Below, piece after piece: positions 1-64,000 of a DNA stretch of 64,000 nt. The notes under the pieces are model-generated. The model was not told the origin of the DNA and did not search any database. It worked only from the letters and a program-made list of their open reading frames with translations. The stretch is from a virus, in IMG/VR virus record IMGVR_UViG_3300029267_001213, positions 1-64,000 of that record; one strand, written 5' to 3'. A program made the position numbers and the translations under genes. The stretch's first letter is position 1. Every line of letters begins with the position of its first letter.

Positions 1-2
1 AC

Positions 3-134
3 AAGGATATTCCTAATGCAAAGCGAATGCCGGGATTGATGGCGAGGGCTATGAGGGCTTATCATAATGTCGGATTCGAGGAAGAGGCCCGAGCATATGA
101 GACGGTTCCATACGAAGCGTGGAATAATATTTAG
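3..134 (+). CDS. 3' end of a truncated hypothetical gene
   Basis: Frame 3 is open from the window edge to TAG at 132-134 (KDIPNAKRMPG...EAWNNI*). Confidence 0.45.
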   Translation, partial: KDIPNAKRMPGLMARAMRAYHNVGFEEEARAYETVPYEAWNNI

Positions 135-167
135 AAACAGAACAATGAAAATCAGAGGGAGTAAAAG

Positions 168-749
168 ATGCAGCCATCCAGAGATGAAGCTCTCAGTGCG
201 GTAAAGACTATCCTGAAATATATTGGCGAGGATCCTGACAGAGAAGGACTTTTGAGAACTCCGGAACGAGTTGTTCGGTCATGGGATAAACTGTACGGCG
301 GTTATAAACAGAAACTTGAAGATGTAGTTAAAGCCGACTTCGATGCAGAGGGCTATGATCAGATAGTCATGCTGGACGACATTGAGTTTTGGTCTACATG
401 CGAGCATCATGTTTTACCTTTTTACGGCAAGGTGTCAGTTGGATATTTACCTGATAAAAAAACAAAGCGAGTAATTGGCGTGTCTAAGATGGCAAGAATT
501 GTAGAGATGTATGCTCGGCGTTTACAGATTCAGGAACGAATGACTCAGCAGATAGCGAATGCATTGAAGGAGAGCATTAATGCCGAAGGAGTGGGAGTTG
601 TAGTAAGAGCAAGACATCTTTGCATGGTGGCGAGGGGCGTACAAAAGCAACAGAGCTGGATGGTCACTTCAGAGATGCTCGGTTCATTTCGAAATGAGAC
701 GGCTACTCGGCAGGAATTCATAAGGCTGATAGAAATAGGAAGACAGTAA
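168..749 (+). CDS. folE: GTP cyclohydrolase I
   Basis: [20 protein letters not shown], GxSKx[11 protein letters not shown] and HLCMVARG motifs. Confidence 0.96.
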
Positions 750-1825
750 TGAAGATTCATTTACTGCCTATGGAACCGATTGAAGCGCGGTATTCTGCGG
801 ATTGGTATCGGTGGTGGCCGGAACAATTACGTGAGCGAGGCGTGGAGATAATTGTTTACGACGGCCAGCGATTACGGGACAGCCGTAAAGATTCTATTAA
901 GCACGGCGAATGGCTGGACGCTTTGGACACACATTATTACAAGAGTACACAGCTGGCCAGATTTATTGAAGCGTTGGACACTGGACAGGTTCGGGACTGT
1001 GACATCGTTTTATTATTGGAAGGATATAATCCGGTGATTGAGTCACTGGCTTATATGCGATTGGCTACCGGCATTCGATTTATTATAGCCAGCCTTTTTC
1101 ATGGTGGCACATGGGACGAGTGGGATTATCTTTCGCAGCGAGGCGCAAAGGAATGGATATGGGGTGCGGAGTTGAGTTGGCTGACAGCGAGTGACTTGGT
1201 TCTGGTGGCTACTGATTTTCATAGGAACATGATTGCCAAGCATGTGAAGTCTTATGCTACAGAAAAAATATACAACAAAGTATTAAACAAAATTAAGGTC
1301 ACGGGATTTCCTTTGAAGCTGAGTGAGCTGGACAGGTATCGAATTGACTGGAAGGCAAAAAAGGATGTTGTGGTTTTTCCTCACCGGCTGGCGAAGGAAA
1401 AAGGCCCTGAGATATTCAATGCGATGGAACTAAGTTTCAGAGCAAGGTGGCCCAAGAGCAAAGTAAGATTTGTTCGGACTGCTGAAATGATGAAGGAGGG
1501 AGCCAGCAAGGAGGCGTATTACAGACAGCTGGCTGAAGCGAGGGTCGTGGTGTCGTGTGCATTTCAGGAGACATGGGGAATAGCTCAGCTGGAAGGATGG
1601 TATCTCGGTGGTGTTCCTATTGTTCCGGACAGGTTATCATATCGGGAATTATATCCAGCTTGTTATAAATACGATACAGTGGAAAAGGCGGTCTATCTGA
1701 TAAGGAAAGGTATCGATAGGCCGGACGAGGCTCCGTTCGTACCTCAGAGAAAACCTGAAGATGCATGGGATAGAATAATAGATGTGCTCAAGGGCGCAGA
1801 AATATTGGAGGCGGAAAAGTGTTAG
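749..1825 (+). CDS. GT-B (GT4-like) glycosyltransferase, GTDC1/QTMAN-like
   Basis: FPHRLAKEKGPEIF and VVVSCAFQETWGIAQLEG...PDRLSYRELYP (E-x7-E nucleotide-sugar motif). Confidence 0.8.
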   Translation: MKIHLLPMEPIEARYSADWYRWWPEQLRERGVEIIVYDGQRLRDSRKDSIKHGEWLDALDTHYYKSTQLARFIEALDTGQVRDCDIVLLLEGYNPVIESLAYMRLATGIRFIIASLFHGGTWDEWDYLSQRGAKEWIWGAELSWLTASDLVLVATDFHRNMIAKHVKSYATEKIYNKVLNKIKVTGFPLKLSELDRYRIDWKAKKDVVVFPHRLAKEKGPEIFNAMELSFRARWPKSKVRFVRTAEMMKEGASKEAYYRQLAEARVVVSCAFQETWGIAQLEGWYLGGVPIVPDRLSYRELYPACYKYDTVEKAVYLIRKGIDRPDEAPFVPQRKPEDAWDRIIDVLKGAEILEAEKC

Positions 1826-3114
1826 TAATTATCCAGCCGGCAACTTTAGAAAGGGTATTGTCAGGCATTTGCTATAAGGCCAGTTGGCTTTATTTCGCAG
1901 CCAGAAAAATGAATCAGGAAGTAAAACTGTACGAAGAGGTTGGACTTTATGATTGCGATGAAATATTTAATCGACATGGCCCGGGCGCAATTTATGCTGT
2001 GGATTTGTCGAGCTATCCGCAACAGGATTTGGCGGAACAAATTTATCGCGAGTTCAGAGATTATAACCCGCGATTTTTCGGACTGGACGATTTGATAAAA
2101 AGCTGTGGGTTGCCTTTGTTTGATTATGAGACGGCTGGATATAAACTGGAAGATGGTGCATTCGATTATGCAGAAAATTATTCATTACTATTGGACCGGC
2201 TCAATACGGATTACGATTCACACGTGGCAACCTTGGATAATGGAAAGCCTTTTGTTCCGGCATTTTTCAGCGTAGGGTGTGATAGAAAATGTCCTTATTG
2301 TTATGTTGGATATACAAGCTTTCCTAATAATCAAATAAAAGTGGATAAGGCAAAACGGGTTATTGATTATTGCTCAGAGCGCGGCTGGAATATTCATTTT
2401 TATGATGAGGATTTTTTCATGCATCCGGACATTAATGAGATACTTGAATACATGCAGGATAAGGAAGTGCAGTGGATTTGCCTTACAACCAGCATTACAC
2501 TTGGGAAAAAGATCAGAGAGCTGGGTGCTGATTATATACGGGCATCTGGAAACCTGTTGAATGAAGTTGGAGTGGAAACAACGGATCCAGATGTGCTGGA
2601 TAAAAAACAGGACTTGCAGACCGTCATTGAAAGCGGACTTAATATTTTCTGGCTTACGGTTACATTTTTTCCCGGCGAAACAATTCGTAGTAAAAACATG
2701 ACCGGCCAATTTCTAAAGGCGTATGGGTATGATTATGATTCGATGGTACTGCGGATGAGATGCAATAGTACGGTCGGTGGCCTTGGACAGTTTTTTGTTC
2801 CTTACCATGGAACGCCGTGGTTTAAGAAAATTAATGACATGGGAGTAGTAATCGGTCGAAGACCTACTCGGTTGTGGCCGGGATTTGTGGGCAATAGATT
2901 TTTGCAGGAAAGACCGATGAAGATAGGAGACTTTGAAGCAGTTGATTCAAGATGGTTCTCCCTGTACGGACACAAGGATAAGGCCCATATGTTATGGCAG
3001 TTTTGTAACGGAACGAATACTGTGAAAAAACTTTGTAGCATTGACGGAGAGTTGGACCCGGGCGCACTTGTTCAAGTTGCTCAGCTAGCGCAATTAAATT
3101 TGGTAACAGCATGA
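1819..3114 (+). CDS. Radical SAM enzyme, class-B-like architecture
   Basis: GCDRKCPYC (CxxxCxxC), FYDEDF, GVET, FPGET and PYHGTP motifs; about 140 aa N-terminal domain. Confidence 0.85.
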   Translation: MLVIIQPATLERVLSGICYKASWLYFAARKMNQEVKLYEEVGLYDCDEIFNRHGPGAIYAVDLSSYPQQDLAEQIYREFRDYNPRFFGLDDLIKSCGLPLFDYETAGYKLEDGAFDYAENYSLLLDRLNTDYDSHVATLDNGKPFVPAFFSVGCDRKCPYCYVGYTSFPNNQIKVDKAKRVIDYCSERGWNIHFYDEDFFMHPDINEILEYMQDKEVQWICLTTSITLGKKIRELGADYIRASGNLLNEVGVETTDPDVLDKKQDLQTVIESGLNIFWLTVTFFPGETIRSKNMTGQFLKAYGYDYDSMVLRMRCNSTVGGLGQFFVPYHGTPWFKKINDMGVVIGRRPTRLWPGFVGNRFLQERPMKIGDFEAVDSRWFSLYGHKDKAHMLWQFCNGTNTVKKLCSIDGELDPGALVQVAQLAQLNLVTA

Positions 3115-3983
3115 AAGTTTTTCTGGCTGGAGTAGAACTATTTTACGGCAAGTATAGAAATCAGCCGGACGTGTATAATCTATTGGCTGATTCAAATCAT
3201 TTTTATTGCTACAACAATAAGAAAGCTTGTACGGAAGCAGTTAAGATTGTGCCGGGACGGATACGTATTTGTGATAGTGGGGCGTATTTTTATATTCATA
3301 AGCATCGAGCCGAGGAGGTTAAATTCAAAGAGCTCGGAGTGGACAGCGGAAAGTTTGTTGTAAATTATATTAAATGGATTCAGCGCAATTGGGACAGCTT
3401 TGATTATTTCGTAGAATTCGATCTTCAGGAATTGTTGCCTTATGAAATGATAATCAGATGGCGAAAGCTTTTTGACCGGGCACAGATTTCAGAGAAGATG
3501 ATTTACGTTATGCATAAAGATAACACGATGGACGAATGGAAAGAGATGGTTGATTCTGCGGAAAGTAGATACTGCGGTATTTCTAAATTGCATTCGTGGA
3601 TGAGTTATACGAGATACATTAAGTATGCTTATGACAACCAGTGCAAGGTTCACGGTTTTGCAATGACAAGACCAGCTCAGACTTTGGAGTATCCTTTTTA
3701 TTCGGTTGATTCGGCAACATGGTATGCGGTTGCATTGTTCGGCCAGACGGTTAAATGGGACAGTGCGCTCGGTGCGGTGAAGGAATATCAATCAGGTGCA
3801 AACGTCTGGACTAAGAAAAATATGGCATATCTTCTTAAAAGGGGAATACCTTCATGGTATAAAGATACCAAGAATGAGAGAGTGTTGATTCACAAAATTC
3901 AGAACTCGGTGAAGGCATACGTTCAGTGGGAACAGCACTTGAAAAAATACTGGGCACAAAAAGGTGTTGTATGGCACGATTAA
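3111..3983 (+). CDS. TGT/DpdA-like base-exchange enzyme (putative 7-deazaguanine insertion into DNA)
   Basis: DSGAY, HGFAM and FYSVDSATW motifs typical of phage TGT-fold proteins; lies between folE and queC. Confidence 0.55.
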   Translation: MKVFLAGVELFYGKYRNQPDVYNLLADSNHFYCYNNKKACTEAVKIVPGRIRICDSGAYFYIHKHRAEEVKFKELGVDSGKFVVNYIKWIQRNWDSFDYFVEFDLQELLPYEMIIRWRKLFDRAQISEKMIYVMHKDNTMDEWKEMVDSAESRYCGISKLHSWMSYTRYIKYAYDNQCKVHGFAMTRPAQTLEYPFYSVDSATWYAVALFGQTVKWDSALGAVKEYQSGANVWTKKNMAYLLKRGIPSWYKDTKNERVLIHKIQNSVKAYVQWEQHLKKYWAQKGVVWHD

Positions 3984-4654
3984 ACAAAAAGGTTCTGGTG
4001 CTATTCAGCGGAGGAATGGATTCGGCTGTATGCTTGAAGTGGGCCATGGATCGTTACGAAAGGCCCAAGGCAATAATTTTTGACTATGGACAAAAGCATT
4101 CTGTGGAGATTAATCAGGCACGGCGAATATGCAGGAGTTGGAATGTTCCTTATGCTGAGGTAGATATTAAAACATTCGGCCACATGGTTGATTCCGGACT
4201 GGTTGATGATACCGGAGAGGTGGATGGCTTTCATAAACGGTTAAAACATTTACCGGCATCCTATGTCCCTAATAGAAACGCTTTATTTCTTACGCTGGCA
4301 CATGCATATGCACAGCGGCATAGAGTTAGCACTATGGTATTCGGTGCAAGTCAGACCGATGATTCTGGTTATCCGGACTGCAGAAAGCATTTCATAAACG
4401 GCATGGAGGCGGCATTGAATATAGGTTCTGATTCAGAGATAGCTATTTTGGCCCCATTGCTAAACAAGAACAAGGCGGACATATTCAAGATGGCATATGG
4501 GCAGGGTATTTTGCAGACGCTTATTGAAGAAACTCATACTTGTTATAATGGAATCAGGGAAAAGCATGATTGGGGCTACGGATGCGGGGAATGTCCATCC
4601 TGTAAAATAAGAAAAGAGGGCTGGAGCAAATATCGTGCAGTCAGTGACCATTGA
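3971..4654 (+). CDS. queC: 7-cyano-7-deazaguanine (preQ0) synthase
   Basis: SGGMDS PP-loop, YGQKH, YVPNRN, GYPDCR and Zn motif TCY...CGECPSC; ATG at 3971 preferred over the 3926 start. Confidence 0.95.
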   Translation: MARLNKKVLVLFSGGMDSAVCLKWAMDRYERPKAIIFDYGQKHSVEINQARRICRSWNVPYAEVDIKTFGHMVDSGLVDDTGEVDGFHKRLKHLPASYVPNRNALFLTLAHAYAQRHRVSTMVFGASQTDDSGYPDCRKHFINGMEAALNIGSDSEIAILAPLLNKNKADIFKMAYGQGILQTLIEETHTCYNGIREKHDWGYGCGECPSCKIRKEGWSKYRAVSDH

Positions 4655-5072
4655 TGAAGCAGGGGCTGCAATTGCTGAAGCAATTAGCGGTGAGCATTTC
4701 GACTGGTATGTAGCCATTACCAGAGGGGGAATGGTTCCAGCGTGTGCTATTGCTCAAAGAACAGGCATGCATCAGGTGGATACATTTTGCTGCAAGAGTT
4801 ATGATAAGAATCGGCAACGGCATAATTTGGATTGTTCTTACAAGGGTTATTTTCATTTGAAGAATCAGCGTGTACTGGTGATAGATGATTTGGTTCATAC
4901 TGGAAAGACCATGCATAGAGCTTTAGTAATTCTCAGTCTGTTCGGTGCAAGAAAAATCAAAACAGCTGCAATTTATAAAAAGGTCGGTTCGATAGTTGAG
5001 CCGGATTATTATCTGCATGAGATTCCGGAAAGTGAATGGGTAAAATTTCCGTGGGAGACAGACAATGGCTAA
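4635..5072 (+). CDS. Type I phosphoribosyltransferase (Gpt-like)
   Basis: AITRGGMVP, PRPP-binding motif VLVIDDLVHTGKT, C-terminal WVKFPWE. Confidence 0.85.
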   Translation: MQSVTIDEAGAAIAEAISGEHFDWYVAITRGGMVPACAIAQRTGMHQVDTFCCKSYDKNRQRHNLDCSYKGYFHLKNQRVLVIDDLVHTGKTMHRALVILSLFGARKIKTAAIYKKVGSIVEPDYYLHEIPESEWVKFPWETDNG

Positions 5073-5655
5073 AAGAAAGAACAAGGAAAAGTTTTCAATC
5101 GGATTCGTAGAGATACCACTGGACAGGCTTATTCAGGCGGACTGGAATTACAAGGACAACGATCCAGATCTGGCTGAAGCTCTTGAGCGAAATATCAGCG
5201 AGAGAGGGCAGGTCGAAAATCTTATAGTTCGGGAGCTGGGAAATGATTACGAAATAGTAAACGGTAATCACAGACTGCCGGTTCTTAAGAACTTGGGATA
5301 CGAGACGGCCATGTGTTACAACCTCGGCAATATTAATTCGGTAATGGCAAAGCGTATAGCAATCGAAACGAATGAGACGAGATTCGATAATGATGAAGTC
5401 ATTCTGGCGAAAGTCATCAAGGACATTACGGAAGAGATTCCTATGGACGAGCTGGAATATACGATGCCTTACGACAGAGACGAGCTGGATGAATATCTGG
5501 CTAATGCTTCAGACTTCGATTGGGAAGAGGAGAGTCAGGAAGGTGAGCCTACGGATCCGGCCGGTAATTCCGGTGAGGATGATGATCTTCAGGAGAATGA
5601 GATTGAGTGTCCACATTGCGGCGGGATAATTATTGTGGAAGAGGAGAAGGAGTAA
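5065..5655 (+). CDS. ParB/Srx N-terminal domain protein
   Basis: YEIVNGNHRL motif; acidic linker; C-terminal CPHCG. Confidence 0.75.
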   Translation: MAKRKNKEKFSIGFVEIPLDRLIQADWNYKDNDPDLAEALERNISERGQVENLIVRELGNDYEIVNGNHRLPVLKNLGYETAMCYNLGNINSVMAKRIAIETNETRFDNDEVILAKVIKDITEEIPMDELEYTMPYDRDELDEYLANASDFDWEEESQEGEPTDPAGNSGEDDDLQENEIECPHCGGIIIVEEEKE

Positions 5656-5658
5656 GCC

Positions 5659-6213
5659 ATGGCGGGAAAAATTAAAAAGGGATTTACAATGATACCGGTA
5701 AAGCGCCTCATTCCTGCAGAATGGAATTATAAGCTGGATGATGAAGAACTGGCCGAGAAGTTAAAAAATAATATTGAAATGCATGGTCAGCTGGAAAACA
5801 TTATGGTGCGGCAGCTGGATTCAGGTGGATATGAAATTGTGAACGGCAATCACAGATTGCCAGCTTTCAGAGATTTGAAAATAAAGGAAGTGATGTGTTT
5901 TAACTTCGGAAAGATTTCCGATGCACAGGCAAAACGGATTGCGGTCGAGACAAATGAGACGCGATTTCCTACGGACTACATAAGACTAGCCGAATTAATC
6001 AAGGGCATTTCGGATGAAACACCTATGGAGGAGCTGGAAAGAACGATGCCTTGGACAATGGAGGAGCTTGAGGACTTCAGAAAGTTTATTGATCTTGAAT
6101 GGCCAGTGGACCAGAAAAACGAAACGACGGAAACGGTTGAGCTTGAGGAGGGGGAAATTATTTGTCCACATTGCGGAGAGGTTGTAAATATAGATGATGA
6201 AATGAACGAATAG
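5659..6213 (+). CDS. ParB/Srx N-terminal domain protein (paralogue of 5065-5655)
   Basis: YEIVNGNHRL, AKRIAVETNETRF and CPHCG shared with the upstream gene. Confidence 0.75.
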   Translation: MAGKIKKGFTMIPVKRLIPAEWNYKLDDEELAEKLKNNIEMHGQLENIMVRQLDSGGYEIVNGNHRLPAFRDLKIKEVMCFNFGKISDAQAKRIAVETNETRFPTDYIRLAELIKGISDETPMEELERTMPWTMEELEDFRKFIDLEWPVDQKNETTETVELEEGEIICPHCGEVVNIDDEMNE

Positions 6214-6233
6214 ATTTATGGTATGATGGAACG

Positions 6234-7496
6234 ATGATTCAAACAGCACAGACATTCAAATCGGACGGCCTTTTTCTGGCAATGCCTTATACGGAATTGA
6301 GCAAAGGTGTTGTACTTCCAGATCTAAAATCTGCACGTGGTTATGTTGTTCTTTCCGGCGTAGGTAAATTTTTATATCGCAGTAACAACAGGGACAAAGT
6401 ATTACGAGCTGCATTGACTTATGCAAAACGGACAGGCGTAGATACTCAGATAGGAGAGATTATCGGTATAAGTGCTGGCAGACCTGTTTGCAAGCGTGCG
6501 GTTGTTGTGGCTGTTGATAAGGTAAAGAATCCATTAAAGGTAAATGAATTCTTACGACGTGTGGACAGTGCTGCTAAAAAGGCCAAGTCCATTACGGATC
6601 CAATGGTAGTGAATACGGTCAACAGGGCACTGGACGATTTGGTCCGAAAACCGTGGAATAGAATGTCGGATGCTGAAGTAACGGCAGCTGTTAATTCGGC
6701 AAACAGAACGCTGGATAAATTATCGAAAAAATGGCCGAAGGCTACTCTGGATAAATTCGAAAAGAATTTTACGGTAACGAGCACGTCAGTTGTGAGAGAT
6801 ACACGGAGGGTACAGCGTACTGTCCACAATCTGGATATTGGCATTAATCTCTTACAATCGGATCAGGTTGCTGTAGAACACATGGTCAAGAATCAAAGCC
6901 TGTTTGCGCGAAATAGGTATAAAGATATTTCTACTGCAGCCAGCAAAAAAGCTCGGCGGATTGTTTCAGAAGGATTAGCCGCAGGGCTTGGACCGGACGA
7001 TATTGCTAAAGATTTAAGAAAAGGCATTGGTCCGATGTACAGTGCGGTTCAGAAAAATTATTACAGGACTTTGGCTCATGTATTTGTAGGACGATCTCGA
7101 GCATGGGCGCAGGGCACGAGTTATAAGGACGCCGGTATAACTCGGTATCGAGTGTCTGCAGTTCTGGACGAAGTTACTACGGATACATGTAGAGCAATGA
7201 ACGGTAGGATATTACCTGTAAGGGAGTCACTGGCTATTCAGAGAAATGCAATGGAACTTGAAAAGCCCGAAGACATTAAATATGAGCAGCCATTTATGAG
7301 TGAAAGAAAAGGCGAGATAGGAATTTTTGATGCGGATGGCAATTGGGATTCGTTGTTTCAGGTGCGTGAGTCTGGACTTGGCACTCAGGATGTTGGAAGA
7401 TACAGATCTATGGTTTCAAATGCAGACTTGATTGATAAAGGTATTGGATTCCCTCCATATCATTTTCATTGTAGGACGATAACCTTGCCAGAGTAA
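6234..7496 (+). CDS. Head morphogenesis / minor head protein (SPP1 gp7, Mu gpF family)
   Basis: AVLDEVTTDTCRAMNG and C-terminal PPYHFHCRT. Confidence 0.85.
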   Translation: MIQTAQTFKSDGLFLAMPYTELSKGVVLPDLKSARGYVVLSGVGKFLYRSNNRDKVLRAALTYAKRTGVDTQIGEIIGISAGRPVCKRAVVVAVDKVKNPLKVNEFLRRVDSAAKKAKSITDPMVVNTVNRALDDLVRKPWNRMSDAEVTAAVNSANRTLDKLSKKWPKATLDKFEKNFTVTSTSVVRDTRRVQRTVHNLDIGINLLQSDQVAVEHMVKNQSLFARNRYKDISTAASKKARRIVSEGLAAGLGPDDIAKDLRKGIGPMYSAVQKNYYRTLAHVFVGRSRAWAQGTSYKDAGITRYRVSAVLDEVTTDTCRAMNGRILPVRESLAIQRNAMELEKPEDIKYEQPFMSERKGEIGIFDADGNWDSLFQVRESGLGTQDVGRYRSMVSNADLIDKGIGFPPYHFHCRTITLPE

Positions 7497-7505
7497 GGAG
7501 AAGAC

Positions 7506-7940
7506 ATGAACAAGAACAAGGTGAAGTACAGCAAACGCGGAGACATGCTGGTAAATTTTATTGACGCTTACGAAAAAAAAGGCACCATGGATAGGGTATT
7601 CTGGACAATACATAATACAATTTTGGAATCATTTAGGAGTGAGGTTAAAAAGAATTTGATAGTTACTCCGGAACAAGTTAAAAGGTCTCATATTATGCCG
7701 GATACTGTTGTGGATTCAGGGACTGAAGCAGAGATTGGAAGGAGATTTGATATTTTGGCAAATTGGTATATGATTATGAGGAAGGATCAGAGATTGTCAG
7801 TGCCGGAAACATTGGATAATCTTCCGTTGGCACTAGAAGCAGAACTAGATGGAAATAGAAATTGGGAACCACCGCCAAGAAAAGAAGGGCTACGAGCTGG
7901 CGGTGAAACATTAAAAGAGGTAGCCAACCGACGGAGGTAA
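7506..7940 (+). CDS. Hypothetical protein
   Basis: ORF with AGGAG RBS inside the head operon. Confidence 0.65.
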   Translation: MNKNKVKYSKRGDMLVNFIDAYEKKGTMDRVFWTIHNTILESFRSEVKKNLIVTPEQVKRSHIMPDTVVDSGTEAEIGRRFDILANWYMIMRKDQRLSVPETLDNLPLALEAELDGNRNWEPPPRKEGLRAGGETLKEVANRRR

Positions 7941-7943
7941 AAG

Positions 7944-8531
7944 ATGAAAGTTTTTTCAAGGACCATGAAGCTGTCAAGATTCAGAGATGTGGTAATTCCT
8001 GCACTCAGGAAATGGGCAGGTGAAGATGCTGACAAGCTTGAGTTTGTAAAGGATCAGGTCGAGGACGTTGAGCGCAAGACCAACGATACGGCTGACAATG
8101 AGGATCCCGAAGTGAGCGTGGTTCTGCCGGATGAGTTCGTTCAGGACGAAGATTCTCATAATGCATTCGAAGGTGCATTGAAAAATGCTACGGATGCAAT
8201 GCAGAAGATGGTCGAGGATGTTACCAAGCTGGTCAATGAATTTTCAGAAGGCGTGAACAAAAAGCTGGACGCATTGATGATGAAGATGGAAGTCGAAATT
8301 TCCGAAGAGGACGACGCCGGTGAGCCTTCGGATGAAAGTGACTCAGACGATTCGGATGAGGCCAATGACGAAAAGGACAAAGATGCTCCCAGCAATGACG
8401 AAGACAAAAAAGACGACGAGCCGGACGAAGATGATGGCGAGCCGGATGATGTCGATAAGGCACTGGATGGTGTTTATGATCTTTCGGCAGACGTGAAAAC
8501 GAAAAAGGCGGCTGGTAAGTCAATAGCCTAG
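7944..8531 (+). CDS. Acidic scaffold-like head protein
   Basis: D/E-rich; C-terminal DGVYDLSADVK shared with 9041-11002. Confidence 0.5.
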   Translation: MKVFSRTMKLSRFRDVVIPALRKWAGEDADKLEFVKDQVEDVERKTNDTADNEDPEVSVVLPDEFVQDEDSHNAFEGALKNATDAMQKMVEDVTKLVNEFSEGVNKKLDALMMKMEVEISEEDDAGEPSDESDSDDSDEANDEKDKDAPSNDEDKKDDEPDEDDGEPDDVDKALDGVYDLSADVKTKKAAGKSIA

Positions 8532-8535
8532 ACGC

Positions 8536-9036
8536 ATGAGCGTAGAACTTTACAAATCGGCTCGGGAATACCTATCCCGAAATAATATAAGCGTTGGCGT
8601 TTTTGAGTGTCGGTTTGCCAAGGAAACGGCAAGAGAAGAAGAACGATACATCAAAGGCGTAGTGCTTGAACCTACCATTGGAAAGGACGTTCTTAATCCG
8701 GACACGGATAATGATGTGTACACGGAGGGGGACGTAAGATTTGCAGCTCATTGGTTTGCGGAACATGGATGGCGAATGAAAATTCAGCATCAGATTGCTT
8801 CGGAAAGAGACATCGTTATTTTGGAAAACACGATAACGGATGTGGAGTACAAGCTGAATGGCGAGGTTGTTCACAAGGGATCATGGCTTATGGCAAATCG
8901 CGTTTACAATGAGGAAATCTGGCAGATGATAAAGGACGGTCGAATCACTGGATTTTCAATAGGCGGATTAGGAAGTCGTGAGCCGATTACTCCGGCACAG
9001 ATCAGACAACTAAGGGCTAAAAGCAGATGGGGTTAA
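8536..9036 (+). CDS. Prohead serine protease (XkdF-like)
   Basis: GVVLEP, DTDND, QH, KGSW and IKDGRITGFSIGG motifs. Confidence 0.8.
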   Translation: MSVELYKSAREYLSRNNISVGVFECRFAKETAREEERYIKGVVLEPTIGKDVLNPDTDNDVYTEGDVRFAAHWFAEHGWRMKIQHQIASERDIVILENTITDVEYKLNGEVVHKGSWLMANRVYNEEIWQMIKDGRITGFSIGGLGSREPITPAQIRQLRAKSRWG

Positions 9037-9040
9037 AAAA

Positions 9041-11002
9041 ATGCTGAGAGAATTTTTAATAAAAAGCGAACCTGTCGAAGATGAAGAAATTTTTCATCTT
9101 ACTTATATGAAGCCCGAAGAAGTCAGCGTTGTGGACGCAGCTGCCAATAAAAGAAAGTTGCTTGTCATCAAATCGCAGGAAAAAGTTTTCAAGGCCGAGG
9201 TGCCGGATACTGGGGCGACATCAGAAGAAAAGAGAGATGCACAGAAACAGCGTTCGGCTACTTTCGACATTGAAGCACTTGAAGGCAAGGGCGAGAATTT
9301 GACGTATCCAAAGGGCGATCCGACGGACCTTGGATTATATGGTGATCCGGTCAATCTCAAATATCCGTTGGCTTATGCAGGTGAATCAGATCCTGATTTG
9401 GCAAGAGCCAATAATGCAAGAGCACGATTCAAACAGGCAGCGGATACGTATGAACAGACTAGCAGTAAAAGGGTTATTCATACACGGATAGTCAGGGCAC
9501 AGCTTTCTGCTGGTGCAAGCCCTTCGTATAATCCGGACGATGAGCTGGATAAGCTTTTGGCAAGCGATATAAAAGACAAGCTGACCAAGGAAGTTGATGG
9601 CGATGCGGACGAGCTGATGGGCGTTGGTAAGCCACAGATAGGGAGAGCACCTGACGGTGATCCGGGAACGTGGGATATTCAGTCTCTGCTATTTTCTAAA
9701 GATGAGTTTTCACTTAGCGAAGCCAAGACATGGCTCACTGAGCACGACTCTTATAAGAACTATGGCATGGAAGAGACGGATGAATACTACCGGTTCAGAC
9801 AGTACGACCCGGAACATTTTTCTACTTGCAGAATGGTTGATATGACTACTGGAATAAAGGCTGTGTACTGCAAGATTAAACAGAAAGAAAAATCTTCAAA
9901 ACAGGATGCCAAGGTCAGTGAGACTTCATCTGGTACGAGAGCAGAACAGGTTAGCGACGCAAGAGCCGGTCAGCGCGAAAGATCAGGCATTTACGAGATA
10001 GAAGTTCTGGAAGGCAAAGGTGAAGACATTCATCTGTTGTTGCAACAGGGCGAGAATGATGATGAGTACGCGGATCCGGTTAACAGATTATTCCGGCTGT
10101 CATGGTATGATGGCAATGCGGATCCGAGTCAGGTAGCCAGCGCCGTTCAGGAATTTCAATCTTCGGTCGGACTTTACGAACAGAAAACCAGCAAGACGGT
10201 CATCATGGGAAGGATTATTCGGGCAGCATTTCAGGCGATGTTATATCCGAGATTTGAGTCGGATCATCCCTTGTTCGAATACATACCGGAAGACCTGAAG
10301 GCAATGGTTGTTCATGAAAAAGCCGAGAACAAGGATGAAGACAAACAGGACCAGCCGGAAGGCGATGATGCGGGCGCAAGCGATATGGATACAGGACTCA
10401 AGTCGGTCCTGAGTGCTGCGGATAGCGGAATAAAAAGTCTTTTATCACTGGCCGAAGGCATTCGGTCAGGCGAGCAGACGGATGCCAGTGCAGCGAAACA
10501 GAAACTTCTGGATGTAGCCAATGCATTGAATAGTGCAGGAGGCAAGGCTAAGAATGCAGATGCAGATAATGACGAGCCGAATGAGTCGGCGAGTCAGGAT
10601 AAGCCGAAAGAAAAAAATTCTGGCCTTACATCGCAGATAGCGAGTTTGAATTTAGACATAGCAGCAGCCAGATTGGGAAAAAGGAAACCTGTCAACAATG
10701 ATAAGCCGAAGCCTGTTGACAAAGAGGGCAGTGGCAATGGTGGCTCAACATCAGTGAAGGATTCAGGTAAAGGTACTTCGGCCAAGCCTGTAAATAAGAA
10801 TACTTCGAAAGAGAGCGAGCTGCAGCGTGAGGTAGGCGAGCTGAGAAAACAAGTCATCAGACTCAAGAAACAGGTTCTTGCTCCGGCGGGTATAACGGAT
10901 TACCTGTCGAATAAAAACACAGTCGAAGATGATAACGCATGGGATGGCGAGTATGATCTTTCGGCGAGTGTGAAAAAGCAAAAAGAAGCGGGAACTCTGT
11001 AG
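9041..11002 (+). CDS. Multi-domain scaffold / protease-associated head protein
   Basis: N-terminal EEVSVVDAAAN protease strand, duplicated ~100 aa domain, coiled-coil C-terminus; directly before the major capsid gene. Confidence 0.6.
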   Translation: MLREFLIKSEPVEDEEIFHLTYMKPEEVSVVDAAANKRKLLVIKSQEKVFKAEVPDTGATSEEKRDAQKQRSATFDIEALEGKGENLTYPKGDPTDLGLYGDPVNLKYPLAYAGESDPDLARANNARARFKQAADTYEQTSSKRVIHTRIVRAQLSAGASPSYNPDDELDKLLASDIKDKLTKEVDGDADELMGVGKPQIGRAPDGDPGTWDIQSLLFSKDEFSLSEAKTWLTEHDSYKNYGMEETDEYYRFRQYDPEHFSTCRMVDMTTGIKAVYCKIKQKEKSSKQDAKVSETSSGTRAEQVSDARAGQRERSGIYEIEVLEGKGEDIHLLLQQGENDDEYADPVNRLFRLSWYDGNADPSQVASAVQEFQSSVGLYEQKTSKTVIMGRIIRAAFQAMLYPRFESDHPLFEYIPEDLKAMVVHEKAENKDEDKQDQPEGDDAGASDMDTGLKSVLSAADSGIKSLLSLAEGIRSGEQTDASAAKQKLLDVANALNSAGGKAKNADADNDEPNESASQDKPKEKNSGLTSQIASLNLDIAAARLGKRKPVNNDKPKPVDKEGSGNGGSTSVKDSGKGTSAKPVNKNTSKESELQREVGELRKQVIRLKKQVLAPAGITDYLSNKNTVEDDNAWDGEYDLSASVKKQKEAGTL

Positions 11003-11004
11003 CA

Positions 11005-11022
11005 AACCAGAACCAGAACCAG
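11005..11022 (+). repeat. (AACCAG)x3 tandem repeat upstream of the major capsid gene
   Basis: AACCAGAACCAGAACCAG read directly. Confidence 0.8.
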
Positions 11023-11056
11023 CGACAAATAAACTGATTAACGTGGAGGTATTGTT

Positions 11057-11986
11057 ATGAAAGACAATAGAACACTGCTTCAGAAAGCAGATATGTCGCT
11101 GACTGACATAGCAACAGCTGGAGAGCTTTTGCCTATTCAGGCGAAAAAGTTTTTTCAGATTGCAATTGCGTCGGCAAAGCTTCTGGAAGAAATAATGACT
11201 ACAACAATTGGTTCGAAGAAACAGATCCTTCCGAAGATCGTTTTCTCTGGACCTATTCTCAGGCCGGGTGTAAGCGGACAGGCACTGCCCGAAGGTGACA
11301 GGTCCAAGCCCACGACATCGAAGGTGGAGTGGGATACAAAGCTGTTCAAGGCAGAAGTCAGACTTCAGGACGAAGTGGTCGAAGACAACATCGAGCGCAA
11401 CACGTTCACGACTACCATAAGAAACATGATGGCAACGAGAATCGGCTTGGATGTCGAGCACGTTTGCCTGAATGGAGACACTGGATCGGCGGATGCTCTG
11501 CTGGCATCTCTGAACGGACTCAGGAAACAGGCAAGTACGAATGTGGTCAACGCCGGTGTTACTTCTCTGGACAAGGATGTCTTGATTGCATCAATCAAGG
11601 CAATGCCTCTTGAGTTCAGGGACAAAAGGAACATGGCATTTTTCACGTCACCGGATGCGGTCGAAGATTATCATCATACCTTAACAGGTAGGGCGACGAT
11701 CCTCGGCGATGCAGCTCTGGAGAAAGGCATAACGCCGTATTACTCCGGCATTCCGGTGTACATCACGAGCACGTTCCCGGAGAATCTCGGTGGAGCAAAC
11801 AATGAGACAGAAATGCTTCTCATGAATCCGAAAAACGCACAGCTGGCGTGGTGGAGAACTGTGAAGTTCGAGCTGGACAGAGATGTAAGCGCGGGTGAGA
11901 TCATTATCGTGGCCACTATGCGGTTTGACATCAAGTTTGAGCATGAGCCTGCGGTTGTGAAAACGGACGAGATTACGGTTGCGTAG
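11057..11986 (+). CDS. Major capsid protein (HK97 fold, XkdG-like)
   Basis: GELLPIQAKKF, EDNIER, NGDT, LMNPKN and RFD motifs; size and position. Confidence 0.88.
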   Translation: MKDNRTLLQKADMSLTDIATAGELLPIQAKKFFQIAIASAKLLEEIMTTTIGSKKQILPKIVFSGPILRPGVSGQALPEGDRSKPTTSKVEWDTKLFKAEVRLQDEVVEDNIERNTFTTTIRNMMATRIGLDVEHVCLNGDTGSADALLASLNGLRKQASTNVVNAGVTSLDKDVLIASIKAMPLEFRDKRNMAFFTSPDAVEDYHHTLTGRATILGDAALEKGITPYYSGIPVYITSTFPENLGGANNETEMLLMNPKNAQLAWWRTVKFELDRDVSAGEIIIVATMRFDIKFEHEPAVVKTDEITVA

Positions 11987-12010
11987 CAACGGTAAAAAGG
12001 AGGTATAGAC

Positions 12011-12346
12011 ATGACCATAGGAACAATTACAGAAGGATCCAAGAATCAGGGCAATCCCAGTGATCCGATTTTCGTAGTGGACGTTTCGTTCACTGGAGAT
12101 ACATCATATCCGTCAGACGGCACTCCCGGCTTTCAGGCACTGGTCAATGCGGCTGTATTCGGTGGCAAGTCTTCGCTGGAAATTCTGGCGATAATGGACT
12201 TCAGCTGCGGACAGTATATTCCGTATTACGACAAGGACAACGATAAGCTGCTGGTGTTTGACGGCGGACATGCAACGTGGGCTGAAGTCGGTAATGGGAC
12301 AGCTCTGAACGGAACGACTTTCAAGCTTACGCTTCTTATGAAGTAA
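12011..12346 (+). CDS. Putative capsid decoration protein
   Basis: Small beta-rich ORF right after the capsid gene; strong RBS. Confidence 0.45.
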   Translation: MTIGTITEGSKNQGNPSDPIFVVDVSFTGDTSYPSDGTPGFQALVNAAVFGGKSSLEILAIMDFSCGQYIPYYDKDNDKLLVFDGGHATWAEVGNGTALNGTTFKLTLLMK

Positions 12347-12349
12347 TAT

Positions 12350-12394
12350 TATGGTCCGGGGAAGATTAGTATAAACTTTCTTCCCCGGACCATA
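12350..12394 (+). terminator. 16-bp perfect stem-loop (terminator or mRNA stabiliser)
   Basis: TATGGTCCGGGGAAGA / TCTTCCCCGGACCATA; only a weak U-tract follows. Confidence 0.6.
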
Positions 12395-12419
12395 TTAATT
12401 TAAGAAGGAGGAAAAAGTT

Positions 12420-12710
12420 ATGTCTCTCAATACAATAAAATCAGTTGAAGTGTCTGGTACCGGTCTCGATCCAAGCCATGGTCCTGCCTTGGCCAGAATC
12501 AATGCTGCCATTGAAAAGACCAATGATATCGACACGGATAAATGGTCAGAGGGGTCAGAGATAACGCTTAAAGTCTACGAACAGGACGACGAGCCGGAAT
12601 TGACTGAGGATCATAAGATGGCGATTTGGATCGACACGGATGACTCAGACAGGGTACGGCTTCTTTTCAGACGAGGTTCCGGAGACATTGTTAGGACAGA
12701 ACTGGCATAA
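12420..12710 (+). CDS. Hypothetical virion protein
   Basis: ORF with AAGGAGG RBS. Confidence 0.6.
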   Translation: MSLNTIKSVEVSGTGLDPSHGPALARINAAIEKTNDIDTDKWSEGSEITLKVYEQDDEPELTEDHKMAIWIDTDDSDRVRLLFRRGSGDIVRTELA

Positions 12711-12757
12711 GTCTGAACAATAGATGCCTTTAAGGTATCAAGAGACAAGGAGAAACC

Positions 12758-13786
12758 ATGGGACATCAGGAATTAAAAGCGTCGAGAATCTTTTTCGTAG
12801 ACGGATACAGGACGGACGACTACACGGAGAATGGTACTCTGGAGGAGCCGTACAAGACAATTCAAGGCGGATATGATGCTGCAGCTGCATTAAATCCCAC
12901 CCAAGCCAATCCTGCGGCAGTGGTTGTTTTCCCGGGAGAGTATGGCGAGAATCTTATCGTTGACAATGACAATGTGGCGGTCATTGCCATAGGCGGTCAG
13001 CAGGTGACAAACATTCGGCCATCGTCTGGACCAGCTGTTATAATTACCAATGCAACAAGGGCAAGTGTTGCTACCTTTTTGGCCAATGGTGGACACGCCG
13101 ATCCGGATGCTCACTACAGTGATCTTGCAGCTGGAGCTAATCTTCCGAAGAACGTTCAGTTCAGAGACATTACCTTTGGTAAGTCAGGCGGGAGTGGATA
13201 TGACTTGATGGCATTGGGTGTCGGAGATGGAACTGAATTTCTCGGCTCAGAGTTAAACATCATGGGCTGCTGCATCTGGAACGAAACGTATTTGAGATTG
13301 GCAAATTACATCTCCATGCAGGGAGCTACGTGGTGCGCCAATAAGATCGTAGCGTACAATATTGCTGGATGCTGGTGCAATGACTCACAGATCACGGGTT
13401 ATGAAGGTGACTACGACTCAGGTGACGATGAGCCCAGTGATAATGGCAACTACGGCCTATGTGGAGGAAAGACTCTGAACAACGGAAGCATAGAACTGGA
13501 CGGAGAGGCGAGAGCAGGAGCTGGGGATCCAAATGGTGGACTTGTACTTTTCCAGATTGCAGGAAATATTGATCTGAACGAAACGAGCGATATTTCTATA
13601 GCGATGAGTGGAATCGGCGGAAACATTGATGCGGAAGCAGGAGCCAGTTTCGATCTGAAGGGATGCCACGTTCAGGGCAATATTGCCATGGCGAACGGTG
13701 CAGGAACATGTCAGATGGACGGAGGTCATTATATGGGAGTACTTACAGATCCGGGTGGCAAGTTCACGAGAAACGCAGGTGCTTAA
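12758..13786 (+). CDS. Beta-helix (pectin-lyase-like) virion protein
   Basis: NGTLEEPYKTIQ...VVVFPGEYGE N-terminal motif; Gly/Asn-rich strands. Confidence 0.55.
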   Translation: MGHQELKASRIFFVDGYRTDDYTENGTLEEPYKTIQGGYDAAAALNPTQANPAAVVVFPGEYGENLIVDNDNVAVIAIGGQQVTNIRPSSGPAVIITNATRASVATFLANGGHADPDAHYSDLAAGANLPKNVQFRDITFGKSGGSGYDLMALGVGDGTEFLGSELNIMGCCIWNETYLRLANYISMQGATWCANKIVAYNIAGCWCNDSQITGYEGDYDSGDDEPSDNGNYGLCGGKTLNNGSIELDGEARAGAGDPNGGLVLFQIAGNIDLNETSDISIAMSGIGGNIDAEAGASFDLKGCHVQGNIAMANGAGTCQMDGGHYMGVLTDPGGKFTRNAGA

Positions 13787-13826
13787 GAGGGATCAAAATA
13801 ACTGACAATAAAGAAAGGACTAACAT

Positions 13827-15086
13827 ATGAAACCTTCACGAATTCCAAAGGACAGAAATTATCTGACATCCTTGGTAGAAAATTGCATGTCGAGAACCGC
13901 CAAGGTGGAGGCCCGGATCGAGAATGCCTTGGCTCAGACCGCTACGGTGGTAGTGACGGACACGGACGCAGATGCTTTGGCTACTGCAATTGCAGGAGCT
14001 TCGGACGGTGATGTGATAGAGGTTCAGACGAATGCGGCTTATAATCCGGTTGTACTTCCGGCAGATAAGACGCTGATTATCAGGGCCGGTCAGGGCTATG
14101 GACCAAGATTTACCGGATCGAGATGCATACAGATTGCAGACGGTGCGGAGTGCCACTTGGTATCAGGATTTTCATTCGAGAATTACACAACGCCAAATCC
14201 AAATTACAACGGCGCGGCGATAGACTTCGAGACGCGGAATTCGAAGATCACGGACGTGGTCTTTCATAACATGAGTTTCGGACAGGTAACTGCTGGCTCT
14301 GCAGTCATGCTTTCCTATCACTGGTCAGAGGGTGGTGATAATTATGCAGCACCGCCGCAGCTCAATGAGCTGAGTGATACGGTGTCTTTCGTGGATTGTC
14401 ACTTTTGCGAGTCAGGGGCCGAGGGCATAGAGGGCGGTTGTCTTTCACTGAGGGCGATTGCGCATCCTCTTATTCTGAGATGTCAGATAAACGGCGAGGA
14501 GAAAAACAGTCGCGGCATACAGCTGCAGAACTGTACTGATTTATTGATTCGAGATTGTGCAGCTCGCGGTTTCGGAGGAGGCAACGGCGAGGGCATTAAA
14601 ATTGATTCCATTGGCAGTCCAGTTGCAGTGAGGGAAAGTGGACTCGTTTTTAACTGCATTTGTTCAGAATGCGTAGAAGGAATCGACATTGACGATGATG
14701 CGGACGTAGTTGTGCTGGACAATCTTTGCTTCGGCAATACGGACGAGGGAATCAGCATTGACGATTCGGCCAAGTGTCTTTGTGTTGGAAACGTGTGCTT
14801 CGATAATGGAGTTGGAATACTGGCAGAGGCAGGATCAGTTACAGAGATGCAGTATAATTCGTGCTTCGGAAATACAACGGATTATTCTATCTTAAACGGG
14901 TACGCTTTGCCTTCGTCCAATGTGACAAACGCAAACAATGCTTTCAGAAATACTGTTGCAAGAGGAATTCCGTACACGGTCGAAGATGCGGCTGACTGGG
15001 CGGTATCGAGTCCAGTTACGGTTGCGCAGGCTCTGGACAGAATTGCAGATGCAGTTGCCGGACTGCTGGCGGCTCCAATACCGTAG
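13827..15086 (+). CDS. Right-handed parallel beta-helix protein
   Basis: LATAIAGASDGDVIEV start; repeated EGIxID and NxCFxN units. Confidence 0.7.
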   Translation: MKPSRIPKDRNYLTSLVENCMSRTAKVEARIENALAQTATVVVTDTDADALATAIAGASDGDVIEVQTNAAYNPVVLPADKTLIIRAGQGYGPRFTGSRCIQIADGAECHLVSGFSFENYTTPNPNYNGAAIDFETRNSKITDVVFHNMSFGQVTAGSAVMLSYHWSEGGDNYAAPPQLNELSDTVSFVDCHFCESGAEGIEGGCLSLRAIAHPLILRCQINGEEKNSRGIQLQNCTDLLIRDCAARGFGGGNGEGIKIDSIGSPVAVRESGLVFNCICSECVEGIDIDDDADVVVLDNLCFGNTDEGISIDDSAKCLCVGNVCFDNGVGILAEAGSVTEMQYNSCFGNTTDYSILNGYALPSSNVTNANNAFRNTVARGIPYTVEDAADWAVSSPVTVAQALDRIADAVAGLLAAPIP

Positions 15087-15131
15087 TACTGAAGAGACTA
15101 CCAATAGACACAGATAGCAGTTCCTGTTGTT

Positions 15132-15160
15132 TTGGCATATTTTAATTGAAGTGCTATACT
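15132..15160 (+). promoter_or_regulatory. Sigma70-like internal promoter
   Basis: TTGGCA-N17-TATACT with extended -10 TG. Confidence 0.5.
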
Positions 15161-15195
15161 CATTATAGCAGAAGGCAGAAAACAGGAGGTAAATT

Positions 15196-15615
15196 ATGCC
15201 AATAAGTTTAGGAAAACGTCTGGACATAACCCTTACAGACGACGGACCTTTTTATTTTTACTATCTCGGGAAATACGGCGAAAAGTTTAGTATTCAGATC
15301 AGAATGACTACTGGAGTTGGCGCTGGGAAAGATGATCTTTTGCTTGAAGCAGAAATGTGCAACGAGCCACTTAAAGTCAATCAGATTGAATCTATGGAAG
15401 CAGTAGAATTAGATGATGCATTTTCTTCTGTAAGCGATGAGTTACTTGGTGATGCTGCTGGTATTGACAACACAGCAGGAGCAGTCAGCAAGGCAATCTT
15501 TGTGGATGCTGATAAGCATGCTTATTGGTGGAGATTCAAATACAGCAGAACAGACGGAACAGCTGACAATGGTCGTTTGAGAATTAATATATTCGAGCCA
15601 CCTGCACAAAGTTAA
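15196..15615 (+). CDS. Hypothetical protein
   Basis: ORF with AGGAGGT RBS. Confidence 0.65.
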   Translation: MPISLGKRLDITLTDDGPFYFYYLGKYGEKFSIQIRMTTGVGAGKDDLLLEAEMCNEPLKVNQIESMEAVELDDAFSSVSDELLGDAAGIDNTAGAVSKAIFVDADKHAYWWRFKYSRTDGTADNGRLRINIFEPPAQS

Positions 15616-15624
15616 AGGTGATCG

Positions 15625-15912
15625 ATGGCATTCGGCAATCCACCAGAAGAGATTTCAAATCCAGCCACGAGCAATGCTTTATATGAGTATGCATATGAGC
15701 GCGTATGGCTTGAGGAAAAAGGACATTGGGATATAGATTATGGTGAGTTGCCGTCACTACATGAAGAAATCGAAACGGCATTGGATGTAATTGTTAATAT
15801 GGAATGCATTGGCAAGACGTGCAGATTAACAGCGAAGCATCATTTTGATCAGAATGAAATGAGCATTTTGAATGAAATTGTTGAGAGTCATAAAACAGCA
15901 GCTGGAGAATGA
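15625..15912 (+). CDS. Hypothetical protein
   Basis: ORF with AAGGTGA RBS. Confidence 0.6.
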   Translation: MAFGNPPEEISNPATSNALYEYAYERVWLEEKGHWDIDYGELPSLHEEIETALDVIVNMECIGKTCRLTAKHHFDQNEMSILNEIVESHKTAAGE

Positions 15913-15929
15913 AATGACGGGAGACGCAG

Positions 15930-16526
15930 ATGCAGGACAGTTCTGGAAATTCTACTCCACCGAGTTTGATATCAAAAGACGCTCTTGCGGAACGAGTGAA
16001 AAATTTGAAGGAACGGGTTGATGAGATCAAGAGGGATATTAATACCAAAGCCAGCAAGGAAGGATTGAAGGCAGAGGTCAGTAATATGAAAGACGAAGTA
16101 CTGGAAGCCAAATCAATCGCGGTCAAGGCACTAGATAAGCCACATGAATGCATACAGACTAGTGTTATTGATAATATTAAGAATAATATACAGACGTTTT
16201 CCGAGGATATAAAGGAAATAGCCAAGGACAAGAGAAAAACTTTATACTGGGCTATTGGTATTGTAGTCATGATAGCGATTCCTACTATTGCAGCATGGAT
16301 TATTATGGACAGGTCAGTCACAAAAAATACTCAGTCAATCAGTGCAGTTCAGACAGATGTCGATGCTATTAAAATAAAGCAGGAACAGATTCCTAAAGAG
16401 ATAAAGGCCGAGATGAAAGAACAGCAAACTAAGTACGAAAAACAGCTTAATGCAAAGACGGATTTAATCATTGAAGCAATAAAGGTTCGAGTTGAACCAC
16501 GTCGCAGGACAAGGAGTACGAATTAA
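15930..16526 (+). CDS. Coiled-coil protein with one transmembrane helix
   Basis: LYWAIGIVVMIAIPTIAAWII flanked by heptad-like segments. Confidence 0.65.
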   Translation: MQDSSGNSTPPSLISKDALAERVKNLKERVDEIKRDINTKASKEGLKAEVSNMKDEVLEAKSIAVKALDKPHECIQTSVIDNIKNNIQTFSEDIKEIAKDKRKTLYWAIGIVVMIAIPTIAAWIIMDRSVTKNTQSISAVQTDVDAIKIKQEQIPKEIKAEMKEQQTKYEKQLNAKTDLIIEAIKVRVEPRRRTRSTN

Positions 16527-16596
16527 TGAAAAAAGTAAATCTTTACATATGGCTGAGCAAGAATATACTTGCCAGAAAAACCAGAAGGAGGAAAAG

Positions 16597-17208
16597 ATGT
16601 CAGACACAGTATTTGTAAGATTAAAGCCGCATTATCCGAGACTCGGATGTGTACGGGGAACTCAGACCATAATTACAGAGCAGGGGTCATTTAAGTTTTT
16701 CGCTGGCAAATGGGTAAGGGTAGGACGGTCTATTGCAGATCTTCTTTTGAAGAAAAAAATGGATCGGAACAATCCTGCCAGCATTGCGGCATTCGAAATG
16801 GCCGAAACAGCCAAGGACATCAGGCGCATTGAAGATGAATGGAAACAGGCAATGATTGCGGCACAGGCAGAGGACGGTCTTGCTCAGGCGACGGACATTA
16901 TTGCAGATGCAACACAGTTGACGCCGAAGACGGACAAAGGCAGCGTGGATGATGCAATAAGAAAACATCTTGGGGATGATGCAATTGAAGAGGCTAAGAT
17001 TGCTCACAGGAGAGCTGGCGGCACTGTGGATGAAATTATGAACAAGGCCAACGCAATTGAAGACGATGAAGACGAGAACGAAGAGGACGAAGAAATTATG
17101 GAAGTTCCTGAGACGGTAAAGAAAAAAGTCGCCAAGAAAAAAAGTCCTGACAAAAAGAAAGCCAAAGTTGCAAAGAAAAAGATCAGGAGAAAAAAAAGTA
17201 AGGCGTAA
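16597..17208 (+). CDS. Hypothetical protein with acidic then Lys-rich tail
   Basis: ATG 16597 follows AGAAGGAGG; C-terminal KKKVAKKK repeats. Confidence 0.65.
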   Translation: MSDTVFVRLKPHYPRLGCVRGTQTIITEQGSFKFFAGKWVRVGRSIADLLLKKKMDRNNPASIAAFEMAETAKDIRRIEDEWKQAMIAAQAEDGLAQATDIIADATQLTPKTDKGSVDDAIRKHLGDDAIEEAKIAHRRAGGTVDEIMNKANAIEDDEDENEEDEEIMEVPETVKKKVAKKKSPDKKKAKVAKKKIRRKKSKA

Positions 17209-17237
17209 TTATAAATCAGCAACAGAAGGAGACTCAG

Positions 17238-17489
17238 ATGAGCAAGCCAGACGAAGATAGGAATCTGGTCAAGATATATCAGCTTCCGTTGGCAGGATGG
17301 TTATACATGAAAGACATAACTCTGGTGGACTGCTGGGAGGATGACAGGTCATCAGTTTTTCTGTTTGATGATCCGGAATGCAAAACGAAACAGATGGAAA
17401 TAGATTTCCTTAATTCGGAAGCTCATAAGCATGATCAGGCAGTGCGGACATTGAAAAATCTTTTAAGATCTAAGAAACAGAGGCATTAG
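17238..17489 (+). CDS. Hypothetical small protein (DUF5659-like)
   Basis: LPLAGWLY...VFLFDD pattern; RBS present. Confidence 0.5.
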   Translation: MSKPDEDRNLVKIYQLPLAGWLYMKDITLVDCWEDDRSSVFLFDDPECKTKQMEIDFLNSEAHKHDQAVRTLKNLLRSKKQRH

Positions 17490-17491
17490 CG

Positions 17492-18487
17492 ATGTCAGCT
17501 TCTTTGGTATATTTCATTCCGGACATTGATCTGGCCATGTTGAATTATGACCAGATAAGACTGTACAGGGCCGACGCGGTAGATGGCACTTATGCATTGT
17601 TAGGCGCAAAGACTCAGGCGCTTGAATCAGGCAAACGGTTATATACATTTCAGGACGCAGAGGGCGGTGAGGATAAGTGGTATAAATATACTCTTTATAA
17701 TTCGAGCACTCTGAATGAATCGGATTTGTCATATGCCAGAAACGGAGCATCGGTTGAGTACTGTAATATACAGGACCTGAGAGATGAAGGTCTTACGGCT
17801 GCAGCTGCGGATGATAATCGAGTACGCAAAGCAATAGGACTGGCTACGCGGTATATCGAACGTATTACAGGCAACTGGTTTTATCCACGGGAGAGGACAT
17901 TCATTCTGGACGGCATAGGAAAGAACGTTCAATTTCTTCGGCATCCGATTGTTATGATCGAAGAGACAAAAATATTAAGTGACTTAAATGATGAGTTCCT
18001 TACTATCGAGACCCCGGACCTGTATGTTTACAACAGACATTTAACTCAAGGATTACTTTCACCGGATGACAGAAATAGTCCGCGGATTGAAATACGGGAT
18101 TTCAGCACGGCAGCGTTTTACTATTTCGCAAAAGGAAAGCAGAACGTTCAGGTCAAGGGCATATTCGGATGGACGGAACTACAGCCGGGAGCATATGCAG
18201 GGGAAACCGAAGAGGGGTCTCAGATCCCAGTAAATTATGGCACGGTTCCGGACCTTATCAGGCACGCGGCAGTTCTTTTATCGCTGAGAGAAATAGCACT
18301 GAAGACCGATCTTGATGAGCTGGAGGACTGGAGAAAGCGATGGGCCGTTACTCAGCAAAAGACCGAGGACCAGACAATAACGTTTGGCACTCAGGCGTTG
18401 ACAGCCAAGGGTGCTTATACTGGGGATTCGGAAATAGATGATATTCTGGACGCGCATTCAGTGCCGACTATGGTAGGATCTATATGA
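17492..18487 (+). CDS. Head-tail connector / adaptor
   Basis: YCNIQDLRDEG, ATRYIERITG, VPDLIRHA and TGDSEIDDIL motifs; position. Confidence 0.7.
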   Translation: MSASLVYFIPDIDLAMLNYDQIRLYRADAVDGTYALLGAKTQALESGKRLYTFQDAEGGEDKWYKYTLYNSSTLNESDLSYARNGASVEYCNIQDLRDEGLTAAAADDNRVRKAIGLATRYIERITGNWFYPRERTFILDGIGKNVQFLRHPIVMIEETKILSDLNDEFLTIETPDLYVYNRHLTQGLLSPDDRNSPRIEIRDFSTAAFYYFAKGKQNVQVKGIFGWTELQPGAYAGETEEGSQIPVNYGTVPDLIRHAAVLLSLREIALKTDLDELEDWRKRWAVTQQKTEDQTITFGTQALTAKGAYTGDSEIDDILDAHSVPTMVGSI

Positions 18488-18982
18488 ATGAGAGGACGGT
18501 TAATACAGAAGTTCATTCTTTCGGTAAGCAGACTCGATACCAAGGAGACCAGCGAGGCTGACGGATACGATGATGACTACCGGGAGGTACTAAGGACTCC
18601 AGCCACAGATGAATCTATAGGCGATTCAAAGCGCAAAGACCATGATTTGGACAAGATTCCCTGTCAGTTAAGACAGCGGGACATGAATGGTTTATATATG
18701 GTCGCCGGTGGGGATGACTTCAGAGATATTATTCGGATTACTCTTCATTATAGGGACTTGGAAAATCAGGGCTTGGTTGCGGATGATGGCTTTCCGCTGA
18801 TTACCAAAGGCGCGAGAATCGTAGCATTGCACTCTAAGGACGGAAGGCTGGCATTGTCTTTTCCTGCTTCACCGGGCTTATACATTACAAAAGTTGAGCC
18901 GAGGGGATGGGGTATTGACGTGGCAAAGCCCCGGTTAAATTTGATTCGGCTTGAATGCGAAACGAGACAGGGGGCCGGGTAA
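18488..18982 (+). CDS. Putative head closure protein
   Basis: Position after the adaptor; beta-rich. Confidence 0.5.
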   Translation: MRGRLIQKFILSVSRLDTKETSEADGYDDDYREVLRTPATDESIGDSKRKDHDLDKIPCQLRQRDMNGLYMVAGGDDFRDIIRITLHYRDLENQGLVADDGFPLITKGARIVALHSKDGRLALSFPASPGLYITKVEPRGWGIDVAKPRLNLIRLECETRQGAG

Positions 18983-19578
18983 TGATAGGCGTACACGTAA
19001 CGGGACTGGATGCTGCTATTCACGGAACGGTTGCAGTTTCGCGGAAAATTAATCGAGCTATAGAATTTGGAACGATGAATGCAGCACAGGATTTACGTAA
19101 GGAAATCATTCAGGGGATTAATAAGCAAGCACCCGGCGGAAAAAAATTCAAGCCCCTGTCTCCTATGACTCTGGCGATACGGAAGGCACAGGGATTCGGC
19201 GGAAAGAAAGTACTGCTGCGAAGCGGATTTATGCGGGGCAGCATTAATGTAAAACGAGGTGCGGACAGGGCATCTGCATTTGTCGGCATTGCAAGAACAG
19301 CCAGAACGAAAAAAGGAGAAAAGCTGGTAAACATTGCTGCGGTTCATGAGTTCGGATTTAAGAAACCGAAGGTGATCAAGGTAACGCAGAAGATGCGTAA
19401 TTTTTTTATGGCACTTTATCTCGGCGGATTTACGAAAGGACCATTAAAGCAAAGCAAGCGACAGATTGTTCTTAATGTTCCGGCAAGGCCATTCCTTCGG
19501 CCGGCTCAAGAGGTATGGGCAAAAACGGCTCAAAAGAAATTCAGGCAGCGTATGAGCAGAAAGATGTTTGGTATGTAA
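18982..19578 (+). CDS. Neck / virion morphogenesis protein (Mu gpG, HK97 gp10-like)
   Basis: KPLSPMTL, AAVHEFG and VPARPFLRPA motifs; basic. Confidence 0.8.
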   Translation: MIGVHVTGLDAAIHGTVAVSRKINRAIEFGTMNAAQDLRKEIIQGINKQAPGGKKFKPLSPMTLAIRKAQGFGGKKVLLRSGFMRGSINVKRGADRASAFVGIARTARTKKGEKLVNIAAVHEFGFKKPKVIKVTQKMRNFFMALYLGGFTKGPLKQSKRQIVLNVPARPFLRPAQEVWAKTAQKKFRQRMSRKMFGM

Positions 19579-20537
19579 TGGCAGTTCCAAGCATAAGCGC
19601 AGTAGTTCCCGGCGATGGAATTACCTTAGGCGGATACTTGATTGAAATTACGGGAACGAATTTTAGAATACCTCCAGTACCGCCAGCTGGATATACCGGG
19701 GGCGAAGCGCAGAGAACAGTCAAGGTAGAGATTGACGGTGTGGAATGCGATCTGGTTTATGAAGCAACAACAGCGAGGGTGTTTGCTTTGATACCTCCAT
19801 ATGCCGGGGATCCGGATGACTTGGCTAAGGACGTGGACGTAACGGTAACAAATCTGGACGATGATGGTGATCCGATACCGGGCGAAACAGTCACTCTGGT
19901 TGATGGATTCAAATATCATTATTTAGACTTAGCGATTGAGCAACCGGTTACGAACGTAGGACGCAAGCTGAAACATCTTATGGAGAGACGGATAACAAAG
20001 AACGTGTATCTGAGAACCAGTCCGGACTATGATGATACGGTCGCAGACGAGCTGGACAGAATTGCGGAGCAAGCTGGTGACGAACCTTGGGTGGCCATAA
20101 TCGGACCGACTCTTGAGCCAAATCCGGACTATCAGGAAAACGAATATCAGGAAAAAGAACTGGCTGGAGGTGAGTACAGTAACTTCAGAGAGGCGGTAGC
20201 ATGTGATTTGACTTACGAAATAGCCGGTGGAGCCTCTGGAGCAATGTCTCACCAGATAACTTTGAATTTATTGAATCTTCTGGTAATATTTATGAGACAG
20301 ACTACGCATGTGGAATTTGAGGTTGCAGGTTCGGGCGTAGACTTGGAGACTGAGGAAAGAGAGATAGAGTTGACCGGATACCCTAATTTAGTAGAATCGA
20401 CAAACATAGACGGACGGTTTCGGTTCGTATCTGAAATAAAGGTGATTGGAGTGCCGGTTGACTTGAGAGACAGATTCGAGGCAATAAGAACTGCGGAGCT
20501 GGACGAGGATCCAGATTTCGACTTTTATGGCGAGTAG
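19578..20537 (+). CDS. Tail completion protein with N-terminal IPT/TIG domain
   Basis: PSISAVVPGDGITLGGYLIEITGTNF; ATG overlaps the upstream stop. Confidence 0.6.
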   Translation: MAVPSISAVVPGDGITLGGYLIEITGTNFRIPPVPPAGYTGGEAQRTVKVEIDGVECDLVYEATTARVFALIPPYAGDPDDLAKDVDVTVTNLDDDGDPIPGETVTLVDGFKYHYLDLAIEQPVTNVGRKLKHLMERRITKNVYLRTSPDYDDTVADELDRIAEQAGDEPWVAIIGPTLEPNPDYQENEYQEKELAGGEYSNFREAVACDLTYEIAGGASGAMSHQITLNLLNLLVIFMRQTTHVEFEVAGSGVDLETEEREIELTGYPNLVESTNIDGRFRFVSEIKVIGVPVDLRDRFEAIRTAELDEDPDFDFYGE

Positions 20538-20546
20538 GAGGTCGAT

Positions 20547-20939
20547 GTGGTTATCATAAAAAACGTAAGCAAACAGCAATTCATTTTTACTCTGGTGCAT
20601 GATATTTATTGCATCGGAGCAGGAAAATGTGAATGCGAAACCAAAGAGGTTCAGACTACCGTCCATGATCCGAAAACAGGCAAGCGTGGTATTAAGGTCG
20701 TTGAGAAAAAAATTCCGAAGGCCGTTTACATCAGACCGGGCTTTACTACAAAGCCGATAAACAACGTAGTAAGAAATCTTCCTGATATTCAGGGCGGATT
20801 GAATGCCAAGCCGAAAAGAATAAAGCTTTTCGATTACGAGGAGCCGACGGTATCGACTTCCGAGCCGAAGACCAGTACAAGGACGGTAACAAATACACAG
20901 ACAAAAAAGCCGATTAAGCGCAGACGCAAAAAGAAATAA
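20547..20939 (+). CDS. Hypothetical protein
   Basis: GTG start with AGGAGG RBS, just before the sheath gene. Confidence 0.6.
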   Translation: MVIIKNVSKQQFIFTLVHDIYCIGAGKCECETKEVQTTVHDPKTGKRGIKVVEKKIPKAVYIRPGFTTKPINNVVRNLPDIQGGLNAKPKRIKLFDYEEPTVSTSEPKTSTRTVTNTQTKKPIKRRRKKK

Positions 20940-21009
20940 TACCAGCTAGAACCAGACATAGAGATAGGAGCAGAGTCAGGGACGTAGCGTTCCAATACGG
21001 AGGTATAAT

Positions 21010-23211
21010 ATGGAACTCCTATCTGCAAAAGTAGTAATAAGAGAAGAAGCCCCTAAGATCAGATCTGCTCCGAGTTTACCGACGGCGGTACTTGGAATTG
21101 TAGGTGTAACGGAACGTGGTCCACTGGATCAGACACTTCTGGTTACATCATGGGGAGAGTACGTATCTCAGTACGGTAATTACATTACGGACAGCGATGT
21201 TCCGTTGGCAGTGCATTCTTTCTTCATTAATGATGGAAAGTATCTCTACATGAGAAGGATATGTCACTTTACGGACGTGGACAGTCCATCATCGTTTACC
21301 GCGGTCAAGGCATCGAGAATGCTTCAGACAGATGGTGGCGGTGCAACAGCCGGGGCGGTTGTCTCAAGCAACTCGGCACCGTTCGAGCTGGCTGATGGAG
21401 ATACGCTGGACATCACAACGGACTTGGGCGGACCTACTACGGCAACATTTAACGGCACGGCTCCAAGCGTAACGGATACGACTTCTTATCCAGTGGGACC
21501 CGGAACGGGTGTTCTACAGGTCAAGGTAGATCAGGGCAGTACTCAGAGCATAACGTTTGCTGGAACTGAGACTACGGCGGATGACATTGCGGCAACAATC
21601 AATGCACAGATTGAAGGCGCGAGAGCAATAGTCGTAGCTGGTCCACAGGTGAAGATCGAATCTGACAAAAAAGGTACTGGCGGATATGTCGAAATCGTGG
21701 CTAATCCTTCGGCGAATCCCTTGCTTACTTTTTCGACTTCGGAAGTGCAGGGCGGAGGAAATGTTGCGGACATCGAAGCGGTAACAGGGGCCGAAGTCAA
21801 GAGCGTGGTTGAAGGTGCGGTATCAGGAGTTGAGGTATCCGGCGATACTTACGTAACCATAGCCCGCAGCGATACCGGGTCAACCAAGTACGTGACGGTT
21901 GCGGCCTCGAGCACGGCAGACGATGAGATGGGATTCGACAATCTGCAGCACGACGGCACGGACGATTCTCCGCAAGATACTTTGAATGTCGAAGGCAAGA
22001 CGGAAGGGACTTATGCTCACAACGTAAAGACGAAGGTTGAAGACGCCAGCAATGGTGACAGCGACTATTTCAATTTTTACGTTCTGGAAGATGACATAAT
22101 CACGGAACGGTTTCCCGATGTGACAATGGAAGATGAAGCGGATCCGCGATATGTCGAGACGATAGTCAACGATGAAGATAACGGTTCAATGCTGATTCAG
22201 GTTGAGGATCAGGAACTGGCGGGAACAAGGCGACCGGCAAATCAGACATCGAGCGCATTGGCTGGCGGAGATGATGGACTGACCAGCTTGGCCGATGTGG
22301 ATTACATAGGCTCTGAAGCTGGAAAGACCGGCCTGTATGCTTTCGATATTATATCGGACATAACCTTGATAGCGGTTCCGGGCATAGCTACTTCAGGCGT
22401 GCAGAATGCAATGATTACATATTGCGATACACACAGAAGCGGAATGATGCACGCATGTCTGGATCCACCGGCGAGCCAGACTGCATTGCAGATGAAGACC
22501 TATGTTGAGACAACGGCATCGCTGAAGAACCTTTCAGAGCATGGATTCATATGGTGGCCGAGAATCAAGGTGGTCAATCCTAATGAGACCATTTACGGCA
22601 ATGAGAAATATGTCGTAATTCCACCGGCGGCATCATTGGCCGGTGTCATGGCTCGGAATGATTCACGAGGGCCCGGCGGAATTGCTGAAGCTCCAGCGGG
22701 AATTGAGTACGGATTGATCAAGGACTGCGTAGGTCTGGAGACGGACGAAGCTCTGGATCCGAAAAAGCGGGACTTGGTTTATCCGGCGTTGATTAATCCG
22801 ATAACCAAGATTGGAAGTTCGCCTTATCATTCAGACGGCAGCAGAACACTGAAGGAGAACGGCAACTGGCCGAGCATCGGACAGAGACGGCTGGTTACTT
22901 ACATCGAGAGGGTAGCGAGAATTGCTGTACTGTATGCCAAGCACAGGAATATCACGAGAAGACTCAAGAACAGTGTTGAAGGAACGATGGAACAGTTCCT
23001 TCTTGAGCTGACCAGCTTGGGAGTTTTTGCGTCAACAAAGCCAAGAGAGGCATTCTGGATTGACGTATCAGACGAGTTGAATCCACCGAGCGTGGCATTT
23101 GCAAGACAGGTCAGAGTAAGAATTGGTCTGGCGACTGCTTATCCGGGTGAGTTCATCATCATATCATTCTCACAGGATTTAAGGGCACTTGAGCAGGCGC
23201 TTCTTTTCTAA
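21010..23211 (+). CDS. Contractile tail sheath protein
   Basis: GIVGVTERGP, FFINDG, WWPRIKV, PPAASLAGVMARND, EAPAG and RRL motifs. Confidence 0.93.
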   Translation: MELLSAKVVIREEAPKIRSAPSLPTAVLGIVGVTERGPLDQTLLVTSWGEYVSQYGNYITDSDVPLAVHSFFINDGKYLYMRRICHFTDVDSPSSFTAVKASRMLQTDGGGATAGAVVSSNSAPFELADGDTLDITTDLGGPTTATFNGTAPSVTDTTSYPVGPGTGVLQVKVDQGSTQSITFAGTETTADDIAATINAQIEGARAIVVAGPQVKIESDKKGTGGYVEIVANPSANPLLTFSTSEVQGGGNVADIEAVTGAEVKSVVEGAVSGVEVSGDTYVTIARSDTGSTKYVTVAASSTADDEMGFDNLQHDGTDDSPQDTLNVEGKTEGTYAHNVKTKVEDASNGDSDYFNFYVLEDDIITERFPDVTMEDEADPRYVETIVNDEDNGSMLIQVEDQELAGTRRPANQTSSALAGGDDGLTSLADVDYIGSEAGKTGLYAFDIISDITLIAVPGIATSGVQNAMITYCDTHRSGMMHACLDPPASQTALQMKTYVETTASLKNLSEHGFIWWPRIKVVNPNETIYGNEKYVVIPPAASLAGVMARNDSRGPGGIAEAPAGIEYGLIKDCVGLETDEALDPKKRDLVYPALINPITKIGSSPYHSDGSRTLKENGNWPSIGQRRLVTYIERVARIAVLYAKHRNITRRLKNSVEGTMEQFLLELTSLGVFASTKPREAFWIDVSDELNPPSVAFARQVRVRIGLATAYPGEFIIISFSQDLRALEQALLF

Positions 23212-23223
23212 GGAGGAATAAAA

Positions 23224-23685
23224 ATGGCCAATGAAAGAAAAGACAGAGATAAAGGCTTTCTATTTCTGGTAGAAATCGGAGGCTTTAACAAGGCGGCTTT
23301 CCGGACGTGTTCACCTATCCGGCGGGATACGGAGATTATCGAAAACTGGGAAGGCGGCGAAATGATTGCGGACAAGGATCCGGGTCGGACCATGTTTGAT
23401 CCGATAACACTGGAACGGGCCATGACGGATAACGAAGAACTCCGGCAATGGTGCGAGGACGTGGTTAATTTCACAGAGGGCAATGCTGGTGTTCCATTGA
23501 ACGAGCTGAAAAAGACTGTGGACATCATACAGCTGGACAGGACAAGAACTCCTATCCGGAAGTACAGACTCCATGAATGCTGGCCAAATACGGATCAGAT
23601 AGGACCGTGGGACAACACTACCAGCGAAAATGTTTTGGAGTCTGTGACTCTTACATTTAAGTATTACACAAGAGAGCCGGTATAA
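23224..23685 (+). CDS. Tail tube protein (T4 gp19-like)
   Basis: FLVEIGG, KDPGR, ITLERAMT, ECWP and ESVTL motifs. Confidence 0.9.
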   Translation: MANERKDRDKGFLFLVEIGGFNKAAFRTCSPIRRDTEIIENWEGGEMIADKDPGRTMFDPITLERAMTDNEELRQWCEDVVNFTEGNAGVPLNELKKTVDIIQLDRTRTPIRKYRLHECWPNTDQIGPWDNTTSENVLESVTLTFKYYTREPV

Positions 23686-23727
23686 TTATCGGCTCTATAA
23701 AAGGCCAAGAACCAGAAGGAGGATAAG

Positions 23728-24654
23728 ATGACAGAACAAGACCATACCGTAAAAAATCAGGCAAGCGAGAGTCAGACAGAACCTTTACAGGATACGAGCG
23801 TCCAGAAATCGGAAGATACTGGACCGGAAAAGTCCAATGTTAAGCCTTTTCCCAAGCCCGGCAAAATGAAAAAGATCGTTTGTCCGTCTGGATTGACTGT
23901 GACTTTAAGAAAAATGCAGACACATGAGTACGATTATTTCGATGGTGCTACGGAAAGGGATGTTCCTACCATAACAACCAGCATATTGAATTCATGCACG
24001 GAACAGGTTCACAGTCCGGTTCCAGCGTTTTATTCATTATCTAAGGAAGGAAATCTCGACTGGATGAAGGTTCTTACCGGTGACAGACTATATGCTCTGG
24101 TGCAGCTCAGAATTCTTTCATTAGGAAGCAAGTACGAGTTTACGGTGCATTGTGAAAGGCCGTATTGTCCACGGATGATTCATTGGAAGGTAGATTTGGA
24201 CGAAGACATTCCTGTTCTGGACCTGCCGGATGAATCCCTTGAAGCATTATCGGCAAATAAGCCTTTATCTTTCAAGCTTCCGGACAGCGGTAATGTAGTC
24301 AAGTTTGTTCTTCCTACAGCCGAAATTGAAGAACGGTTGATGAAGATGGAGGATAACCAGTTTCAGACAAAGATAACGGCACAGCGTTTGCTTCACAGGA
24401 TTGTAGACATCGAAGGCGTTGAGCCTAATGACCGGTCTACGTTCTTGGACAAGATGGACATTGATGAGCTGGCGGAATTGCAGATAGCCATGGATGATGC
24501 CGATTGCGGAATAGATACGAACATCATAGTGCAGTGTGGTGGGTGTAAGGCGTCACAAGAGGTAAGTCTCCCTTTCGGACTAACTTTCTGGCTACCGAGT
24601 ACCTTAGAACGAAATCGACGAAGGCGGCGGCGCTCGAGATCTTCAAAGGAATAG
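23728..24654 (+). CDS. Tail assembly chaperone / T4 gp26-like hub protein
   Basis: LTGDRLYALVQLRILSLG, CxxC pairs, LPFGLTFW; lies between tube and tape measure. Confidence 0.7.
   Translation: MTEQDHTVKNQASESQTEPLQDTSVQKSEDTGPEKSNVKPFPKPGKMKKIVCPSGLTVTLRKMQTHEYDYFDGATERDVPTITTSILNSCTEQVHSPVPAFYSLSKEGNLDWMKVLTGDRLYALVQLRILSLGSKYEFTVHCERPYCPRMIHWKVDLDEDIPVLDLPDESLEALSANKPLSFKLPDSGNVVKFVLPTAEIEERLMKMEDNQFQTKITAQRLLHRIVDIEGVEPNDRSTFLDKMDIDELAELQIAMDDADCGIDTNIIVQCGGCKASQEVSLPFGLTFWLPSTLERNRRRRRRSRSSKE
24570..24576 (+). other. Programmed -1 frameshift slippery site C CCT TTC
   Basis: In-frame X XXY YYZ heptamer; the -1 frame is open from 24549 to the stop at 24881. Confidence 0.7.
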
Positions 24655-24674
24655 ATCATGAGTATCTGCATACC

Positions 24675-24881
24675 TTGGTCATTAATGCATGTCGGATGGA
24701 ATTGGGATGCGGGATAGCTGGAATAACGATGGAGCAGGCGTGGAGGATGACCATTGAAGACTTGGAGGACATCGCCAGAGCTTCGGTAGAAACAAGAAAA
24801 GCGGGACTCGGTGTCATAAAGGCGTTGGCCGAAATCGTAGCAAAGGCAGGTGGAATGAAGCTGAGATGGTCAAGAAAATGA
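24675..24881 (+). CDS. Frameshifted C-terminal extension of the tail chaperone
   Basis: -1 frame relative to 23728, no clear RBS of its own, abuts the tape measure gene. Confidence 0.6.
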   Translation: MVINACRMELGCGIAGITMEQAWRMTIEDLEDIARASVETRKAGLGVIKALAEIVAKAGGMKLRWSRK

Positions 24882-24888
24882 GATAGCT

Positions 24889-27345
24889 ATGGCACTCAAT
24901 CAATCCATGGGAATCGGTTTCGTCATTACAGGCAAAGACCTCGCTTCCCGACAAATCAACAAAGTCAAAGGTAATCTTAGAGGGTTAGGTAAGCAGTCCG
25001 AAGAGACTCAGCAGACTATGGAGTCAGCAATGAAGATGACTGCTGCTGGCATTGGATTGCTTACTGTAGGACTGGTCGGTTTGTCTGCGGAGATGAAGCT
25101 GGCTGGAGTAGCTGGTGAATTCGAACACGTAATGGCCGGGGTGGGTGCTACGGCACGGGCTTCCGAAGCAGAAATGAAAATGCTGAAACAGGCGGCGATT
25201 GAGGCTGGTATAGCAACGCAATTTTCGCCATTGGAAGCTGGACGTGGATTAAAGGTTCTGGCAGCGCAAGGTCTGGCGGCTTCGGATCAGGTTACAGCAT
25301 TGATTCCTGTACTGGACTTGGCTGCAGCTGGAGAAATATCCGTGGCGGAATCTGCGGAAGCCGCGGTCGGTGCCGTCAAAGCCTTCGGAATGGAAATGAC
25401 GGATTTGACCATGACGGCGGATAAAATGATGCGGGCTACGACTATTTCAAATTTACGAGCATCTGAGTTTTCAATTACGATGGGCCGGGCTGGTGCAATG
25501 GCAAAGACATTCGGTCAGTCTCTGGATGATACGCTGATTGGCCTTGGTGCCTTAAGAAATATGAACGTTCAGGCAAGCGTAGCAACAACGTCATACAATG
25601 AGGCGGTCAGGCGTCTGGCTGTTGACCAGGCAGGACAGCGTGAGGCACAGCGATTGGGCGTTCAGATATTCGATAAACAGACCGGCAAGATGCGGTCGGC
25701 TCTGGATATTATGCTGGACGTAGCTGAAGCTACAAAAGACTTGGGCGACAAGGAAAAAAATCGTGCATTGAATCAGATGTTCGGCGTGCGAGGCATTGCG
25801 GCGTTTAATGCTATTGCGGAAATAAATATCAAGACCATGAGAGACGGCAAGGAAGTAACCCTAAAGGGTGCCGAAGCTTTGAAAGAATATCGCAAACAGA
25901 TGAGCAGTGCTGGTGGAGCATCCGAAAAGTTCAGAGAGAAACTTCTTTCGACATACGAAGGACAGAAGACACTGTTGAAAGGTTCCATTGAGACGCTGGC
26001 TATTACGCTTGGAGAGCCTCTGGCCAATCTGTTCAAGCCCGGAGTAACGTTCATTATTGAGAAAGTTAATGAGCTTATTAAGGCATTTCAGGATATGGAT
26101 CCAGAAACAAAAAAATGGGTTGCCGGGATTGCTGTAGCAATTCCTGTAATGATTACGGTTGGCGGTGCGATACTTACAATAGTAGGAGCGTTTGCTTTGC
26201 TGAAGCTAGCTATTGTTGCAGCTGGAATTACTCTTGCAGGAATAGGCATGGGGTTTGTATGGGTAACGGCCATTATTGCCGGACTGGTTGCAGCCGGGGC
26301 ACTTCTTTATAAAGCGTATTCGGAAAATCTTGGTGGGCTTAAAGATTCCGTAGGTGACTTAGGTAAATCATTCAAAGGACTATTTGGTGCATTGAAAAAT
26401 ATCGGCAAGGCTTTCGTAGAAAATGAAAAAATAATGGCGGCATTAGGTTATGCTTTCACAGGTCTAGCGTGGATTGTGGGAAAAGTATTTTCGTTTATAG
26501 CGACTACCATTGAGACAGCGGTTGAAGTAATAAGAAATATTTTTGAAGGATTGGGGTTATTGCTGGAAGGTGACTTCAAAGGATTCGGTAAGAAAATGGT
26601 CCGGGCGCTTTTGTCAGCATTTACCGGAGTGGGCAAAGCTCTTGCGGAAGTGTTTGGTGTTGAGATGAAAGATATTCACAGTGAAGTAGATCTCACAATT
26701 ACTTGGATTACCGAGAAATCACTTAAAGCACTTGTGGCATGGAAAAAATTTAGACTTGAATTCCTAGTCAGCAAGGAAGGCAAGGCAGCACAGCAACTTA
26801 GATCTGATATTGAAAAACTGGAAAAAGAATTGTCCACAATGAAAACGGCTGCAGAATTGATGGCTGAACAGGAAAAAGGTCCTACAGGAAAAAGGCAGTT
26901 TGCAGGTGGTCCGGGTGTTTCGGAAATGCCAACTATAATGGATGACTTTATTAAGGAGATGGAATCTGCACAGCGCGAACAGCAAAAAATGAGCGTACCG
27001 CGAAAGAGAATTATTCACGAGACCGAAGAGTATGCAGATTACATCGAGCGCGGACCTGAGATGTCATTCGAAAGGCGTCCTGTATCTGAAGAAATTATGC
27101 AGGAGGCTTTAGGTCAGACGGCTGTTCCTGAAGAATACAGGGAAACAGAAAGACAGAATGTTAAACAGGCAATGCAGGAATCCATGGAAGCGACTGTTGA
27201 GCAATTAAGTACTCAATTAACGGATAAATTTTTGAATGGCATCAGCGGGATGAGTGTTACCATGGATCAGTATGAAGTTGGTCGCATTGTTACACATGGA
27301 GAGCGTGCTCGGCAGGATAGAGAATTAGGGGCCGGAGAAGAATAA
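24889..27345 (+). CDS. Tail tape measure protein (TP901 core)
   Basis: ATQFSPLEAG, VLDLAAAG, MRSALDIM motifs; hydrophobic middle segment. Confidence 0.92.
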   Translation: MALNQSMGIGFVITGKDLASRQINKVKGNLRGLGKQSEETQQTMESAMKMTAAGIGLLTVGLVGLSAEMKLAGVAGEFEHVMAGVGATARASEAEMKMLKQAAIEAGIATQFSPLEAGRGLKVLAAQGLAASDQVTALIPVLDLAAAGEISVAESAEAAVGAVKAFGMEMTDLTMTADKMMRATTISNLRASEFSITMGRAGAMAKTFGQSLDDTLIGLGALRNMNVQASVATTSYNEAVRRLAVDQAGQREAQRLGVQIFDKQTGKMRSALDIMLDVAEATKDLGDKEKNRALNQMFGVRGIAAFNAIAEINIKTMRDGKEVTLKGAEALKEYRKQMSSAGGASEKFREKLLSTYEGQKTLLKGSIETLAITLGEPLANLFKPGVTFIIEKVNELIKAFQDMDPETKKWVAGIAVAIPVMITVGGAILTIVGAFALLKLAIVAAGITLAGIGMGFVWVTAIIAGLVAAGALLYKAYSENLGGLKDSVGDLGKSFKGLFGALKNIGKAFVENEKIMAALGYAFTGLAWIVGKVFSFIATTIETAVEVIRNIFEGLGLLLEGDFKGFGKKMVRALLSAFTGVGKALAEVFGVEMKDIHSEVDLTITWITEKSLKALVAWKKFRLEFLVSKEGKAAQQLRSDIEKLEKELSTMKTAAELMAEQEKGPTGKRQFAGGPGVSEMPTIMDDFIKEMESAQREQQKMSVPRKRIIHETEEYADYIERGPEMSFERRPVSEEIMQEALGQTAVPEEYRETERQNVKQAMQESMEATVEQLSTQLTDKFLNGISGMSVTMDQYEVGRIVTHGERARQDRELGAGEE

Positions 27346-27863
27346 TGGGAAACGATAACAAGGTCATTCTTACAAACGAGGACATGGATCCTTCGAACAA
27401 TGACAGACAGTTAATACTTCAGTTTGTCCCTAATGAATTGAGCATGAGTGTAGCGGTCAAATGGGCAGAGACTCAGGTTTTAGGAATGTCTCACACGCCA
27501 TTGCAGTATCAATATACAGAAAACCAGAAATTACCGATGAAGATTGTGGTCATGCGCGGATTGATGACCAGAGACGCAATACTGGCAGACCCTCATGCGA
27601 GAAAGACGGAAAATTTTTTGTTGAGTCTTACGGTTCCCGGTCGTGACAGAAACGGCCAATTGATGTCCAGACCGCCGGTTGTGAAATTAACATGGCCGAA
27701 TATGATCACGGCGAATTGTGTACTGGCCAGCCTTAATCTGGTTCATCAGCGTTTTACCAAGGATCAGGAACGCTGGATGTATATGGCAAACTGTGAATTC
27801 ATAAGAGTAAGGGATAGTCGTGTATGGGGTGATCAATTGCTGGTGAAAGGACTCATGGGATGA
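27345..27863 (+). CDS. Tail tube initiator / baseplate tube protein
   Basis: QFVPNEL, LQYQYT, PPVVKLTW. Confidence 0.65.
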   Translation: MGNDNKVILTNEDMDPSNNDRQLILQFVPNELSMSVAVKWAETQVLGMSHTPLQYQYTENQKLPMKIVVMRGLMTRDAILADPHARKTENFLLSLTVPGRDRNGQLMSRPPVVKLTWPNMITANCVLASLNLVHQRFTKDQERWMYMANCEFIRVRDSRVWGDQLLVKGLMG

Positions 27864-28219
27864 CGGAACTGGAGAATATACCTGTTGGACTGTTGAGCAA
27901 GACAAGCCGGTATCAAGGATGCACGGCATGGGAAGATGACGACGGCAACTGGTATCTCGGTAGCCCCCCTGTCGAAGTGAAGTATCAGGACTGGCCGGAT
28001 AACAGAATTCATGTTGTACAGGAAGGCGACAGACCGTGGACACTGGCCGGCCGATTTTTCAAGCCAGTTCCTTTTCCTTCCCGGCTGTGGTGGATTATCT
28101 GTCAGTTTCAGCCGGACCCTATTCATGATCCTACTGTAAAGCTTGAAGTGGGTAGAGAGCTGTTTATTCCGTCAATCGAAAAGGTACAGACAAAAATACT
28201 GCCAAGCTTAAAGGAATGA
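27860..28219 (+). CDS. LysM / tail-X-like baseplate protein
   Basis: HVVQEGDRPWTLA, LWWII, GRELFIP. Confidence 0.7.
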   Translation: MTELENIPVGLLSKTSRYQGCTAWEDDDGNWYLGSPPVEVKYQDWPDNRIHVVQEGDRPWTLAGRFFKPVPFPSRLWWIICQFQPDPIHDPTVKLEVGRELFIPSIEKVQTKILPSLKE

Positions 28220-28222
28220 TAC

Positions 28223-29473
28223 ATGTTGGACAGAGGAGACCCGGTCGTAGCTGTAGAGCTTATCGAAGGAGATGGACCGGATGAGTTTATCGACTTTGGC
28301 GACCGGCTTGCAGCATTTGATTATGAGGACGTGGACCACGGCAAGGACTCTTGCAATATTCTTTTAAGAAACTGGAACCTGTCATTGCTTGAAGACCGGC
28401 GATTTGCCAGAGGTCAAAAGCTCAGAGTGTCGTGGGGATACAGCGGCGGTATGGCACCACCGAGAGACGTAGTAATCAAAAAAATTCATGGACTGGATTT
28501 GCTTCAGATAGCTTGCGAAGGAAAAGTTACTGAACTGGATCAGGAAGTTAAGGTCAGAGCTTGGGAGCAGATGACCGTTGGCGAGATAGCTGCGGAGATA
28601 GCATTCAATGAACAGAATCTGGATGGTAAGTTCGTACACATTGTAGAGCCGGACGGCATTACTCATGAGTGCATTAATCAGCATTATTCGGATGCAAGAT
28701 TTCTGGCGAAGCTGGCCAGAGATCATGGATGCGTTTTCTGTTTTAACCATACCGGATTCCATTTTCATCCACGGGATATGGCGGCAGCACCGAGGAAGGT
28801 TTTGATTTATCGAACGGACCCGGGCCGTGGAGATATTATTAAACTGGTTCCGGACAGTGACTTCAGTCGGTCGATAGGAAAGGTAGTAATAAAAAGTCGG
28901 GATCCTAATACCGGTGAAGAATTTGAAGTCGAAGCCAGCAATCAGGACACTGACAGAGATGGACTCGGCAAGGCATGGGAGGTAGGCAATCCAGCTACGG
29001 TATCAGGAAATCTGGCCAAGCGAAACGCTACGGCTATTACAAGATACGTATCCGGTGCGACTAAGGATCAAGCCAAGCTCGAAGCGCAGAAACGATTCAA
29101 GCTGGCAGCGCAATTTCGTTTTAAGCTTACGGCGTATTGCCATGGAGACCCGGTTCATTCGGCAAGAAATGTTTACGAGCTACAGGGAGCCGGTCAGTAT
29201 TTGGAAGGCAATTATTATTGTAAGCGAGCGAAGCATTCTATCAAGGGAAGTTATCAGACAGAGCTTTATTTAATACGAGATTCGGCATTGGAAGCTCCGA
29301 CGATAATAGATCCTGAGAAAAGCAATGCGGCAATCAATGATCAGGAGGTTGTAGATGACAGCCTTTTAAGACCTGTTGTAGTATGGGAAGATGGTCCTGA
29401 CGGACAGCCACAGCAGGTTATACAATGGCGCGATTCAAGAGGGAATATTGTGGATACGCCAGCACAACCATAG
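28223..29473 (+). CDS. Baseplate hub (gpD / Mu gp44-like)
   Basis: VSWGY, SDARFLAKLARDHG, EGNYYC...H motifs. Confidence 0.8.
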   Translation: MLDRGDPVVAVELIEGDGPDEFIDFGDRLAAFDYEDVDHGKDSCNILLRNWNLSLLEDRRFARGQKLRVSWGYSGGMAPPRDVVIKKIHGLDLLQIACEGKVTELDQEVKVRAWEQMTVGEIAAEIAFNEQNLDGKFVHIVEPDGITHECINQHYSDARFLAKLARDHGCVFCFNHTGFHFHPRDMAAAPRKVLIYRTDPGRGDIIKLVPDSDFSRSIGKVVIKSRDPNTGEEFEVEASNQDTDRDGLGKAWEVGNPATVSGNLAKRNATAITRYVSGATKDQAKLEAQKRFKLAAQFRFKLTAYCHGDPVHSARNVYELQGAGQYLEGNYYCKRAKHSIKGSYQTELYLIRDSALEAPTIIDPEKSNAAINDQEVVDDSLLRPVVVWEDGPDGQPQQVIQWRDSRGNIVDTPAQP

Positions 29474-29482
29474 GAGAAGACC

Positions 29483-30082
29483 TTGAACATAGTTGGTTCA
29501 CATGATCACGGCGTAGATGATGAAGCTTTAGATAGGGACAGGGATCCTTTTATCTATGACGGTACGGTTGTAGAAAATAATGATCCTGAAAAACGGTACA
29601 GAGTCAAAGTCAAAGTGCCGGGTTTATTCGAGCCGACATCAGACTGGTTGACTCCTTATGGAGGACCGTGGAGCAGCGGTGGTGGGTGTGCGATTATCGG
29701 AGCACCACCTAAAGGCGCGGTAGTGGGTGTGTTCTTTAGAGGCGGCTATAAAAATAAGCCAGCATACATAGGTGGACCTTTTACTCCGGGAGACATTGCG
29801 GAAATACCTAATGATCCGGAAGCGGTTGGTCATCCGGACGTTAGATTTATTTGCACTCCATCATTTATAATGATGTTCGATGAACGAGAAGGACAGGTAG
29901 GTTGGAGAGTTATTGATAGAAAGTCTGGACAGGTCATAAATATAGATTCAACAAATAACTCTATGGAAATGAGAGCTACAACAGCATTAAAAGCATCGGC
30001 ATCAGGGATAGTTGATATTAGTGGGGCGCAGACCAATATACAGGGAAGGCCGGTAAAGGCGAAGGAGAAGCCAATCGAATGA
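29483..30082 (+). CDS. Baseplate spike (gpV / Gp5 OB-fold)
   Basis: GTVVENNDPEKRYRVKVKVP, PPKGAVVGVFF, PAYIGG. Confidence 0.82.
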   Translation: MNIVGSHDHGVDDEALDRDRDPFIYDGTVVENNDPEKRYRVKVKVPGLFEPTSDWLTPYGGPWSSGGGCAIIGAPPKGAVVGVFFRGGYKNKPAYIGGPFTPGDIAEIPNDPEAVGHPDVRFICTPSFIMMFDEREGQVGWRVIDRKSGQVINIDSTNNSMEMRATTALKASASGIVDISGAQTNIQGRPVKAKEKPIE

Positions 30083-30813
30083 GTGGAACGGCAGACGGCG
30101 GAGCATATTATCCTTTCGAGGTTCCGGAAGAAATCTGCGAGCTGTTCGATATTGAGATTAATTTCGAGCTGCCTATTCTCGGCGTTCCTTATATAGATTT
30201 CGTTGAAGAATTAATCCGGCTGCTCAAGACGGCCCTCGGTCCTTTAATTCCTTTTTTCCGGGTACTGGATGTCATTGTTCAAATATATAAGTGCGCTCAA
30301 GCAGTGCCGGATGCAATAGTGGAGTTGGATCCTACAGATTTATTTACATGCCTTGGTGAGCTGGGCAGAAAAATTGCTCAGTTACTCGAGATGGCCCCAT
30401 GGCTGGCAGTACCAATTCTGATAGTAAAAATCATAGACTTATTAATTGCATTTTTACAAAAAATAAAGCGGAGACTTGAGTATCAGCTATGGTTATTAAG
30501 GCAGATATTTGTTGCGATAGATCAAGCTGCAAACATTAATGATGGTCGACTTCAAGGACTTCTTACATGTGCACATGGAAACATGCAGGGAGAGCTGGAT
30601 GAGTTGACAGAAATACTGAGAGGCATTGGCCAGCTTATCGGGGTTATAAATATTTTGATGGATCTGGCTGGCGTTCCTGAAGAGGCGCAGATACCTGAGC
30701 TTACAGCGATATTTGATGCCGGTTCAGAAAGTACTATTCAGGAAGGATTGGATGCAATGGACGATTTTATTGAAATTTTACGAACGGCAAGATCCTTGGT
30801 ACCATTGCCATAA
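30079..30813 (+). CDS. Hypothetical helical baseplate-region protein
   Basis: Leu/Ile-rich ORF translationally coupled to the spike gene. Confidence 0.6.
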   Translation: MSGTADGGAYYPFEVPEEICELFDIEINFELPILGVPYIDFVEELIRLLKTALGPLIPFFRVLDVIVQIYKCAQAVPDAIVELDPTDLFTCLGELGRKIAQLLEMAPWLAVPILIVKIIDLLIAFLQKIKRRLEYQLWLLRQIFVAIDQAANINDGRLQGLLTCAHGNMQGELDELTEILRGIGQLIGVINILMDLAGVPEEAQIPELTAIFDAGSESTIQEGLDAMDDFIEILRTARSLVPLP

Positions 30814-30821
30814 GGTGAGAC

Positions 30822-31259
30822 ATGGAAGGATTTACAGGTAAGGATGAGTTAACTACGGGCCGCGGCCTGTTGTTACCTTTAAGGTGGGAGGCGAATGACT
30901 TCGCAAATGGCAGTGGAGAGCCGTTGGTGCATAGCTGTTTATTAATTGCAGTGGGCACCATAGGAGATTCTCCATTTACGGACGGCGAAATACCTTGGGA
31001 TACTGAGGTTGGAACTATTGTCATGGCGATGAAGCACAGAAATATGACAATCGGAAGGGCGGACAGGGCCGAGGAAGAAATATCCAGAGGGGTCCATACT
31101 ACTTATCCGGTAGTTATAATCCGTGAAGTAGACGTTAAAATAAATCAGGGTGAAAGAAAGACGGCATTCCGAGTCAGTGCGCGGTATGATATGCGAAGTA
31201 AATTTGTTGAGGCGGATCAGGTCATTCATTCTGGTTTGGAATTTAATACGGAGCTGTAA
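30822..31259 (+). CDS. Baseplate wedge gp25/W-like protein
   Basis: GRGLLLP and GEIPWDTEVG motifs; position. Confidence 0.65.
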   Translation: MEGFTGKDELTTGRGLLLPLRWEANDFANGSGEPLVHSCLLIAVGTIGDSPFTDGEIPWDTEVGTIVMAMKHRNMTIGRADRAEEEISRGVHTTYPVVIIREVDVKINQGERKTAFRVSARYDMRSKFVEADQVIHSGLEFNTEL

Positions 31260-31260
31260 T

Positions 31261-32865
31261 ATGACAGATATAATTTCTCAACAATTTGGCAGCAATCAGG
31301 ATTACACGTCAAACGACTTCGAGACTTTACTGGCCAGATTGCAATCATTGACCGGTTCGGTATTCCCCGGCTGGACAGAGGCTACAAGGGTTGGTTTTGC
31401 TAATGTCCTAAGAGCGCAGAATGCATTTGTCGGTGATGTCCTTTGTTATTTGATGAACAATAAAAAGAAGGAGTGTCACTGGGGAACGCTTTCACAAAGA
31501 CACAGCGCAATTAATATGGGTAAGTTAATCAGCTATCGACTTGGAGGGGCTACTCCAGCACAGACGGAAGTTGTTTTCAGAGCAGAGAGAACCATACTTC
31601 CCGGCAAGGTGGCGGGATCCGTTTACATTCCCGAAGGAGTTATTTGCAGGACTTCAGGAACGAATATTATCAGACAGCGTTCATTGTCTGCAGTGACAAT
31701 AGCTGCAGGATCAGCAGAGAGTTCTATTGTTATGGTTGAAAATAGCACTGAAGAAACAGAATCTTTTCCAGCGAACGGTAAAAAATTTCAGGAACTTGTA
31801 TTGGGATATACTCCATTTGTGGAGGGTGAGTACGACATATATGGAGATAGCTCGCATCTGGCAAAGATAGACATGAGTGATTCGATTGGTCCGTTCGAGA
31901 CAGTGGATTCGTTTCTGGATAGCAGGGCCAGCGATGCACATGCCGTGGTTTTGGTGGATGAAAATAATAAGGCTACTGTCAGAATAGGCGACGGACAAAA
32001 CGGACGACTGGCAAATGGAACAATAACAGTAGCGTATAAATATGGCGGTGGTGAAGCTGGTCGTGTGGAAGCGGAACAATTGACCGTAGTTGAAAACGGG
32101 CCAACGGTTGACAGCAATGGCAATCCTGTTGTGGTCACTTGTTTTAATGAGAACGCCAGTATTGAAGGTACGGGAACTGACAGAGAGACGGTAGCGTATG
32201 CAAAGCAGACAGCTCCAGCATCATCAAGAGTAGGGCAATATACTATTGCAAAAGAAGATTATGTTTTTAATGCCAAGCGTGTAGCAGGAGTGGCCAGAGC
32301 GTTATGCCTGACAAATAACGAAGAAGCGGCAATTCCAAATGGGCGGGTCAGAGTTTATATTGTACCAGAGGGCGGTGGTCAGCCTGCTTCAGCATTAATC
32401 AGCAATGTGGAAACCATGTTGCAGGTTACGCGACGGCATACGGTTACGGCAATCCCGGAAGTAATGTCGGTGACTCCATATCTTAATATAGATGTTTATG
32501 CGGTCGTTTATCTGCGGCCTATTCCGGCTGGATATACGAGGTCTGAATATTTGGCAGTGGTCAGAGATCAAATCGAAACGGCACTGGAAGATTTCTTTAT
32601 TCCTTCACTTAGTGATGGAACGGAAAATCCTAATGTAGATTTCGGTGCTAATTATAAAGATATCAATGATAATATTATTGGTGAAATAGCATGGAGTGAT
32701 ATTCTAAATGAAGTCAGGGATGCAGGATACGTAAGGAAGGTTGGTTCTGGTGCGGATGAATTTTTGCTTAATGGAGAAAGAGATGATGTGTTTTTATTTC
32801 CGTATCAGTTCCCGGCGTTCGGTGAGATAACACTGATAGACGGAGACAGCGGTGAGGAATTTTAG
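31261..32865 (+). CDS. Baseplate J / gp47-like wedge protein
   Basis: DYTSNDF, GDGQNG, GGGEAG, GTDRET, EDY...VAGVARA; ATG at 31261. Confidence 0.85.
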   Translation: MTDIISQQFGSNQDYTSNDFETLLARLQSLTGSVFPGWTEATRVGFANVLRAQNAFVGDVLCYLMNNKKKECHWGTLSQRHSAINMGKLISYRLGGATPAQTEVVFRAERTILPGKVAGSVYIPEGVICRTSGTNIIRQRSLSAVTIAAGSAESSIVMVENSTEETESFPANGKKFQELVLGYTPFVEGEYDIYGDSSHLAKIDMSDSIGPFETVDSFLDSRASDAHAVVLVDENNKATVRIGDGQNGRLANGTITVAYKYGGGEAGRVEAEQLTVVENGPTVDSNGNPVVVTCFNENASIEGTGTDRETVAYAKQTAPASSRVGQYTIAKEDYVFNAKRVAGVARALCLTNNEEAAIPNGRVRVYIVPEGGGQPASALISNVETMLQVTRRHTVTAIPEVMSVTPYLNIDVYAVVYLRPIPAGYTRSEYLAVVRDQIETALEDFFIPSLSDGTENPNVDFGANYKDINDNIIGEIAWSDILNEVRDAGYVRKVGSGADEFLLNGERDDVFLFPYQFPAFGEITLIDGDSGEEF

Positions 32866-35800
32866 ATGACACTGCCAGTAAGAAAATATTGGTGGCGACC
32901 AAGTGTGCTGGCTCCCTATGCAGGACAGGGCCTTAATATCTCCGGCAACAATTATGAGGACTTCGAAAAGTTCATGGGATGGTTGCTGGTAAGAAAGATA
33001 TTTGTTTCCGGAGTACCAAGAGAATATGAGCGCGAGCTTTCTATAGACGCCAATGGTGCGCGGATTATTTTGCCTGTCAATACAGACTGGGCAGAAACGA
33101 ATCTGGATGATGATAATGCGTTGATGGGTGATAGCAGATATTGGGTATGTGTTTATCCATATTCCTTGAGAGGTTTTATTAATCCTAGAATGGACCCGGA
33201 TATACTGGGCTTTGCAGAAATACACTGGCGGGTTCCCAATGTAAGAAAATATAATAATAATTATGGAATGCATACTGGCCTTGGAATAACACTGGGGAAA
33301 AGCCATGCGGCAGTAGCACATACAAAAAAGCAAAGTCTTATTGTTCCACCTGAAAGTGGTGGTGGCTGGAAAATAAAATCTGATTACGCTGGTTCATCAT
33401 GGAACAATCCGGCATTGGAATCGGATGTTGTGCTAGACGAAATAGCAGAAGGAAAATTCCGAGCAGACCATGTGAAGAGAGATGACTCTACCGGATTGAT
33501 GACCTTGAAGTTTTGGAATCCTATTACAAGAGAATATCAATTAATGTTTTCGGATAATTCCGTTTCTTGGGATATGTATGCAGATTTTGTTCCGTTTATG
33601 ATCGGCGTTCCTAATTCAGAAAGCGGTGATGATCTTGAGCATACTCTGGTTCAGTTTCAGGGCTATCCTTATGATCCTTTTATAGCACAGGTAATGCCGG
33701 TTGCAGATTACTTGTCTAATCTGGATATTATTTTTGATGGCAAAAATGCTGCAGCTTCTGGACATGGCGGTTATGAGCTCAGGGAAGATCTTGGCTGGGC
33801 AATAAGATGTACAGCGTATACGAGAGGTGGCGCATCAAGTGGGTTGGCTCATATTATTACAGACTCTATGGCACAGGGATATGATCATCCGTGGATGCCA
33901 AGCGGAGCATTTACTATTTTATTTGATATAAATATTGATGATTGGGATCCGGGCGAGCGGAGATATATTGCTTATTGTACAGGCTCAAATACATATCCGG
34001 TTTATTGGACACTGAGTGCGGATGATGATCTCCGGGCTGAAATAACTACTGGTTCAGGTTCTATAATAATGGATTTTACAGCGGCTCTCTTTTGGAACGG
34101 AGAGCCGCATCAGGTCGGAATAAGTTTCGATGGAGTGAGCAGATGGCGATTGTTATTTGACGGACAGTATGTTTCAGAAAAAATTGATTCTACAGCAGTC
34201 ATGCAGAATGAGACTTTGCTTCTTGGTGCATGGTTTGGAAATCGTGGTGTTGAAGCATGGCGTGGTGATGTTCAGATATGGGAACAGGAGCTTAATAATG
34301 ATCAGCTGGTCGAGGCTTATAGCGAATTACTGAAATATAGAATTAAAAATTATTCTTTCGAAATAGCGAAAGATGGCGCTGCAATTGCTGGCGAGGCTGA
34401 AGACTGGGATTGTACTCCTTCGGAGCTTTATGCGTTTGCAGAATTCGAACATCATGATCAATTTAATTCTGAGCGCGAAGATTATGAGACGGACTGGAAC
34501 AATAATGATGGACATATAGACCAGTGGGATAATGATGCAAGTGCACCGGCATTATTTTCTTTAGGCAAAGAGAAAATTGCCGCAGAGACTTTTGAACGTC
34601 CGGGATGGGAAGTGCTCGGTTCGGACTATCAGAAAAACGGCTGGCCGTGGCAATGGCCGAGCAACAGTAAGCAAGCTGTATTTTCAGGTGTGGCGTTTTA
34701 TGGCATTGCGGATATTACGGTCGAATCGTTTGAGTTCGGATGGGATTCAAATGAAAATTATATTTACAGTCCACAGGACATATGGGTACTTGAGCCACAG
34801 CTTCCATTGATAATTAATAAATGGAAAAACAGCAGGGTGGCTTTTGCAATTTATAATTTCGGACTGGCCGAATGGCGTGGAGCTGACATTGAAATAGCAG
34901 AGGGTACTTATAATACGGCAACGGATTTGGCTTCTGCATTGCAAAGCGCATTCGATGCAATCGGTCTGGCTTCTGAGTTTGGACTTACTTTCGGAACGCA
35001 TCCGGACAGCCCGGCTACGAAATATACGATTAAGACAGATAACGTGGTAAGCATAGCCGCTGTAGGCGTAGGTCCTGATATTAGCTCCGGCGAACAGCCG
35101 GATGGTCGTGCGGACTTAGGAATGCCAGCCAGAGAGACTTCAATAATTCTAGGTGATGAAAATGTAGAAGGCTATCGGGTTAATCAGCTGGATGTAATTA
35201 TGAATGGTGATCTGGCCGGATTTAACTGGCTGGGAGGCAATGGTGGTTTTTCGAATCGAGCACAATTTGACGGACAGAGTGCTGAAAAATTCGAAACCGG
35301 ATGGAACAATGACGAGTACACAGACAAGATGGTGGGTAATATTATTTATGCTTTGAATCCCTATGATCAGATAGGCATTACGGGAGATTATACATCAAGA
35401 TATAATATTCCTGGACTTGAGTGCGTGATAGCAGACGGTCAGGAAAATGATGGAAATTATACAGTAATATCAGCCGTGTTTTTAGGTGGTATAACTATAG
35501 TTACATTTAATGAACGTATAGAGGTGGTTATTTCTGGATGGGGTTCGGTTTATCCTAATTACAAGAGGGCAGAATTCAATGCAACAGAAGCTTATTTAAT
35601 AGGTAATTCATGGCCGATCCCGGATGAGTTTGAAATATTCGGAAGAGACTTAACGGCATTATTTGATACGGATTACGAGTTTTCTGTTACAGGTCATCCT
35701 AATGCTGGCAAGTATACAGTAAAAGCACCCGGAGCATATATGAGTGGATCGAATATGAGAATTCCGGTTAATGAAAATTTTAATCACATGGCAGCTCAAG

Positions 35801-35880
35801 GTCATGTTTCGGCTCCGAGAAGAGTAGAAAATTTCGAAGATCCTTATGGACACTTATGGCCAACAGAGGTTATTGATTAG
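32866..35880 (+). CDS. Large baseplate / receptor-binding protein with a LamG-like domain
   Basis: PHQVGISFDG...LLFDG...DVQIW ConA-like pattern; ExFExGW repeats. Confidence 0.5.
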   Translation: MTLPVRKYWWRPSVLAPYAGQGLNISGNNYEDFEKFMGWLLVRKIFVSGVPREYERELSIDANGARIILPVNTDWAETNLDDDNALMGDSRYWVCVYPYSLRGFINPRMDPDILGFAEIHWRVPNVRKYNNNYGMHTGLGITLGKSHAAVAHTKKQSLIVPPESGGGWKIKSDYAGSSWNNPALESDVVLDEIAEGKFRADHVKRDDSTGLMTLKFWNPITREYQLMFSDNSVSWDMYADFVPFMIGVPNSESGDDLEHTLVQFQGYPYDPFIAQVMPVADYLSNLDIIFDGKNAAASGHGGYELREDLGWAIRCTAYTRGGASSGLAHIITDSMAQGYDHPWMPSGAFTILFDINIDDWDPGERRYIAYCTGSNTYPVYWTLSADDDLRAEITTGSGSIIMDFTAALFWNGEPHQVGISFDGVSRWRLLFDGQYVSEKIDSTAVMQNETLLLGAWFGNRGVEAWRGDVQIWEQELNNDQLVEAYSELLKYRIKNYSFEIAKDGAAIAGEAEDWDCTPSELYAFAEFEHHDQFNSEREDYETDWNNNDGHIDQWDNDASAPALFSLGKEKIAAETFERPGWEVLGSDYQKNGWPWQWPSNSKQAVFSGVAFYGIADITVESFEFGWDSNENYIYSPQDIWVLEPQLPLIINKWKNSRVAFAIYNFGLAEWRGADIEIAEGTYNTATDLASALQSAFDAIGLASEFGLTFGTHPDSPATKYTIKTDNVVSIAAVGVGPDISSGEQPDGRADLGMPARETSIILGDENVEGYRVNQLDVIMNGDLAGFNWLGGNGGFSNRAQFDGQSAEKFETGWNNDEYTDKMVGNIIYALNPYDQIGITGDYTSRYNIPGLECVIADGQENDGNYTVISAVFLGGITIVTFNERIEVVISGWGSVYPNYKRAEFNATEAYLIGNSWPIPDEFEIFGRDLTALFDTDYEFSVTGHPNAGKYTVKAPGAYMSGSNMRIPVNENFNHMAAQGHVSAPRRVENFEDPYGHLWPTEVID

Positions 35881-35891
35881 GAGGTAATGTC

Positions 35892-36614
35892 ATGGCGCAA
35901 GGTGAATGGGCAGACTGGGGCGAGAGCGTAGCTCAAGCAAATGTAAAGAGAGGAGTTAGCGCGGGTTATCCAAAGCCATCCGGCGGTGGATCCTTTTGTT
36001 ATGCTTTTTCCTCAAAAGTCAGCGAGGCTGGTCAGGCGGTTGCAAAGTATGTGGACCTGTCGAACTTTAATCCTATTGCATCAGGCAAAGGATGCAGTGT
36101 CAGAGGAACTTTGCGAAGACATTCAAGTGCCGGTCATTCTGTATTTCTTATAGCATTGGGCCAGAGCGTGGCGGATATATACAGCGATGAAGCGTACCTG
36201 TTAGGCGTATGGGATGCGGAACCGGGCAAGATAGCTTTGCGAAAAGGAATCATAGCTGAAGGAATTCCTGAAGATGATGATCAGATATTAGCTTCAAGCA
36301 ATTTACTTTACGAAGGTGGACAATATTTGCATTTGAGATTGGACGTTATCGTGAACGGCAACGGCGATGTGGTATTAAACGTTTTGCAGAATGATTTGTC
36401 AGCGCACAACGTGGATGCTCCAGTGTGGGAGAACATTGAAGGCATGGGCGATCCTCTTAATGATGATCCGACATTCGTGGACGATGTGCTGGGTATCAAT
36501 AGCGGCAGTGTTCCATTTATCGGCGGTGGTTATGTCGGATATGGATATACTTCATCGCAGATAGGCAGAAATGCATTTGTAGATCATCTGGAGATGCTAC
36601 GGCAAACGGCATAA
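35892..36614 (+). CDS. Hypothetical structural protein
   Basis: Beta-rich ORF with AGGAGGT RBS. Confidence 0.6.
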   Translation: MAQGEWADWGESVAQANVKRGVSAGYPKPSGGGSFCYAFSSKVSEAGQAVAKYVDLSNFNPIASGKGCSVRGTLRRHSSAGHSVFLIALGQSVADIYSDEAYLLGVWDAEPGKIALRKGIIAEGIPEDDDQILASSNLLYEGGQYLHLRLDVIVNGNGDVVLNVLQNDLSAHNVDAPVWENIEGMGDPLNDDPTFVDDVLGINSGSVPFIGGGYVGYGYTSSQIGRNAFVDHLEMLRQTA

Positions 36615-36615
36615 G

Positions 36616-37872
36616 ATGGCGAATATTCTAGCACCATTAAGGAAGGCAAGCGGCTACTTATCTGGCCGAATTGAGCATCAATTTGCAGAGGACGGCTCTC
36701 ATGTTTTCGTATTGGGTGCATTGGATGACGTTATCGAGCTGGTAGCTTTGAATGAGAGAGTAGTTTTATATCAAAGTGGTATTGATTTGAAAGAGATAGA
36801 TTTTCTTACTGGCAGATTTTCATGTCAAGGTCCAAGTCAGTCCTTGCAGGAACATGGCGAAAGGATGTTACCTGCAGATGCTCCGGCTGGAGAATTACTT
36901 ACGATGTGGCAGATGGATCAGTGGGTTCCAGCTGGTGGAACTGTTTATTCAACGCCGGGCATAGCAGGAGTGGGTTCTAACGCTATTTTGCATTTTAACC
37001 CTACAGGCAAGGCTAAGGTTTGGAATCCGTCACCGGAAAATATTAATTGGCTTGGCAAAGCACCTGAATTCGAAATTAATTATAGTACTGTTCATGATGT
37101 AGCATACATTCCAAGTGGTACGGCTATTTATTCTATAGCCAATTCAATTGAAGAAAGACAGTTTGACTTCTGGCTATCAGTCGATTCTATGGATCCCAGT
37201 TATCAAAATACTGAGTACAGACAATTGTGGGCACAGGGTCCGCAGTTTCCGGGCATGAATCCTCGGCCGGGGATATCAATAGCATTCGAGCCGGTTACAA
37301 TGGGCGGTGGACTTGTTGTGGACATATCTCCGGACGGTGTGAATCCGGGTGAAAAATACGGACCCATACTTCCCGGCGATGGATGGTCTGTAGGGGGAGG
37401 GCCTTTTCTGTTTACCGTACAGCTTGGACAGCGGGCAGTGAGCAATACAACAAAGCTTTTTATAAACGGCGTAAAAAAATGGGAAGGAACCAGAACTATT
37501 AATCAAGGCGGAGTGCATAGTGTATTGGTTGGTGGTGCAGTGGATGCTGGTTTTACATTCCCATTTGCAGCATGTGGTCTTGGAACGAATATATATGAGA
37601 TTCGTATTCTTAATAAGCTGAGAAGCGAAGCGTCCGTAAAATGGACAGCGGATGGAATGTCCAGAAAATACGGATGGTGTTTTGAAATAATGATAAACAA
37701 CAGACCGAGAGCCAGACGATGGATAAGACCCGGCAATGCTCAGACTCTTGAGGACGTTAAGGCATGGGTGCATGACTTTTCGACCAGCGAGGATGTAAGC
37801 TTTCAATTAAGACTGGGACACTATCCGGAAGATCCGGCTTTCGTTTATAACTCTACTTTATACGCGGTGTAA
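36616..37872 (+). CDS. Structural protein, LamG/ConA-like
   Basis: FDFW, KLFINGV, IYEIRI. Confidence 0.5.
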   Translation: MANILAPLRKASGYLSGRIEHQFAEDGSHVFVLGALDDVIELVALNERVVLYQSGIDLKEIDFLTGRFSCQGPSQSLQEHGERMLPADAPAGELLTMWQMDQWVPAGGTVYSTPGIAGVGSNAILHFNPTGKAKVWNPSPENINWLGKAPEFEINYSTVHDVAYIPSGTAIYSIANSIEERQFDFWLSVDSMDPSYQNTEYRQLWAQGPQFPGMNPRPGISIAFEPVTMGGGLVVDISPDGVNPGEKYGPILPGDGWSVGGGPFLFTVQLGQRAVSNTTKLFINGVKKWEGTRTINQGGVHSVLVGGAVDAGFTFPFAACGLGTNIYEIRILNKLRSEASVKWTADGMSRKYGWCFEIMINNRPRARRWIRPGNAQTLEDVKAWVHDFSTSEDVSFQLRLGHYPEDPAFVYNSTLYAV

Positions 37873-37875
37873 AAA

Positions 37876-39372
37876 ATGTTTGTCTGGTGGCTGGTAATAA
37901 ATTATTTAACTGCGGCGACTGTAAGGTTTCCGGCAATATTGCTGGATGTTATTTTTCCGATTCGTTTGGACGAAGACAAAGATCATGTTCTGGCGATTAA
38001 TAGAAGTCCTGAACCAGACGAGACAGACATTCCTAGAGAGGGACCTGTAAGATTACAGATAGCATCTCTTGGCAAGGCGGATGTAGATATTGAAAATACG
38101 CTTGTTTATATAAACAGCGTTCTGGCATTTGATGGCAGCTCATTTTCTGTAGACAGAAATTTGTGTTTTCAATCGGGATGGAACAGGGACGGTTGGTCGT
38201 GGGTCGGTGCGGCTGATGAGATAGGTATTCAGTCATCAGACCCGGACATGCTTTATGAAATAGCAATTTATCCGGATGAAGACTTTGAGTCTGAAGAAGA
38301 AATTTCTGTCCGGGTTGTTTCGCAGACAGTTCATTCATCGGCAACAATGGATGAGACTTATTCATTCACTATCGAAGATTATTCAGCTCCAGAAATTCTT
38401 TTATTAACACCGGTGGACGAATTTACACTGGATGTAGAATTCAATGAGCCGGTCAGGATGGAGGGAGACGGCGATTTATCAGACGCGCTTACGCTGGGCA
38501 ATTACAGCATAGAGCGACAGAATGAAGATCCTTTTCCGGCTGTACATCTGGAAGTGGTTGCGGTCGAAGCCGTGGATGATTCCACTGTCCGGCTGACGTT
38601 TCAGTGGGAATCTACTCCGGTGCAGATTTATGAGCTTACAGTCGAAAATGTTGAGGACATAAAAGGTAATGCAATTGATCCGGATAATAATACGGCAACA
38701 TGGTCCGGATATGAATGGCCAGTTCCAGAGGGACGCGAGTTCAGCATTTACTATAACATGCTTCCGGGCATTGCCAGACAGCTTGATGAGAACTTGGACC
38801 TGCGAAGGTTAACGGCATGCTTCGAAGAAATTCTTTATTTGCTTTTATGGTGGATAGATAAATTCACATGGCAGGTTGACATTGATCGGGCTACGGAATC
38901 TCAGTTGGATGAGTTACTTCTGGATATGGGCAATCCGTTTAACTTCGAGATGGATGTCAATCAGAAGCGAAAATTGCTTCGAGTGCTTTGGGAGATATAT
39001 CAATCCAAAGGAATCGACCGAGCAATGGAGAATGTAATTTATTTATTTTTAGGACTGGAGGTCAGGGTCCGGGCGTTTGTAGATTTTCTGGACGAAGAAG
39101 GACAGAACTATATGTGGCGGCTAGGTCATTCAAGACTAGGAACGGATACGGCCCTGTGGCCTACGAGCGAATGGAGTCAGCTGGCATTTAATGTTTACAG
39201 CGATGTAATTCTTACAGATGACCAGCGCGGCAAGATTGAACAGATAATAGAAATCATGCGTCCGGCGGAAAGTCATTTTGCCTTTCTTATAGAACCGGAT
39301 ACAATACCAGAAACAGATCACTGGCAGCTTGGTCGCAGCCGTCTTGGTGTTGAGACTTTCCTGCATGAGTGA
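37876..39372 (+). CDS. Baseplate wedge / P2 tail protein I-like with Ig-like domains
   Basis: VEFNEPV, LDELLLDMG, YQSKG, MRPAESHF, LGRSRLG. Confidence 0.7.
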   Translation: MFVWWLVINYLTAATVRFPAILLDVIFPIRLDEDKDHVLAINRSPEPDETDIPREGPVRLQIASLGKADVDIENTLVYINSVLAFDGSSFSVDRNLCFQSGWNRDGWSWVGAADEIGIQSSDPDMLYEIAIYPDEDFESEEEISVRVVSQTVHSSATMDETYSFTIEDYSAPEILLLTPVDEFTLDVEFNEPVRMEGDGDLSDALTLGNYSIERQNEDPFPAVHLEVVAVEAVDDSTVRLTFQWESTPVQIYELTVENVEDIKGNAIDPDNNTATWSGYEWPVPEGREFSIYYNMLPGIARQLDENLDLRRLTACFEEILYLLLWWIDKFTWQVDIDRATESQLDELLLDMGNPFNFEMDVNQKRKLLRVLWEIYQSKGIDRAMENVIYLFLGLEVRVRAFVDFLDEEGQNYMWRLGHSRLGTDTALWPTSEWSQLAFNVYSDVILTDDQRGKIEQIIEIMRPAESHFAFLIEPDTIPETDHWQLGRSRLGVETFLHE

Positions 39373-39383
39373 GGAGGACAGAG

Positions 39384-41450
39384 ATGAATAAATTCGATTG
39401 GTACTTTGATCAGCTTGTTTCAGAGGGAGACTTGGACGATGCATTCGACAATGTAGAACAGGCGCTCTGGAACATTGCTGGAGATCAAGATTTCTCCGGC
39501 ATAAGCTCTGGCATTGTTGCACAGGAATGGACTTGGCCGTCATGGTCGATAGCTATTACAGCTCCGGGCACTGGAAACGATAAGCTCGGCAGACGATTGT
39601 TCCTTGATGCAGCTGCAGAAATTGATTGCTCTGAAGATGAAAACGGAACGAGCACGTCGGTGGGCGCAGGTAAGGAAAGATTCATTTCTGTATTTGCAGA
39701 ATATGATAGAGAGCTTTCCAATCCACAGACGGACGGCAATGGAGTTCCGGTTTATGCTACGGTAACGGAGAAGGTTAATTTCCGTGTAGTCATGGGTTCT
39801 GAAGTCACAGCGCCGGCCACGGATTCAGACAAACCGGCATTGGATTCTGAAGACATACTGGTTGCGGATATTAAAATCGACGAGAACACCGGATCCAACG
39901 GCATACAGAATGCGGATATTAATCCTCATAATGGGACCACTATTAAAAACAGGCGTGAGGATTTCATCAGAGATGAGGATGCAAATAAAGCGTGGTCTAC
40001 TACCAAGGAAGCACTGGCGGAGTTAATACAGCTTTACAGTTCGGGTGGTGGGTCTATTCCGGTGAACATAACTGAAGACTGGCATAATGCAGAATCTCTG
40101 AGTTCCGACAATGTGGAAGATGCTATTAATGAGATCATAAACGAGCTGGCGGATGACACTGGAGATACGGCATGTGGTGCTGACAGAATCGGGGCAGATG
40201 CAGAGACGGGTTCTCCTGATTCATTGTCTCAGGGCAGCATCAGAGATCAGCTGGAAGAACTTCTGGACATAGCAAATGCAAGAGTTAGAAAAGATATTGC
40301 GGATACCATTACTGCAAATCATACATTGACCAATGGCATTAAGTCAGAGGGCATAATTCAGCTGCTTACGGATGACGCTTTCCTGAAAGGTGCGGACGCT
40401 GGAGTGGGCGGCGAAGACAATGTGGTTCCATTAGTCAAGACTGCTACAAAAAGCAGTGCAACAGGTATCCAGTGGGGAGATGATTATGCCAGTATTATAG
40501 ATACTTTCAATTGCACATGGGATCAGTCGGGCGGTAAGTTTAAGAGAGAAACAGCATCATTTGATTCTTATGCGGTCATGGTCACGGTTCAGGGAATTGT
40601 ACTTGCATATAAAAGCAAACAGGATGCGGACCATGCGACCGGATGGGATAAGGGGATTATTGGTTCAGGTGGCTGGACGAATGCGTCAACCATTGCCAAC
40701 GGACCAGACGGCAAAGTTACCGAAGTAGGACTTTCGTCCGGTAAGTGGCTGGCTGTAAATTGCAAATGGGACCCGACATTATTTACTGGTGCTGGCGGCT
40801 GGGACATGATTGACGGTTCGGAAGATGCTTATGCCATAAAGACAGACGTGGTCGGATATGTTGTTTACTGGAAAGACCATAACAGACTTGATGGCGGTGG
40901 CAGTGGCAATGGCGTTTGGAAAGAAGATGATGTTGTTTTCGGAACTGGCACAGGATCGCCGGAACAGCAGTCATGGAACGGGACATGGTCGTGGGGCGGT
41001 CCTGCATCGTCGAGATCTGAAATGCTGTTTAGTTCTTCCGACGGACCGGAAGTACAGGAAACTCCAGCCGGAGGCGTGATAGTAAAACGCGGTCAGACGG
41101 TAAATCTCGGCAGTGTAACCTTATGGCAGAGCAGAGCGTTGGTCGCGGGCGAGGTAGCGATCATCGAAGCCAAGATCATAGGCATACAAGATGATAATTC
41201 TGAAGCAGCTGCATATTGGAAGGTAGGTTCTGTTTATCATAACGGAACCAATTTGGTATGGGTGTATGGCAGTGGTGATCAGGAGGTAGTGCCCGAGAAA
41301 GAATCTAGCGGTGCTTCTGGGTGGGATGCAAACATATCTTTAAGTTCTCCGGTTATCCGAATAATCGCACAAGGGAACACCGGTGATACAGTAAACTGGA
41401 AGGCCGAGATTAAGGTAACTATCAGACGCAGCAACGAGAGTTGTGCGTAA
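39384..41450 (+). CDS. Tail fibre protein
   Basis: Last large tail gene; Gly/Trp-rich C-terminal half with internal NCxWD duplication. Confidence 0.65.
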   Translation: MNKFDWYFDQLVSEGDLDDAFDNVEQALWNIAGDQDFSGISSGIVAQEWTWPSWSIAITAPGTGNDKLGRRLFLDAAAEIDCSEDENGTSTSVGAGKERFISVFAEYDRELSNPQTDGNGVPVYATVTEKVNFRVVMGSEVTAPATDSDKPALDSEDILVADIKIDENTGSNGIQNADINPHNGTTIKNRREDFIRDEDANKAWSTTKEALAELIQLYSSGGGSIPVNITEDWHNAESLSSDNVEDAINEIINELADDTGDTACGADRIGADAETGSPDSLSQGSIRDQLEELLDIANARVRKDIADTITANHTLTNGIKSEGIIQLLTDDAFLKGADAGVGGEDNVVPLVKTATKSSATGIQWGDDYASIIDTFNCTWDQSGGKFKRETASFDSYAVMVTVQGIVLAYKSKQDADHATGWDKGIIGSGGWTNASTIANGPDGKVTEVGLSSGKWLAVNCKWDPTLFTGAGGWDMIDGSEDAYAIKTDVVGYVVYWKDHNRLDGGGSGNGVWKEDDVVFGTGTGSPEQQSWNGTWSWGGPASSRSEMLFSSSDGPEVQETPAGGVIVKRGQTVNLGSVTLWQSRALVAGEVAIIEAKIIGIQDDNSEAAAYWKVGSVYHNGTNLVWVYGSGDQEVVPEKESSGASGWDANISLSSPVIRIIAQGNTGDTVNWKAEIKVTIRRSNESCA

Positions 41451-41460
41451 GGAGATAATA

Positions 41461-41694
41461 ATGTCGAAAAAAGAGAAAGAGCCGAAACGGATAAAGGTTG
41501 TGCTGGGTCTTGGTTCCCGTAATAAGAAAGACATACCAAGTGATCCGAGCATTCAGAAACTAATTACTGAGGATAAGGAAAGAAAAAAGTCTGAGGCTAA
41601 GGCAATTGAAAAGGTTCAGGTGGCTCGTGAAAAAAGAGCTGCTATAAAAACAGAACGAAAAAAGAAAGCTGAAAAGACTAAGACTGAAAAATAA
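41461..41694 (+). CDS. Small basic hypothetical protein
   Basis: AGGAG RBS; K/E-rich. Confidence 0.55.
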   Translation: MSKKEKEPKRIKVVLGLGSRNKKDIPSDPSIQKLITEDKERKKSEAKAIEKVQVAREKRAAIKTERKKKAEKTKTEK

Positions 41695-41825
41695 AAAACA
41701 GCCCGGCTAACCAGAGAGTGAATGATCAGCCGGGCTAAAAAGGGTAACGGAGTTAATATAGCAGAAAAAAAATTAATGTCTACTCTGGTTAATCAGAGTA
41801 CACTGAAGACACGGAGGAAAAAACG

Positions 41826-42134
41826 ATGGACTTTTTTGAAATACTTTTAAGCGTGAATTTCCTTTTACTGGCTGCAGGAGCCGGAGTAATTCTGGAGATA
41901 CTGAGAAAGGTTCTCCCTGATAAAATCGAAAAGCACAAAGTGTTTAAGATAATCCTTCCTTTACTGCCATTCATTCTGGCAACAGCCGGTTCTTTTATTC
42001 CGGGATTAAGCCCTGCGGAAAATCTGGCACAGTCGGTCGTGTTTGGATTACTGGCCGGCGCTTTGGCTGGATCTGTTTATCCGGCAGTTAAACGATTTAT
42101 TAAAATGTTCGTAAAGAATAAGGCAGCGGAATGA
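41826..42134 (+). CDS. Putative holin
   Basis: 102 aa, three hydrophobic helices, basic C-terminus. Confidence 0.7.
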   Translation: MDFFEILLSVNFLLLAAGAGVILEILRKVLPDKIEKHKVFKIILPLLPFILATAGSFIPGLSPAENLAQSVVFGLLAGALAGSVYPAVKRFIKMFVKNKAAE

Positions 42135-42454
42135 TTCCGTGGATTACAGTTCTTAAGATTGTCGGCGTGCTGGGCGGCGTGGCAATCCTGATAGCGGTCA
42201 TTAGGAATCTATGCAGACGATTCGGCTGGTTTGGTTCAGGTGGGAAAGTTACTGCGGACGATGCAAAAGAGGCATTGAAAATTCTGGAAGATGCCGTGGA
42301 GAAACATGATAAGGACAGGGACGCTATAAATTCCAGTCACACGGAAAAAAAGAAAGCTGCAAAAGCTGCCTTGGAGAAGATTCGTAATGAATCAAATAAA
42401 AAGAGTCTGGAAGATGTACTCAACAGGTCACATAAAATACGCCGCGGTCGTTAG
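42131..42454 (+). CDS. Membrane-anchored coiled-coil protein (i-spanin-like)
   Basis: N-terminal TM helix then charged helix; follows the holin. Confidence 0.45.
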   Translation: MIPWITVLKIVGVLGGVAILIAVIRNLCRRFGWFGSGGKVTADDAKEALKILEDAVEKHDKDRDAINSSHTEKKKAAKAALEKIRNESNKKSLEDVLNRSHKIRRGR

Positions 42455-42959
42455 TTGTTTCATAGCGATTATTCTGGCGGCACAGAATTCATATGCGGAT
42501 GACCAGTGCAAGGTGCAGGACTACGAGTCGGACAGAGAGCCGGATTTCAAGTGTCCTTCTCCGGGCGAACTGGAATTGCTCGGACATGTAGACCTCGAGC
42601 GTCCTGTTGTTTTGAAGGAAGGCGATATTGCTCCATATGAAGGAGCCTTATATACGAAGGCGGCGATCATCGAAACAGATTTGCAGATAATGGCACTGCG
42701 GCAGTTACGATGGCTGGACGGATGGAAAAGGCGACGGCTTCATCTGGCGGATACTGAGCTACGCAGATCAATGCACGATGCCAAGCTGGTTATAGCGGAA
42801 GCGGAAATACTTTCACTGAAACAGGAGAACAGCAGGTTGAGCGAGGAGGCGGAAGTGCAATGGTATGAGGAGCCGGTATTATGGCTGGCGGTGGGCACGG
42901 TTATTGGCGCGGTTCTCGGTGGGGGAATCGGTTACGGATATTCTCTGATTTCACGTTAA
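42387..42959 (+). CDS. Exported / membrane protein (spanin-like partner)
   Basis: Signal-like N-terminus, coiled coil, C-terminal TM; overlaps the upstream gene; exact start uncertain. Confidence 0.45.
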   Translation: MNQIKRVWKMYSTGHIKYAAVVSCFIAIILAAQNSYADDQCKVQDYESDREPDFKCPSPGELELLGHVDLERPVVLKEGDIAPYEGALYTKAAIIETDLQIMALRQLRWLDGWKRRRLHLADTELRRSMHDAKLVIAEAEILSLKQENSRLSEEAEVQWYEEPVLWLAVGTVIGAVLGGGIGYGYSLISR

Positions 42960-42999
42960 AAAACACGGAAAAACCAAGGAAATAGCGGCATTTATTCCG

Positions 43000-43024
43000 T
43001 AACTATGCGGAATCATTAGGGAAC
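43000..43024 (+). promoter_or_regulatory. 25-bp motif copy (TAnC-N5-GRAATCATTA-NN-GAAC)
   Basis: Matches two inverted copies at 51828-51852 and 51892-51916. Confidence 0.5.
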
Positions 43025-43050
43025 TTTCTGTCTTTTTATGTCGATTTTCC

Positions 43051-43080
43051 TTGATACCAATATAGAATATAATTTATACT
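43051..43080 (+). promoter_or_regulatory. Sigma70-like promoter of the small-gene block
   Basis: TTGATA-N18-TATACT, 21 nt before ATG 43102. Confidence 0.6.
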
Positions 43081-43101
43081 TAAAATAAAGGAGGCAGCAC
43101 G

Positions 43102-43479
43102 ATGAAACTAATAAATAAAAAACACTACATTAACAAGGACGCGGCAATTGGGAAACTGAAGAAGGACCTGATGTCTCTTTTATTCGTGAATCCATTTTGC
43201 AGATTGGAAGCAAAATTCACGAGAGACGGCTGGCGGTGCGTGGTTGTTGAAAAAGGCAACGTTATAAAGCGCCCAAGAATTGAGACTGTCGAAGCACTTG
43301 CAAGAGCCGGTTACCTGAAGGCGGACAGGCTGGACCCGGATAAAAAGAAATCTTATCTGTACAATCCGACGGAAAAACTTTTCCGGAAAGTTCTCAAACT
43401 TCAGCACAAGGCAGCGGGCCCGGCGGATGTGTTCGATGCAATGATGAGGAGGTCAGCGACTTTTAATCTGTATGCTTAA
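43102..43479 (+). CDS. Hypothetical basic protein
   Basis: AAGGAGG RBS; first gene after the promoter. Confidence 0.7.
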   Translation: MKLINKKHYINKDAAIGKLKKDLMSLLFVNPFCRLEAKFTRDGWRCVVVEKGNVIKRPRIETVEALARAGYLKADRLDPDKKKSYLYNPTEKLFRKVLKLQHKAAGPADVFDAMMRRSATFNLYA

Positions 43480-43527
43480 TCAATGATGACTGCCTATCGG
43501 CAACGGTAGGCAGAGATGATTGATTAA
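43476..43527 (+). other. RNase III-type hairpin 1
   Basis: 9 bp stem, 5x5 internal loop, 10 bp stem, GCAA tetraloop. Confidence 0.6.
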
Positions 43528-43719
43528 TCACTGTTCTTTGAAATGCGAATCGGAACGAAGACATCAGCTTCCAAGAAAAATGTCCCGTTCCACTTTTAAC
43601 AATTCTTGGCGAGTATCAAAGCGGCCAGAAAAACTGAGGCAAAAAGTAAGACCTCTTAAACAAATCCTTACCGGATGGCGGCGATACTTTTCCTAGCCGA
43701 CAGGCAAAACGGAAAGCCA
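43528..43719 (+). ncRNA. Putative structured ncRNA with two pseudoknots
   Basis: Several complementary segments in an ORF-free region between two RNase III-like hairpins. Confidence 0.45.
43532..43543 (+). promoter_or_regulatory. boxA-like antitermination element
   Basis: TGTTCTTTGAAA versus the rrn boxA consensus TGCTCTTTAACA. Confidence 0.55.
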
Positions 43720-43778
43720 GCTTAATTGTTGTTAGAGTGCATCATTGGTAGATGGTGCACTCAATAGAATGATTAAGC
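43720..43778 (+). other. RNase III-type hairpin 2
   Basis: 11 bp stem, 4x5 internal loop, 12 bp stem, 4-nt loop; G-U pairs fix the + strand. Confidence 0.6.
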
Positions 43779-43804
43779 GAGCAAAAAAAAACGTCCACCA
43801 CCAG
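43778..43804 (+). repeat. CGTCCACCACC(AG) dispersed repeat, copy 1
   Basis: Also at 47688-47705 and 59498-59528. Confidence 0.7.
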
Positions 43805-43839
43805 ATCATAAAAAACAGATTAAAAAAAAGGAGGCGACC

Positions 43840-44235
43840 ATGAATAGGAAAGAAAAGAATCAAGGCATGAATTGGGTTAGGCAGTCAACAAGGTTGGCTA
43901 TCTATCTCAGAGACGGACTTGCTTGTGCGTATTGCGGCGACTCATTGGAACAAGGCGCACAGCTCACGTTGGATCATTTGAAGCCGCATTCGAAAGGCGG
44001 AACGAATGAGGCGAAGAATTTAGTAACGTGTTGCCATAGGTGCAACAGTGCACGCGGCAACAGGCCGGTGAAAACATTTTGCAAGACGGTAGCCGAGTAT
44101 CTTAATCACGATGCGGATCCGGATGAGATTCTCAAGCATGTCAGGCGGACAGCTCGCAGGCAGTTACCACGGAAGGAAGCACGCAAGCTGATAAAGCGCA
44201 GAGGTTCCGTGGCGAGAGTACTGGCGAGAATGTAA
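43840..44235 (+). CDS. HNH endonuclease
   Basis: RDGLACAYCG, TLDHLKPHSKGG, NLVTCCHRCNSARG. Confidence 0.92.
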   Translation: MNRKEKNQGMNWVRQSTRLAIYLRDGLACAYCGDSLEQGAQLTLDHLKPHSKGGTNEAKNLVTCCHRCNSARGNRPVKTFCKTVAEYLNHDADPDEILKHVRRTARRQLPRKEARKLIKRRGSVARVLARM

Positions 44236-44274
44236 GCGAATAAAAAAATGTAAACCATAAAAAGGAGGCGAGTT

Positions 44275-44628
44275 ATGAGAATTAATTACACATGCAAAAA
44301 ATGCGGTCAGATAATTCCGAAGAAAGATATTGATGAATTTCAGGATGGATTGAAATGCGGCGGTGATCCTGAATGGGATTGTATTCCTGCATGGTGTGGT
44401 GATTGTGCTGAAAAATGTTCGGCTGGCTCGGCAGAGCCGTATGATGAAATACAGGAAAAGAATCCTGTAAAATCATATTTGGCGGACATCAAATACAATG
44501 TAGATTTACTTCTGGCAGATAAGGATTTCATGGAAAACTTTGAAGACAGCGAGCATGTTGTTACGGAACTGGAGAAGGCCAGAAAGATACTTTGCAATGT
44601 ATGGGATTACATTGGTGAGAGAAAATAA
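44275..44628 (+). CDS. Hypothetical protein with N-terminal Zn-binding motif
   Basis: CKKCG...CGDC; AAAAGGAGGCG RBS. Confidence 0.7.
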   Translation: MRINYTCKKCGQIIPKKDIDEFQDGLKCGGDPEWDCIPAWCGDCAEKCSAGSAEPYDEIQEKNPVKSYLADIKYNVDLLLADKDFMENFEDSEHVVTELEKARKILCNVWDYIGERK

Positions 44629-44642
44629 AGGAGATCAGAACA

Positions 44643-44837
44643 ATGAAAAAAGCAATAAAGAAAATAAAAGTTAATTCAATGGGTGAGGCGCACAAAATAG
44701 CAATGGCGGTTGCTTTTAATTCTGGCAGGACAATCGAGGCCAGAGAAATGTTCGGCTGCTTTTTAATAATAAAAAATTCAGAGACTGTTTTGGCCATAGT
44801 TGGGGTTGGTCAAAAAAGTAAAGGAGATGTACAATGA
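44643..44837 (+). CDS. Hypothetical protein
   Basis: AAGGAG RBS. Confidence 0.55.
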   Translation: MKKAIKKIKVNSMGEAHKIAMAVAFNSGRTIEAREMFGCFLIIKNSETVLAIVGVGQKSKGDVQ

Positions 44838-45067
44838 GTAAAATAGAAACCGACAGAAGAGAAATACTGGACGCTATTCATGCATTGGAATACGCAAATG
44901 AAAACGATTATGCATTGGATGGCATTACAGACGAAGATGTAAAAAATTTCAGAGCTGTAGGCGGGGCAATATTTGAACTGAGAAAAAATTCTGCTGTTCG
45001 GAATTTATGCAGGAGCTTGAATCTCAGCATGGAAGACGTTCTGAACATTGCCATAAGATTTATGTGA
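44834..45067 (+). CDS. Hypothetical protein (paralogue of the 47312 N-terminus)
   Basis: NENDY...GITD...LNLS shared. Confidence 0.7.
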   Translation: MSKIETDRREILDAIHALEYANENDYALDGITDEDVKNFRAVGGAIFELRKNSAVRNLCRSLNLSMEDVLNIAIRFM

Positions 45068-45075
45068 GCGATGCA

Positions 45076-45255
45076 ATGACAAACAGGAAAGGTAAAATAA
45101 GGAAAGTAAAAATAACCAATCAAAGGCGAGCGAAGTGTTTCTACTGCAAGCGCACGGAACCAAGCTCAAAACGACTTCGAGAATTTGAAGCAATGCCGGA
45201 CGAAGAATTCGACAGATTTTATTGCGGATGCCGGGATCCTGTTTCTAGACGATAA
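45076..45255 (+). CDS. Small Cys-containing hypothetical protein
   Basis: AKCFYC...FYCGC; start uncertain. Confidence 0.5.
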   Translation: MTNRKGKIRKVKITNQRRAKCFYCKRTEPSSKRLREFEAMPDEEFDRFYCGCRDPVSRR

Positions 45256-45283
45256 CCTTTTTTCAATCAGAAATAATTTTATA

Positions 45284-45347
45284 GCCAAGCGAAAGCCGGA
45301 ACATTGTTTCCGGCTTGTCGGAGTGTGGCGACTCCGGCCTGATGAGC
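45284..45347 (+). ncRNA. Type II hammerhead ribozyme
   Basis: GC-GAAA, stem III (GCCGGAA/TTCCGGC), UU, stem I (GTCGGAGT/ACTCCGGC), CTGATGA-GC; complete core in an intergenic region. Confidence 0.88.
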
Positions 45348-45369
45348 AGCCGAAAAAAAGAGGTGAGCT

Positions 45370-45573
45370 ATGAAAAACAAAAAGGCGAAAAAGAAACTGA
45401 ATGAGGCGGAACGAGAGTACAGCAAAGTACTTCGGACATATTCCGATACGATGCTGGCCGAAACGATTGAGACGCTTGTGAGAGAGCACAAGAATCTCAG
45501 GATGAAAAAGACCATGGCAATTCATGAAGCACAGCGGCGTGGTTTTGCTGGCATTTGCCAGTCAAAAAAATAG
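45370..45573 (+). CDS. Hypothetical protein
   Basis: AAGAGGTGA RBS. Confidence 0.6.
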   Translation: MKNKKAKKKLNEAEREYSKVLRTYSDTMLAETIETLVREHKNLRMKKTMAIHEAQRRGFAGICQSKK

Positions 45574-45582
45574 GAGGCGAAA

Positions 45583-45852
45583 ATGAAGGGCAAAATTAAA
45601 ATCGAATCGTTGAAGCGGTTCTTAGCAGTGAAGGTGGACGAGGCAACGTTACAATCGGATGAGTATCGCAAAAAGGGCGAACACAAGGCGGCAGATATAG
45701 CGCATGGCCGGACGGATGCTTATGTGTATTTGTTCGATTTGTTTTTAAGAATTGATGATGCTGAGAATCCGGACAGTGATTTGAATCATCGAGTGCAGAC
45801 AATATCTGCACAGATAAGGAGATTACAAAATGAAAAAGCGAAAGGGATCTAA
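45583..45852 (+). CDS. Hypothetical protein
   Basis: AGGAGGCG RBS. Confidence 0.65.
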   Translation: MKGKIKIESLKRFLAVKVDEATLQSDEYRKKGEHKAADIAHGRTDAYVYLFDLFLRIDDAENPDSDLNHRVQTISAQIRRLQNEKAKGI

Positions 45853-45921
45853 TAAACCGAAGCCGATTAGCAATGAGGACGTCAAACATTGGGCGTAGCC
45901 AAATAAAAAAGAGGGTGAATC

Positions 45922-46398
45922 ATGAACATTATTAAAAAGAACAGCGGTCACAAAATAGCAATGGTCAGCCATGCGAGAGCTTGTCAGAATAAAAATAATT
46001 ATGAAGATGAAAATCTTCCAAAGGACAAGGCTACTCTGGTATTTTTCCTTATGAGAAAATGGCTGGAGATTGGAAATAAAAATGCATGGATCAGAGAGAG
46101 TATGGATCCTCCATTCAATGTGGAATCATTTTGCCCGTGTTTGTCCAGAGAAGACCTTCAAGAAAAATTCGAACATGGGAACTGGTGTCTCGGTCAGGCG
46201 TTTTATTACCTGAAGGATGGCAAGGGTTATTGCTTTATCAATCAGATCAACGGCGGTGATGAATGGCTGGTTATCAGAAACTGTATTCAGTTTGAAAGTG
46301 TGACCATGGCGGCTGTAATACGGGACGGAAAATTTGAGGACTTTCTTGACCGGATCGAAAAGGCTACAGACAGCCAGTTAGCAAGACTGGAATACTAA
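45922..46398 (+). CDS. Hypothetical protein
   Basis: RBS; HGNWCLGQAF...CFINQINGGDEWLVI looks like a conserved motif. Confidence 0.7.
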   Translation: MNIIKKNSGHKIAMVSHARACQNKNNYEDENLPKDKATLVFFLMRKWLEIGNKNAWIRESMDPPFNVESFCPCLSREDLQEKFEHGNWCLGQAFYYLKDGKGYCFINQINGGDEWLVIRNCIQFESVTMAAVIRDGKFEDFLDRIEKATDSQLARLEY

Positions 46399-46408
46399 GG
46401 AGAGGACA

Positions 46409-46639
46409 ATGCCAAAGAAACAGAACAAGGAAAAGAAAATTCGGGAACTGGACAAAGAGATAAGAAAGACATTCCGTGAAATTTCGGACATCGGTTACGA
46501 GCTTTTCGATCTCTCAGGCGTAACATGGCAGGAGCAGGAGATACTTGAAGAACGGTTTAAGGACCTGCATGTAAAAAAGAACCGGTTAGTCAGAAAGTTC
46601 AAGCGTCTTACCGGGGAGGGAAAATACGATGCCTTATAA
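46409..46639 (+). CDS. Hypothetical coiled-coil protein
   Basis: GGAGAGG RBS. Confidence 0.6.
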   Translation: MPKKQNKEKKIRELDKEIRKTFREISDIGYELFDLSGVTWQEQEILEERFKDLHVKKNRLVRKFKRLTGEGKYDAL

Positions 46640-47120
46640 AATTGAATGGAACGGCGGAGATTATAGCAACGTGGAACACGGAAGGTTTTATTGGGATGGC
46701 GAGTGCGGTCCATGCGGAAGGCCATCTGTAAAACGCAAAGGAGGGGTGAATAAAAATATACCGATTGTGGTTGATGCGTTTCTGGATTGCAGAGGGTATT
46801 CTCCGCAGTTGATCAGGATGCAGGGGTTATCTTTCATTGCTGGTGAGATTGTAGCGAAAGCATTGCACGACAGAATATCTTTCCTGCGGTGCAGTCATCC
46901 GGCAATAGGTTATGGTCCCGGCGGCAAGAAAACATACTTCTTGGTTCATCCCGGATTGATTGATCGTTTTATGACAGTATCCGGCTGGGGTGGTCGTAAT
47001 GACAAGGAGAAGGGTCGGTCGGATGCCATAGGCGAAGTGGCATTGGCGATGATAGATTTAATTCCTTCGGCGGATGAATGCGAAAAGATGGCAGCCAGCA
47101 TCAAGGAGAAAGCAAAATAA
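46629..47120 (+). CDS. Hypothetical protein
   Basis: GGAGG RBS; coupled to the upstream gene. Confidence 0.6.
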   Translation: MPYKIEWNGGDYSNVEHGRFYWDGECGPCGRPSVKRKGGVNKNIPIVVDAFLDCRGYSPQLIRMQGLSFIAGEIVAKALHDRISFLRCSHPAIGYGPGGKKTYFLVHPGLIDRFMTVSGWGGRNDKEKGRSDAIGEVALAMIDLIPSADECEKMAASIKEKAK

Positions 47121-47133
47121 AGAGAGGTAAGCA

Positions 47134-47319
47134 ATGGCTAAGAAATATTATCAGGTCACTTTGACAGTGACGGTCGAAGAAAATGATCTTATCGAATCAG
47201 AACTGGATGTTGAAGGATGGATATGGAATCAGCTTCATGAAGAGAATGAGTATATGGAACTTAATGCTATTAATGCAACAGAACATGTAAACCTTAAAAA
47301 GGAGGCGGGCTATGAATGA
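47134..47319 (+). CDS. Small acidic hypothetical protein
   Basis: GAGGT RBS. Confidence 0.6.
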   Translation: MAKKYYQVTLTVTVEENDLIESELDVEGWIWNQLHEENEYMELNAINATEHVNLKKEAGYE

Positions 47320-47680
47320 CATAAGAAAGAAACTGATGGACATGGACCGGGAAAAAATTTACAGCGCGATTCTAAAGCACGATTCAGAAAACGAGAATGA
47401 TTATACTCGGGAGGGAATAACAGACCGAGAGGTGAGGATGTTTCGCATAATAGGAATGCGCGGGATGGATGCCTTGTGGGTTGACGTAAAAGATTTGGCG
47501 AAGATGTTGAATCTGTCCGGCGAGACAGTCATGTCTATAGCGGAAGAATATTTTTCAATCTGCGAAAACTGCGGCAAGCGTATTACGGAATATGATATTA
47601 AAGTTTATCGGGACGGTGTAAATCATCCGGATGGCATTCCGTCATATTGTGCAGATTGCGCGGAATTAGAATCAGCATAA
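47312..47680 (+). CDS. Two-domain hypothetical protein (44834-like plus 44275-like Zn domain)
   Basis: Internal paralogy visible in the translations. Confidence 0.7.
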   Translation: MNDIRKKLMDMDREKIYSAILKHDSENENDYTREGITDREVRMFRIIGMRGMDALWVDVKDLAKMLNLSGETVMSIAEEYFSICENCGKRITEYDIKVYRDGVNHPDGIPSYCADCAELESA

Positions 47681-47723
47681 ATAAAACCGTCCACCACCAG
47701 CCCCATAAAAAAGGAGAGGCAAT

Positions 47724-47921
47724 ATGGATTACAAAACAAGAACAACATTAACAGAAAACAATGAAGGCAAATGGACGGTATCTGTTCAGGCATATGATAA
47801 GACCGTCTGGACAGGCGGGTATTATCATTCTTTTGGTGAGGCTTGTGCAGCTGCCGAGCGTGCAATAGGCGACGTTTATCAAATGATTGCAAGGCGCGAA
47901 GGAGGAGAAAAAAAATGTTGA
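47724..47921 (+). CDS. Hypothetical protein
   Basis: AAGGAGAGG RBS. Confidence 0.6.
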   Translation: MDYKTRTTLTENNEGKWTVSVQAYDKTVWTGGYYHSFGEACAAAERAIGDVYQMIARREGGEKKC

Positions 47922-48205
47922 ACCTTTCAGACAGCATGCTCAAGGAATTGAGAATTCTCAAAAGACATTCGGACGGCAAGATGGCATTCGGCATGAAGAT
48001 CAAGGATAAGCCTCCGGTGTGCAGAACTGAAATGTTACTTAGCGTAGCTAATGAATTCGTTCAAAAAGGTTATGCAACATTCATGGATATTGATAAATCC
48101 AGAGTGAAGATAACCAAGGAGGGAGAAAAGCTCGTAGAAAAATTTTTTAATCGCAAGACATACAAGGCCGATAAGCGGTTTAATTATCTGGCACAGTCCA
48201 AGTAA
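47915..48205 (+). CDS. Hypothetical protein, winged-helix-like
   Basis: FVQKGYA...VKITKEGEK; ATG 47915 after GGAGGAG. Confidence 0.5.
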   Translation: MLNLSDSMLKELRILKRHSDGKMAFGMKIKDKPPVCRTEMLLSVANEFVQKGYATFMDIDKSRVKITKEGEKLVEKFFNRKTYKADKRFNYLAQSK

Positions 48206-48222
48206 TAAAAAGGAGGGTAACA

Positions 48223-48885
48223 ATGAACGGAACAAAAAACGCAGACAGGCCGAAGGAATTCGGACAGGTATGTGTATGGCCGGGAACGGTAGTGAAGACG
48301 GCGAGGGCTGAAGGAGACAGCGTAAAAGATTTCGAAGAGCATGTGCGAAAAGAATTTGGCGTGCGGGTAATGTATCTTGAGGAGATTACAACAGCCCCGG
48401 ACATCGAGAATGGTAAACCTGTTGAAGGCACAGGCGGAAGGAATGATTTGTTTTTCGCTGTACACAATGAGGACGTTGAAAAGTTCGCAGTGCCGAGGCT
48501 GTCGGTGGGAATCCGCTGGATAGGCGATGTCCTGTCAAAAGAAAATTATCTGAGTCCAATATATCCGGAGAGGGTATTTGAGTACGTTTTGAGAAAAGAT
48601 GTGCTTACGAAATACGCGGATGATGATGGCGAAGATGATGATTGTGATTCCTACTTCGAAGACATTGAGCGTCTGGAAGAAATCCGTGAAAGGATGCATG
48701 AGCTTCTGGAGGAGGCCGAAGAAATAGTTCGTAATTTCGAAGGCGGCGATATGGCATACCAGAGGGCGAAGAGTTACTGGCTGGCACATATCAAAACGGC
48801 ATTGGACGATGAGCATGATTATCTTGGCGGTTCAATGGTAACCATGGAGGACACTATTAACGAGATGGAGAAAGTAAACCAGTAA
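48223..48885 (+). CDS. Hypothetical two-domain protein
   Basis: GTGGRNDLFF motif; acidic linker; GGAGGGT RBS. Confidence 0.7.
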   Translation: MNGTKNADRPKEFGQVCVWPGTVVKTARAEGDSVKDFEEHVRKEFGVRVMYLEEITTAPDIENGKPVEGTGGRNDLFFAVHNEDVEKFAVPRLSVGIRWIGDVLSKENYLSPIYPERVFEYVLRKDVLTKYADDDGEDDDCDSYFEDIERLEEIRERMHELLEEAEEIVRNFEGGDMAYQRAKSYWLAHIKTALDDEHDYLGGSMVTMEDTINEMEKVNQ

Positions 48886-48909
48886 AAACAGAAAGGAGTA
48901 ACAGAAAGC

Positions 48910-49155
48910 ATGATTTGTGTAATGGCAAAAATCAGGAGAGGTGAGTTCACTGTAGGTGGTCAGAAATTCGAACCTGTCGAAATGAACAGGCTGTTCGATG
49001 TGCCCGTAGACAACGTGGCGACAGCAGAAAAGGAGGTAAAAAAACAGATCGAAAAAATAAATAAAACTGGACGGCAGGGAAACTACGAGTATATCGGTCC
49101 CTGTAAAATGGCAGACAGCGGTGTTCAGCCCAAAGTCAAAGCCAAGGCTGAGTAA
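48910..49155 (+). CDS. Hypothetical protein
   Basis: AAGGAG RBS. Confidence 0.55.
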   Translation: MICVMAKIRRGEFTVGGQKFEPVEMNRLFDVPVDNVATAEKEVKKQIEKINKTGRQGNYEYIGPCKMADSGVQPKVKAKAE

Positions 49156-49188
49156 CTCAAAACGAAACAGAGAAAGGAGAAGAAACAG

Positions 49189-49509
49189 ATGGCGAAAAAA
49201 ACAGGAAAAGGATCAAGCAACAAAGCCCCGAGCGCAACAAATCAGGAACCCAAGACAGACCCGAAACCTCCGGCACCGAAGACAAGCGAAGTCGTTTTCG
49301 AAAAAAAGGAAACGAAGACTCTGGTGATTGAAGATGACTCCAAGAAACGGGCCATTTTTATCAAGGAGAAAGGCGAGAGAAAATCGTTGGTCATCCTTCG
49401 TTTTGCAAAGCAGCTTTATGTCAAAATGTCGGATGAGCAGCGCAAGGAGGTCGCGGAGGCATCCCTGAATGCAGTCATAAGCTCATTCAATAAACAGGGA
49501 TGGAAGTAA
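49189..49509 (+). CDS. Hypothetical basic protein
   Basis: AAGGAG RBS. Confidence 0.6.
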   Translation: MAKKTGKGSSNKAPSATNQEPKTDPKPPAPKTSEVVFEKKETKTLVIEDDSKKRAIFIKEKGERKSLVILRFAKQLYVKMSDEQRKEVAEASLNAVISSFNKQGWK

Positions 49510-49513
49510 CAGC

Positions 49514-49570
49514 GGTTTAATTACTGCTAGGGCCTACCAGCAATGGTAGGTCCACTGGAGTAATTAAGCT
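49514..49570 (+). other. RNase III-type hairpin 3
   Basis: 12 bp stem, 4x5 internal loop, 10 bp stem, GCAA tetraloop; directly before the RBS of 49593. Confidence 0.65.
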
Positions 49571-49592
49571 CCCATAAAAGGAGGCGAAAAAA

Positions 49593-49823
49593 ATGGACGC
49601 AGGAATAGAGCTTTGTTCTTTATGTGATTATGAGCTTTATAATTTGCTGGATAGTCTCATAGCAAAAAAGCAACGGTACTACGAGATGACAGCATTGGGC
49701 AAAGACGAAAAGCTCATGGAGATGCTTCGAGATGTTTATCATCTGGATATCGAAAAAATAGATTTGGATATTCAGCGTGTCGAAGAAGAACTGGACATTC
49801 GATTTTCGGAAGAGACCTATTAA
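49593..49823 (+). CDS. Small acidic hypothetical protein
   Basis: AAAAGGAGGCG RBS. Confidence 0.65.
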   Translation: MDAGIELCSLCDYELYNLLDSLIAKKQRYYEMTALGKDEKLMEMLRDVYHLDIEKIDLDIQRVEEELDIRFSEETY

Positions 49824-49838
49824 CAAAAGGAGGCGAAA

Positions 49839-50138
49839 ATGAAAAACAAAATAGCGACTAATCGGCTTCTTGATTCGGTATGGACATTAGAATACCAAGA
49901 ACTGAACACGGGTGAAATAGAAATCATTTCGTATTCAAGGGATAACCCATACGGATATGATCGGGAAAGAGAAGTGCCAATGGTCAGGCTTGTTGAGGAA
50001 GACCCGAACAGGACCGTGAAGGCAGTAAGGTTTGCAGAATACGAACAATTCGGACGTTGCACGAAGTGGGGTGAGTCTATTCCTGTTGCAAATCCAAAGC
50101 CAGTTTTTCAGTATCCATATCAGGGTCAGGTACAATGA
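49839..50138 (+). CDS. Hypothetical protein
   Basis: AAAAGGAGGCG RBS. Confidence 0.65.
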   Translation: MKNKIATNRLLDSVWTLEYQELNTGEIEIISYSRDNPYGYDREREVPMVRLVEEDPNRTVKAVRFAEYEQFGRCTKWGESIPVANPKPVFQYPYQGQVQ

Positions 50139-50518
50139 AAAAAAGAAGACAAAAAAAGCCTACATTCATTGAGAGAAAGATACTGATGAAGTATCTCAAT
50201 CTTAGGCGAGTAGAATGTAAGGTTAAAGAAATGTCAGCATTGCTGAATGAAAATTATTATGAAGCTGTTATCGCAAATGCAGAACGAAAAATTGTTCATA
50301 CTATCCAAAGAGAGCTGGCAACCTTTTCGAATGAACATCTGCAATCCATAACGGCACATTACATAGAAAGGGCTAATGAAGAAATAGACGTTTATACAAA
50401 AAAGCGACATAGGAAAATCGAGGAAGAAAGAAAGGCGTATTGCAAACAAAAAAGGAGGCGCGATGACGAAGAAACAGGAACCGAAAAGAAAAGCAGCCAT
50501 GCTGGCAAAGTGTCATGA
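50135..50518 (+). CDS. Hypothetical protein
   Basis: ATGA overlap with the upstream gene. Confidence 0.55.
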   Translation: MKKRRQKKPTFIERKILMKYLNLRRVECKVKEMSALLNENYYEAVIANAERKIVHTIQRELATFSNEHLQSITAHYIERANEEIDVYTKKRHRKIEEERKAYCKQKRRRDDEETGTEKKSSHAGKVS

Positions 50519-50747
50519 CTGCATGGGACATTATGCTGATGGCATGGTTGACTGCGAGAACGTTGGATGTCCTTTATATTCATGGATGCCTTACAGAGAA
50601 AAAGATGCAGACCTTGAATGGATGAAGTACAATCCAAAGCGTAAAGGTAAAGTAGTTAAGGAGAAAAAGAAACTTACTCCAGAGCAGCGTGAAATACTGA
50701 GTAAGCGCATGAAAAAGACAAGGAGAAAGTTAAAGAAAGGAAATTAG
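50463..50747 (+). CDS. Small four-Cys basic protein
   Basis: AKCHDCMG...DCENVGCPLY; AAAAGGAGGCG RBS. Confidence 0.7.
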   Translation: MTKKQEPKRKAAMLAKCHDCMGHYADGMVDCENVGCPLYSWMPYREKDADLEWMKYNPKRKGKVVKEKKKLTPEQREILSKRMKKTRRKLKKGN

Positions 50748-50750
50748 TTC

Positions 50751-51161
50751 ATGGCACCGAAGAGACAGCCCAAGCGATTCAAAAAAAGAGAGCGCATGAA
50801 AAAAGGCATGGAGCTGCGGCGTCTGGCTCAGGATGCGGTAAGTAAGATTGACGAAACGGCACAAGTTCAGTGGGGGTGGGATCAAGGACATATGCTGATA
50901 GTAATATTTAAGCGCAGGGATATACTTGATGAAGCAAAAAAACATGCATCAGTCGGATGCAAGCCCGGGCACTACAGCGTACCAATGGCTACAGATTTCA
51001 TTCATAAGAAAGAAACTGAGGCGAAGGATGAGCTGAAAAAAGCAATCAGGACTGCCATTGGCAAAGATACTCCGGTAGCGATACATGCATATAATCGGGC
51101 TTATGAAGATGTGCTCGGCGTTAAACATGTAGGAGGAGGCGATGTCAGGAATATTAAATGA
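50751..51161 (+). CDS. Hypothetical protein
   Basis: ORF in the operon. Confidence 0.6.
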   Translation: MAPKRQPKRFKKRERMKKGMELRRLAQDAVSKIDETAQVQWGWDQGHMLIVIFKRRDILDEAKKHASVGCKPGHYSVPMATDFIHKKETEAKDELKKAIRTAIGKDTPVAIHAYNRAYEDVLGVKHVGGGDVRNIK

Positions 51162-51486
51162 TGTTCTGGACAGATGTTATGGATACGGTGGACCACTACT
51201 GAGCAGCGACCGTGAGGCAATTCAGGAATACGTCAGGCAGCCAAGCGAGGAAGGATGGAACAGAATAAAGGATGTCGTGGTCAATCCTAATTACGGACTG
51301 GGACTGAGTGTTGAAAATGCTCTGGTCGGATGGATGCTAAATCTGGATGCTTCTGTCTTTTCAAGAGAGAACATGCGTCAGCAAATTATCAATCGAAGGA
51401 TTCAGCCACCCAGCGGATTCAATCTGGTGCAAGCTTTAAAATTCGTAACAGCAAGGTATGAAAAACAGAAAGGCAATCGGGCGTAG
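51142..51486 (+). CDS. Hypothetical protein
   Basis: GGAGGAGG RBS; last gene of the small-gene block. Confidence 0.6.
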   Translation: MSGILNDVLDRCYGYGGPLLSSDREAIQEYVRQPSEEGWNRIKDVVVNPNYGLGLSVENALVGWMLNLDASVFSRENMRQQIINRRIQPPSGFNLVQALKFVTARYEKQKGNRA

Positions 51487-51494
51487 CCAGTGAT

Positions 51495-51603
51495 TTTCCT
51501 TTCCGGCATACAGCCGATAGAACCAGATAATGCGGACAGGGTTTTAAGATTCGCCTCTTTTTTACCTGTTTGTGGTTCTGTCGGTTGTATGCTGGGAAGG
51601 AAA
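51495..51603 (+). ncRNA. Long hairpin RNA with an anti-Shine-Dalgarno loop (putative sRNA)
   Basis: 31-bp helix with 4 G-U pairs and no mismatch, 8-bp inner stem, loop TTCGCCTCTTTTTT. Confidence 0.6.
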
Positions 51604-51822
51604 GCGCAATTAAGCAGCGATACTTCAGTGAATGAACAAGGGTTAAGCATACGACATTAAAAAAGAAACCGGCTACAAAATGATACATAAAGAAAGGGGT
51701 GATATACCTAAGACAACAGCGACGCGGACTTCTTTAATAAAATTGGATAGATAACTTTTCTATGAGCAAACTTTTTCAAGAAAGATACTAAGTGCTATTA
51801 AAAGTATGGAGCCGGTATTGTT

Positions 51823-51920
51823 GCATGGTTCGGTAATGATTTCATGCGGGTAGGTTCCCTATGAAGAAAAACGGCGTTTTGAAAACGCATGGTTCAGTAA
51901 TGATTTCAGCCGGATAGGTT
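51823..51920. repeat. Two 34-bp direct repeats (30/34 identical), 64-bp period
   Basis: GCATGGTTCRGTAATGATTTCA..CGGRTAGGTT at 51823-51856 and 51887-51920. Confidence 0.85.
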
Positions 51921-52141
51921 TTGTATGGCGACAACATACAAATAGAATGATCTTCTTTCTTTACCGGTACCTAATACTGCAGCATTATTTTTGCATTATG
52001 GCTGTACATCATACAGCAATTTTATATAATGCGTAGTACCTTAGTACATAGTAAATCTTACGTTCTATTATTTTGATTGATTGAATATGAAGACGAATTG
52101 TCTTTAATCAAATTTATTAAAAGGCAATGTATTGAATCAAC

Positions 52142-52158
52142 AGGTAATTTAATTACCT
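52142..52158. promoter_or_regulatory. 17-bp palindrome upstream of the AAA+ gene (possible operator)
   Basis: AGGTAATT-T-AATTACCT. Confidence 0.4.
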
Positions 52159-52198
52159 TAAAAAACTGGAAAAAGAACCAGAGAAAGGAAAGGGTAAC

Positions 52199-53365
52199 AT
52201 GGACAGAGAGAGAATCGCTTTTAATAATCTGGCGAAGGAACTGAAGACGGCATATCTCGAGCGCGGAGAGCTGGTTGATCAGGTATTGGCATGTCTGGTC
52301 AGTGGGAAGCATATCTTCCTGCTGGGCCCTCCCGGTACAGCGAAGTCGAGCCTTTTGAAAGCGGTATGTAATTCAATGGAGGACTCAAGATATTTTTCGT
52401 GGCTACTTACGCGGTACACGACTCCGGAGGAACTGTTCGGACCGCCGTCAATCGAAGGCCTAAAGAACGACAGATTCGAAAGAGTAACAAAGGGAAAGCT
52501 TCCGGAGGCGGATCTGGCATTCATTGATGAGATATGGAAGGCCAGCAGTTCAATAATAAATACCTTACTCACTATCATGAACGAGCGCGAGTTTTACAAC
52601 AATGGTGGTGGTAAGCCGATGCAGTGCCCGTTAAAATTCTTGGCGGCTGCATCAAACGAAATGCCGGCGGATGATGAGCTTCAAGCGATGTACGACAGAT
52701 TTCTGGTGAGGACGGTTGTGCAGCCTGTAGTTTCTGAATCAGCGACAAGAGCTTTGCTTACGCAGGATGATCCTCAGAAAATGATAAAAGAAAAAATCAC
52801 TGCGAAGATTCTGAAAAAAGCTATGGACACAGCCAGCAAGGTCAATGTGCTGGACGATACTGTGGACACGGTGATTAAGATTCGTAAGACTCTCAAGGCG
52901 GACGAAGGCATTGTTGCCAGTGACAGAAGATGGAAAGAAATCTTTTCATTCCTGAAAGCGGTTGCATGGCTGAGCGGAGATGATGAGGTCATCCCGGAAC
53001 ATCTGTCAGCTACTGTGGACTGCTTATGGGAACAGCCGGATCAGCGTAATACAGTTGCAAGCGTTGTAGGCAAGATTTCTTCTCCGGCAGTTGCTGAAGC
53101 GCGTGAGCTTCTGGATGCGGCCAAGGACGAAGCCAAGAAGGCACTTGAGGCTGCGAACAATTCGGATGCTGGCAATAATCCCGAGATGCTTTCACAGCTC
53201 GGAAAGGCGAACAGTCGTCTGGACAAGAGTGTGAAACAGGTTCAGGCGTTGTATAACAAGACAAAAAGCAAGGCGTCGATGGAAAAGATAAAAGCCATTT
53301 CGGAAGAACTTTCAGGACTCTGCAATGAAGTGAAGGAGACGGCGCGGAAGACTCTGAAAATATAA
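52199..53365 (+). CDS. MoxR / RavA-family AAA+ ATPase
   Basis: GPPGTAKS, TTPEELFGP, AFIDEIWKA, ASNEMP, YDRF and SDRRW motifs. Confidence 0.92.
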   Translation: MDRERIAFNNLAKELKTAYLERGELVDQVLACLVSGKHIFLLGPPGTAKSSLLKAVCNSMEDSRYFSWLLTRYTTPEELFGPPSIEGLKNDRFERVTKGKLPEADLAFIDEIWKASSSIINTLLTIMNEREFYNNGGGKPMQCPLKFLAAASNEMPADDELQAMYDRFLVRTVVQPVVSESATRALLTQDDPQKMIKEKITAKILKKAMDTASKVNVLDDTVDTVIKIRKTLKADEGIVASDRRWKEIFSFLKAVAWLSGDDEVIPEHLSATVDCLWEQPDQRNTVASVVGKISSPAVAEARELLDAAKDEAKKALEAANNSDAGNNPEMLSQLGKANSRLDKSVKQVQALYNKTKSKASMEKIKAISEELSGLCNEVKETARKTLKI

Positions 53366-53375
53366 GGAGGGTGCT

Positions 53376-55004
53376 ATGGTGATCGATAAGAAATTTTTCG
53401 ATGACAATGAAGCGCCGGCAGTCAAGAAAGAAGTCATCAAGGAAAGTGTGCGCGGTCCTGATTTGAAGATGGACATGCCGAGAAATAGCTGGGAGAGAGT
53501 GCAGTGGGAAAAGTTCCTGAATGATACGGAAGGCAATGAAGTACCGGATGGACTGGATCCACGAGGGATGAACAAAGAAAAAAACGAACAGATGGTCAGT
53601 CCTACGTGGCCGGGCTTTTCCCGGGAATTGTTTTCCCGGCTGTTGAATGCAGATCAGGTTGAATGGAAAAAAGAACCAAGTCCAGAACATGCATGGGCCG
53701 ATCTTGCACATAAGTCAGCGGACGAAGTGCGGGAATGGGATAATCTTCAGCGGCGATGCTACGATGATGAGACGTGGTCGGCTATGGCGGCATTGAGCAT
53801 TGCAAGTTCTGTGAAGGAAGTGGTTATCGGCATTGCGACTACTGAAGATTTACAACAGGAACGAGAACAGGCTGCAGGACTTCAGGCTCTTGCTCAGTGG
53901 ATGCAGAATCAGGCAGACAAAGAACAGGATCCTGCGAGACAGCAACAGCAACAGGAGAAGGCGGACAATCTCAACCAGCAAGTTGAAGACCTTATGAATC
54001 AGATTCAGCAAAAGGAACGACAGGCACAACAGCAGGCGAGTCAGGTAGATCCTTCTACGATGAGACAGGCGGTGCGTGCGGGTATTAATCAAGCACAGAA
54101 TCGAATTGAAGAAACTGAGCGAGCGATGTCCATGCTTGGGGCAGGTAAGGATCCGGGCAAGCTTCAGCGTTCTGGCGGTTCGCAATTGAAGACAGCTCTT
54201 GCCAAGAAAATCATGGAGAGCGAAAAGCTTAGACAGATAGCGAAACAGGCTGGACGACTTAGAACCACTGCATTGAGAAAGGCCAGAACAAAATGCAAGA
54301 CCGGCCGGTCTGAATATTACGGCGTGGAGCTTGGTGATGACATCGGACGGATGTTGCCGAGTGAATTGATCAAGCTTGTTGATCCGGCGCTGGAGAGTCT
54401 TTTTTATCGGGGACTTCATGAAAAGTCTTTGTCTCAGTATCGAGTGCGGTCAAGGGAGCGTGAGAATCGCGGACCGATAGTTGTGGCGATTGATACATCC
54501 GGATCCATGTACGGAGATAAGGAAGTGTGGTCGAAGGCGGTTGCCTTGGCATTGATTTCCGTAGCGATGGAACAGAAGCGACCGTGGGGTGTAATGTTGT
54601 GGGATACTTCACTTCAGGACACGGTTTTATCTGCAGACGGAATGGCACGGCCTGAACAAATGATGGAATGGCTTGAGGCGTTTTCAGGAGGCGGTACACA
54701 TATGGATGTACCTTTGAGAGAATCCATGCGGATGATTAATGAATGTAAGGAGCTGAGAAAGGCGGACGTGATTCTTATCACGGATGGTTGTGCGAACATT
54801 TCAAAAAGTGTTCAGGAAAAATATCTGAAAGCTTCCGAAGAAAACGGATGGTCAACGTTCGGCGTGCAAATCGGTGGCGGATGGGAATCAGGTCTTGAAC
54901 TGCTGGCAGATATTTGCGGCAAGCAAAATGTACACGAGATAAGCGATATGCTTTCGCGTGAAGATGAGGACAGAATTCTGGAGCGAATAGTTCCGGGCAA
55001 TTAA
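53376..55004 (+). CDS. VWA-domain protein (ViaA-like)
   Basis: MIDAS motif DTSGSM, GGGT, ILITDG; RMLPSEL; Q-rich coiled coil. Confidence 0.9.
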   Translation: MVIDKKFFDDNEAPAVKKEVIKESVRGPDLKMDMPRNSWERVQWEKFLNDTEGNEVPDGLDPRGMNKEKNEQMVSPTWPGFSRELFSRLLNADQVEWKKEPSPEHAWADLAHKSADEVREWDNLQRRCYDDETWSAMAALSIASSVKEVVIGIATTEDLQQEREQAAGLQALAQWMQNQADKEQDPARQQQQQEKADNLNQQVEDLMNQIQQKERQAQQQASQVDPSTMRQAVRAGINQAQNRIEETERAMSMLGAGKDPGKLQRSGGSQLKTALAKKIMESEKLRQIAKQAGRLRTTALRKARTKCKTGRSEYYGVELGDDIGRMLPSELIKLVDPALESLFYRGLHEKSLSQYRVRSRERENRGPIVVAIDTSGSMYGDKEVWSKAVALALISVAMEQKRPWGVMLWDTSLQDTVLSADGMARPEQMMEWLEAFSGGGTHMDVPLRESMRMINECKELRKADVILITDGCANISKSVQEKYLKASEENGWSTFGVQIGGGWESGLELLADICGKQNVHEISDMLSREDEDRILERIVPGN

Positions 55005-55025
55005 AAAAAAGAAAGGGGTAACAAA

Positions 55026-55958
55026 ATGAACATGAGAAATTTATCAGCAAAAGGGAGAGTGGATGCAATCGTAAAGGCGGTAGAATTTGATGGAGCACTA
55101 CTTGGACATATTGTCTGGTGGACTCTCAGGGAGGCGGAAGTGGATTGCGATGCTCTGAAAAAAGCGATGGAAGATGCTGGCATTGATTCTGAACAGCTCG
55201 GCATAAAAGAACCGAGCGCCAAGCGTATTTTAGGCCGTGCAGTAGGGAAGCTTTCGATAGAGCTTTCATCCAAAGAACGAAGGAATGGATCAACGTATCT
55301 TTTCAGGCCGGTACCTCTCGAAGACAGGACAGCAGCGTTTGCTATTGTATCCGAGAAGGAAAAGACAACTTCTGAAAAAGTGGAGAAGCTGATTCACAAG
55401 ACTGTGGATGTCGTATCTGTGGACAAGGAAGGAGAGATATACAGCGAAAAGAATCATGATACGGCAGACAAGCTGATAGAAAAATATAAGCGTCTGAAAG
55501 GCAAACTGGCTCCACCGGAAGTCAGAGCCGCTATGATGCAGCTCATGGTCAGTTGGGATTCTTTCCGGCTCAGAGACGGAGGGGGAATATATTTTGTTCC
55601 GGCTGGATTCGACAAGGAGCTGGCAGCATTGAAGGTCGCGGTAGAGTCCGTTGGTGCGTCGGTGTTTTATATCGTGCCGGTACCGGATGTGGCGGGAGCA
55701 AGAGAAGGTATAGCCAGTGCAGCCAAAGGAAGTCTGGAATCAGAACTTGCAGCTATCCAGCAGGAGATGGAAAAATTTGACGACAGCACCAGAATGAAAA
55801 CACTGGAAAGCAGAATCGGGACACTTCAGGATGTACTGCGAAAGGCCCAGTTATATAATGATGCGCTTGGCATGGCACAGTCTGACGTTAAGCGCATGGT
55901 TAGAAAATTGCAGACAAAAATTGAAGCGATTGTATTGGGCAGAGAAGATGCAGCATAA
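55026..55958 (+). CDS. Hypothetical protein (DUF6744 / DUF3150-like)
   Basis: LGHIVWW and LRDGGGIYFVP motifs; C-terminal coiled coil. Confidence 0.55.
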   Translation: MNMRNLSAKGRVDAIVKAVEFDGALLGHIVWWTLREAEVDCDALKKAMEDAGIDSEQLGIKEPSAKRILGRAVGKLSIELSSKERRNGSTYLFRPVPLEDRTAAFAIVSEKEKTTSEKVEKLIHKTVDVVSVDKEGEIYSEKNHDTADKLIEKYKRLKGKLAPPEVRAAMMQLMVSWDSFRLRDGGGIYFVPAGFDKELAALKVAVESVGASVFYIVPVPDVAGAREGIASAAKGSLESELAAIQQEMEKFDDSTRMKTLESRIGTLQDVLRKAQLYNDALGMAQSDVKRMVRKLQTKIEAIVLGREDAA

Positions 55959-55982
55959 TATTAGCGATAGTAAATAATATGA

Positions 55983-56012
55983 TTGACAGCATAATAATAT
56001 TTCCTTAATAAT
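55983..56012 (+). promoter_or_regulatory. Sigma70-like promoter for the HTH / recombination operon
   Basis: Perfect TTGACA-N18-AATAAT in an AT-rich intergenic region. Confidence 0.5.
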
Positions 56013-56047
56013 GCAGATTGTGAAGAGGCGAGAGAGGAGCATGTCGT

Positions 56048-56434
56048 ATGAGCAATTCTAAAAACATAAGGACGGCAAAGCTGAATCGCAAACAGGCTAT
56101 CAGCAAACGGAAGGTGAAGCTGAACAAAACACGCCCGGGCATTATTATTGATAAGGACAAGTTATATCAGCGAGTATGTGAGATAGCGGATGAGCGCGGA
56201 GTAACACTGGCGGACCTTGCAAGAGATGCTGGTGTTACTCCGGCATGGTTGAATACAGCTTTGACCAGCAAGTCGGGAATGACTCTGGACACTCTGGCAG
56301 TGTTTGCTCACATATGCAAAACGAAGCCGGGAAAATTATGCGATGAGTTTGCAGAGATAGTCCCATTAAAGAGAGGAAGGAATGACAAAAAGAAAAAGAG
56401 CCAGACAAAGACGGCAGTATCTATCTCAAAGTAG
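56048..56434 (+). CDS. XRE/Cro-type HTH transcriptional regulator
   Basis: RGVTLADLARDAGVTPAWLN...TLDTLAVFA. Confidence 0.8.
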   Translation: MSNSKNIRTAKLNRKQAISKRKVKLNKTRPGIIIDKDKLYQRVCEIADERGVTLADLARDAGVTPAWLNTALTSKSGMTLDTLAVFAHICKTKPGKLCDEFAEIVPLKRGRNDKKKKSQTKTAVSISK

Positions 56435-57764
56435 TGCTGGTGATTTCGGTTCCTGTCCGAGAAAATTTTATTACTCTCGGATATTGGGATTGAGCCTTCG
56501 TCCTGAACATCAGCCTTTATACTTGGACGAAGGTAAGTTGTGGCATGAGCTTTTGGACAGGAGTATTTACGGTGAAGTGAAAAGACTTTGTCAGGACATG
56601 CCGAAGGCTATAAGCATTCAGGATGCTGTAGATGAATGGACGAAGGAACACATCAGACAACTTGAGGAGAGACAAAAGAATCAGCAATTCGATTTCGTTT
56701 CGGATTCGGTAACTGTTGAACAGATTGAGGACAAGGCTCGCATGTGGATTGACATTGCCAATAGATACCGGGACAAATATTTGCAAAAGGACATTGAGAA
56801 TTATCAATTGCTGGGTACGGAAGTTAAATTTCGTTTTCCTTTAAGAGTACCTTGCAACAAGTGCAATGGCGAGACTCTGATGGATGGGCCTTACTGCGGT
56901 AAATGTTCCGGTACGGGTCTCGGTCGCAAGTCACCGAAGTGGGATGCAATGGGCATCATAGACCGCATTGTACGCGAGCGAAAAACGAATCGAGTTCTGG
57001 TTATCGAAAGCAAGACAACGGGGGATACTCCAGTAGGATATATGACTGGTGCATGGTCCCGGGCACAGTCCCGGCTTTACCTGTTGGGTGCGGAACACTG
57101 GTTGAAGGAGCAAGGCGTTGATTCTACAGCGGACGGCATCATATATGATGTAGTCAGAAAGAAAGTTCCTTCGGTTCCGAAGATGACTCAGTGCAGGACT
57201 TGTAAGAGTACCGGCGAGATGGATAAGCCTACGTTGGAGCGATATGCAAAGCGCATGAAGAAAAAGAATCCTGCGAAGGCGTTATTTGCGGAGGGACAAT
57301 TGCAGAGCATGGGAGAATCTGATTCAGCACCTTGTCCGGAATGCGAAGGTACTGGAGTGGGCGGTATAAGTCGTGCGGCGTGTGATACTACGGTAGATGT
57401 TTTTCGAGCTACGGTTGAAAAATATCCACATATCAAGGAAGCGGAATATCTGGAAACACTGCTTAAGCTGGAGCAGGTTGGGGATGTGCGATTTATGAAC
57501 AGAGAGGAGTTTTTTGTCGAGCGCAAAAAACAGTATGAGTGGATGCTGGATGCATATTTCAAAGCGAGAGAAATTGATACCATGCGGTACTGGTATCGAA
57601 ACGAGTCAGCTTGTGACCGGCCTTTTCCTTGTGCATTTTCAAGACTCTGCATTGATGGCGGCGAAGGTGCCATGGATTACTACTGGACACGAGACGAAAA
57701 GGAAGAGCAGGAGCGTGAAGAACAGGAACGGCAGCAAGCTGCCAATGAAGATCCATTTTTATAA
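56382..57764 (+). CDS. PD-(D/E)XK Cas4/RecB-like exonuclease with Zn-finger insertions
   Basis: SQS...CPRKFYY, GxxWH, GIIDRI, IESKT, QSRLY, C-terminal C-x5-C-x5-C. Confidence 0.82.
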   Translation: MTKRKRARQRRQYLSQSSAGDFGSCPRKFYYSRILGLSLRPEHQPLYLDEGKLWHELLDRSIYGEVKRLCQDMPKAISIQDAVDEWTKEHIRQLEERQKNQQFDFVSDSVTVEQIEDKARMWIDIANRYRDKYLQKDIENYQLLGTEVKFRFPLRVPCNKCNGETLMDGPYCGKCSGTGLGRKSPKWDAMGIIDRIVRERKTNRVLVIESKTTGDTPVGYMTGAWSRAQSRLYLLGAEHWLKEQGVDSTADGIIYDVVRKKVPSVPKMTQCRTCKSTGEMDKPTLERYAKRMKKKNPAKALFAEGQLQSMGESDSAPCPECEGTGVGGISRAACDTTVDVFRATVEKYPHIKEAEYLETLLKLEQVGDVRFMNREEFFVERKKQYEWMLDAYFKAREIDTMRYWYRNESACDRPFPCAFSRLCIDGGEGAMDYYWTRDEKEEQEREEQERQQAANEDPFL

Positions 57765-57777
57765 AGGAGGGTAACAA

Positions 57778-58587
57778 ATGGGAGTGAATGTTAATGAGCA
57801 ATGGGACATGCTAAAAGGAGGGGCTGGAGCTGTGAAGGTTACATCAGCCAAGGAGTATGCGTCACAGAACAAAGTTAAGATACTTGTTATTGGCGGGACA
57901 GGAACTGGCAAGACTTATTTGTGCGCTACAGCTGCGGAAGGAGACAAGGTGGTTATTGGTCTGGCTGAGCCACAAGGAATGACTACTATCAGAATGGCGA
58001 ATCCTGAAGCCATTGTATTTCCTATCGGATGGCGAGAGCCGGATCATGAGCTGTATGAAAAACTGGCGAACGGAGAATTAAACAGAGATGTGCTCGGAGC
58101 TTATGATCTGGATCAGTTCGCTGGTTTCGTTCAGGAGCATCATGCGGAAATTGATGCTGCGGCGCTGGATGGCATTACCGAGGCGCAGGAAGTAATACAG
58201 AATTATTTTCTGTTACTAAGCGGAAAAGGTCATGAGACTCCATCGCTGGACGAGTTTCAGAAAATCACAAAGCGAGTTCATAAATATATCAGGAAACTTC
58301 GAGATTTGCCGGTAAACTTTTTATGTACTGCCTTACAGCAGGAAGATGTTTTGTCTGACAGCAACAAGGTAATCAAGCGGATGCTGATAGGCGGTCAGCG
58401 ATTGCGTGAGCGTATTCCGCAGATGTTTACAGCGGTTGGTATGCTTGGGCGAGTTGAAGGCGAGGAAGAAAGTCAGCATGTAGCGATGTTTTCAGGTCGT
58501 AAAGATTGCCAGACGAAACCTTATGGCAAGTTGAGACTTGAACAGCCGCCGGATTTCAAAGAGTGGGTCAAGCTCATTACTGAGTAA
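57778..58587 (+). CDS. Sak4-like / AAA_24 P-loop ATPase (recombination)
   Basis: GGTGTGKT and ALDGITE; between the nuclease and SSB-like genes. Confidence 0.75.
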   Translation: MGVNVNEQWDMLKGGAGAVKVTSAKEYASQNKVKILVIGGTGTGKTYLCATAAEGDKVVIGLAEPQGMTTIRMANPEAIVFPIGWREPDHELYEKLANGELNRDVLGAYDLDQFAGFVQEHHAEIDAAALDGITEAQEVIQNYFLLLSGKGHETPSLDEFQKITKRVHKYIRKLRDLPVNFLCTALQQEDVLSDSNKVIKRMLIGGQRLRERIPQMFTAVGMLGRVEGEEESQHVAMFSGRKDCQTKPYGKLRLEQPPDFKEWVKLITE

Positions 58588-58680
58588 ACAAATTAGGACG
58601 GTGCAGAAGGCACATGTCTGTTTATGTCGTAAACTTTTTAACTAGGAATTTGATTCCTAAGAAAGGACAAGGAGGGTAAC

Positions 58681-59217
58681 ATGTCAGAGAAAGGCACATG
58701 GAAGCCGGGAGAATCATTTGATCCGACAAAAGAGTATGGCGAAGGTGGAGGAGGTATTCCCGATCCGGATAAATATTTTGCCATGGTAAGCGGTGTCGAG
58801 GTTGGAGAAAGCAGCAATCATAATCCTCAGATCGTTGTGAGTCTTCGGCTCATTCAGGGCAGTAAAACAAAGGGACAGTTCAGAGGAACGAGATTCAGAG
58901 ACTGGCTAGTGCTTACAGAAAATTCAATCTGGCGATTGGAAAATCTGTGCAAGGCTATCGGACTTACTGAAAGTTTCGATCCTACGGATGCCGAAGTTGT
59001 TAATGAGCTTTTTTATCAGAAAATTCTGTATGCCAATGTGGGCAAGGACGGTGACAAGACGAGAGTAGTTAAGCCGTTTTTCGAACAGGCCAGCAAGGAG
59101 GACCAGAAAAGGTTCAAGCAATTTGAAGTTCCTGAAGACTGGGATGATAGGTCTTTCGAGTTTCCGAGCGAAGAAGAGTCTGAAGAAAGTAGCGAAGCAG
59201 ATCCGTTTGCGAGCTAA
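58681..59217 (+). CDS. ssDNA-binding protein (DUF669-like)
   Basis: IPDPDKY, WRLENLCKAIG; acidic tail ending DPFAS. Confidence 0.7.
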   Translation: MSEKGTWKPGESFDPTKEYGEGGGGIPDPDKYFAMVSGVEVGESSNHNPQIVVSLRLIQGSKTKGQFRGTRFRDWLVLTENSIWRLENLCKAIGLTESFDPTDAEVVNELFYQKILYANVGKDGDKTRVVKPFFEQASKEDQKRFKQFEVPEDWDDRSFEFPSEEESEESSEADPFAS

Positions 59218-60095
59218 TGCTGGATCAGTTTCTCAGCGAGCCTAAAGTAGGCCAGCTGTCGGACGCTGGTTTTAGGTTGTTGTTAGCTATGCTCAATGGC
59301 AAAGTAGATGCTAAAGGGCGAGGGCGAGCACATCCTATTTATTGGCGTTCGGCAGCTTGGCCTTTCAGAGAAATTCAAATTGAAGAAGTGCAGTGTGCAT
59401 TGAAGGAGCTGGTGAGTGCAGGAGAGATTATTCCTTATCAGCGAAACAAGGAATGGTATATTGTAGTTCCAAGAGCTTTGAAGATTCAGTCAGAGACCGA
59501 GCAAAAAACGTCCACCACCCCAGCCCCACCGACAGCGGTTTTGAAAAAGGCATTGGATGGTTTTCAGCATTCGGATGCAATCATCAAGGAGCTGGTTGAT
59601 GATCAAGTATGGAGTGCGGAAAAGCGTGCAAAGCACAGGGGTCAAATAGACCGAAGAGCATATCAGCTCGGACTGGGTCTTGATTGGGAAGGGGATTCTG
59701 CAAGTTCAGATTATTATAAACGCGCACCGATGAAAGTGGTGCATCGGTTATATGCAATATGGGTGCAGGTTACAGGAAGACATCCCGGCAAGACCAAGCT
59801 TACAAAAAAAAGAGAACGTATGCTTAAAGATCGAGTGAAGGAGTATGGCCCTGAAAGAGTACTGGCAGCAATAAAAGGAGTACGACTGGATCCGTGGAAT
59901 TCAGGACAGGACCCACGGACAGGTGGAAAGAGATATGATGACTTAACATTAATATGCAGGAACGGAGAAAATATAGAAAGGTTTGCGGATTTATACGAAC
60001 AGGCACAGCGCGGTGAAATTTTACCGGATGAGATCGAAGATGATAATACGATAGCTAGAAGACTGAGAAAACGGAGACAATTAAATGGCGATTAA
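59217..60095 (+). CDS. Putative replication initiator / replisome organiser
   Basis: N-terminal wHTH-like LSDAGFRLL...D..GR; C-terminal LTKKRER...AI.G...DPW...YDDL; precedes the primase-helicase. Confidence 0.6.
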   Translation: MLDQFLSEPKVGQLSDAGFRLLLAMLNGKVDAKGRGRAHPIYWRSAAWPFREIQIEEVQCALKELVSAGEIIPYQRNKEWYIVVPRALKIQSETEQKTSTTPAPPTAVLKKALDGFQHSDAIIKELVDDQVWSAEKRAKHRGQIDRRAYQLGLGLDWEGDSASSDYYKRAPMKVVHRLYAIWVQVTGRHPGKTKLTKKRERMLKDRVKEYGPERVLAAIKGVRLDPWNSGQDPRTGGKRYDDLTLICRNGENIERFADLYEQAQRGEILPDEIEDDNTIARRLRKRRQLNGD

Positions 60096-62043
60096 GGAAG
60101 AGAGTGGCCGAGAGTATGTAGAAAGAAAAGGCTGGCATGTTGCGGGTATTGAGCGAACGTCAGCCGGTGAGCAATTGATATTAAAAATTTGCCCCTTGTG
60201 TAAGTCCGAAGCGTCGGGCCGGCACAAGGGGCTTTTTCATATAAACGCAAGCAATGGATTATGGCTTACATATTGCTGCGGACAGAGTGGTAATCTCTGG
60301 CAATTAAAAAGGGAGCTGGGCGATCTAAAAATGAGGAGCATTGAGGAAGTTACTTCATGGGGCATGAAGAAAGAAGATTCCAAGATGGCTCAAAATTTTA
60401 AGCGAGTAATTGCCAAACGTCGAGAGAAGGGGCCGTTTTCCAAAGTTGATCAAAACGAAGTAAAAAAATGGGCAAGAGACTTATTGGGAAAAAGCGATGA
60501 AGCGAAGACTGCCTTGGAATATCTGACTAAAGTAAGATGTTTAAGCAAACAAGTTATCAAAGAATCAAGACTTGGATATACAACACGGTACGCGGCGAAT
60601 GGTGAAGAAGTCGGTGTTGTATCTATTCCAATTTTTTACCGGGAAGAAATTGTAAATGTGAAATTTAGAGTTTTACCTGAAGACTTGGACAAGGCGGAGG
60701 GACAAAGATTTCTCAGGATGCCCGGATGCAGAACTGTTCTGTACGGCATAGATGATGTCAAGCCGAATACCGAGCGAATAATATTATGTGAGGCTGAGAT
60801 AGATCGGTTATCCATGCTGGATTACGGCTTTGATAAATCAAGCGTGGTTTCTCTGTCAGCTGGTGCGAGCAAGCTGGACGATGATTCATTGGAGTGGATG
60901 GTACCTTTTAATGAAATACTTATTCTTATGGACAGCGATGATCCGGGCGAAAAGGCCGCGGATATTATTGCGGACCAGCTAGGACGATACCGATGCAGGA
61001 GAGTTCGGCTTCCATTGAAAGATCCCGGAGATTGTTTAAGGGCTGGCATTAGCAGAGAGGATATTCAGCGATGCGTTGAATCGGCTGCGGAATGCTTTAC
61101 TCATAGAGTACAATCTCCGGGCGATTTGAGAGAAGAGGTTTTGAACTGGATGGATGATCCGGGTCAGGCTAAAGGTAGGACTACCGGATGGACCGAAGTG
61201 GACGACTTGATAGGCGGGGTAAGGGATGGGGATTTTGTTATTGTTACCGGCGAGACAGGCGTAGGCAAGACGACGTGGCTTACTGCATTGATGCATAATA
61301 GGTCGGTGGATAATGATTCTACATTGATAGCGTCTTTTGAAATGCGGCCAGCGAAAATACTGAGAAAGATGACCAGTATGGAAATTGGCGAGAGTCTTTT
61401 TAAGGTTACACCGGATGTGGTTGAGGATGCGCTGGACCGGATAGAAAAGCGTAAGATATATTTTCTGGATGCATACGGTCATTTTTCTGTAGCGGCATTG
61501 GAAGACGTTGTGGAGTACGGTGTCAGGAGATTCGGAGTGCAGCGTGTGGTTATAGATAACTTGCAATTCTTTTTAGACGACAGTGAGTTCGGCGGTGATG
61601 AGCGCAAGGCCGTAGACAATACTATAATGAGATGTAAGTATCTTACGGACAGATTAAATATTACGATTTATTTGGTAGTGCATCCTAAGACACAGCGAAT
61701 ATTTAGAGGTAAGGTTTTACCGCCAGAGATTCATGATTTGCGCGGAAGTGCTATGATTAAGACGGTTGCGGATTTGGTCTTGAGAGTGGGACGACCTAAT
61801 GAAAAAGACAAAAAGAAAAATAAGCCGCTGTATGAAAACAACAGAATGAGCGAGTCTTTAATAACTTCATTAAAAATCAGGGAGGATTTTGTAGGCAAAC
61901 TGGATTCATGTTTGTTGGCATTTAATTGTGATTCTTTAAGATATGGAGATTCTTCATTGTTGCCATTGTCAGAACCAGATGCAGACGAAGATTTAATAGA
62001 TAACATTCCAGCTGGATGTGAGCTGGATTTTCAAATGTTCTAA
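60085..62043 (+). CDS. Bifunctional primase-helicase (T7 gp4 / Twinkle-like)
   Basis: CPLC Zn finger, TOPRIM CEAEID and DSDDPG, Walker A GETGVGKT, SFEM, IDNL, VVHP, DLRGS. Confidence 0.92.
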   Translation: MAIKEESGREYVERKGWHVAGIERTSAGEQLILKICPLCKSEASGRHKGLFHINASNGLWLTYCCGQSGNLWQLKRELGDLKMRSIEEVTSWGMKKEDSKMAQNFKRVIAKRREKGPFSKVDQNEVKKWARDLLGKSDEAKTALEYLTKVRCLSKQVIKESRLGYTTRYAANGEEVGVVSIPIFYREEIVNVKFRVLPEDLDKAEGQRFLRMPGCRTVLYGIDDVKPNTERIILCEAEIDRLSMLDYGFDKSSVVSLSAGASKLDDDSLEWMVPFNEILILMDSDDPGEKAADIIADQLGRYRCRRVRLPLKDPGDCLRAGISREDIQRCVESAAECFTHRVQSPGDLREEVLNWMDDPGQAKGRTTGWTEVDDLIGGVRDGDFVIVTGETGVGKTTWLTALMHNRSVDNDSTLIASFEMRPAKILRKMTSMEIGESLFKVTPDVVEDALDRIEKRKIYFLDAYGHFSVAALEDVVEYGVRRFGVQRVVIDNLQFFLDDSEFGGDERKAVDNTIMRCKYLTDRLNITIYLVVHPKTQRIFRGKVLPPEIHDLRGSAMIKTVADLVLRVGRPNEKDKKKNKPLYENNRMSESLITSLKIREDFVGKLDSCLLAFNCDSLRYGDSSLLPLSEPDADEDLIDNIPAGCELDFQMF

Positions 62044-62056
62044 AAGGAGGAGAACC

Positions 62057-62659
62057 ATGCCAAAGAAAAAGATGACGAGTAAGAAAAAGACTACAAAAAA
62101 ACCAGCTACAAAAAAGCCCACGGCTCCAAAGGTGACAGCGAAGGTGACGAAAGACCCGAAAATTTCGGCGGTGATTTGTCCCAGTTGTAATGGAGTGTTG
62201 GTTCCGGAGGGACATCAGCGAAAGGCGGTGCGGTTAATCTGTTCACAGTGCGGGACGAAAGTCCCGGTCAATGCGCCCATAGTTAAGGTGGTTGTCAGCA
62301 AACAGTGTCTGGCCAAGGCCATGAAGAACCTTACACTGCCATTAGCGATAGCTCCTACCAAGGCCAGAGAAACGAAGTACGACCGGCGATTAGTTGTTAC
62401 GTGTACGAGCGAGCAGCATAATCAGTTCATGAGAGCTTTTATGGCGTGCAGACAATTAAACGACGTTAAGGACGAAGACCGTTCATGGCTTGGTCAGGTT
62501 CTGGAATTAATCTGTGCGGATTTTCTTTCTGGCGTTCCTAGTGATATATTGACCGATGTAGACAAGGTGCTGGGAGAGATGCAGAACAAGGAAGACAAGA
62601 GACAGAAAAAGATGAAGTTTGGTGAGGACAATGGTAAAGAAAAAGAAAAGCAAAAGTAA
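62057..62659 (+). CDS. Hypothetical protein with Lys-rich N-terminus and Zn ribbon
   Basis: CPSC...CSQCG; ATG 62057 after AAGGAGG. Confidence 0.65.
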   Translation: MPKKKMTSKKKTTKKPATKKPTAPKVTAKVTKDPKISAVICPSCNGVLVPEGHQRKAVRLICSQCGTKVPVNAPIVKVVVSKQCLAKAMKNLTLPLAIAPTKARETKYDRRLVVTCTSEQHNQFMRAFMACRQLNDVKDEDRSWLGQVLELICADFLSGVPSDILTDVDKVLGEMQNKEDKRQKKMKFGEDNGKEKEKQK

Positions 62660-63293
62660 ATCTACCGGACCCGGTGTGCCTGTCGAATATATCGACGGAT
62701 TGCTTAATCGGTGCAAGACATGTGCTCACAGTGCGGATGGACCGTTATGCTTTATTAAAAAAGCGTTGTTGGAATCAAAGAACAAGGATGGTGCATTGGA
62801 CTGCTGGCCTGAAGCTGTACGATTGAGCAAAGAACTTAAGCCGTATCAGTGCGGCATGTATGTTGTGGTCGATGCAAAGCCCTGTCCTAAGTGCGGACGA
62901 AGGATAGCTCAATTTTATGAGGAGGGTACACGTCCCGGTAAAATTGATGTAGTGGATGCTGATAATTGGGCATACATTCTTTATCCGGTGCCAGATGAAT
63001 ATAAGGAAGATACTGTTGAGCTGGTGGTAATGGATATAGACAACGAAAACAGAAAACTTGTTAGCGGTATTTATCTTGGCGGGTCTGTAGATCAGGGACT
63101 GGTTGATGAGGCGGGTAAGATGTTTCCGAAAACTAAGTTTAAGATTTTACTCGGCAGACAATCTCATTGGGATACATGTCCTGAATTAGAAAGGAATAAG
63201 GTCCATAAGAAAGATGACGGAGACGCCGATAGCGGTACTAGGAGTGGACCCCGACAGTCAGCACTCGGGCTGGGGACTGATCAGGCCGAATGA
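62631..63293 (+). CDS. Cys-rich hypothetical protein
   Basis: CKTC, CPKCG, SHWDTCP. Confidence 0.6.
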   Translation: MVKKKKSKSKSTGPGVPVEYIDGLLNRCKTCAHSADGPLCFIKKALLESKNKDGALDCWPEAVRLSKELKPYQCGMYVVVDAKPCPKCGRRIAQFYEEGTRPGKIDVVDADNWAYILYPVPDEYKEDTVELVVMDIDNENRKLVSGIYLGGSVDQGLVDEAGKMFPKTKFKILLGRQSHWDTCPELERNKVHKKDDGDADSGTRSGPRQSALGLGTDQAE

Positions 63294-63801
63294 AGGAATA
63301 GAATTCTGCGGTCTGGTCTGGCATGTTCTGGTTCGGAACGGCCCGGCCAAGAAATTGACTGAAGTGGTGAGCGATATAGATGGAATCATCCTTAGCTGCA
63401 TGGAGATATGCAAAACGAAAGGATGGCGACTTGTGGTGGTTTGCGAGAATCAGTTTTCGGCAAAGAACTGGAAGTCATCTTTTATGATTGTAGAGATACG
63501 CAGAACATGGGAAACACTGGCAGCGAGACACGGATTGCAAACGGACAAGATGATGCCTTTGAACTGGAGAAGTTTTGTTTTCCCCGGACAGAACAGGCGG
63601 ACTACAAAAAAGCGCATATGGAAAAGACTTGCCAAGGAGTTAGTATTAAATGAGCTTTTAGAGAACAAGAAACACATGACCAATGAAGAGAAAGAAAAAT
63701 TCGAGCGAAGCTTGTTTAGCGATACGGCTGAAGGTTGTTGCATTGGCAAGGCGTGGATGCGATATAATCGCGGTTGCAAAGTGCAGCGAAAATTATGCTA
63801 G
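63214..63801 (+). CDS. RuvC-like Holliday junction resolvase
   Basis: VLGVDPDSQHSGWGLI, VVCENQF, SDTAEGCCIG. Confidence 0.7.
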   Translation: MTETPIAVLGVDPDSQHSGWGLIRPNEGIEFCGLVWHVLVRNGPAKKLTEVVSDIDGIILSCMEICKTKGWRLVVVCENQFSAKNWKSSFMIVEIRRTWETLAARHGLQTDKMMPLNWRSFVFPGQNRRTTKKRIWKRLAKELVLNELLENKKHMTNEEKEKFERSLFSDTAEGCCIGKAWMRYNRGCKVQRKLC

Positions 63802-63809
63802 GAGGAGTC

Positions 63810-64000
63810 ATGCCAAAGATAAGACGATTGAAATATAAAAATTATGCTGGACTGCAAATTAAGGGCACGGTGCCGGTAAAAATATCACCTTATGGAATGC
63901 AGGAACATTTAGGTCGGGCAGCTTATCTGACAGAACAGGTTGAATCTAATGGCATGTATGGCTCGGTAATGAATTATGACAACACCGGCATGACTGCTGG
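63810..64000 (+). CDS. 5' part of a truncated gene, possibly lysozyme-like
   Basis: AGGAGGAG RBS; MPKIRRLKY...VESNGMYGSVMNYDNTGMTA runs off the window. Confidence 0.5.
   Translation, partial: MPKIRRLKYKNYAGLQIKGTVPVKISPYGMQEHLGRAAYLTEQVESNGMYGSVMNYDNTGMTA

Follow-up and report, generated by a model that had tools for sequence, protein, structure and literature searches.

The locus lies in the genome of an uncultured phage (86,553 nt, ~86.5 kb) that carries a contractile-tail sheath gene and whose nearest relatives share protein identities of at most 42%. The window analyzed here comprises positions 1 to 64,000 of this genome (IMG/VR record IMGVR_UViG_3300029267_001213). According to ORF tables and the genome map, positions 43840-51486 hold a block of 23 small genes (61-220 aa) on the + strand, with tail genes on one side and MoxR/VWA and replication genes on the other. 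Known families are nearly absent from the 23 block proteins. Among the eight proteins of the stretch that were searched, the sole assignment was an HNH family (gene 43840-44235); RegA, RegB and other RNA-binding families were not detected. The common strand, the short gaps and the absence of a convincing internal terminator in the block are consistent with a single predicted transcription unit. The block is operon-like, and its genes are probably co-transcribed. A 34-nt junction cassette is present in two places (44245-44278 and 47282-47315) at 88% identity, indicating that start regions are being copied around.

A type II hammerhead ribozyme occupies positions 45287-45355 of the block on the + strand. 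It matches Rfam family RF02276 over its full length (model positions 1-66 of 66) with 54.9 bits (E = 2e-9; gathering score used as cut-off, 37 bits), and this was the sole Rfam family above threshold within the window. Outside the window, Rfam matches in the genome were limited to one tmRNA and one tRNA. The full set of core motifs is found in the sequence, including GAAA (45291-45294) and CUGAUGA (45339-45345), together with an open stem II of 2 bp (45289-45290 with 45346-45347), stem III (45294-45301 with 45308-45315) and stem I (45317-45324 with 45331-45338). The UGGC of loop I (45326-45329) is able to pair with GCCG in the 3' tail (45349-45352), and a YGGY loop I motif able to pair with the tail was present in all 18 distinct hammerheads sharing the 3' half (that of the window included). 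The predicted cut falls between 45316 and 45317, with a CUU triplet, in contrast to GUC in 17 of 17 comparators. U is allowed at hammerhead position 17, but cleavage is then usually slower. The ribosome site of a 67-aa gene (45370-45573, + strand) lies a few bases 3' of the hammerhead tail, and its start codon is 14 nt past the tail and 53 nt past the predicted new 5' end. In 13 of 18 distinct comparable phage hammerheads the start of an ORF of at least 40 codons is found within 25 nt of the tail, and placement directly before a ribosome site is typical. The hammerhead reported in the earlier note thus stands, and because it is full-length and above threshold, self-cleavage at one point of the block can be predicted.

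Three further hairpins were found on the + strand. H1 (43473-43530; -29.4 kcal/mol, z = -5.7), whose first base is within the stop codon of gene 43102-43479, is a two-tier hairpin with a 10-bp upper stem, a GCAA cap, 2x2 internal loops and an AU-rich lower stem. Its paralogue H3 (49514-49570; -32.3 kcal/mol, z = -4.5) follows the stop of gene 49189-49509 and precedes the start of gene 49593, which carries the ribosome binding site (RBS) tag described below. The two differ in the loop-closing pair (G-C in H1, A-U in H3) and in one U-G pair that is C-G in H3; they are the only hairpins in the genome with this common core and architecture. H2 (43729-43767; 17 bp with 4 G-U pairs, -19.5 kcal/mol, z = -5.9) is unrelated to them in sequence and could alternatively be a palindromic operator. 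For each of the three, none of 200 shuffles reached the fold energy, and the folds of the - strand were weaker (-22.5, -12.3 and -26.2 kcal/mol for H1, H2 and H3, respectively). The apical core and architecture of H1/H3 reappear in 13 distinct IMG/VR contigs, where they separate a stop codon from the following start. In these look-alikes 93.3% of cells were paired, compensatory pairs numbered 10 of 20, and the covariation score was reached by 0 of 500 shuffles. Conservation of their apical core, in which a U-G wobble is retained, hints at a reader with sequence specificity, unlike RNase III. Thus, of the three RNase III-like hairpins originally proposed, each folds beyond its 200 shuffles, but only H1 and H3 form one family.

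The non-coding spacer at 43528-43728 (+ strand), previously described as pseudoknotted, showed no significant structure (-47.0 kcal/mol, z = -1.43; 18 of 200 shuffles fold equally well). Directly 3' of H1, within the 360-nt leader, a 13-mer (43532-43544, + strand) matches the boxA consensus at 12 of 13 positions; the consensus of the host may differ. This was the single site in the window with at most one mismatch, and at least one such site occurred in 20 of 100 window shuffles, placing the proposed boxA within chance. The string could equally be a U-rich tract after a hairpin, and a related string is described as a Mycoplasma rRNA-spacer primer (PMC4312986). Nothing else was found in favor of antitermination.

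A long terminal hairpin (51495-51603, + strand) begins 8 nt past the last stop codon of the block. It folds with -70.5 kcal/mol (z = -10.8; energy reached by 0 of 200 shuffles) and has 47 pairs, including 9 G-U and no non-standard pairs. A 31-bp outer stem, a 6-7-nt bulge and a 9-bp inner stem lead to an apical region (51541-51564) consisting of a weak 4-bp helix and the hexaloop UUCGCC (51550-51555), which has an unpaired probability of 1.0. This is the strongest fold of the genome on either strand, with its two 120-nt windows ranking top. Neither a U tract nor another 3'-end signal was found 3' of the hairpin, nor is there a known RNase site for its release. The - strand reached just -43.5 kcal/mol; all four hairpins (H1, H2, H3 and the terminal one, with 17 G-U pairs in sum) are more stable on the + strand, and the modeled energies support a structure of the RNA strand. 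The adjoining non-coding region 51604-52198 holds two 48-nt direct repeats.

Eight of the 23 block genes carry the RBS tag GGAGGCG, in which GGAGGCGA forms a private 3' extension of the Shine-Dalgarno sequence. AGGAGGCGA has six copies in the genome, all inside the block (6 observed versus 0.75 expected in the window, a number reached by 1 of 100 shuffles). Thus, the extension is local to the block, but the uniform extended RBS envisaged earlier is limited to a subset of its genes. All tags are on the + strand, and the energies given are those of the duplex between the start region and the terminal-hairpin loop: 43830-43836 before gene 43840 (HNH; -18.9 kcal/mol), 44264-44270 before gene 44275 (-23.4 kcal/mol, the best in the genome), 45573-45579 before gene 45583 (-16.6 kcal/mol), 47301-47307 before gene 47312 (-20.6 kcal/mol; within the 34-nt junction cassette), 49580-49586 before gene 49593 (-18.5 kcal/mol), 49829-49835 before gene 49839 (-18.6 kcal/mol), 50454-50460 before gene 50463 (-17.1 kcal/mol) and 51135-51141 before gene 51142, the final gene of the block (-17.3 kcal/mol).

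For the apical 25 nt of the terminal hairpin, the mean pairing energy was -15.2 kcal/mol with the start regions of the block (n = 19) and -9.9 kcal/mol with the remaining 91 predicted starts (Mann-Whitney p = 8e-6), and 10 of the 11 best-pairing start regions genome-wide were inside the block. A single copy of the 7-mer complementary to the tag exists on the + strand of the 86,553 nt, in the loop of the terminal hairpin. The mean pairing with the block was matched by 0 of 500 shuffled, composition-matched loops, the loop-tag match itself having been chosen after the fact. Thus, the complementarity between loop and tagged RBS, pointed out in the earlier note, goes beyond composition.

The explanation that we favor, tentatively and with a probability somewhat short of even, is that the hammerhead cut, the processing or protecting hairpins and the loop-tag pairing all act on the block's own transcript. 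From these elements we infer the cleavage events, the pairing in the cell, the sign of its effect and its timing. The hammerhead would cut the block RNA between 45316 and 45317. The upstream piece would then carry the stem III hairpin and a cyclic phosphate at its end, and the downstream message would have a 5'-OH followed by the stem I hairpin, its new 5' end lying 53 nt ahead of the start codon. The stability of the two halves would thereby be uncoupled. H1 and H3, just past stop codons, and H2 would be intercistronic processing or 3'-end-protecting elements, with a double-strand RNase as the most plausible processor. The 47-bp hairpin would form the 3' end of the block RNA, exposing UUCGCC and flanking U/C residues; these would most likely pair with the start regions that carry the GGAGGCGA extension, resulting in less translation or in double-stranded nuclease substrates. 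If true, one gene class would be turned down while messages with an ordinary Shine-Dalgarno sequence would be left untouched.

It is also quite possible, though on balance we doubt it, that the parts are real but independent and form no feedback circuit. In that case the role of hammerhead and intercistronic hairpins would be to shape message ends, as in many phages, and the long hairpin would be a 3'-end stabilizer, a processing site or a transcription barrier before the next operon. The loop would resemble the tag through descent from an inverted gene-junction cassette, as is suggested by the repeated 34-nt cassette. Moreover, when reverse-complemented, the loop aligns equally well with the start region of gene 45922 and with the tagged ones. 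In that orientation it reads like one more RBS spacer of the block, and the match alone does not separate common descent from function. However, a relic would be unexpected at the exposed apex of a mismatch-free helix that keeps its 47 pairs, 9 of them G-U, and neither the absence of the tag complement elsewhere on the + strand nor the failure of all 500 composition-matched loops to pair equally well is expected from independent parts. The tag, restricted to a minority of the genes and lying inside the duplicated cassette, may mark recombination junctions or a site read by a phage protein, as with RegB/RegA of phage T4. T4 RegB is described as recognizing an unusually long motif that starts with GGAG of early-gene ribosome sites (PMC3014915), and Pope et al. 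leave RNA or protein as the reader of start-associated sequences (PMC3203893). Against a protein reader, the eight searched proteins of the stretch include no RegA, RegB or other RNA-binding family.

The full circuit of the earlier note appears highly unlikely. In it, one early transcript is antiterminated (boxA, pseudoknotted leader), RNase III and the hammerhead cleave it, the former at three sites, and the hairpin at its 3' end later silences it in trans, as a protein-independent negative-feedback timer. All support for our favored explanation applies here as well, the boxA-like string lies on the right strand directly 3' of H1, and H1 and H3 consist of ~two helical turns broken by internal loops. 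The early RNase III sites of phage T7 likewise have about two helical turns with internal loops. However, six unverified steps would have to hold together, which is far less likely than any one of them alone, H2 falls outside the H1/H3 family, and neither the boxA, the spacer fold nor the uniform RBS held up. What remains of the original observation is the hammerhead, the hairpin folds and the loop complementarity; what remains of its interpretation is the predicted self-cleavage and, again, the loop complementarity, without antitermination.

Very improbable, in our estimate, is an action of the long inverted repeat as DNA, with the single-stranded + hairpin serving in priming, packaging or recombination. 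Next to the hairpin, immediately ahead of replication-related genes, are 712 nt of non-coding DNA that contain an AT-rich stretch and direct repeats, and G-T pairs are tolerated in single-stranded DNA hairpins. However, the 9 G-U pairs are far costlier in DNA than in RNA, and all genes are transcribed from the + strand, so that any expression of the block must yield the + RNA. In addition, the initiator gene (59217-60095) has its own strongly structured region, a likelier origin, and the loop-tag complementarity would be left unexplained. That the hairpin lies with incidental structure in a real 56-codon gene (GTG 51490 to stop 51660) is most improbable: an open frame spans it, but the GTG has no Shine-Dalgarno sequence, in contrast to the strong ones on the block genes, and a 47-bp helix in a coding region would block ribosomes.

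The earlier note did not know of a description of the combination; each component of it already has a published counterpart. Hammerheads are described as flanking genes in prophages, with processing of long phage transcripts proposed as their role (Perreault et al. 2011, PMC3088659). The hammerhead of the block shares with the prophage and phage members of RF02276, as described there, the core, an open stem II of 2 bp and a pseudoknot that joins loop I to the 3' tail; it also occupies the same kind of place, between small phage genes and immediately ahead of a start region, and the role proposed for it, the division of long phage transcripts into gene-length messages, is the same (PMC3088659). 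It differs from them in being a single copy rather than an array and in its CUU triplet (GUC in all 17 comparators), and its activity is a predicted one.

The early genes of T7 are separated by RNase III processing hairpins. The hairpins found here resemble these in being intercistronic, in their length of ~two helical turns with internal loops and in lying past stop codons in a same-strand, early-type block. In contrast, their sequences are unrelated, the candidate cleavage sites are predicted from sequence, and the conserved core with the kept U-G wobble in the IMG/VR look-alikes may point to a sequence-specific reader.

For the antisense RNA c4, Citron and Schuster reportedly described in 1990 a mechanism acting on a ribosome-site region and holding down downstream genes. 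The terminal hairpin would likewise be a phage antisense RNA in the operon of its targets, acting on the ribosome-site region. However, c4 is located upstream of its targets and serves immunity, whereas the hairpin is downstream of its putative targets. c4 is described as an operon-encoded antisense RNA of phages P1 and P7 (RF01695; PMC8198154). An Rfam search of 43000-52200 with E up to 1 yielded no likeness to c4, only the hammerhead and one chance match.

In the icaR mRNA of Staphylococcus aureus, a 3'-UTR anti-Shine-Dalgarno motif is described as pairing with the Shine-Dalgarno region, blocking initiation and creating an RNase III substrate (PMC3868564). Both cases have a pyrimidine-rich 3'-end motif complementary to a ribosome site of its own transcription unit, and the expected outcome of pairing is a block to initiation together with a substrate for a double-strand RNase (PMC3868564). 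In icaR, as described, one gene with one Shine-Dalgarno sequence is concerned; in the phage block, the putative targets are as many as 8-10 start regions in a polycistron, and the predicted motif caps a 47-bp hairpin and would read a private extension beyond the Shine-Dalgarno core.

Class-specific shut-off of early messages via their start regions is described for the endonuclease RegB and the repressor RegA of T4, the RegB motif being, like the tag, extended with the Shine-Dalgarno core first (PMC3014915). Those readers are proteins, whereas the reader proposed here is an RNA. The start-associated sequences of Cluster K mycobacteriophages, for which the reader may be "either RNA or protein" (PMC3203893), are similar to the tag in being asymmetric motifs of a Shine-Dalgarno core plus conserved positions without rRNA pairing, located a few bases before start codons and, as described, only in the non-structural part of the genome (PMC3203893). 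The tag differs from them in sequence, is shorter and has fewer copies (8), and in contrast to the Cluster K case as published, a candidate complementary RNA lies at the end of the same block.

The IMG/VR virus record, of which the window is the first 64 kb, comprises 86,553 nt and is estimated to be 78% complete. The GC skew stays positive throughout, and it is the + strand that carries the genes with ribosome sites. According to PHROGs annotation, the region 21-27 kb contains genes for the tail sheath and tape measure, the region 56-62 kb those for an exonuclease, a replication initiator and a primase-helicase, and a portal gene is found near 72 kb. Between the tail genes and the replication genes lies a block of 23 small genes (43840-51486) with short or negative gaps, preceded by a non-coding leader of 360 nt (43480-43839) and followed by a non-coding region of 712 nt (51487-52198). 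A family was found for one of eight proteins searched from this stretch, an HNH nuclease (43840-44235). On position and content, 'early block' is a reasonable, if putative, label. No promoter was identified within 43480-43840, either by eye, as a hexamer pair with acceptable spacing, or in the scan list. Long-range inverted repeats around the block (24-25 nt, 72-79% complementary) were indistinguishable from chance. An IRES_Tobamo match at 48053-48166 scored below threshold (32.3 bits versus 50) within a gene and was taken as chance.

Several further features of the genome were recorded. Directly behind the block is a compact group of three genes (52199-55958), encoding a MoxR-type AAA+ ATPase (PF20030, 4e-55; thousands of cellular homologues at ~40% identity), a VWA protein and a third product. 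The 712-nt non-coding region, with the long hairpin described below on one side and the MoxR gene on the other, contains two direct repeats of 48 nt each (51823-51870 and 51887-51934; identity 79%, spacing 64 nt) and, beyond them, an AT-rich stretch; the repeats may be binding sites for a regulator or belong to an origin. The string CGTCCACCACC occurs three times on the + strand (43792, 47688 and 59509) and zero times on the - strand. Two copies are located in A-rich leaders ~30-40 nt 5' of the starts at 43840 and 47724, and the third is inside the replication initiator gene. Among the + strand folds of the genome, the one at 59241-59360, inside the same gene, ranks second in strength (-52.8 kcal/mol per 120 nt); it may be an iteron or origin region. 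In the part of the genome beyond the window (genome 80463-80856), a tRNA-Met is followed after 14 nt by a full tmRNA (136.2 bits versus 47) with the tag peptide ANQQKALAA.

The earlier note had described a uniform extended ribosome-binding site in the block. We found six genome copies of AGGAGGCGA, all in the block, on the + strand and 3-7 nt before an ATG; in the window, where 0.75 would be expected, this count of six was attained by 1 of 100 shuffles. The shorter tag GGAGGCG, a Shine-Dalgarno (SD) sequence with a 3' extension, stands before 8 of the 23 block genes. The tag is real and local to the block but is not uniform. The C after GGAGG does not extend the usual pairing with the anti-SD sequence. 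The tag is asymmetric, combines an SD core with positions that do not pair with rRNA, and is located just before starts of non-structural genes only, as is characteristic of start-associated sequences. A 34-nt gene-junction cassette consisting of stop codon, spacer, tag and start codon is repeated with 88% identity (44245-44278 and 47282-47315), which suggests that start regions have been copied between junctions.

A long hairpin (51495-51603) begins 8 nt 3' of the block's last stop codon. It has 47 pairs and a folding energy of -70.5 kcal/mol (z -10.8), with nine G-U pairs and zero non-standard pairs, while its - strand version reaches -43.5 kcal/mol only. In a sliding fold scan of both strands of the whole genome, the two windows covering this hairpin ranked first (-61.7 and -58.5; + strand mean -26.2, sd 6.2). 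The G-U pairs, the weaker - strand fold and the top rank in the genome together point to selection for pairing in the + strand as a single strand, most simply as RNA. The hairpin is not an intrinsic terminator, since it is followed by mixed sequence without a T run or U tract, and it is absent from the terminator scan list.

The apex of the terminal hairpin consists of a weak 4-bp helix and the hexaloop UUCGCC (51550-55), with an unpaired probability of 1.0. Together with its flanks, the hexaloop can form up to 13 predicted pairs with the tag and the A run preceding it. We compared the apical 25 nt with predicted start regions and obtained a mean duplex energy of -15.2 kcal/mol for the block (n=19) versus -9.9 kcal/mol elsewhere (n=91; Mann-Whitney p 8e-6). 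Block genes accounted for 10 of the 11 best-pairing start sites in the genome, and the 7-mer complement of the tag has no other + strand copy beyond the hairpin loop. None of 500 shuffled loops reached the observed mean duplex energy, a figure to be read with the fact that the match was noticed after the fact. The complementarity between terminal loop and ribosome-binding sites claimed earlier exceeds the level accounted for by composition, with the tagged subset being 8 of the 23 genes.

Two explanations of this match were considered. Common descent is one, as the reverse complement of the loop resembles one more ribosome-binding-site spacer of the block; shared origin and function are thus inseparable by sequence alone. 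The other is a role of the hairpin as an anti-tag, its loop pairing with tagged start regions. The seed of the match would be the private extension and not the SD core, so that ordinary messages would be spared. We regard the anti-tag role as a good, testable hypothesis, to which we assign rather less than an even chance.

A hammerhead ribozyme within the block was confirmed. The + strand segment 45287-45355 matched Hammerhead_II (RF02276) over model positions 1-66 of 66 with 54.9 bits, against a gathering score of 37 (E 1.4e-8 in the window search and 2.1e-9 in the region search), and this was the only Rfam family above threshold in the window. In the structure derived from alignment and sequence, stem II (2 bp; 45289-90 with 45346-47) is open and made by the 5' and 3' ends. 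It is followed by GAAA (45291-94) and by stem III (8 bp with a 6-nt loop; 45294-45301 with 45308-15). The predicted cut falls after U45316 (45316/45317), behind the triplet CUU (45314-45316). Stem I (8 bp with a 6-nt loop; 45317-24 with 45331-38) leads into CUGAUGA (45339-45345). The conserved core is complete, including the A15.1-U16.1 pair (A45294 with U45315), and the loop-closed stems I and III with an open stem II represent the type II permutation.

For comparison, we scanned IMG/VR for the 17-nt 3' half of the hammerhead. This yielded 22 loci, among them 17 distinct sequences that also have the upstream core, giving 18 hammerheads with that of the window. The triplet CUU conforms to NUH but is unusual, as all 17 comparators have GUC. 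YGGY is present in loop I of all 18 distinct hammerheads with the same 3' tail. In the window, UGGC of loop I (45326-29) is predicted to form a pseudoknot of 4 bp, one of them U-G, with GCCG of the 3' tail (45349-52). The loop I pseudoknot proposed in the earlier note, with the upstream GCCA (45284-87) as partner, also fits this particular sequence, but the rule of the family is a partner in the 3' tail. In type II hammerheads with a short stem II, a pseudoknot between loop I and tail is needed for fast cleavage, as shown by Perreault et al. (PMC3088659).

In 13 of the 18 hammerheads, an ORF of at least 40 codons starts no more than 25 nt from the tail. The window hammerhead is typical in this slot, with ATG 45370 at 14 nt 3' of the tail. 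Searches for a second hammerhead were negative, both in 43000-52200 with E values up to 1 and, at the gathering score, in the remaining genome. Sections of PMC3088659 describe prophage hammerheads flanking single genes or short gene blocks, with processing of long phage transcripts as the proposed role. The predicted hammerhead is a further example of this known pattern and ordinary by itself. Because it belongs to RF02276, transcript processing at this site is a well-founded expectation. For the gene preceding the hammerhead (45076-45255), ATG 45076 (59 aa) is a more probable start than 45007; the two Cys pairs of its product, CxxC and CxC, are suggestive of a small zinc-binding protein. A denser, gene-by-gene arrangement was seen on another IMG/VR contig (L057 228-989, - strand; the same contig as L039), where a stretch of 1.4 kb contains three type II hammerheads, every one of them directly 5' of an ORF of 67-70 codons.

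Three RNase III-like hairpins had been reported in the apparent transcription unit, namely H1 (43473-43530), H2 (43729-43767) and H3 (49514-49570). All three are strong folds (z -5.7, -5.9 and -4.5, respectively; 0 of 200 dinucleotide shuffles as good) and more stable on the + than on the - strand, but they do not form one family. Common to H1 and H3 are an upper stem of 10 bp with a GCAA cap, internal loops and a lower stem rich in A and U; between the two, the loop-closing pair changes from G-C to A-U and a U-G pair to C-G. The 18-nt core has two copies in the genome, H1 and H3, which are also the sole GNRA-capped 10-bp stems with that core. H2 differs from both and may equally be read as a palindromic operator. 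H1 begins inside the stop codon of the gene at 43102-43479, and H3 is located between a stop codon and a tagged start. RNase III substrates have ~20 bp or more, often with an internal loop, in intercistronic position; H1 (23 pairs), H3 (23) and the long hairpin (47) agree with this in size and position, and the size of H1 and H3 resembles that of RNase III substrates of T7. Regarding intrinsic termination, there is no T run behind H3; behind H1 comes a T-rich 8-mer, but the stem of H1 is AU-rich at its base.

A scan of IMG/VR with the core shared by H1 and H3 returned 32 loci. About five, in which the helix does not extend past the core, appear to be chance matches, and several are terminator-like with T runs. 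Fifteen of the 32 (13 distinct sequences) form a family of the same two-tier shape, positioned between a stop codon and the next start. Examples are L006 8768-8819, L007 2393-2444 and L024 7718-7769, with 10 further distinct loci; these look-alikes occur in uncultured phage contigs with SD-less leaders and have in common with H1 the 18-nt GCAA-capped apex, with the U-G wobble retained. When the look-alikes were aligned with H1 and H3, 93.3% of cells paired, changes on both sides were found in 10 of 20 pairs, and the covariation score was attained by 0 of 500 shuffles. Note that the apical 7 pairs were fixed by the search pattern, making their constancy uninformative; the three pairs beneath them covary freely. 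Since the look-alikes in the same slot pair and covary, the comparison supports H1 and H3 as members of a class of functional intercistronic RNA hairpins. Rfam gave no match on the five loci searched (L006, L007, L011, L012 and L024, three of them from the two-tier family), and the region around the L024 hairpin had no match in phage records. On these searches, the two-tier family is uncatalogued.

Within the leader, a boxA-like 13-mer (43532-43544, + strand) lies 1 nt 3' of H1. It agrees at 12 of 13 positions with a boxA consensus for Gram-positive rRNA operons. A Gram-positive host is hinted at by strong AGGAGG sites and by distant tail-sheath matches to phages of Bacillus, Streptomyces and Listeria (22-27% identity). 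Besides the 13-mer there is no match with one mismatch or fewer; such a match nevertheless arises somewhere in 20 of 100 shuffles of the window. Its position on the transcribed strand behind a leader hairpin is suggestive of boxA; alternatively, it could be a mere T-rich string behind a hairpin. A literature search did not find the string together with 'boxA', and the bare string was found in PCR-primer papers only; one closely related string is a primer for the rRNA spacer of Mycoplasma (PMC4312986). For the pseudoknotted spacer proposed at 43528-43728, no significant structure was found, the segment folding no better than its shuffles (z -1.43; 18 of 200 as good).

Relatives of the block were sought at several levels. 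The block had no match among 50,697 phage records, by megablast or by blastn. A 220-aa block protein had 74 pattern matches in IMG/VR, 0 of them confirmed, and the 114-aa protein adjoining the long hairpin retrieved only itself among 5.8 billion clusters. The best foreign match of the MoxR ATPase was 42% identical, and its sole IMG/VR relative was a high-GC contig (L002, 39%) with no comparable hairpin upstream. The same contig, viral and unrelated, carries an int-alpA RNA match just above threshold (13332-13414; 36.0 bits versus 35.8). For the tail sheath, the best identity was also 42%, on contigs too short to reach the block. No RNA sequencing runs with the phage were listed. Four DNA runs (X5-X8, with sediment and seawater labels; Logan contigs) contained near-identical, low-depth pieces of the same phage. 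Differences were located at 43928, 46802, 48345-48435 and 49002-49101, with inserted letters behind 43782, 49042 and 49050, and none fell in the hammerhead, H1, H2, H3 or the long hairpin; thus, the runs provide no covariation. The present case is weaker than it appears, the phage being without relatives against which covariation could be checked.

In the mechanism proposed, the 47-bp hairpin would be a phage riboregulator produced as the tail of the operon that it controls. Its exposed hexaloop would read the private 3' extension of the SD sequence as an address tag. RNA alone, without a RegA- or RegB-like protein, would turn down one class of phage genes and leave host and other phage messages untouched. 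Processing at the hammerhead and hairpins would set which segments stay exposed to the hairpin. Judged from sequence features, this reading as a whole is tentative and probably not correct in all its parts, and the six-step RNA-only timer of the earlier note, as a conjunction, is very improbable. The observation behind that timer is partly confirmed, with hammerhead, hairpins, local tag and loop complementarity holding, uniformity of the ribosome-binding sites failing, and boxA and pseudoknot counting as candidates at most; its interpretation is partly supported.

Knowledge of post-transcriptional early shut-off in phages comes mostly from T4 and its protein factors. The action proposed for the terminal hairpin has clear precedents. 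The 3' UTR of icaR contains a motif that base-pairs with the SD region, by which initiation is blocked and an RNase III substrate arises (PMC3868564); c4, an antisense RNA of P1, is encoded in the operon that it restrains (PMC8198154), although a search of both strands of 43000-52200 with its model (RF01695) at E values up to 1 was without a match; and RegB and RegA of T4 shut off early messages via their start regions (PMC3014915). In a limited literature search, no phage 3'-terminal hairpin RNA complementary to a private ribosome-binding-site extension was found. The closest published parallel to the tag is the start-associated sequence of Cluster K mycobacteriophages, which, as described in sections of PMC3203893, is asymmetric around the SD core and confined to non-structural genes, with a reader that is 'either RNA or protein'. 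The mycobacteriophage 13-mer given there differs from the tag outside the SD core. Private tags of this kind in other phages have been without a known reader since 2011 (PMC3203893). With a loop complementary to the tag and a position at the end of the tagged block, the hairpin RNA is a concrete candidate for such a reader, and the riboregulator, if real, would be an answer to what reads start-associated tags.

Follow-up and report, generated by a model that had tools for sequence, protein, structure and literature searches.

A candidate hairpin-plus-boxA site heading an untranslated spacer at the border of lysis and early genes in an uncultivated myovirus

The stretch at positions 43528-43719 of an uncultivated myovirus is, in our tentative reading, the untranslated spacer of a processed early polycistronic transcript and not a compact pseudoknotted RNA. 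With the same reserve, we suggest that a hairpin-plus-boxA site of nut-like or rrn-leader-like type stands at its head, and that a Rho-prone spacer and then another processing hairpin come after it. The source record is 86.5 kb long, and the window, the whole stretch of DNA that was analysed, is its first 64 kb. Positions 43528-43719 form the middle of a 360-nt gap that runs from orphan ORF 43102-43479 to an HNH gene (43840-44235) and lies at the boundary between lysis genes and small early genes. Our reading builds on the flanking hairpins, their family relationship and strand bias, on one boxA match and where it lies, on spacer composition and on the absence of a coding signal. The features concerned are as follows.

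43051-43080, + strand: sigma-70-like promoter candidate, TTGATA-18-TATACT, 5' of ORF 43102 (consensus scan, 10/12 positions matched)
43102-43479, + strand: orphan 125-aa ORF with a strong ribosome-binding site (from the ORF list)
43474-43529, + strand: hairpin H1, with an AU-rich lower stem, an internal loop, a 10-bp upper stem and a GCAA loop
43531-43543, + strand: boxA-like string CTGTTCTTTGAAA, 4 nt after the last H1 pair
43544-43719, + strand: untranslated stretch of weak structure and Rho-loading-like composition (C over G, many YC dinucleotides)
43720-43778, + strand: hairpin H2, of H1-like architecture, 61 nt before the HNH start codon
43779-43839, + strand: A-rich HNH leader with the motif CGTCCACCACC (43792-43802) and a ribosome-binding site
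43840-44235, + strand: free-standing HNH endonuclease gene, 131 aa (Pfam HNH_5 1.5e-12, HNH 1e-11)
45287-45355: hammerhead ribozyme, Hammerhead_II (Rfam cmscan, 54.9 bits against a threshold of 37)
49514-49570, + strand: hairpin H3, the third and last of the hairpin family, between two early genes

The orphan ORF is the last translated gene 5' of the spacer, with an in-frame codon score of 0.244; it matched no Pfam or PHROG family, and a search of 5.8 billion proteins returned only the ORF itself. The promoter candidate at 43051-43080 is the sole promoter-like site that the consensus scan found within 42900-44300, as a pattern match only, and across 41000-56500 such sites number 24, against 24.7 in shuffles. 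It is likely to mark the start of a transcript that would cross the spacer. No terminator-like site was found in 42900-44300, and no tRNA or tmRNA in the window. The HNH leader has a mean unpaired probability of 0.58, and its CGTCCACCACC motif also occurs 5' of ORF 47724 and within a gene at about 59500. The hammerhead lies in the same gene block, 1.5 kb downstream of the gap, and a spanin-like lysis gene is present at 42387-42959.

The hairpins that flank the stretch fold better than any of 200 shuffles (0/200 as good for each). H1, which overlaps the stop codon of ORF 43102-43479, has a folding energy of -28.7 kcal/mol (z -8.7; -20.0 on the - strand), and H2 one of -27.7 kcal/mol (z -7.7; -17.0 on the - strand). 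H3 folds at -31.7 kcal/mol (z -6.75), again with 0/200 shuffles as good. Together they form a three-copy family: the covariance model R1 has exactly three + strand matches in the 86.5-kb record and scores H2 at 68.9 bits and H3 at 76.9 bits. When the three copies are compared, pairing is kept despite two-sided changes in 8 of 23 pairs. Each hairpin consists of 21-23 pairs, its lower and upper stems being separated by an internal loop, and the + strand folds are 8.7 to 10.7 kcal/mol better than those of the - strand because G-U pairs turn into A-C on the other strand. H1 and H3 stand after stop codons and H2 stands 61 nt before a start codon. In our view, the three hairpins probably act at the level of RNA.

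An idealised RNase III substrate is described as two helical turns (about 20-22 bp), often with an internal loop, and cleavage of a single strand leaves a stabilising 3' hairpin (PMC3867540, excerpt). H1, H2 and H3 agree with this description of processing hairpins in size and internal loop (PMC3867540, excerpt), and with T7 early-type processing hairpins in strand and intercistronic position. We put the chance that they are RNase III substrates at about even. The first-pass annotation had placed an RNase III site at each edge of the stretch and predicted that cleavage at both would release an RNA of ~250 nt. Real hairpins of suitable geometry do lie at both edges, and the length agrees with the 248 nt between the centres of H1 and H2; the cleavage itself is a prediction.

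The 13-mer at 43531-43543 follows H1 directly. Compared with the published boxA consensus GYTCTTTAANA (PMC5725501, excerpt), positions 43533-43543 show one mismatch, a G for A at position 8 of what is a gammaproteobacterial consensus. The B. subtilis rrn boxA consensus, given as AUGAUCUUUGAAA and as lying 'immediately downstream' of the leader hairpin (PMC13753749, excerpt), is identical to 43531-43543 at 11/13 positions, although it may not be the consensus of the host. The lysis gene, spanin-like as judged from its sequence, may point to a host with two membranes, in which case the Bacillus consensus might not hold. Within the 86.5-kb record, no + strand string other than 43531-43543 comes within two mismatches of the B. 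subtilis rrn boxA. In 3000 dinucleotide shuffles of the spacer, the local P values are 0.027 and 0.006, both post hoc and from tests that share the one site. The mean unpaired probability of the string is 0.58. Across the whole window, boxA-like strings occur at chance density: 10 with at most one mismatch to GYTCTTTAANA, against 10.3 expected; 5 for the B. subtilis rrn consensus, against 4.4; and 62 for a 12-mer that is too strict at positions left open by the consensus, against 64.5.

Three boxA-like strings spaced by ~60 nt had been proposed from a first inspection. The one at 43532 stands, with its single mismatch, while by hand count those at 43652 and 43591 have two and four mismatches to GYTCTTTAANA and drop out, leaving 43531-43543 as the one site at which the boxA consensus is found on the transcribed strand. 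The arithmetic of the spacing is correct, but it means little because only one of the three strings matches well, and the proposal of a multi-boxA decoy for NusB/NusE loses its basis with the poor matches at 43591 and 43652. A further boxA-like string at 51729, in a 712-nt gap, was not counted (local P 0.10; upstream of promoter-like sites). By eye, no boxC-like GU-rich element was seen 3' of the boxA at 43531-43543, and no boxA after H2 or H3. H1, at about 52 nt, is far above the small rrn leader hairpin in length, and the boxB of lambda is likewise much shorter than H1. boxA recruits NusB/E to the antitermination complexes of rrn operons and lambda (PMC12360218, excerpt); we regard function at 43531-43543 as possible, if on balance doubtful.

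The composition of the spacer sets it apart within its genome. The longest run of C-over-G windows in the genome is 43519-43731, and YC dinucleotides number 23 per 192 nt (genome-wide mean 13.2, sd 3.9), which places the stretch in the top 1.6% of windows. Among eight non-coding gaps tested, only this spacer has more C than G, and its YC density is the highest; the composition argument rests on eight gaps of one genome. Untranslated RNA is the target of Rho, which favours A and C (YC) (PMC12360218, excerpt), and the spacer composition would be like that of a Rho loading site. No coding signal was found in the spacer, whose codon score is -0.148, whereas the in-frame score was positive for all eight real genes scored, and the consensus scan found no sigma-70-like site inside it. 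A 58-aa frame (43520-43696) starts inside H1; it has no ribosome-binding site resembling those of the phage's genes, no PHROG, and only unrelated PDB matches (E 0.6 or worse). Its Pfam GIIM match (E 0.006, 17 bits, residues 31-58) is below the 23-bit threshold, was obtained with three frames tried, and was treated as chance. The antiterminator function proposed in the first-pass annotation therefore draws weak to moderate support from one boxA-like 13-mer 4 nt after H1 and a C-over-G, YC-rich spacer.

From these features we infer a course of events whose promoter, Nus-factor binding, sensitivity to Rho and cleavage by RNase III are steps of the model. Transcription would start at a host-type promoter near 43051-43080 and run across orphan ORF 43102-43479, whose translation would end within the foot of H1. 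The nascent RNA would then expose the boxA-like 13-mer at 43531-43543, four nucleotides after H1, in the hairpin-then-boxA order of the Bacillus subtilis rrn leaders, and host NusB/S10 may load there and render the polymerase resistant to Rho. The polymerase would need such resistance because the following ~175 nt are not translated, have little structure, contain more C than G and abound in YC. Unless Nus factors load, transcription would undergo attenuation in the spacer; if they do, the polymerase would reach the HNH gene and the small early genes. H1, H2 and H3 (at 49.5 kb) would act as RNase III-type processing or 3'-end-stabilising hairpins on the + strand RNA, and would segment the transcript alongside the hammerhead at 45287-45355.

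The interior of the stretch had been described as a set of nested stems with two pseudoknots, and every string behind that description is present: GGAACG (43552-57) with CGTTCC (43586-91), GACAT (43560-64) with ATGTC (43580-84), GAGTATC (43611-17) with GATACTT (43683-89; closing pair G-U), GCGGCCA (43621-27) with TGGCGGC (43676-82; one central G-G mismatch) and GAGG (43637-40) with CCTC (43652-55), together with the loop pairings CCAAGAA (43571-77) with TTCTTGG (43603-09) and GTAAG (43646-50) with CTTAC (43667-71). The nested stems also appear in the minimum-free-energy fold. The folding energy of the 192-nt stretch as a whole is -44.3 kcal/mol, where shuffles average -39.2 (z -1.26; 22/200 shuffles as good). 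For the first hairpin with its pseudoknot partner (43550-43612) the z-score is -1.18, with 26/200 shuffles as good, and for the second domain (43608-43692) it is -1.99, with 10/200. Perfect complementary word pairs number 22 at k=5 (21.6 in shuffles), 8 at k=6 (5.7) and 2 at k=7 (1.5), and at least two 7-mer pairs arise in 40% of 1000 shuffles; the two found are CCAAGAA/TTCTTGG and an unrelated AAAAGTA/TACTTTT. The first pseudoknot would, by hand count, have loops of 6, 2 and 11 nt and a second stem of 7 bp, and the second would comprise 5 bp only. Both pseudoknots are possible on paper, but complementarity and folding energy are at chance level, and it is very unlikely that either one forms and matters. 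No tandem or direct repeats forming an internal family were found within the spacer.

Rfam models were compared with 43300-45600 by cmscan at E <=10. The hammerhead at 45287-45355 was the only real match; 43480-43839 contained no credible match, and the rows inside the gap have E values of 2-10, far below family thresholds. The suggestion of a new ribozyme accordingly found no backing in the gap, with no credible Rfam match (E <=10) and no excess folding energy.

The downstream gene does encode an HNH nuclease, as had been read from the sequence. The protein carries no Pfam domain besides the HNH-type ones and no RuvC, and among solved structures the closest to it are the HNH domains of Cas9, IscB and a group II intron maturase, with an E value of 4e-4 to the solved maturase endonuclease domain. 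The gene has a codon score of 0.074, the lowest of the eight real genes scored, which suggests a foreign origin. Searches for relatives gave 3 loci in IMG/VR and 9 in metagenomes, or 9 distinct loci after three duplicates were removed. At 30-62% identity, these relatives share a conserved N-terminal start in unrelated contexts; none of the nine loci is similar to the gap, and at four of them an ORF ends <=80 nt before the HNH start. A partner RNA of the HNH protein, as earlier proposed, does not fit an HNH-only protein of 131 aa with such relatives. Two related candidates were rejected: a HEARO or omega RNA with an IscB-type nuclease (HNH-only protein; no RF02033 match at E <=10; unrelated upstream regions in the relatives) and a group II intron (GIIM at 17 bits, below 23; no reverse-transcriptase family in the neighbours; no intron RNA model match).

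Homologues of the region were then sought more widely. A blastn search of 43000-44700 against 50,697 phage records gave no match, and the ORFs upstream and downstream have no relative in IMG/VR and match only themselves among 5.8 billion proteins. In IMG/VR, the tail protein (37876-39372) has a single 4.7-kb fragment at 99% identity, which ends before the region. The sheath protein is 26% identical to that of the best cultured phage and 42% identical to the best IMG/VR contigs, which are short. The spanin-like protein (42387-42959) has 44 representatives, the best non-self match being 37% identical; alignment of 21 of the 44 led to 13 IMG/VR loci, and among the matches listed the downstream ORFs lie mostly on the opposite strand, so that no comparable gap exists there. 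A hairpin-shaped pattern had two matches in IMG/VR, both by chance and neither a hairpin, and the pattern of the first inner hairpin stem had none in JGI metagenome contigs. When the gap was searched by blastn and nhmmer against 26 loci and the remainder of the genome, every match was either the size of a ribosome-binding site or due to chance, and model R1 gave no matches on 24 + 9 loci (E <=1). As no collection searched yielded a homologue of the spacer, and none was found for the neighbouring ORFs or the hairpins, nothing in this region is backed by conservation. The stretch is present in 10 sequencing runs, with no RNA run listed among them, and the contigs of four runs are low-depth pieces of the same phage. 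Their variants comprise a C>T change within the HNH gene (43928), one inserted base behind 43782 and, near 44636-44639, two small deletions; none lies within 43528-43719 where these contigs cover it, parts of the gap being uncovered in some runs.

A plausible alternative, though not a probable one, is that no sequence-specific role attaches to the ~190 nt between H1 and H2, which were left by gene decay or recombination around a mobile HNH gene. The boxA-like string and the composition would then be coincidental, and the hairpins alone would matter. The ordinary folding energy and chance-level self-complementarity of the spacer fit this explanation, as do the missing Rfam match, the absence of a copy elsewhere in the genome or in the 26 loci, and the chance density of boxA-like strings across the window. 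Free-standing HNH genes are often mobile, and both the lowest codon score of this one and the unrelated contexts of its relatives are as expected of a mobile gene. Compact phage genomes, however, seldom retain 190 nt of idle sequence; moreover, the best boxA match stands directly after a hairpin (local P 0.006-0.027), and the composition is unlike that of the seven other non-coding gaps tested.

Alternatively, cleavage at H1 and H2 could free a stable, trans-acting RNA of ~250 nt, such as an mRNA regulator or a NusB/S10 sponge, which we consider unlikely. Two of the record's only three family hairpins flank the stretch, and the spacer sits where a gene would, because H1 and H3 each come after a gene, and H2 after the spacer. 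H2 could also be the protective 3' hairpin left after single-strand cleavage (PMC3867540, excerpt), and a boxA-like string lies within. The body of such an RNA would, however, have no structure beyond chance and one credible boxA in place of several, and its minus-strand matches in the 86.5 kb (one of 13 nt and two of 12 nt, with ~0.5 and 2 reckoned as expected) are at chance level. In its most elaborate form, which strikes us as highly improbable, RNase III would excise the boxA-bearing spacer of this marine or sediment myovirus at H1 and H2 as a stable ~250-nt RNA that carries polymerase past a Rho attenuator and then titrates NusB/S10 off the rRNA operons. If true, the antitermination machinery of the host would face an RNA decoy that shares its processing system with the nearby hammerhead.

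The region could instead act as DNA, as an operator or promoter, a replication or packaging site, or the homing target or scar of the HNH gene, with the hairpins as DNA cruciforms. Its location at the border of lysis and small early genes, the CGTCCACCACC motif common to two other places and the frequent mobility of free-standing HNH genes would suit such a site. All three hairpins, however, are 8.7-10.7 kcal/mol better as + strand RNA, and the spacer contains neither a sigma-70-like site nor an internal direct-repeat family, leaving a DNA-level role quite unlikely.

The compact RNA of the first-pass annotation, with two H-type pseudoknots and three boxA, was to be a ribozyme, a Nus decoy or a guide or partner RNA of the HNH protein. 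Its complementary strings exist, its first pseudoknot is sterically possible, the HNH domain is of Cas9/IscB type, and a hammerhead lies 1.5 kb away, ribozyme classes being known to share gene neighbourhoods (PMC6765202, excerpt). Against this, 7-mer complementarity is 2 versus 1.5 in shuffles, the second pseudoknot has 5 bp, fold z-scores range from -1.2 to -2.0, two of the three boxA strings fail, and no Rfam family matches credibly at E <=10, HEARO and all ribozyme classes included. The protein is HNH-only, and the upstream regions of its relatives are unrelated, four of them with an ORF <=80 nt before the HNH gene. We find this RNA exceedingly improbable. What stands of the original observation are the strings, the flanking hairpins and one boxA; the inner fold, the pseudoknots and the other two boxA do not. 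There is scarcely any chance that the 58-aa frame encodes a small protein or is what remains of a group II intron maturase (X domain) formerly joined to the HNH domain, as the weak GIIM match (E 0.006, 17 bits) and the match of the HNH protein to the maturase endonuclease domain (E 4e-4) might suggest, given that GIIM scored below the 23-bit Pfam threshold with three frames tried, the codon score is negative, the frame starts within H1 with no phage-like ribosome-binding site, no group II intron RNA or reverse-transcriptase signal was found, and the HNH relatives start at the same conserved N-terminus in unrelated contexts.

A hairpin-plus-boxA site at the head of an untranslated spacer, our preferred reading, would have its closest parallels in known antitermination systems. 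In the rrn leaders of E. coli and B. subtilis, as here, a boxA-like string stands only a few nucleotides past a hairpin, and the phage core UCUUUGAAA is identical to the B. subtilis consensus (PMC13753749, excerpt). In both, boxA heads a long untranslated stretch that would need protection from Rho (PMC12360218, excerpt), with RNase III-type hairpins nearby. The phage site differs in belonging to an early operon and not an rRNA operon, in having a hairpin of about 52 nt with an internal loop in place of the small leader hairpin, and in a 13-mer that deviates from the consensus at two 5'-end positions.

In the nutR-tR1 region of lambda, the first early gene is followed by boxA and boxB, in that order, and then by a Rho-dependent terminator. 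The phage region resembles this layout in its (candidate) promoter, short first gene, boxA and hairpin, untranslated C-rich stretch and delayed genes. It differs in that the hairpin precedes boxA and is much longer than boxB; moreover, no N-like protein was identified in the phage, and there is no sequence similarity. In the lambda N complex, boxA recruits NusB/E (PMC12360218, excerpt).

The early precursor of T7, ~7000 nt long, carries five RNase III signals (PMC3867540, excerpt). T7 and the phage have in common hairpins of about two turns that contain an internal loop and lie between cistrons of an early operon read from one strand. Unlike T7, the phage has three hairpins, two of which flank a gene-free segment; they are RNase III substrates by prediction, and the blastn search of 43000-44700 found no match in the phage collection. 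The HEARO or omega RNA of IscB is likewise a non-coding stretch of ~200-300 nt directly 5' of a Cas9/IscB-type HNH gene; the phage region differs in having no Rfam HEARO match (E <=10), an HNH-only protein of 131 aa, and relatives with no shared upstream RNA.

The case as it now stands is built from one short motif, composition and three paralogous hairpins. Its main value is negative, in that the pseudoknots, the multiple boxA, the ribozyme and the HNH partner should not be carried forward as they were proposed. If the boxA is functional, however, a non-lambdoid, uncultivated myovirus would have a Nus-factor antitermination site, a clue to its host, and an early operon that joins boxA, RNase III-type hairpins and a hammerhead would be a compact example of multiple RNA-level controls in one transcription unit.

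The IMG/VR virus record comprises 86,553 bases (estimated completeness 78%), and the virus is a myovirus, since genes for tail sheath, tape measure and baseplate proteins are present; near-identical DNA occurs in sediment and seawater metagenome runs. All long ORFs of the window lie on the + strand, and the 192-nt spacer at issue is the middle of a non-coding gap of 360 nt (43480-43839) flanked by two hairpins, H1 and H2, with a third of the same type, H3, further downstream:

43051-43080, + strand: promoter-like site (promoter scan), first of the surviving features in order
43102-43479, + strand: orphan ORF of 125 aa, 5' of the gap, after the lysis genes
43474-43529, + strand: hairpin H1
43528-43719: spacer
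43531-43543, + strand: boxA-like string
43720-43778, + strand: hairpin H2
43840-44235, + strand: HNH endonuclease gene, 131 aa, 3' of the gap (Pfam HNH_5, 1.5e-12)
49514-49570, + strand: hairpin H3, between ORF 49189-49509 and ORF 49593-49823

The HNH gene is the first of a block of small genes of about 8 kb, all with a strong AAGGAGG-type ribosome-binding site. Both ORFs flanking the gap are orphans among 5.8 billion proteins; the nearest sheath relative is 42% identical and the nearest spanin-like relative 37%.

What stands firm at this locus is the pair of flanking hairpins. H1 alone gave z -8.7 and H2 alone z -7.7 (0/200 shuffles as stable for either), and when the whole record was folded in sliding 64-nt windows (mean -11.5, sd 4.2 kcal/mol), 43469-43532 (-29.4), 43717-43780 (-29.1) and 49509-49572 (-32.3 kcal/mol) were among its most stable spots. 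All three hairpins are built alike: the stem is AU-rich at its foot (TTAAT/ATTAA), continues past an internal loop into an upper stem of 10-12 bp and is capped by a tetraloop. Pairing is kept through two-sided changes in 8 of 23 aligned pairs. A covariance model built from them matched the + strand of the record at exactly these three sites, all within the small-gene block, and had no match in 33 loci of distant relatives. Since each is more stable by 8.7-10.7 kcal/mol as + strand than as - strand RNA, the evidence points to hairpins that act as RNA in the coding sense. H1 and H3 lie directly 3' of stop codons and H2 lies 3' of the spacer, so that the spacer occupies a gene's place. RNase III substrates are described as having two helical turns, with loops or mismatches giving single-strand cleavage, and the product hairpins as stabilizing 3' ends; the same source cites five RNase III signals in the T7 early precursor (PMC3867540). 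The 21-23 pairs and internal loop of the phage hairpins fit that description, and thus, of the two RNase III sites proposed in the first-pass annotation, the hairpins and their geometry stand, with cleavage putative.

That annotation had also read the spacer as a pseudoknotted RNA with three boxA copies. Its strings are all present where it placed them (boxA-like at 43532, 43591 and 43652; pseudoknot partners CCAAGAA/TTCTTGG and GTAAG/CTTAC), and the minimum-free-energy fold contains its nested stems. The entire gap folds with z -6.0 because the two flanking hairpins fold strongly; the 192 nt between them reach z -1.26 (22/200 shuffles equally stable), the first inner hairpin, folded together with the segment proposed to pair with its loop, -1.18, and the second inner domain -1.99. 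The spacer contains 22, 8 and 2 perfectly complementary word pairs of 5, 6 and 7 nt, compared to 21.6, 5.7 and 1.5 in its dinucleotide shuffles, so that a 7-nt pairing like that of the first pseudoknot is expected by chance about once per such length; the second involves only 5 pairs. Both pseudoknots are possible, yet the sequence offers no ground for them, and the inner RNA as originally drawn is mostly chance complementarity read too far.

A boxA search with a 12-mer (up to three mismatches) gave 62 matches against 64.5 expected and included only 43652 of the three strings; the comparisons below use published consensuses. Positions 43533-43543 differ at one position from the gammaproteobacterial consensus GYTCTTTAANA (PMC5725501), which may not be the host's; by our own count 43652 has two mismatches and 43591 four, and the window holds 10 matches with at most one mismatch (10.3 expected). 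In B. subtilis, rrn operons are reported to open with a small hairpin, with a boxA-like sequence "immediately downstream" (consensus AUGAUCUUUGAAA) that binds NusB (2026 paper, PMC13753749). The phage string CUGUUCUUUGAAA (43531-43543), which begins 4 nt past the last pair of H1, agrees with this consensus, again perhaps not the host's, at 11 of 13 positions including the 9-nt core, and is the sole + strand match with at most two mismatches in the whole 86.5-kb record. Among 3000 spacer shuffles, 2.7% matched the gammaproteobacterial and 0.6% the Bacillus consensus, values that are nominal, as the site was pointed out beforehand, both tests share it and neither consensus need be the host's. 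One of the three boxA copies is therefore credible, and the proposed 60-nt periodicity falls away with the other two.

The phage coding strand is purine-rich (A 31%, G 27.5%, C 17%), whereas the spacer has 24% C and 20% G and alone has C above G among eight non-coding gaps tested. The spacer falls within the longest series of consecutive 80-nt windows in which C - G is at least 4 (43519-43731), and its 23 YC dinucleotides (genome mean 13.2, sd 3.9) place it in the top 1.6% of windows. Rho is described as working in untranslated regions and favouring A and C (YC) (review, PMC12360218); the untranslated stretch of about 175 nt after the boxA-like string looks Rho-prone.

No known RNA family matched the spacer in a cmscan of 43300-45600 at E up to 10, which returned noise and a complete type II hammerhead ribozyme (Hammerhead_II, RF02276; 45287-45355, + strand; 54.9 bits, threshold 37, E 1.4e-08) 1.5 kb downstream in the same early block, in the gap 5' of ORF 45370-45573. 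The window has no tRNA or tmRNA. As a gene, the spacer was rejected: its 58-aa frame scored negative for codons (8/8 real genes scored positive in frame), had no PHROG match and gave a single Pfam match, GIIM, at 17 bits (threshold 23). Nor does it appear to be a partner RNA of the HNH protein, as had been suggested: the protein has an HNH domain alone, with an N-terminus conserved from residue 1-2 among relatives, upstream DNA at nine distinct loci of relatives showed no similarity to the gap, and at four of the nine (L003, L035, L036, L038) the HNH start lies at most 80 nt from the end of an ORF. Scanning IMG/VR and the JGI metagenome contigs for sequence patterns turned up no second copy; in contigs of four further runs the sequence is the same, the spacer being free of variants where covered.

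The HNH gene fits a mobile, free-standing, homing-type gene, given the lowest codon score of the eight genes (0.074 versus 0.17-0.49) and relatives (54-62% identity) in unrelated phage contexts, often directly 3' of promoter-like sequences. The closest solved structures to its HNH domain are those of Cas9 and IscB. A + strand motif, AAAA(A/C)CGTCCACCACC..AG, occurs at 43792-43802, ~47688 and ~59505, the first two copies 25-45 nt 5' of the start codons at 43840 and 47724, each followed by CATAAAAAA, the third intragenic; it may serve as a promoter or operator specific to the phage. The largest non-coding gap of the window (51487-52198, 712 nt) holds a boxA-like string at 51729 (one mismatch, local P 0.10), with promoter-like sites at 52003-52030 and 52200-52228, and a MoxR-VWA pair follows (bpMoxR AAA+ ATPase, 4.1e-55, then a VWA-domain protein; 52199-55004, + strand). 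Outside the window, a sequence at ~80465-80528 in the sliding fold ends in GGTTCGAGTCCCGG and resembles a tRNA T-arm; a tRNA gene may lie there. The last lysis-block protein (42387-42959, + strand) belongs to a family of ~170-aa proteins (44 representatives) in which Cys, Gln, Tyr, Pro and Trp positions are invariant; by eye, an N-terminal segment looks signal-like and a C-terminal one hydrophobic. It may be a single-component spanin, an identity that would indicate a host with two membranes.

After the promoter-like site, the order is a short first gene, H1, the boxA-like string, the untranslated stretch, H2, an A-rich leader and the early genes. Nus factors would load at boxA and carry polymerase over RNA left unprotected by ribosomes; without them transcription would attenuate, and H1, H2, H3 and the hammerhead would then divide the transcript into segments. 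The arrangement follows the logic of an rrn leader, as does lambda pR-cro-nutR-tR1. We put this composite forward tentatively, as somewhat short of an even prospect; that the boxA step itself functions is more doubtful. An idle inner sequence, with the ordinary fold on its side and the boxA-like string against it, is unlikely, though not markedly so. What probability remains is shared by a trans-acting RNA released by processing, a site that works at the DNA level, the pseudoknotted RNA in its strong form and a decayed coding remnant. The first-pass observation holds in part, and of its proposals antitermination alone has partial support; the one boxA-like string deserves attention, and the interest of the locus is modest.
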